Shown here: in pieces, positions 1-24,158 of the stretch
How positions within the stretch are numbered: position 1 is the first letter of the stretch
Layout of the letters: every line of letters begins with the position of its first letter
Assembly: GCA_002269645.1 (NCBI GenBank)
Contig: NIVC01003485.1
Coordinates: forward strand, 1-24,158
Reading direction: 5' to 3'
Origin: Macrostomum lignano
Taxonomy: Eukaryota
DNA length: 24,158 nucleotides
Position numbers and translations under genes: made by a program
The notes under the pieces: generated by a model
Databases searched by the model: none
Told to the model about the DNA's origin: nothing
Seen by the model: the letters and a program-made list of their open reading frames with translations, nothing else

Positions 1-3000
1 ACTCTCTCTTGACTCTTATCTGACACTTTCTCTTGACTCTTATCTGACACTCTCTCTTGACTCTTATCTGACACTTTCTCCTGACTCTTATCTGACACTC
101 TCTCTTGACTCTTATCTGACACTTTCTCCTGACTCTTTATCTGACACTCTCTCCTGACTCTTATCTGACACTTTCTCTTGACTCTTATCTGACACTTTCC
201 CTTGACTCTTATCTGACACTCTCTCTGACTCTTATCTGACACTCTCCTTGACTCTTATCTGACACTCTCTCTTGACTCTTATCTGACACTTCTCTTGACT
301 CTTATCTGACACTTTCTCTTGACTCTTATCTGACACTCTCTCTTGACTCTTATCTGACACTCTCTCTTGACTCTTATCTGACACTTTCTCTTGACTCTTA
401 TCTGACACTTTCTCTTGACTCTTATGACACTTTCTCTTGACTCTTATCTGACACTTTCTCTTGACTCTTATCTGACACTCTCTCTTGACTCTTATCTGAC
501 ACTTCTCTTGACTCTTATCTGACACTTTCTCTGACTCTTATCTGACACTCTTCTCTTGACTCTTATCTGACACTTTCTCTTGACTCTTATCTGACACTTT
601 CTCTTGACTCTTATCTGACACTTTCTCTTGACTCTTATCTGACACTTTCTCTTGATTCTTATCTGACACTTTCTCTTGACTCTTATCTGACACTTTCTCT
701 TGATTCTTATCTGACACTCTCTCTTGACTCTTATCTGACCTCTCTTGACTCTTATCTGACACTCTCTCTTTGACTCTTATCTGACACTTTCTCTTGACTC
801 TTATCTGACACTCTCCTTGACTCTTATCTGACACTTTCTCCTGACTCTTATCTGACACTCTCTCTTGACTCTTATCTGACACTTTCTCCTGACTCTTATC
901 TGACACTCTCTCTTGACTCTTATCTGACACTCTCTCTTGACTCTTATCTACACTCTCTCTTGACTCTTATCTGACACTTTCTCCTGACTCTTATCTGACA
1001 CTCTCTCTGACTCTTATCTGACACTTTCTCTTGACTCTTATCTGACACTTTCCTTGACTCTTATCTGACACCTCTCTTGACTCTTATCTGACACTCTCTC
1101 TTGACTCTTATCTGACACTCTCTCTTGACTCTTATCTGACACTTCTCTTGACTCTTATCTGACACTTTCTCTTGACTCTTATCTGACACTTTCTCTTGAC
1201 TCTTATCTGACACTTTCTCTTGACTCTTATCTGACACTTCTCTTGACTCTTATCTGACACTTTCTCTTGACTCTTATCTGACACTTTCTCTTGACTCTTA
1301 TCTGACACTTTCTCTCTGACTCTTATCTGACACTTTCTCTTGACTCTTATCTGACACTCTCTCTTGACTCTTATCTGACACTTTCTCTTGACTCTTATCT
1401 GACACTCTCTCTTGACTCTTATCTGACACTTTCTCTTGACTCTTATCTGACACTTCTCTTGACTCTTATCTGACACTTTCTCTTGACTCTTATCTGACAC
1501 TTTCTCTTGACTCTTATCTGACACTTTCTCTTGACTCTTATCTGACACTTTCTCTTGACTCTTATCTGACACTTCTCTTGACTCTTATCTGACACTTCTC
1601 TTGACTCTTATCTGACACTTTCTCTTGACTCTTATCTGACACTCTCTTGACTCTTATCTGACACTTCTCTTGACTCTTATCTGACACTCTCTTGACTCTT
1701 ATCTGACACTTTCTCTTGACTCTTATCTGACACTTTCTCTTGACTCTTATCTGACACTTTCTCTTGACTCTTATCTGACACTTTCTCTTGACTCTTATCT
1801 GACACTCTTCTCTTGACTCTTATCTGACACTCTCTTGACTCTTATCTGACACTCTCTCTTGACTCTTATCTGACACTTTCTCTTGACTCTTATCTGACAC
1901 TTTCTCTTGACTCTTATCTGACACTTTCTCTTGACTCTTATCTGACACTTTCTCTTGACTCTTATCTGACACTTTCTCTTGACTCTTATCTGACACTTCT
2001 CTTGACTCTTATCTGACACTTTCTCTTGACTCTTATCTGACACTTTCTCTTGACTCTTATCTGACACTCTCTCTTGACTCTTATCTGACACTCTCTCTTG
2101 ACTCTTATCTGACACTCTCTCTTGACTCTTATCTGACACTTTCTCTTGACTCTTATCTGACACTCTCTCTTGACTCTTATCTGACACTTTCTCTGACTCT
2201 TATCTGACACTCTCTCTTGACTCTTATCTGACACTTTCTCTTGACTCTTATCTGACACTTCTCTTGACTCTTATCTGACACTCTCTCTTGACTCTTATCT
2301 GACACTCTCTCTTGACTCTTATCTGACACTCTCTCTTGACTCTTATCTGACACTCTCTCTTGACTCTTATCTGACACTTCTCTTGACTCTTATCTGACAC
2401 TCTCTCTTGACTCTTATCTGACACTCTCTCTTGACTCTTATCTGACACTTCTCTTGACTCTTATCTGACACTCTCTCTTGACTCTTATCTGACACTTTCT
2501 CTTGACTCTTATCTGACACTTTCTCTTGACTCTTATCTGACACTTCTCTTGACTCTTATCTGACACTTTCTCTTGACTCTTATCTGACACTTTCTCTTGA
2601 CTCTTATCTGACACTTTCTCTTGACTCTTATCTGACACTTTCTCTTGACTCTTATCTGACACTTTCTCTTGACTCTTATCTGACACTTTCTCTTGACTCT
2701 TATCTGACACTTTCTCTTGACTCTTATCTGACACTTTCTCTTGACTCTTATCTGACACTTTCTCTTGACTCTTATCTGACACTTTCTCTTGACTCTTATC
2801 TGACACTCTCTCTTGACTCTTATCTGACACTCTCTTGACTCTTATCTGACACTCTCTCTTGACTCTTATCTGACACTCTCTCTTGACTCTTATCTGACAC
2901 TTCTCTTGACTCTTATCTGACACTCTCTGACTCTTATCTGACACTCTCTCTGACTCTTATCTGACACTCTCTCTTGACTCTTATCTGACACTCTCTCTTG

Positions 3001-6000
3001 ACTCTTATCTGACACTCTCTCTTGACTCTTATCTGACACTCTCTCTGACTCTTATCTGACACTCTCTCTTGACTCTTATCTGACACTCTCTCTTGACTCT
3101 TATCTGACACTCTCTCTTGACTCTTATCTGACACTCTCTCTTGACTCTTATCTGACACTCTCTCTTGACTCTTATCTGACACTCTCTCTTGACTCTTATC
3201 TGACACTCTCTCTTGACTCTTATCTGACACTTTCTCTTGACTCTTATCTGACACTTCTCTTGACTCTTATCTGACACTTTCTCTTGACTCTTATCTGACA
3301 CTTTCTCTTGACTCTTATCTGACACTTTCTCTTGACTCTTATCTGACACTTCTCTTGACTCTTATCTGACACTTCTCTTGACTCTTATCTGACACTTTCT
3401 CTTGACTCTTATCTGACACTTTCTCTTGACTCTTATCTGACACTTTCTCTTGACTCTTATCTGACACTCTCTCTTGACTCTTATCTGACACTTTCTCTTG
3501 ACTCTTATCTGACACTTTCTCTTGACTCTTATCTGACACTTTCTCTTGACTCTTATCTGACACTTCTCTTGACTCTTATCTGACACTTTCTCTTGACTCT
3601 TATCTGACACTTTCTCTTGACTCTTATCTGACACTCTCTCTTGACTCTTATCTGACACTTCTCTTGACTCTTATCTGACACTTTCTCTTGACTCTTATCT
3701 GACACTTTCTCTTGACTCTTATCTGACACTTTCTCTTGACTCTTATCTGACACTCTCTCTTGACTCTTATCTGACACTCTCTCTTGACTCTTATCTGACA
3801 CTCTCTCTTGACTCTTATCTGACACTCTTCTCTTGACTCTTATCTGACACTCTCTTGACTCTTATCTGACACTTTCTTTGACTCTTATCTGACACTTCTC
3901 TTGACTCTTATCTGACACTCTCTTTGACTCTTATCTGACACTTTCTCTTGACTCTTATCTGACACTTTCTCTTGACTCTTATCTGACACTTTCTCTTGAC
4001 TCTTATCTGACACTTTCTCTTGACTCTTATCTGACACTTTCTCTTGACTCTTATCTGACACTTCTCTTGACTCTTATCTGACACTCTCTCTTGACTCTTA
4101 TCTGACACTCTCTCTTGACTCTTATCTGACACTTCTCTTGACTCTTATCTGACACTCTCTTGACTCTTATCTGACACTTTCTCTTGACTCTTATCTGACA
4201 CTCTCTCTTGACTCTTATCTGACACTCTCTCTTGACTCTTATCTGACACTCTCTCTTGACTCTTATCTGACACTCTCTCTTGACTCTTATCTGACACTTC
4301 TCTTGACTCTTATCTGACACTCTCTCTTGACTCTTATCTGACACTCTCTCTTGACTCTTATCTGACACTTCTCTTGACTCTTATCTGACACTTTCTCTTG
4401 ACTCTTATCTGACACTTTCTCTTGACTCTTATCTGACACTTCTCTTGACTCTTATCTGACACTTTCTCTTGACTCTTATCTGACACTTTCTCTTGACTCT
4501 TATCTGACACTTTCTCTTGACTCTTATCTGACACTTCTCTTGACTCTTATCTGACACTTTCTCTTGACTCTTATCTGACACTTTCTCTTGACTCTTATCT
4601 GACACTTTCTCTTGACTCTTATCTGACACTTTCTCTTGACTCTTATCTGACACTTTCTCTTGACTCTTATCTGACACTTTCTCTTGACTCTTATCTGACA
4701 CTCTCTCTTGACTCTTATCTGACACTCTCTCTTGACTCTTATCTGACACTCTCTCTTGACTCTTATCTGACACTCTCTCTTGACTCTTATCTGACACTCT
4801 CTCTTGACTCTTATCTGACACTTTCTCTGACTCTTATCTGACACTCTCTCTTGACTCTTATCTGACACTTTCTCTGACTCTTATCTGACACTCTCTCTTG
4901 ACTCTTATCTGACACTCTCTCTTGACTCTTATCTGACACTCTCTCTTGACTCTTATCTGACACTCTCTCTGACTCTTATCTGACACTCTCTCTTGACTCT
5001 TATCTGACACTTTCTCTTGACTCTTATCTGACACTTTCTTGACTCTTATCTGACACTCTCTCTTGACTCTTATCTGACACTCTCTCTTGACTCTTATCTG
5101 ACACTCTCTCTTGACTCTTATCTGACACTCTCTCTTGACTCTTATCTGACACTTTCTCTTGACTCTTATCTGACACTTTCTCTTGACTCTTATCTGACAC
5201 TTTCTCTTGACTCTTATCTGACACTTTCTCTTGACTCTTATCTGACACTCTTCTCTTGACTCTTATCTGACACTTTCTCTTGACTCTTATCTGACACTTT
5301 CTCTTGACTCTTATCTGACACTTTCTCTTGACTCTTATCTGACACTTCTCTTGACTCTTATCTGACACTTTCTCTTGACTCTTATCTGACACTCTCTCTT
5401 GACTCTTATCTGACACTTTCTCTTGACTCTTATCTGACACTTCTCTTGACTCTTATCTGACACTTCTCTTGACTCTTATCTGACACTTTCTCTTGACTCT
5501 TATCTGACACTTTCTCTTGACTCTTATCTGACACTTTCTCTTGACTCTTATCTGACACTTTCTCTTGACTCTTATCTGACACTTTCTCTTGACTCTTATC
5601 TGACACTTTCTCTTGACTCTTATCTGACACTCTCTTGACTCTTATCTGACACTTCTCTTGACTCTTATCTGACACTCTCTTGACTCTTATCTGACACTCT
5701 CTCTTGACTCTTATCTGACACTTTCTCTTGACTCTTATCTGACACTTTCTCTTGACTCTTATCTGACACTTTCTCTTGACTCTTATCTGACACTTTCTCT
5801 TGACTCTTATCTGACACTTTCTCTTGACTCTTATCTGACACTCTCTCTTGACTCTTATCTGACACTTTCTCTTGACTCTTATCTGACACTCTCTTGACTC
5901 TTATCTGACACTTTCTCTCTGACTCTTATCTGACACTTTCTCTTGACTCTTATCTGACACTTTCTCTTGACTCTTATCTGACACTTTCTCTTGACTCTTA

Positions 6001-8890
6001 TCTGACACTTTCTCTTGACTCTTATCTGACACTTTCTCTTGACTCTTATCTGACACTCTCTCTTGACTCTTATCTGACACTCTCTCTTGACTCTTATCTG
6101 ACACTCTCTCTTGACTCTTATCTGACACTCTCTCTTGACTCTTATCTGACACTCTCTCTTGACTCTTATCTGACACTTCTCTTGACTCTTATCTGACACT
6201 CTCTCTTGACTCTTATCTGACACTTCTCTTGACTCTTATCTGACACTCTCTCTGACTCTTATCTGACACTTTCTCTTGACTCTTATCTGACACTTCTCTT
6301 GACTCTTATCTGACACTCTCTCTTGACTCTTATCTGACACTCTCTCTTGACTCTTATCTGACACTCTCTCTTGACTCTTATCTGACACTCTCTCTTGACT
6401 CTTATCTGACACTCTCTCTTGACTCTTATCTGACACTCTCTCTTGACTCTTATCTGACACTCTCTCTTGACTCTTATCTGACACTTCTCTTGACTCTTAT
6501 CTGACACTTTCTCTTGACTCTTATCTGACACTTTCTCTTGACTCTTATCTGACACTTTCTCTTGACTCTTATCTGACACTTTCTCTTGACTCTTATCTGA
6601 CACTTTCTCTTGACTCTTATCTGACACTTTCTCTTGACTCTTATCTGACACTTTCTCTTGACTCTTATCTGACACTTTCTCTTGACTCTTATCTGACACT
6701 TTCTCTTGACTCTTATCTGACACTTTCTCTTGACTCTTATCTGACACTTTCTCTTGACTCTTATCTGACACTTTCTCTTGACTCTTATCTGACACTTTCT
6801 CTTGACTCTTATCTGACACTCTCTCTTGACTCTTATCTGACACTTCTCTTGACTCTTATCTGACACTCTCTCTTGACTCTTATCTGACACTCTCTCTTGA
6901 CTCTTATCTGACACTCTCTCTTGACTCTTATCTGACACTTCTCTTGACTCTTATCTGACACTTTCTCTTGACTCTTATCTGACACTCTTCTCTTGACTCT
7001 TATCTGACACTCTCTCTTGACTCTTATCTGACACTCTCTCTTGACTCTTATCTGACACTCTCTCTTGACTCTTATCTGACACTCTCTCTGACTCTTATCT
7101 GACACTCTCTCTTGACTCTTATCTGACACTTCTCTTGACTCTTATCTGACACTTCTCCTTGACTCTTATCTGACACTCTCTCTTGACTCTTATCTGACAC
7201 TCTCTCTTGACTCTTATCTGACACTCTCTCTTGACTCTTATCTGACACTCTCTCTTGACTCTTATCTGACACTTTCTCTTGACTCTTATCTGACACTTTC
7301 TCTTGACTCTTATCTGACACTTTCTCTTGACTCTTATCTGACACTTTCTCTTGACTCTTATCTGACACTTTCTCTTGACTCTTATCTGACACTCTTCTCT
7401 TGACTCTTATCTGACACTTTCTCTTGACTCTTATCTGACACTCTTCTCTTGACTCTTATCTGACACTTTCTCTTGACTCTTATCTGACACTTTCTCTTGA
7501 CTCTTATCTGACACTTCTCTTGACTCTTATCTGACACTTTCTCTTGACTCTTATCTGACACTTCTCTTGACTCTTATCTGACACTTTCTCTTGACTCTTA
7601 TCTGACACTTTCTCTTGACTCTTATCTGACACTTTCTCTTGACTCTTATCTGACACTTTCTCTTGACTCTTATCTGACACTCTCTCTTGACTCTTATCTG
7701 ACACTCTCTTGACTCTTATCTGACACTTTCTCTTGACTCTTATCTGACACTTCTCTTGACTCTTATCTGACACTTTCTCTTGACTCTTATCTGACACTCT
7801 CTCTTGACTCTTATCTGACACTCTCTCTTGACTCTTATCTGACACTCTCTCTTGACTCTTATCTGACACTTCTCTTGACTCTTATCTGACACTCTCTTGA
7901 CTCTTATCTGACACTTTCTTTGACTCTTATCTGACACTTCTCTACTCTTATCTGACACTCTCTTGACTCTTATCTGACACTTTCTCTTGACTCTTATCTG
8001 ACACTCTCTTGACTCTTATCTGACACTCTCTTGACTCTTATCTGACACTTTCTCTTGACTCTTATCTGACTCTCTCCTTGACTCTTATCTGACACTTCTT
8101 TTGACTCTTATCTGACACTTTCTCCTTGACTCTTATCTGACACTCTCTCTTGACTCTTATCTGACACTCTCTCTTGACTCTTATCTGACTCTCTCTTGAC
8201 TCTTATCTGACACTTCTTTGACTCTTATCTGACACTTTCTCTTGACTCTTATCTGACACTTTCTATGACTCTTATCTGACACTCTCTTTGACTCTTATCT
8301 GACACTTTCTCTTGACTCTTATCTGACACTTTCTCTTGACTCTTATCTGACACTTCTCTTGACTCTTATCTGACACTTTCTCTTGACTCTTATCTGACAC
8401 TCTCTCTTGACTCTTATCTGACACTCTCTCTTTGACTCTTATCTGACACTTTCTCTTGACTCTTATCTGACACTTTCTCTTGACTCTTATCTGACACTCT
8501 CTCTTGACTCTTATCTGACACTTTCTCTTGACTCTTATCTGACACTTCTCTTGACTCTTATCTGACACTTTCTCTTGACTCTTATCTGACACTTTCTCCT
8601 GACTCTTATCTGACACTTTCTCTTGACTCTTATCTGACACTTTCTCTTGACTCTTATCTGACACTTTCTCTGACTCTTATCTGACACTTTCTCTGACTCT
8701 TATCTGACACTTCTCTTGACTCTTATCTGACACTCTCTCTCTGACTCTTATCTGACACTTCTCCTGACTCTTATCTGACACTTTCTCTGACTCTTATCTG
8801 ACACTTTCTCTTGACTCTTATCTGACACTCTTGACTCTTATCTGACACTCTCTTCTGACACACTTCTCTGACACTCTCTCCTGACTCTCT
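1..8890. repeat. 24-bp tandem satellite, unit ACT(C/T)TCTCTTGACTCTTATCTGAC, roughly 370 copies, open at the left edge
   Basis: The unit is read directly throughout. There are two main variants (ACTCTCTCTT and ACTTTCTCTT) plus frequent 1-2 nt indels in the CT tract. The array decays into CT-rich sequence at ~8820-8890. It produces the (VSDKSQEK)n and (CQIRVKRK)n pseudo-ORFs. Confidence 0.99.
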
Positions 8891-9312
8891 TCTCTGACAC
8901 TCTCCTCCATGTAACTATTTTCTCCCTTCTGACTCCTTATTCACAGACATTAACTTCATCATTTACTTCATTGAGTTTCACTTTCTCTCTCTCCATGTAC
9001 CCTCTAATCCATAGGTGCTATTTAATCCGAATCCCAACATTATTCGACCTTTCCATGGCAAGTCACAAAACCAGCCCAGTCTATCATAACGCAAGAGACG
9101 CCAGGCTTCAGATCAATGCTAGCAAGTAAGATATGGTCACCAAGGCGCTGCTGCAGAGATTCGACCAAAGGTAGCTCCTGTCTGTCTACCTTGCGAAGAC
9201 GAGAAAGGTCTGTCGGGCAAGTGCAGTGTAGACGAACAAGAAACTGACGGCTTATAAAAGTGCAGTCGGCGCTGCACTGATGCGGCTGTGCGTTCATTTT
9301 ACTTTATTTTAA

Positions 9313-9341
9313 AATTCACACTATACTGAATAGTGTGAATT
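9313..9341. other. Perfect 12-bp inverted repeat with 5-nt spacer
   Basis: AATTCACACTAT (9313-9324) - ACTGA - ATAGTGTGAATT (9330-9341). Confidence 0.9.
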
Positions 9342-9574
9342 GTGTGGTTTTTGTAGCAGACTTTTATTCATTTAATCAGCTGACTGAATACAGCAAATTG
9401 CGAGCGTAAAAGTTAAAATTAGTTTGAAATTCCTATTTTTTTTGTTTTACTCGCGTGAGGTATTCAGACAAAATCTCAGACCTGAGTGCATCCCCCAACC
9501 CTTTCTCTTCAAGTCATTTCTCAGTGCCTGGCCTCACTAGTTCTAACTGAGAACTGCATGGCAACCAATACTCT

Positions 9575-9755
9575 TACGAGTATGCACTCTCTATCAGTTT
9601 CTCTTCTCTCGATCTTTTCTATCTCTCTATTTCTTTCCTCCCCGCTCTCCCTCTCCTCACTCCCTCTCACCCCTCCTCCATCTCTCCCTCTCTCCCTCTC
9701 TCCCTCTCTCTCTGTCGCCCCACTCCCTCTCCCTATTTTCCTCTCCCCCTCTCGC
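9575..9755. repeat. CT-rich polypyrimidine low-complexity tract
   Basis: Almost exclusively C and T on the + strand. Source of the S/L/P-rich and E/R/G-rich spurious ORFs. Confidence 0.9.
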
Positions 9756-9805
9756 TTCCAGCCCAGAAGAAGAATTTGCCTAACTCGAAATATCGGAAAT
9801 GGTAT

Positions 9806-9938
9806 ATATTCCCCATTTATTTTGTTGTCTAGCGGCAAAAGCAAGAGGTGTCTCGTTTATTGACCGAGGCGAAGCCGAGGTCAATGATCGAGACACCGAG
9901 TGCTTTTGGCCCTAGACAGCTAAATGAGTGGGGAATAT
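9806..9938. other. 133-bp imperfect palindrome centred on a GGC-GAA-GCC mini-hairpin; possibly part of a non-autonomous DNA element
   Basis: Arms 9806-9870 and 9874-9938 pair without indels around the GAA loop (9871-9873). A manual count gives 52 Watson-Crick pairs, 4 G-T pairs and 9 mismatches over 65 positions. Origin from a mobile element is inference. Confidence 0.85.
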
Positions 9939-10140
9939 GATATGTATCCCCGTTCGTTGTCTATGGTTGTTGTCTCGAATTTATCAGCCGCGGGGCAGCG
10001 GGAAATAAATGATTTATTCACCTAGGGAAATAAATGAAAACATGCGTCACATAGACAGTCGCCCGGGGCAAAAGGGATACATACAACTAAATTGACTTTT
10101 GTCAGTCTTTTCTACCGTGTCAGGGCCTGAGCTTGGAGGT

Positions 10141-10400
10141 GCCCTCTCTCTCTCTCTCTCCTCTCTGTCTCTCTCTCTCTTTCTGTCTCCCTCTTTCACC
10201 CCTCACCCCCTTTCCCTCTCTCCCTCACTCCCTCTCTCCCTCTCTCTCTCTCTGTCTCCCTCTCCCTCTCCCCTTCTCCCTCTCCCCCTCACCCTATCCC
10301 CCTCTCCCCTCACCCTATCCTTCTCTCCCTCTTCCCCTCTCCCTCTCCCTCTCCCTCTCTCCCTCTCTTCCTCCTCCTCTCACCTTCTTTTCCCTCTCAC
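10141..10400. repeat. (CT)n/(CTCCCT)n polypyrimidine tract
   Basis: Seen directly; degenerate CT and CTCCCT units. Confidence 0.93.
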
Positions 10401-10794
10401 TGTCACAAATACATTCCCCCATTAACTATCCTATTCCATATTTCTTGTTTTCACAACTCGACTGATAGCAAAAAATAAACAAAAGGCAAAGCAAGCCAAA
10501 GGTTGAGCCAGAACAACTTGTCAATCAAATTAGCACAGCAGCACCTGATCTATGCGATGTATCTATCCATCTACCTGCCATCTGCCTACAAATCGAGGTG
10601 CAGAAGCTCGGGCAGCTCCAGATCGAAGCCCCTAGCTAACAGATATTGCGGCTGTAGCAGCAGGGGCATCTCGTTTAAAATAACAATGTATGCATAGATT
10701 CTGCTTTCCGTGTACGCTCGTATTTGCCTGTGTATTTTCAGCTAACTGCCCAGTAACTGCAATGATTGTGTCAGAGAAAATAACAGGGCGGGCA

Positions 10795-11175
10795 AGATAG
10801 AACAAGGGAGAAAGCACAGGACAGGACACAAGACAGAACAGGAGAAGGCAGGACAGGACGAACAGGACAGAATAGGACAGGATGGAACACACAGGACAGG
10901 ACAGGACAGGGAAGGACGGGACAGAACAGCACAAGACAGGACAGGACAGGACAGGACAGGACAGGACAGGACAGGACAGGACAGGACAGGACAGGACGGA
11001 CAGGACAGGACAGGACAGGGGACAGGACAGAACAGGACGGGTCACACATGTCAGGACAGGACAGGACAGGACAGGACAGGACAGGACAGGACAGGACAGA
11101 ACAGGACGGTTCACACATGTCAGGACAGGACAGGACAGGACAGGACAGGACAGGACAGGACAGGACAGGACAGGG
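10795..11175. repeat. (GACAG)n pentanucleotide microsatellite with two identical-type interruptions
   Basis: Long GGACA/GACAG runs, degenerate at the left end. Interruption AACAGGACGG(G/T)TCACACATGTCAGG at 11031 and 11100. Confidence 0.95.
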
Positions 11176-11934
11176 AGCAGAGGCGTGAGTGAAAGAGGAG
11201 CAGGAAAGACGGCAGCTGACAACTAAGGATTCACCGCAACTGCGGCTGACTCGCCTGAGCCAACAAGAGATTCAGTTTATGCTGTCCTATGTGTATTCGA
11301 AAAGTTCTGTGTTGCTACAAGTCTCCTTAAAAACTTGAAATTGGGATTGGATTCCCCCGAAGCCCCACAGGAGGGGCCATTTGCTAGAAAGTCCCTCAAG
11401 GTGTTCTTGCGACAAAATCTGCTTCTAGGGGAGCCAGGAAATTTAAAGGAGAGAGGAGTGGAGAGAGAAGAGAGAGAGGAGAGAGAGGAGGTATTAAAGA
11501 GGTGGAACAGCCAACCACAAGGCTTGAATAGTATCGAACATGGCGGCACTCCGAGCCCGTGGCATCTCCATCATTCGCTCCCAGCCTATCTTCTTGGTTC
11601 CTTTCTGCCCACCAGTTCTGCCTGTCTGTACAGTTCTGGGGGTTGAACCATTCGGCATCTGGGTTGGATCTGCATGCGAACGATTTAACCAAAGGATTGG
11701 TGGTGTATTGCTGACCAGTTTCCCTTGGCTAGCAACTGTATATCCTGGTATTTAGTGTATAGCTTGGAATACTGATCTGAATCAGCTACTTGTAGTTATT
11801 CGATATTGAAGTTATTCCAGGTACGACTTTAATTGCTAAATTTCTTGTAACGTTGTTAAAAAATAAGTAAGAAATAATTCCTAAAAACCTACTTCTTCTT
11901 TCTCAAACTCATTTTCTCTTTTTATCAACTTCCG

Positions 11935-12150
11935 AATCTGCCTTTCCTTCTGTACCCTCTCCCTCACCTACCCTACTCTCTCCCTCACCTACTCTACTCT
12001 CTCCCTCACCTACTCTACTCTATCCCTCATCTACTCTATTCTCTACCTCTCCTACTCTATTCTATCCCTCTCCCTCTCCCTCTCCCTTTTCCTCTCCCCC
12101 TTTCCTTCTTGCTCTCGCTCTCGCTCTTCTCTCCTCTCCCTTCCCTCTCA
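11935..12150. repeat. CT-rich tract including about 4 copies of a 21-bp unit CCCTCACCTACTCTACTCT(C/A)T
   Basis: Units start at 11961, 11982, 12003 and 12024, followed by CTCCCT-type sequence. Confidence 0.85.
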
Positions 12151-12949
12151 TATTAGATTTTTAACAACAGGAACTATTCTTACTTTTCCCTCAGAATTTT
12201 GCGCTCTTACTCCAGTCCAATTGTGAATCCATTTTTGTTGTAGATCGACTGACTTCAAATTGATTTAATTCCAAACCCAATATACGCTCGTAATAATGTA
12301 TAAAGAAAGGAAGTTTGGAATTTTTCAAGCATTATAATGATTCGAAGAATCAAAAGATAATTACTTAAGAGGAAGCTCTTGCAACTCAGAGTAGGCACTC
12401 AGGATTCGGTATGCATGCTACTAAAATGCATTGCCCTGGCTCTCTCATTCCTTTTTAATTTGCCGAAAGTGCGCATTAGAAACATTCCACTTAGATTCGA
12501 GTAGCTGCAGAATGGCCCACAGTCTGACTGAAGCTCTAAGTTTGTTCTCCTCAGTTTGGTCTAAGGCAAAATTCTTGCCAACATTCTATACAAGTTTCAG
12601 TTTCGTTTCTGAACTCGTCTCTCATTTAGAGCGAAAATTATTTCAGTGAAATACTGAAGTAATTAGACTCGCTATTATACATTCGTCAGGGAGATATCTT
12701 TCACCTGTGTCAGGTGCGTCGCAACGTGTCTCGGTCCCTAATGCTTGATCGAGCATGTGCGGTCTGACACCTTGCGAGCAAATGAGCAGGTGCAACTTTT
12801 ATTGAGCTAGCTAAATATGCCGAGTATACGAGCGTGTAATATAAAATCACTCGTGGACTGTGTAGCATGCGTCCAACTATACCATATTCAGTATCTCTAG
12901 ACTCTAGTAAAGTACGTTTCCCATAACGCTTCCAGAAAAATTCCCCGTC

Positions 12950-13258
12950 ATGCTTTCAGAACAAGCCGCAGAGACAGAAATGCTCCAACAGCACAAGCAA
13001 AAAGACGCAAAAAGTGCTGAAGGACTTGCAACGTCCAATCTGCGCAGAGGCGCCAGTCTATCACTGTCAAGCCTCGACGAAAGACTGTTTCTAGGCCTGG
13101 AGGATGACATGAGCTCGCTTGGAGACACATTCCAGCACAACCAAGCCTTCATCAGCGATGCTCAGTCAGCGTCTGACGCGGAAGAAGCATCTGACAGTCA
13201 GTTTCTGCAGAAGGTGGCCGACATCAATGCTCAAATGGCTGCTCAACTAGTGGCCTAG
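12950..13258 (+). CDS. Candidate coding exon or gene fragment, unknown product (acidic, low complexity)
   Basis: 102-aa ORF with protein-like composition (…SLSSLDERLFLGLEDDMSS…). No recognisable domain. It is not in frame with the next ORF, and the start is uncertain because exon boundaries are unknown. Confidence 0.4.
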   Translation: MLSEQAAETEMLQQHKQKDAKSAEGLATSNLRRGASLSLSSLDERLFLGLEDDMSSLGDTFQHNQAFISDAQSASDAEEASDSQFLQKVADINAQMAAQLVA

Positions 13259-13322
13259 CCCGCAAGGAGTCCATGGGATTAGGACGAGCGTATCAACAGG
13301 GCCCTCTGAAGCTACAAAATCA

Positions 13323-14780
13323 GTGAGTAAGATTTCCAATAAAAAACCGGAGCAGCCCAACGACATCTCTGCAACTGCTGTCAGCAGAACGCTAGCTTCC
13401 AAGAACTTTAAAAAGATCGATTCTACACAGCAATCATCGCAGAAACTTTACCAACAAGCTAAGACAAGACACCGACGACAGACAAAGCGTCGAACGTATC
13501 GACGACTGACGCTAGACCTTCTGACTTCAGACGAAGAGGCGAACGAGTTCGTCGAGGAGCGCAGCAGCCCCTACTTGGAGCCGTTGACGCGACGAAACCG
13601 TCAGGCCAAGGAGCCGGAGCGCAGGTCGTCTTTCGAGACCCTATACGGCGACGAGTTTTGGTCGGCAGTCTCGGTAGAAAAAACCAGTCAGTGCGAGTGC
13701 AGTTGCCATGACAACGAATCAGGTCAGGCACTTTGCGAACAGCAGAATTCAAGCTCCCCTATTGGCTGCAAACAACCAGACAAGAAAAGTACTTGCAGCA
13801 CAGAGCCTGCTGGGGCGGAAAACTCCAGTGAACAGAATAATGCTGCAGCAGTGGCTATGAATGAAAGCTCAGCTAGCAGTCACCCAGTGGAACGACCCAG
13901 ACCAGCAGAATTGGTAGCCAAAAAAATGGCTGGCAGCCAAGCAGCAAATAACTCGGCCACTTCCACTTCCACTGGAGCGGCATCGAGCTATCGAACGAAT
14001 CCTAGGCGTGTTGTTTCTATGCGACGGCAGGACCAGGAGCAGCACAAGCTTCCGGAGCGTCATTCAGCCGGTGTCAGGTTTTCTGTACCCACAGCCATGG
14101 AGCCTTGCCAGAAGAAAGATTCTCTGGACCATCAACACAATGGCCATCAGACGTCGCCACCGCCGCTGCCGCCGAGAATGCGTCGAGCCGCCGTCCGCTT
14201 CAGAGCCGGCAGTTTCTCGCAGGGTCTGACTGACCTGCAGCTGCAACAGCAGCAGCTGAATCAATCGTCGAGGCTTGAGATTGGCGTCTTACTGCGCGGC
14301 CCGCCGTCCAGTTTGAGTCGTCAGTCGTCCGAAGAGCTCGTGGTGACGAATCTTCGCCGAGTAGATAGTCGAGACCCGGTGTCGCAGCTGGAGTTCATGT
14401 GCCGCGCTATGCGACTCGACGACGCCGATCTCATGGAGGGGGCGGCCAGGCGGGACCGCCTGGGACCGATGCCACCGCAACAGCAACAGCAGCATCAGCC
14501 GATTCGAAGGTGGAGCACCAGCAGCTATAAGCAATACTGGCGACAGACTCAGAGACCGGACCGGATCCGAGACGATCAGGCCAGACGACGCCTGGTCTGC
14601 GGGCCGGCGACTGCAGCTGAACAGCAGCAGCAGCGCCAGCAGCAGCGGCAACTGCCAAACTTTATGGGCCGGGCGTCCGACGGCGACAGAGCGCGTCTTC
14701 AAGGTTGGTGGCGGGTGTCAAGGAAACGGTCGAGCATGCGGCCTCCAATCGGTCAGCCGTCCGAGAAAGCGACCAGTTAA
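13323..14780 (+). CDS. Large coding-like exon, 485 aa, Ser/Arg/Gln-rich and probably intrinsically disordered, unknown product
   Basis: The longest non-repeat ORF in the window; the frame is open from 13251. It has CAG/CAA polyQ runs and several RRxS-type motifs (RRSS, RRWS). No recognised domain. The GTG start in the track is unlikely to be the true start. Confidence 0.6.
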   Translation: MSKISNKKPEQPNDISATAVSRTLASKNFKKIDSTQQSSQKLYQQAKTRHRRQTKRRTYRRLTLDLLTSDEEANEFVEERSSPYLEPLTRRNRQAKEPERRSSFETLYGDEFWSAVSVEKTSQCECSCHDNESGQALCEQQNSSSPIGCKQPDKKSTCSTEPAGAENSSEQNNAAAVAMNESSASSHPVERPRPAELVAKKMAGSQAANNSATSTSTGAASSYRTNPRRVVSMRRQDQEQHKLPERHSAGVRFSVPTAMEPCQKKDSLDHQHNGHQTSPPPLPPRMRRAAVRFRAGSFSQGLTDLQLQQQQLNQSSRLEIGVLLRGPPSSLSRQSSEELVVTNLRRVDSRDPVSQLEFMCRAMRLDDADLMEGAARRDRLGPMPPQQQQQHQPIRRWSTSSYKQYWRQTQRPDRIRDDQARRRLVCGPATAAEQQQQRQQQRQLPNFMGRASDGDRARLQGWWRVSRKRSSMRPPIGQPSEKATS

Positions 14781-15990
14781 AGATGATCTTCATTTCTTAC
14801 TATAGTTATCGTTCACAGTTGATCTTTCTGTCTTGCCTTTGTCCGCAGTTATTAGATGTCTTCATAGTTTATCATCTGCAAGCTATATTGCACTATTTTA
14901 CGAGTAATTCAAGCGTTCATCAAAAATAATTTCAGCTGTCAGCGGTACTACCTGTCAAAGGTATGAACTCAATCTCTAAGAAAGAAAACTCCTTGCTTGT
15001 ATTTCTTTCTGCAGTTATCGGTCTTCCTTCACTCCTAACTATACATTATGTGGTGGTTTGGTTCTTTGTTTGACTTGCTGCCTTGACTTTTGGTTTGTTG
15101 CGTACAACATGGAGGCACTACTAATATAGAAATTTAACATCCAATGCATGATAGCTTCACACCCAACAGCATGGAAACGAGAATGCCATTTGCGGTACTT
15201 TTTAGCATTTCAGCCACCGTTAGCAGCCGACTCAGCGGAGCAGTTTTGAAACAGAAAACCGTTGACGGGACTGTTGCTATTTGATTTTAAGACTACTGGC
15301 TTGCTTTTAAACTTTAAAGGAAGGAACTTCAAGTTTAATACTTTGAAACGGTTTATAGGTCCACTAAAACAACAGTCCTTCTGTTTGCGCTTGAGATCAA
15401 TAACCCCACTCCCCTGAGACCACAAACTAAATTTTACACAGCTTACCTACACTAAAGTCACAATACTTGCACGTTGCCGGAGAAATGCGTTTGTTTTAAA
15501 CAAAAAATAAACTCTGTTAGTGGGAATGCTGTTAAAAACCGTATAACCGCATGGTGCTTGAGTTTTGCGTGAATGATGTCTACTCACAATACTCTACTCA
15601 AAGTATGAACGTTTAATTTGATTTACTTTTTCATTTTGATGCCTGCATAGGGCCAACTATTTTAAATATTTCGATTTTTATTGAGACATTTGTAGACGAA
15701 AGTCATTCCAAACTAGGAAAAAGAAATATGTGACTTTGGGATAAGAAAAAAAGGCAACCATGGTTAGCATTTGGGAATATTGGAAATAAGGATCGATAAC
15801 AAGACGTATTAAGTCTTTTGATTGAAATACTCAAGTATCTGCTCAAGAAAAAAACTAAGAGTTTAGTTTGTACTTCTTCTAATTTGCATCATACGTGATC
15901 AGGAAGTCACAAAAGTGAGTTAATCGATTTTTCTATGCCGAAATTTCCTTCACTGTTTTTAGTAAACTTTAGTCGTTTTTTTCTAAACAG

Positions 15991-16639
15991 TCCAGAATTT
16001 CTCGTGTTACCACTTTATCTAAAAATAGAACAACGTTCAGCTTCACAGATTTTGAAGCCGTCTAATCTTAAACCGACTCAACAGGTCGCAACGACCTATC
16101 AGTACCAGTCAACCAAGCTGATTTTGTCCAACCTGGCTGATCAAGAAGACAACGAGGCCGAGTCAAAAAATGATAAATACTTGTCCAGTGCAAGCAAGAC
16201 TACTCGTCGAGGTCGTCAACTCCAACAATACCGTCGCACTCGATGGCGCTGGCTGCCAACAGGATCGATTTCTGCGGACGTCCCCGACGTCCTTGAAGAC
16301 GACGACTCAGCGTCGACTTCCGAGGCTGACGATGGAAGCGCGGAGTCTTGCACGGACAAGAATGGCTGGTCCAGCTGCAGCGAAAGCTCCTCCTCGCAAG
16401 GTAGCGTATGCTCAGATGTGCTTAAAATAATGCACGAAATACTGTTTTCTGATAAATTGCCAGTTGTTAATTGGGCTTTGAGCTCTGCCAGGATTCAAAG
16501 TAGCACTCAACCCGGAGTCAGTGAGAAGGCAAGCAGTCCTTCCCATGTCACTGCCCCTGAGCAAACATGCGTACACAGACAAGTGCGCAGGCACACACTC
16601 ACACAGCGTGTACAGCAGCAAAGACTTTCTCATCGATAG
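15991..16639 (+). CDS. Candidate exon, acidic and Ser-rich, unknown product
   Basis: Part of the 234-aa ORF 15935-16639. A pyrimidine tract plus AG (GTTTTTTTCTAAACAG, ending 15990) is a plausible splice acceptor. The frame continues past TAG with further stops. Confidence 0.4.
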
Positions 16640-16911
16640 GCTGTTGTACTATCTCTTTCTCTGCGTGTACATAAGGAGTAGGCAGTCATCATGGAAATGA
16701 ATCGCACGACAAACCCAAAGCCATTTTCTGTGCAGGAGCTACCAAGACGGTCGACCGTTTTCCGCTAAGCTACTCAACCCCTAATAGAAGAGTGGAAAAT
16801 GAGACTATTTGTTTCTTAATGTCGATCATGGCCTAACGTTGCCATAAGTTGCGTCATTTCCTATTGCTTCCCCCCCGAAAAACTAAAATTGTATAATCGA
16901 TAAAACAATGT

Positions 16912-17421
16912 TTGATTACATTCAAGCACAAATTTGAACACGATGCCATTCGCAGATGCGCCGCAGCCGTTTCGCTTTCCATAGTCAGCCGTCACAACAG
17001 GTCAGAAAGCACTGGAAACGAGCTGAGCCGTGACGAAGTCCCATCGTCGATGTCTTCCCTACTGCGCAAAGCCGCCTCAATGACTGACGTGGATCGAAGT
17101 TGCGTCAGGCGCCACAGCAGCCACTTGGCAATGGTGCTCGCGCCGCCTGCAACTCGACGACACTTGCAACAACAACAACAGCAGCAGCAACCAAAACCAC
17201 CACAACAACAGAAACAACAGCCTGCTCGATTTTGGAAGACTTTAGAAGTTCGATATGGTTCCGAGTCGGAGCTCAGCAAACTGCCACAAGCCGCTGCTTC
17301 GTCTGCGCAGGCTACAAGCGCTGTTGGGACGCCCGCTCGTTGCAAGAGCTCCTATTTTGTGCATATCAGACCCAGCTGCAATTGGAGAAGCCAGCCCACT
17401 TTGCTAGAAGAAGCCGAGTAA
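16912..17421 (+). CDS. Candidate exon with polyQ tract, unknown product
   Basis: 169-aa ORF similar in style to 13323-14780 (RKAAS, RRHSS, QQQQQQQQPKPPQQQ). No domain recognised. Confidence 0.45.
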   Translation: MITFKHKFEHDAIRRCAAAVSLSIVSRHNRSESTGNELSRDEVPSSMSSLLRKAASMTDVDRSCVRRHSSHLAMVLAPPATRRHLQQQQQQQQPKPPQQQKQQPARFWKTLEVRYGSESELSKLPQAAASSAQATSAVGTPARCKSSYFVHIRPSCNWRSQPTLLEEAE

Positions 17422-17428
17422 CTGACGA

Positions 17429-17502
17429 ACTGACTGACTGACTGACTGACTGACTGACTGACTGACTGACTGACTGACTGACTGACTGACTGACTGACTG
17501 AC
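17429..17502. repeat. (ACTG)n tetranucleotide microsatellite, about 18 units
   Basis: Perfect ACTG run seen directly. Confidence 0.98.
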
Positions 17503-17800
17503 ACTCGTTCACTAACTAAACTCTAAAGTTTTAAAGTTTCACATTCGCTGTCGCAAATTTTCGCAAATCCACAATTCAATAAAACGCACTTGAAATTATT
17601 CCATTCAATAATCGCGATACTTTGGAGTGAGTGTTTTTAACCGCATATGGCAGTGCGTTTAGCAATATTTTTGTTACGATTTACGAGAAGGTACATCATC
17701 ATGCCTTCGAGGAATATGCTTGTAAAATTCTAAGAGCCGAAGCTGGTCCATGGAAAATAATTGGCCTGGAGAATTGGTTGTCAACGTGAAGACAAAAAGT

Positions 17801-17875
17801 GACGGGGCGTAGCCTAGTCGTCTAGCGCGGCTCTCTTGTGTCCCAGCGACCCAGGCTCGATTCCAAGTGCAGTCA
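17801..17875 (+). pseudogene. Degenerate tRNA-like sequence (tRNA pseudogene or tRNA-derived SINE head)
   Basis: 75 nt long. A-box-like TAGCCTAGTCG (17810-17820) and B-box-like GGCTCGATTCC (17854-17864) lie at tRNA spacing. Ends GAC…GTC+A partly pair. The anticodon loop is TTGTGTC-like (His-GTG-like but ambiguous). Stems are damaged and there is no T-run terminator. Confidence 0.5.
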
Positions 17876-17880
17876 CATTA

Positions 17881-18103
17881 ATGAGCAAAAGCCCGAATCC
17901 AGCGATGGGGTCACAGGCCCCCGTGATTCCGATATCGCCAATGAGACCAAGAGCCGCTGTTATGACTGCAAGTACCAGTCGGTTCAGGCTTCCTGGGCTT
18001 TAAATCCTCCGTCTCGATCTAGCAGTAGATTCTATAGACGAGTTTGACGCATGACAAGCGACCATCGAGGCCTATTTGGAGGCAATGGGCGTCCACAATC
18101 AAC
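17881..18103 (+). mobile_element. Probable N-terminal gag fragment of a Ty3/gypsy element, with two in-frame stops
   Basis: My translation from ATG 17881: MSKSPNPAMGSQAPVIPISPMRPRAAVMTASTSRFRLPGL*ILRLDLAVDSIDEFDA*QATIEAYLEAMGVHNQ. The LDL..D...F.AW…Y….G pattern resembles gag N-termini of invertebrate gypsy elements as I recall them; not verified by search. Confidence 0.4.
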
Positions 18104-19204
18104 CAGGAACTTTTTGTTGGCGTGTTCGCAGAAATCTGCTTATATGCGCTGAAAACAATGTTCTGGTGGATTTAATGTGCTCATGGGCTCCTTAACTTGG
18201 GATGGGAGGTGTTCCTGGAACGACTTACATTGTCTTATAGCGCTCTCAATGTCTCGATCGAGGCCTGGCCAGTGCAAGGCCTCTGTTTTGTCTTGGTAAG
18301 CCCTCGGTGTGTAAGAACCTGCTTTCACATGGCTCATGGAACGCTGCATCAACTTCAGCAGCAGAGGATGATCCCGTCTTCGACGGTAATCTCTTCACGC
18401 ACAATCCAGAATGGGCGCACATTGTTGGGCATATTGGTCTTGTCGTTCGGAAATCCGTCTGTATTGTGCTGCTTTAGGTCCTGCAGATCCTGAACAACAG
18501 TCGTGCTTTCTTGCACTCAACACAAGCTAGGGTCCAGTTTTGCATTTGGTAGCATCAAGGGTCGGTTGGATCGGGAGTGATTCTCAGGGGTCGGTTGGAT
18601 CGGGAGTGATTCTTAAGGGTCGGGTGGATCAGGAGTGATTTTCTTGGTAGCATGAGTTGGTGTGACAGGTGAAAGTCTGCTGATTCTGCTAGCTCGTCCT
18701 GTTGAGTCGGGTAGTCTACAGGTGCATTATCCTTGCCTTTAACCCATCTTGCATGGCGTTCCAGTTTAGCTCTCAAGCGCTGGATTCTGGGGATCTCGAT
18801 CAGGTCCAGCTGGTAGCTGTTCAGAATCGAACTAGGGGCTTGTGGTCAGTAACGATGTCGAACTCAGACAGACCTTCTAGGAAAAGCCTACACTTCTGTG
18901 TCGCCCAGACCACGGCCAACAATTCTAGCTTAATCATTGCGGATCTAAATTCGGTACCAGTAGAGATGAACCTGGATCCCGCCTTGTCGTAGGCAAGGGT
19001 AGACGTGTTTGCGAGGTGGCTGCGGGCCTTTTCAAAAGCATCTTGCCGTTCTTGTCCCACTGAAACATATTCTTTTTTTGATAGCAGCGGTCCTAGCGGG
19101 CCTGTTACCTCCACAACTTCTGGAGTAAATTTTCCAACTTGGTTAACAAGACCAAAGAATGCTCGAAGATTCGTTATATTTTTAGGTTTTAAAAATTCTG
19201 TGAG
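18100..19204 (-). mobile_element. Decayed Ty3/gypsy pol fragment: RT connection, RNase H, linker, integrase zinc-finger and start of integrase core
   Basis: Read across frameshifts on the - strand: FLKPKNITNLRAFFGLVNQ; GSRFIS…LELLAVVWATQKCRLFLEGLSEFDIVTDHKPLV; ILNSYQLDLIEIPRIQRLRAKL…WVKGKDN; DLQDLKQHNTDGFPNDK…VRPFWIVREEITVEDGIIL; WPGLDRDIESAIRQCKSFQEHLPSQVKEP; CFQRI*ADFCEHANKKFLV. The RNase H N-terminal TDAS segment is deleted, and there are several stops and frameshifts. Confidence 0.93.
18546..18653. repeat. Three 29-bp minisatellite units (18556-18643) flanked by a 10-bp direct repeat TTGGTAGCAT, inserted in gypsy pol
   Basis: TTGGTAGCAT at 18546-18555 and 18644-18653. The insert is CAAGGGTCGGTTGGATCGGGAGTGATTCT plus two variant units plus 1 nt. 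Confidence 0.92.
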
Positions 19205-19230
19205 TGAAAATTTAGGAAATAGCAAAAATC

Positions 19231-19274
19231 AATGGTCCGTGAATCCCCATTGAATGGTCCGTGAATGGCCATTG
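19231..19274. repeat. 22-bp tandem duplication near the boundary of the pol fragment
   Basis: AATGGTCCGTGAATCCCCATTG followed by AATGGTCCGTGAATGGCCATTG. Confidence 0.85.
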
Positions 19275-19559
19275 ATCTTTGATGAGAAGCTGGAAATCAT
19301 CTTTGTTTGAAAATTTGTCTATGGCCCGTCCTAAATAATTCGACTTTCTTGCGATTGAGTTCTTTCTTTCATGCATGATCACTTCTACAAATGTAAATAT
19401 AAACTTAGCACTGGACCTTGGCTTTTTAAAATTGCTGGCATATTTTAACACCATCATGCGCAGTGTCTATGAAATAAACCAAGCGGTATCGCCCCCAATC
19501 TTGAGCCCGTCGAAAAAGGATTACTTTATCCATGGCCTGGGTCAAATTTCTAGTCCAAA

Positions 19560-20093
19560 ATGTCATTTCTAGCCGAAAACTATGAATATTACGTGTATTC
19601 TCAGTTTCTTAACTGCGCCAACAATAATCAGTGCGACGAATCAAGAGACAAGGACAGCGTCGACGAAAATGTCAGCAATCAACCTGCTGCATCTCATACA
19701 GCTGTCGATAAACTGGTGGAGCATCAAGAACTTGAACGAAGGTCGACTCTGTTAAATCAACTAGCGGAAGAGCAGGTGCACCATGATCAGAAGTCCGAGG
19801 ACAAGAGGTACACCGATGTCTACGAAAACAGCATCGATGTGCAGAAAGTGTTTAATGACGACCCGTCACTGCATCAGGATATCATCAACTATCTAGGAAG
19901 CCGGCCGATGAAGGAGAAAATTATCATGTCTAAATCTCGATTGGTGCCTCCCTGGGAGGTGCAGTTTTTTACTATTCTGTCTTTCTGGTTAATTAACTGC
20001 GGAATTTGCTGCATTGTGTGCGCCATTGTTGGCGTGACAACCACACGTAAGTGTAACGGCTTAGTCGCTTTGATTGGCAGAGATTTTTGCTGA
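19560..20093 (+). CDS. Candidate exon(s): charged N-terminal part followed by a hydrophobic, transmembrane-like segment
   Basis: 177-aa ORF ending in FFTILSFWLINCGICCIVCAIVGVTT. There is a possible acceptor (TATTCTCAG, ~19603) and a GTAAGT donor at ~20047. No family recognised. Confidence 0.35.
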   Translation: MSFLAENYEYYVYSQFLNCANNNQCDESRDKDSVDENVSNQPAASHTAVDKLVEHQELERRSTLLNQLAEEQVHHDQKSEDKRYTDVYENSIDVQKVFNDDPSLHQDIINYLGSRPMKEKIIMSKSRLVPPWEVQFFTILSFWLINCGICCIVCAIVGVTTTRKCNGLVALIGRDFC

Positions 20094-20118
20094 GCTACTC
20101 GTAACGATGATAACCGGG

Positions 20119-20811
20119 CCACTCCGAATCGTCACTTTACCCCTCGGAATGGTCACTCTACCACTCAGAATGGTCACTCTACCACTCAGAATAGTCACTT
20201 TACCCCCTCGGAATGGTCACTCTACCACTCAGAATGGTCACTTTACCCCCTCAGAATGGTCACTCTACCACTCAGAATGGTCACTCTACCACTCAGAATG
20301 GTCACTCTACCACTCAGAATGGTCACTTTACCCACTCAGAATGGTCACTCTACCACTCAGAATGGTCACTTTACCCCCTCGGAATGGTCACTCTACCACT
20401 CAGAATGGTCACTCTACCACTCAGAATGGTCACTCTACCACTCAGAATGGTCACTCTACCACTCAGAATGGTCACTTTACCCCCTCAGAATGGTCACTCT
20501 ACCACTCAGAATGGTCACTCTACACTCAGAATGGTCACTCTACCACTCAGAATGGTCACTTTACCCACTCAGAATGGTCACTCTACCACTCAGAATGGTC
20601 ACTTTACCCCCTCGGAATGGTCACTCTACCACTCAGAATGGTCACTCTACCACTCAGAATGGTCACTTTACCCCCTCGGAATGGTCACTCTACCACTCAG
20701 AATGGTCACTTTACCACTCAGAATGGTCACTCTACCACTCAGAATGGTCACTTTATCACTCAGAATGGTCACTTTACCACTCAGAATTATCACTTCACCA
20801 CACAGAATGGT
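20119..20811. repeat. Minisatellite of 21-bp (GGTCACTCTACCACTCAGAAT) and 22-bp (GGTCACTTTACCCCCTCGGAAT) units, about 33 copies
   Basis: Units read directly, with degenerate copies at both ends. Produces the MVTLPLR, QNGHSTT and SEWSLYH pseudo-ORFs. Confidence 0.97.
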
Positions 20812-21234
20812 AAAGTACTCACTTTACGAGTTCCTGAGGGTCCCCTTACTTCCTCTTCCTCTTCCTATTGTGCTCACATCACAATATATTAGATTTCTGA
20901 ACTTGAACGCCTCAAACTTGGCTGCAGGGTTCGAGTTCACAAAGGAACTGAAGCTCGGTGAAAATAGCAGCACAAAGATGTCGTTGGCTGTCATCTGTTC
21001 ATCGGGTTCGTCCTAATTGTGCTCAACTTCATCATTACCAGCTCCTTTCTGCTCATCTACAGCTGCTCATCGAAAAAGGATGAACAAGAGAAATTTGATT
21101 AAAGAGGCTTGTACTCTGTTTTTAGATTAGTTCATTGATTCATTCTGGCTGTTTGTTGTGCAAGTTCAAAATAAAAAGTCTGTCTATTTTCGCGTCATTG
21201 TCGCTCCCATTGTTTCTACTGGAACGGAAAACCT

Positions 21235-21330
21235 AAACGTAAACTGAGAGGCATCGGTTGAGCCGTTTTTGCTCAACCGATCACATATCCACATATGTAC
21301 CTACCGACAGACCATTTTTAGTATATAGGA
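21235..21330 (-). mobile_element. Probable 5' end of a non-autonomous Helitron-like element, containing a perfect 11-bp hairpin
   Basis: The - strand reads A|TCCTATATACTAAAAATGGTCTGTCGG…GCAAAAACGGCTCAACCGAT. It has a 5'-TC start after an A and resembles Lep1-type Helitron 5' ends as I recall them. Hairpin: ATCGGTTGAGC (21253-21263)/GCTCAACCGAT (21271-21281). No CTRR 3' end found. Confidence 0.45.
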
Positions 21331-21377
21331 TTGTAAATGGTTCACCGAGGGTATCAGAAGGAGTGCAATGGAAACGG

Positions 21378-21681
21378 GGATCGGGAGTGATTCTTTGGGG
21401 TCGGTTGGATTGGGAGTGATTCTCAGAGGCTGGTTGGATCGGGAGTGATTCTCAAAGGCTCGTTGGATCGGGAGTGATTCTCAGAGGCTGGTTGGATCGG
21501 GAGTGATTCTCAAAGGCTCGTTGGATCGGGAGTGATTCTCAAGGGTCGGTTGGATCGGGAGTGATTCTCAGAGGCTGTTTAGATCGGGAGTGATTCTCAA
21601 GGGTTGGTAAATCTGAAATTATTCTTAGGAATTGGTAGATTAGGTGTGATTCTCAGCGGCAGGCCTATGAGAGGTGATTAT
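21378..21681. repeat. 29-bp minisatellite GGTTGGATCGGGAGTGATTCTCA(G/A)AGGCT, about 7 intact units plus degenerate units
   Basis: One partial unit, about 7 good units and about 3 progressively degenerate units to the right. Same family as the insert at 18556-18643. Confidence 0.95.
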
Positions 21682-21978
21682 CATTGAGGATAATGAAGAA
21701 CGATGGGTATGGTGGGGTGGACGCAAATTGATTTTCTTGGGAATTCTAAAATCAGTTGAATTTAGCTGAGGCATTGCATGGCTTCGTAGTGACGTTGAAA
21801 ATATATTTTGAGCAGTTCAGCAAAGAATAAACGCAGAAAAACAGTTTAAGTTGATGCGTTCTAAATTCAGAATTTAACAATCAAAAAAACAATGGAAGCT
21901 TTGGCTTAGCATATTTGAGATGCATTTCAATAAAAATACATTGAATGAACGTTGTTGGCTCCTATCCATAATTCTTGC

Positions 21979-24158
21979 AGTCATTCCTGCACGGCTTTCG
22001 CTTTCGACCATAGATGTACATGTAGTAATTCCTGCACGGTTTTCTCTTTCAACCATAGATGTACATGTAGTCATTCCTGCAAGGCTTTATCCTTCAACCA
22101 TAGATGTACATGTAGTCATTCCTACACGGCTTTCGCTTTTGACCATAGATGTACATGTAGTCATTCCTACACGGCTTTCGCTTTTGACCATAGATGTACA
22201 TGTAGTCATTCCTGCACGGCTCTCGCTTTTGACCATAGATGTACATGTAGTCATTCCTGCACGGCTCTCGCTTTTGACCATAGATGTACATGTAGTCATT
22301 CCTGCACGGCTCTCGCTTTTGACCATAGATGTACATGTAGTCATTCCTGCACGGCTCTCGCTTTTGACCATAGATGTACATGTAGTCATTCCTGCACGGC
22401 TCTCACTTTTGACCATAGATGTACATGTAGTCATTCCTGCACGGCTCTCGCTTTTGACATAGATGTACATGTAGTCATTCCTGCACGGCTTTCTCTTTCG
22501 ACCATAGATGTACATGTAGTCATTCCTGCACGGCTTTCTCTTTCGACCATAGATGTACATGTAGTAATTCCTGCACGGCTCTCGCTTTTGACCATAGATG
22601 TACATGTAGTCATTCCTGCACGGCTCTCGCTTTTGACCATAGATGTACATGTAGTCATTCCTGCACGGCTCTCGTTTTGACCATAGATGTACATGTAGTC
22701 ATTCCTGCACGGCTCTTCGCTTTTGACCATAGATGTACATGTAGTCATTCCTGCACGGCTCTCACTTTCGACCATAGATGTACATGTAGTCATTCCTGCA
22801 CGGCTCTCGCTTTTGACCATAGATGTACATGTAGTCATTCCTGCACGGCTCTCACTTTTGACCATAGATGTACATGTAGTCATTCCTGCACGGCTTTTCT
22901 CTTTCGACCATAGATGTACATGTAGTCATTCCTGCACGGCTTTCTCTTTCGACCATAGATGTACATGTAGTCATTCCTGCACGGCTTTCTCTTTCGACCA
23001 TAGATGTACATGTAGTCATTCCTGCACGGCTTTCTCTTTCGACCATAGATGTACATGTAGTCATTCCTGCCGGCTTTCTCTTTCGACCATAGATGTACAT
23101 GTAGTCATTCCTGCACGGCTCTCACTTTTGACCATAGATGTACATGTAGTCATTCCTGCACGGCTCTCGCTTTTTGACCATAGATGTACATGTAGTCATT
23201 CCTGCACGGCTTCTCACTTTTGACCATAGATGTACATGTAGTCATTCCTGCACGGCTCTCGCTTTTGACCATAGATGTACATGTAGTCATTCCTGCACGG
23301 CTTTCTCTTTCGACCATAGATGTACATGTAGTCATTCCTGCACGGCTTTCTCTTTCGACCATAGATGTACATGTAGTCATTCCTGCACGGCTTTCTCTTT
23401 CGACCATAGATGTACATGTAGTCATTCCTGCACGGCTTTCTCTTTCGACCATAGATGTACATGTAGTCATTCCTGCAGCGCTCTCACTTTTGACCAATAG
23501 ATGTACATGTAGTCATTCCTGCACGCGCTCTCACTTTTGACCATTAGATGTACATGTAGTCATTCTGCACGGCTCTCGCTTTTGACCATAAAATGTACAT
23601 GTAGTCATTCCTGCACGGCTCTCGCTCGCTTTTGACCATAGATGTACATGTAGTCATTCCTGCACGGCTCTCGCTTTTGACCATAATGTACATTAGTCAT
23701 TCCTGCACGGCTCTCGCTTTTGACCATAGATGTTACATGTAGTCATTCCTGCACGGCTTTCTCTTTCGACCATAGATGTACATGTAGTCATTCCTGCACG
23801 GCTCTCGCTTTTGACCATAGATGTACATGTAGTCATTCCTGCACGGCTCTCGCTTTTGACCATAGATGTACATGTAGTCATTCCTGCACGGCTCTCGCTT
23901 TTGACCATAGATGTACATGTAGTCATTCCTGCACGGCTTTCTCTTTCGACCATAGATGTACATGTAGTATTCCTGCACGGCTCTCGCTTTTGACCATAGA
24001 TGTACATGTAGTATTCCTGCACGGCTTTCTCTTGTCGACCATAGATGTACATGTAGTCATTTCCTGCACGGCTCTCACTTTTGACCATAGATGTACATGT
24101 AGTCATTTCCTGCACGGCTCTCGCTTTTGACCATAGATGTACATGTAGTCATTCCTGC
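21979..24158. repeat. 45-bp tandem satellite, unit ACCATAGATGTACATGTAGTCATTCCTGCACGGCTCTCGCTTTTG, about 48 copies, open at the right edge
   Basis: Unit read directly; the 15-aa periodicity of the ORFs confirms 45 bp. Variant ends are CTCTCGCTTTTG, CTTTCTCTTTCG and CTCTCACTTTTG. The most divergent units lie at the left edge. Confidence 0.99.

What the first reader, a model, noticed from the sequence alone, without database searches (positions are those of the whole stretch)
18546..18653. A minisatellite that appears to have moved: 3 x 29-bp units inserted into gypsy pol with a 10-bp target-site-like duplication
Seen: an 88-nt insert (18556-18643) sits between two exact copies of TTGGTAGCAT. 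Deleting the insert and one copy (98 nt) rejoins the - strand pol frame cleanly (…DELAESADFHLSHQL-MLP-NAKLDPSLC*VQESTTVVQDLQDLKQ…), so the repeat arrived after the retroelement. Its first unit is 29/29 identical to 21540-21568 in the larger array 2.8 kb away, in the same orientation. The three units are not a contiguous copy of that array, so the donor may lie elsewhere. Established: flanking duplications of this size arise from staggered cuts (non-LTR/Penelope-type target-primed reverse transcription, some transposases) or from templated break repair; Helitrons do not make them. Inference: this minisatellite family is dispersed as short TSD-flanked cassettes, possibly via an RNA intermediate. 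There is no poly(A) tail and no terminal inverted repeat.
Basis: partly seen in the sequence, partly recalled or inferred. Interest (0 to 1): 0.7.

Follow-up and report, generated by a model that had tools for sequence, protein, structure and literature searches.

The report
Minisatellite copy inserted in dead retroelement
Three 29-bp minisatellite units, flanked by an exact 10-bp duplication of the target, were inserted into a decayed gypsy retrotransposon of the flatworm Macrostomum lignano, most likely as a single local copying event of a kind already described for satellite DNA, not as evidence of a mobile cassette family.

Summary
TTGGTAGCAT occurs exactly twice in the window, at 18546-55 and 18644-53, bracketing 88 nt made of three 29-bp units plus 1 nt. 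Removing 98 nt restores the minus-strand frame. The joined sequence aligns without gaps to a gypsy homologue across the junction, so the repeat entered an existing retroelement relic.

New facts:
- The window is a whole contig of Macrostomum lignano.
- A second copy of the locus in the same assembly, 1.0-1.5% diverged, has the same insertion and the same decamers but four units. This is therefore one old event that later changed length by slippage.
- The only other 29-mer locus found is the array 2.8 kb away, in the same orientation. It has no flanking duplication.
- The sister contig's array holds a contiguous triplet that is 91% identical to the insert, with unit variants in the same order.

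No other copies of the 29-mer or of this gypsy family could be reached, so "a family of TSD-flanked cassettes via RNA" remains untested.

I favour a local DNA-level templated insertion, either a template switch or a filled staggered break (about 0.5). Target-primed reverse transcription is the main rival (about 0.2). Short satellite insertions flanked by 2-10 bp duplications are already described in humans. Interest is low to moderate.

The parts
18546..18555 (+). Left copy of the duplicated target decamer TTGGTAGCAT. On the minus strand it encodes M-L-P plus the first base of N in the pol relic.
18556..18643 (+). 88-nt insert of three 29-nt minisatellite units plus 1 nt: CAAGGGTCGG..., CAGGGGTCGG..., TAAGGGTCGGGTGGATCAGG...TTTT, then C. 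The sister contig L007 has four units (117 nt) at the same site.
18644..18653 (+). Right copy of the decamer. Its first four bases, TTGG, are also what follows GATTCT or GATTTTC at 21388-21398 and 21730-21740 beside the neighbouring array, so 4 nt of this junction could come from either donor or target.
17700..19450 (-). Decayed Ty3/gypsy pol relic covering RNase H, a linker and the integrase zinc finger and core, with several frameshifts and stops. The insertion lies in the RNase H-integrase linker. Limits are approximate.
21378..21608 (+). Neighbouring 29-bp minisatellite: 8 units with higher-order periods of 58 and 87, in the same orientation, 2.7-2.8 kb from the insert. Degenerate units continue to about 21760. 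It has no flanking duplication. L007 has 13 units here. This is the likely donor or a relative of the donor.

Best explanation
This is a single, old, DNA-level copying event.

Proposed steps:
1. A break or a stalled replication fork arose in an already dead gypsy pol relic.
2. It was repaired by copying three or four units from the 29-bp minisatellite that lies 2.8 kb away on the same strand.
3. The 10-bp duplication arose in one of two ways. Either the copying strand returned to the original template 10 nt behind the point where it left, guided by the 4-nt TTGG microhomology (a FoSTeS/MMBIR- or SDSA-type template switch). Or the break had 10-nt staggered ends that were both filled in before the copied block was joined.
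4. The small array then behaved as an ordinary minisatellite and gained or lost one unit by slippage.

Shown here: the insertion came after the element; the target duplication is exact; a single event is shared by two diverged copies of the locus; the unit number changed in place; a donor-like array lies in cis.

Inferred: the DNA-level route, the template switch, and the identity of the donor.
For: - Post-element insertion: the joined flanks keep the frame. They align without gaps over 84 residues to homologue P0005 across the junction, with RT_RNaseH and Integrase_H2C2 matches on either side.
- The only other locus of the 29-mer in the window (no unit with 7 or fewer mismatches elsewhere in 9001-22000), in L007 and in the other loci fetched is the array 2.8 kb away, in the same orientation. 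Such closeness is expected for a local template switch. It is improbable for a random retroposition unless the family is extremely abundant.
- Insert units match that array unit for unit, with 0-1 mismatches for most units. The sister contig's array contains a contiguous triplet with 8 mismatches in 88 and the same order of variants.
- Arrays at this locus turn over quickly. All four arrays compared differ in copy number between contigs that are only 1.0-1.5% diverged. The present unit order in the array therefore does not exclude it as donor.
- The junctions are clean, with 1 nt and 4 nt of possible microhomology. TTGG follows GATTCT or GATTTTC in the array region.
- The literature proposes MMEJ, FoSTeS/MMBIR and SDSA with template switching for satellite insertions at new sites (PMC7403614). 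It also reports 2-10 bp duplications at most euchromatic alpha-satellite insertions (PMC7719264).
Against: - An exact 10-bp duplication with no deletion or filler is the classical mark of an enzyme-made staggered cut. In the human survey of templated insertions, those with duplications of 5 bp or more were the LINE-1-mediated class, whereas break-repair patches lacked them (PMC5110952).
- Microhomology at the left junction is only 1 nt.
- No contiguous exact donor segment exists today.
- The genome-wide abundance of the 29-mer is unknown, so the proximity argument cannot be quantified.
- The target site is not significantly similar to the repeat, so homology did not obviously guide the event.
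Confidence: 0.5

Rival explanations
1. Target-primed reverse transcription. A transcript containing the 29-mer array was reverse transcribed at a nick made by a non-LTR or Penelope-type endonuclease, giving a severely 5'-truncated copy. The second nick, 10 nt away, produced the duplication. The nicked bottom strand ending in ...CCAA-3' could have primed on UUGG in the RNA.
For: - The exact 10-bp duplication and clean junctions lie in the usual TPRT range.
- In humans, templated insertions with duplications of 5 bp or more are the LINE-1-mediated class (PMC5110952).
- TTGG at the right junction allows 4-nt priming.
- A plus-strand gene call ends 360 nt upstream of the large array, at 19560-21016, so plus-strand transcripts of the array are conceivable.
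Against: - There is no poly(A) or simple-repeat tail.
- The target is not a T-rich/A-rich endonuclease site.
- No element body, tRNA-like SINE head or Rfam family was found next to either array.
- Only one event is known.
- The large array has no flanking duplication.
- A source-like array only 2.8 kb away in the same orientation is not expected for retroposition.
Confidence: 0.2
2. Reintegration of an extrachromosomal circle or free fragment excised from the minisatellite. Either it recombined at a motif shared by satellite and target, as in the model proposed for human alpha-satellite insertions, or it was captured by end joining at a staggered break.
For: - Short duplications of 2-10 bp flank most euchromatic alpha-satellite insertions and were explained in this way (PMC7719264).
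- Satellite circles are documented in beetles and flies (PMC11610590; PMC7403614).
- The insert consists of repeat units only.
Against: - A crossover at a shared motif would place satellite sequence directly after the shared bases at the left junction. Instead, all ten target bases precede CAAGGG.
- Only TTGG, 4 of the 10 bases, is shared with the repeat.
- The target is no more similar to the repeat than control windows are: score 17 against 14 +/- 2.3, with 73 of 757 controls at least as high.
- Fragment capture by end joining usually causes a small deletion rather than a 10-bp duplication (PMC5110952).
Confidence: 0.12
3. A cut-and-paste DNA transposon or MITE whose body is the 29-mer array, for example a Mutator-like element with a 9-11 bp duplication, or a Helitron/Helentron carrying tandem repeats.
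For: - The 10-bp duplication fits the size usual for Mutator-like elements (own knowledge).
- Tandem-repeat-bearing MITEs and Helentrons are known in molluscs and flies (PMC3879986, PMC7492417, listed).
- A perfect 11-bp hairpin lies about 100 nt upstream of the large array.
Against: - The insert has no terminal inverted repeats: CAAGGGTCGG... against ...AGTGATTTTC.
- All units are in one orientation.
- Helitrons make no target duplication.
- The insert contains nothing except repeat units.
- The large array has no flanking duplication or inverted termini.
Confidence: 0.06
4. Not an insertion: the repeat and both decamers are original parts of this gypsy family, or the flanking match arose by chance.
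For: No member of the same gypsy family could be obtained to show an empty site at the DNA level.
Against: - The insert breaks the frame, and removing exactly 98 nt restores it.
- The joined sequence is colinear with homologue P0005, without gaps, across the junction.
- The units are identical to those of a non-gypsy array nearby.
- A flanking 10-mer is far beyond chance.
Confidence: 0.03

Closest known systems
Short satellite arrays inserted at unique euchromatic sites with 2-10 bp flanking duplications (human alpha-satellite repeats, Feliciello et al. 2020, PMC7719264; related work on Tribolium TCAST/Cast, PMC5844308 and PMC11610590)
   Same: A few tandem-repeat monomers sit at a new site, often inside another repeat. 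The junctions are abrupt and a short duplication lies at the insertion site. There is no poly(A), and each insertion is unique and does not spread further.
   Different: Here the unit is a 29-bp minisatellite rather than a major satellite. The donor-like array is only 2.8 kb away. The duplicated decamer shares only 4 bases with the repeat, so the homology-guided circle integration proposed there does not explain it.
Microhomology-mediated or template-switch insertion of satellites (Rsp-like into 1.688 in Drosophila simulans and D. mauritiana, Sproul et al. 2020, PMC7403614)
   Same: Truncated monomers are joined to the target at short microhomologies. In some of those clusters target sequence is duplicated at the second junction. 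MMEJ, FoSTeS/MMBIR and SDSA with template switching are the proposed mechanisms.
   Different: Those insertions go into another satellite and then spread by homology. This one lies in a unique retroelement relic and is known from one event only.
LINE-mediated templated insertions and 5'-truncated non-LTR/SINE copies (class 1 templated sequence insertion polymorphisms, PMC5110952)
   Same: The target-site duplication is at least 5 bp, the junctions are clean and the insert is short.
   Different: There is no poly(A), no polyadenylation signal and no T-rich nick site. No element body is present and multiple copies have not been shown.
Tandem-repeat-carrying non-autonomous elements (pearl/DTC84 MITEs, Helentron-derived elements; PMC3879986, PMC7492417)
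   Same: Short arrays of up to about six satellite-like units are dispersed outside long arrays.
   Different: Those arrays are central modules between conserved element arms. This insert has no arms and no inverted termini, and it has a 10-bp duplication that Helitron-type elements do not make.

Membership tests
TPRT insertion (non-LTR, SINE or Penelope-type) | Flanking target-site duplication of variable length, about 5-20 bp | tested here: met
   Exact 10-bp duplication
TPRT insertion (non-LTR, SINE or Penelope-type) | Defined 3' tail (poly(A) or a short simple repeat) abutting the duplication | tested here: not met
   The insert ends ...GGAGTGATTTTC on the plus strand and ...CCGACCCTTG on the minus strand, with no tail
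TPRT insertion (non-LTR, SINE or Penelope-type) | Many copies sharing a 3' end, with variable 5' truncation and different duplications | not testable with these tools
   The M. lignano genome cannot be searched by DNA here. Only two loci of the 29-mer were seen, and L007 carries the same event
TPRT insertion (non-LTR, SINE or Penelope-type) | Source element with an RT gene or an internal-promoter (tRNA/5S/7SL-like) head next to the repeats | tested here: not met
   No tRNA-like sequence and no Rfam family in 9000-22100. No ORF of 60 aa or more lies next to the large array
Cut-and-paste DNA transposon or MITE | Terminal inverted repeats abutting the duplication | tested here: not met
   The termini CAAGGGTCGG and AGTGATTTTC are not inverted copies of each other
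Helitron/Helentron | No target duplication; 3' hairpin and CTRR-type end inside the element | tested here: not met
   A 10-bp duplication is present. The insert has no significant hairpin (z = -0.09)
Satellite insertion with short junction duplication (alpha-satellite type, PMC7719264) | Short array of monomers at a unique site, flanked by a 2-10 bp duplication | tested here: met
   Three or four units and a 10-bp duplication.
Satellite insertion with short junction duplication (alpha-satellite type, PMC7719264) | The duplicated motif is homologous to a motif in the satellite (recombination site) | tested here: not met
   Only TTGG is shared. Target-to-repeat similarity is not above controls, and the layout of the left junction contradicts a crossover
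Template-switch (FoSTeS/MMBIR/SDSA) templated insertion | Donor sequence nearby in cis | tested here: met
   Array at 21378-21608, 2.7-2.8 kb away, same orientation
Template-switch (FoSTeS/MMBIR/SDSA) templated insertion | Insert colinear with a contiguous donor segment | tested here: inconclusive
   The best contiguous match has 13 mismatches in 88 in the window array and 8 in 88 in the L007 array, with the same variant order. Arrays turn over fast
Template-switch (FoSTeS/MMBIR/SDSA) templated insertion | Microhomology at both switch points | tested here: inconclusive
   1 nt on the left and up to 4 nt (TTGG) on the right
Ty3/gypsy pol (the host sequence) | RT-linked RNase H followed by an integrase zinc-binding domain on one strand | tested here: met
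   RT_RNaseH scores 42 bits against a cut-off of 24.8. Integrase_H2C2 is below its cut-off at 16.8 bits. The 18 homologues are 26-41% identical, all carry RT_RNaseH and five also carry Integrase_H2C2

The most novel reading that the evidence does not exclude
The 29-bp minisatellite is itself a mobile unit in Macrostomum lignano. Short blocks of it would be inserted at many unrelated sites, with 10-bp-class target duplications and no poly(A). That would mean either a retroelement endonuclease/RT acting on repeat transcripts or an unknown enzyme that recognises the repeat.
Probability: 0.15. Interest if true: 0.6.

Novelty: new member of a known kind. Interest (0 to 1): 0.3.

Why it matters
How tandem repeats seed new arrays away from their home array is still debated. 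The candidates are circles, template switching, transposon hitch-hiking and retroposition.

This case is a clean, datable example:
- The empty site can be inferred from a coding frame.
- The duplication is exact.
- A candidate donor lies in cis.
- Two diverged copies of the locus show that the new array immediately started to vary in length.

On its own it is one anecdote in a repeat-rich flatworm genome. It would matter more if a genome-wide survey showed many such insertions.

Tried and rejected
1. I scanned JGI metagenome contigs for a 19-mer of the unit. This gave six single chance hits in bacterial contigs and no arrays.
2. I searched the protein database with translations of the array on both strands, hoping to reach other arrays through called ORFs. 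Nothing was found. Canonical units carry a stop in every frame.
3. I looked for members of the same gypsy family. The best hit was 41% identical, so no DNA-level empty site was available. L009, fetched from one hit, is an unrelated element from an environmental assembly.
4. I tested whether the target resembles the repeat, because TTGGTAG also occurs in a degenerate unit at 21632. The similarity is not significant.
5. I scanned window 9001-22000, on both strands, for solo or degenerate units with up to 7 mismatches. None were found. An exact 15-nt core of the unit was absent from L009 and L010.
6. I looked for tRNA or Rfam families (a SINE head or ribozyme) near the arrays. None were found.
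7. I tested for a DNA hairpin in the insert. There is none.
8. I looked for flanking duplications or inverted termini around the large array and the other arrays. None longer than 6 nt were found.
9. I searched the literature for described satellites of M. lignano. Nothing relevant turned up in the titles and abstracts listed.

Full report
**What is there.** The plus strand reads ...GTTTTGCAT[TTGGTAGCAT]CAAGGGTCGG...GGAGTGATTTTC[TTGGTAGCAT]GAGTTGG....
- The decamer is exact at 18546-55 and 18644-53 and occurs nowhere else in the window. The bases just outside the two copies differ, so the duplication is exactly 10 nt.
- The 88 nt between them are three 29-nt units plus one base.
- Unit 1 is identical to 21540-68 in the larger array at 21378-21608. 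Unit 2 differs from it by one base and unit 3 by four.
- Among ten tandem arrays in the window, this is the only one with a flanking direct repeat longer than 6 nt. A shared 10-mer in the flanks of random 88-nt intervals occurred in 0.1% of trials, even without requiring that it abut the interval.

**It is an insertion into an older element.** The minus strand around the site is a decayed Ty3/gypsy pol. RT_RNaseH lies upstream and a weak Integrase_H2C2 match lies downstream. The 18 homologues are 26-41% identical and have that architecture.
- Removing the insert and one decamer (98 nt) puts both flanks in one frame.
- The joined peptide aligns without any gap to homologue P0005 over 84 residues, from PT..DELAE through the junction (MLP|N) to PFW...ITVEDG.
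- The element therefore originally had one decamer and no repeat. No member of the same family could be found, so this empty-site evidence is at the protein level only.

**Where it comes from.** The ORF at 13323-14780 is 100% identical to a Macrostomum lignano protein. The window is the whole 24158-bp contig NIVC01003485.1 of assembly GCA_002269645.1.

**A second copy of the locus.** Contig NIVC01001279.1 of the same assembly (L007) is colinear with the window and differs by 1.0-1.5% substitutions outside the arrays.
- It has the same insertion at the same site with the same two decamers, but four units, 117 nt.
- The insertion is therefore one event, older than the split of these two copies. 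Whether they are alleles or paralogues I cannot tell.
- The new array has since gained or lost a unit.
- All four arrays compared at the locus differ in copy number between the contigs: ACTG 20 against 114, the 21-mer 33 against 19, and the large 29-mer 8 against 13.

**The donor.** The only other 29-mer locus anywhere I could look is the array 2.7-2.8 kb away, in the same orientation.
- It has no flanking duplication, and its right edge decays into degenerate units.
- The insert is not an exact contiguous copy of it. However, the sister contig's array has a contiguous triplet with 8 mismatches in 88 and the same CAA/CAG/TAA order of unit heads.
- Given the turnover seen at these arrays, the neighbouring array is a reasonable donor.

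**Junctions.** On the left, all ten target bases are followed directly by CAAGGG, so at most 1 nt of microhomology is possible. On the right, GATTTTC is followed by TTGG. TTGG also follows GATTCT or GATTTTC at two places beside the array, so up to 4 nt are ambiguous. TAGCAT can only be target sequence. The apparent similarity of the target to a degenerate unit (TTGGTAG) is not above chance. The insert has no hairpin, no inverted termini and no poly(A).

**Mechanism.** I favour a local DNA-level templated insertion at about 0.5. It would arise from a template switch that returned 10 nt behind its point of departure, or from a filled 10-nt staggered break. The main reason is that a donor-like array in cis and in the same orientation is expected under this model. 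It is improbable for retroposition unless the family is very abundant.
- The main rival is target-primed reverse transcription, at about 0.2. It is favoured by the clean, exact duplication. In humans, templated insertions with duplications of 5 bp or more are the LINE-1-mediated class (PMC5110952).
- Circle integration at a shared motif, proposed for alpha-satellite insertions with 2-10 bp duplications (PMC7719264), does not fit the left junction.
- TIR transposons and Helitrons fail their defining features.

**Comparison and novelty.** Short satellite arrays inserted at new sites with short flanking duplications or microhomology are already documented in humans, beetles and flies. This is a new example in a flatworm, with an unusually clean empty-site inference and a candidate donor in cis. 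I found one event, not several.

**Limits.** No tool here can search the M. lignano genome by DNA, so neither the abundance of the 29-mer nor other copies of the gypsy family could be assessed. I did not reconstruct the retroelement. I joined only the two flanks of the insertion and searched a 330-residue conceptual fragment.

Noticed in passing
window 1-8901 and 21979-24158: The contig begins in a 24-bp satellite (375 copies, 95% matches) and ends in a 45-bp satellite (48 copies). In L007 the 45-mer array is 2.1 kb long and is followed by unique sequence, so the window probably ends because the assembly broke inside the satellites.
   Followed up: partly
window 17421-17502; L007 14452-14911: An (ACTG)n microsatellite next to the integrase end of the gypsy relic has 20.5 copies in the window and 114.5 in the sister contig.
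   Followed up: partly
window 20119-20811 (gene call 19560-21016, plus strand): A 21-bp minisatellite lies inside an annotated coding gene (products of 191 aa here and 268 aa in L007). It is open in all three frames and has 33 against 19 copies in the two contigs, making it a coding minisatellite of unknown function.
   Followed up: no
window 21253-21281: A perfect 11-bp inverted repeat with a 7-nt loop (ATCGGTTGAGC / GCTCAACCGAT) lies about 100 nt upstream of the large 29-mer array and is conserved in L007. Its meaning is unknown.
   Followed up: no
window 19231-19275: A 22-bp tandem duplication (AATGGTCCGTGAATCCCCATTG, two copies) lies just past the upstream end of the part of the gypsy pol relic that matches homologues.
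   Followed up: no
window 18556-18643 and 21378-21608: Each 29-mer unit has four G-runs on the plus strand (GGG TC GG TT GG ATC GGG), a two-tetrad G-quadruplex-type motif that could stall replication. This was read by eye only and not tested.
   Followed up: no
window 13323-14780: A glutamine-rich ORF of 485 aa is 100% identical to part of the hypothetical protein BOX15_Mlig020338g1 (600 aa). It has no Pfam domain on record and its only other relative is one distant M. lignano paralogue.
   Followed up: partly
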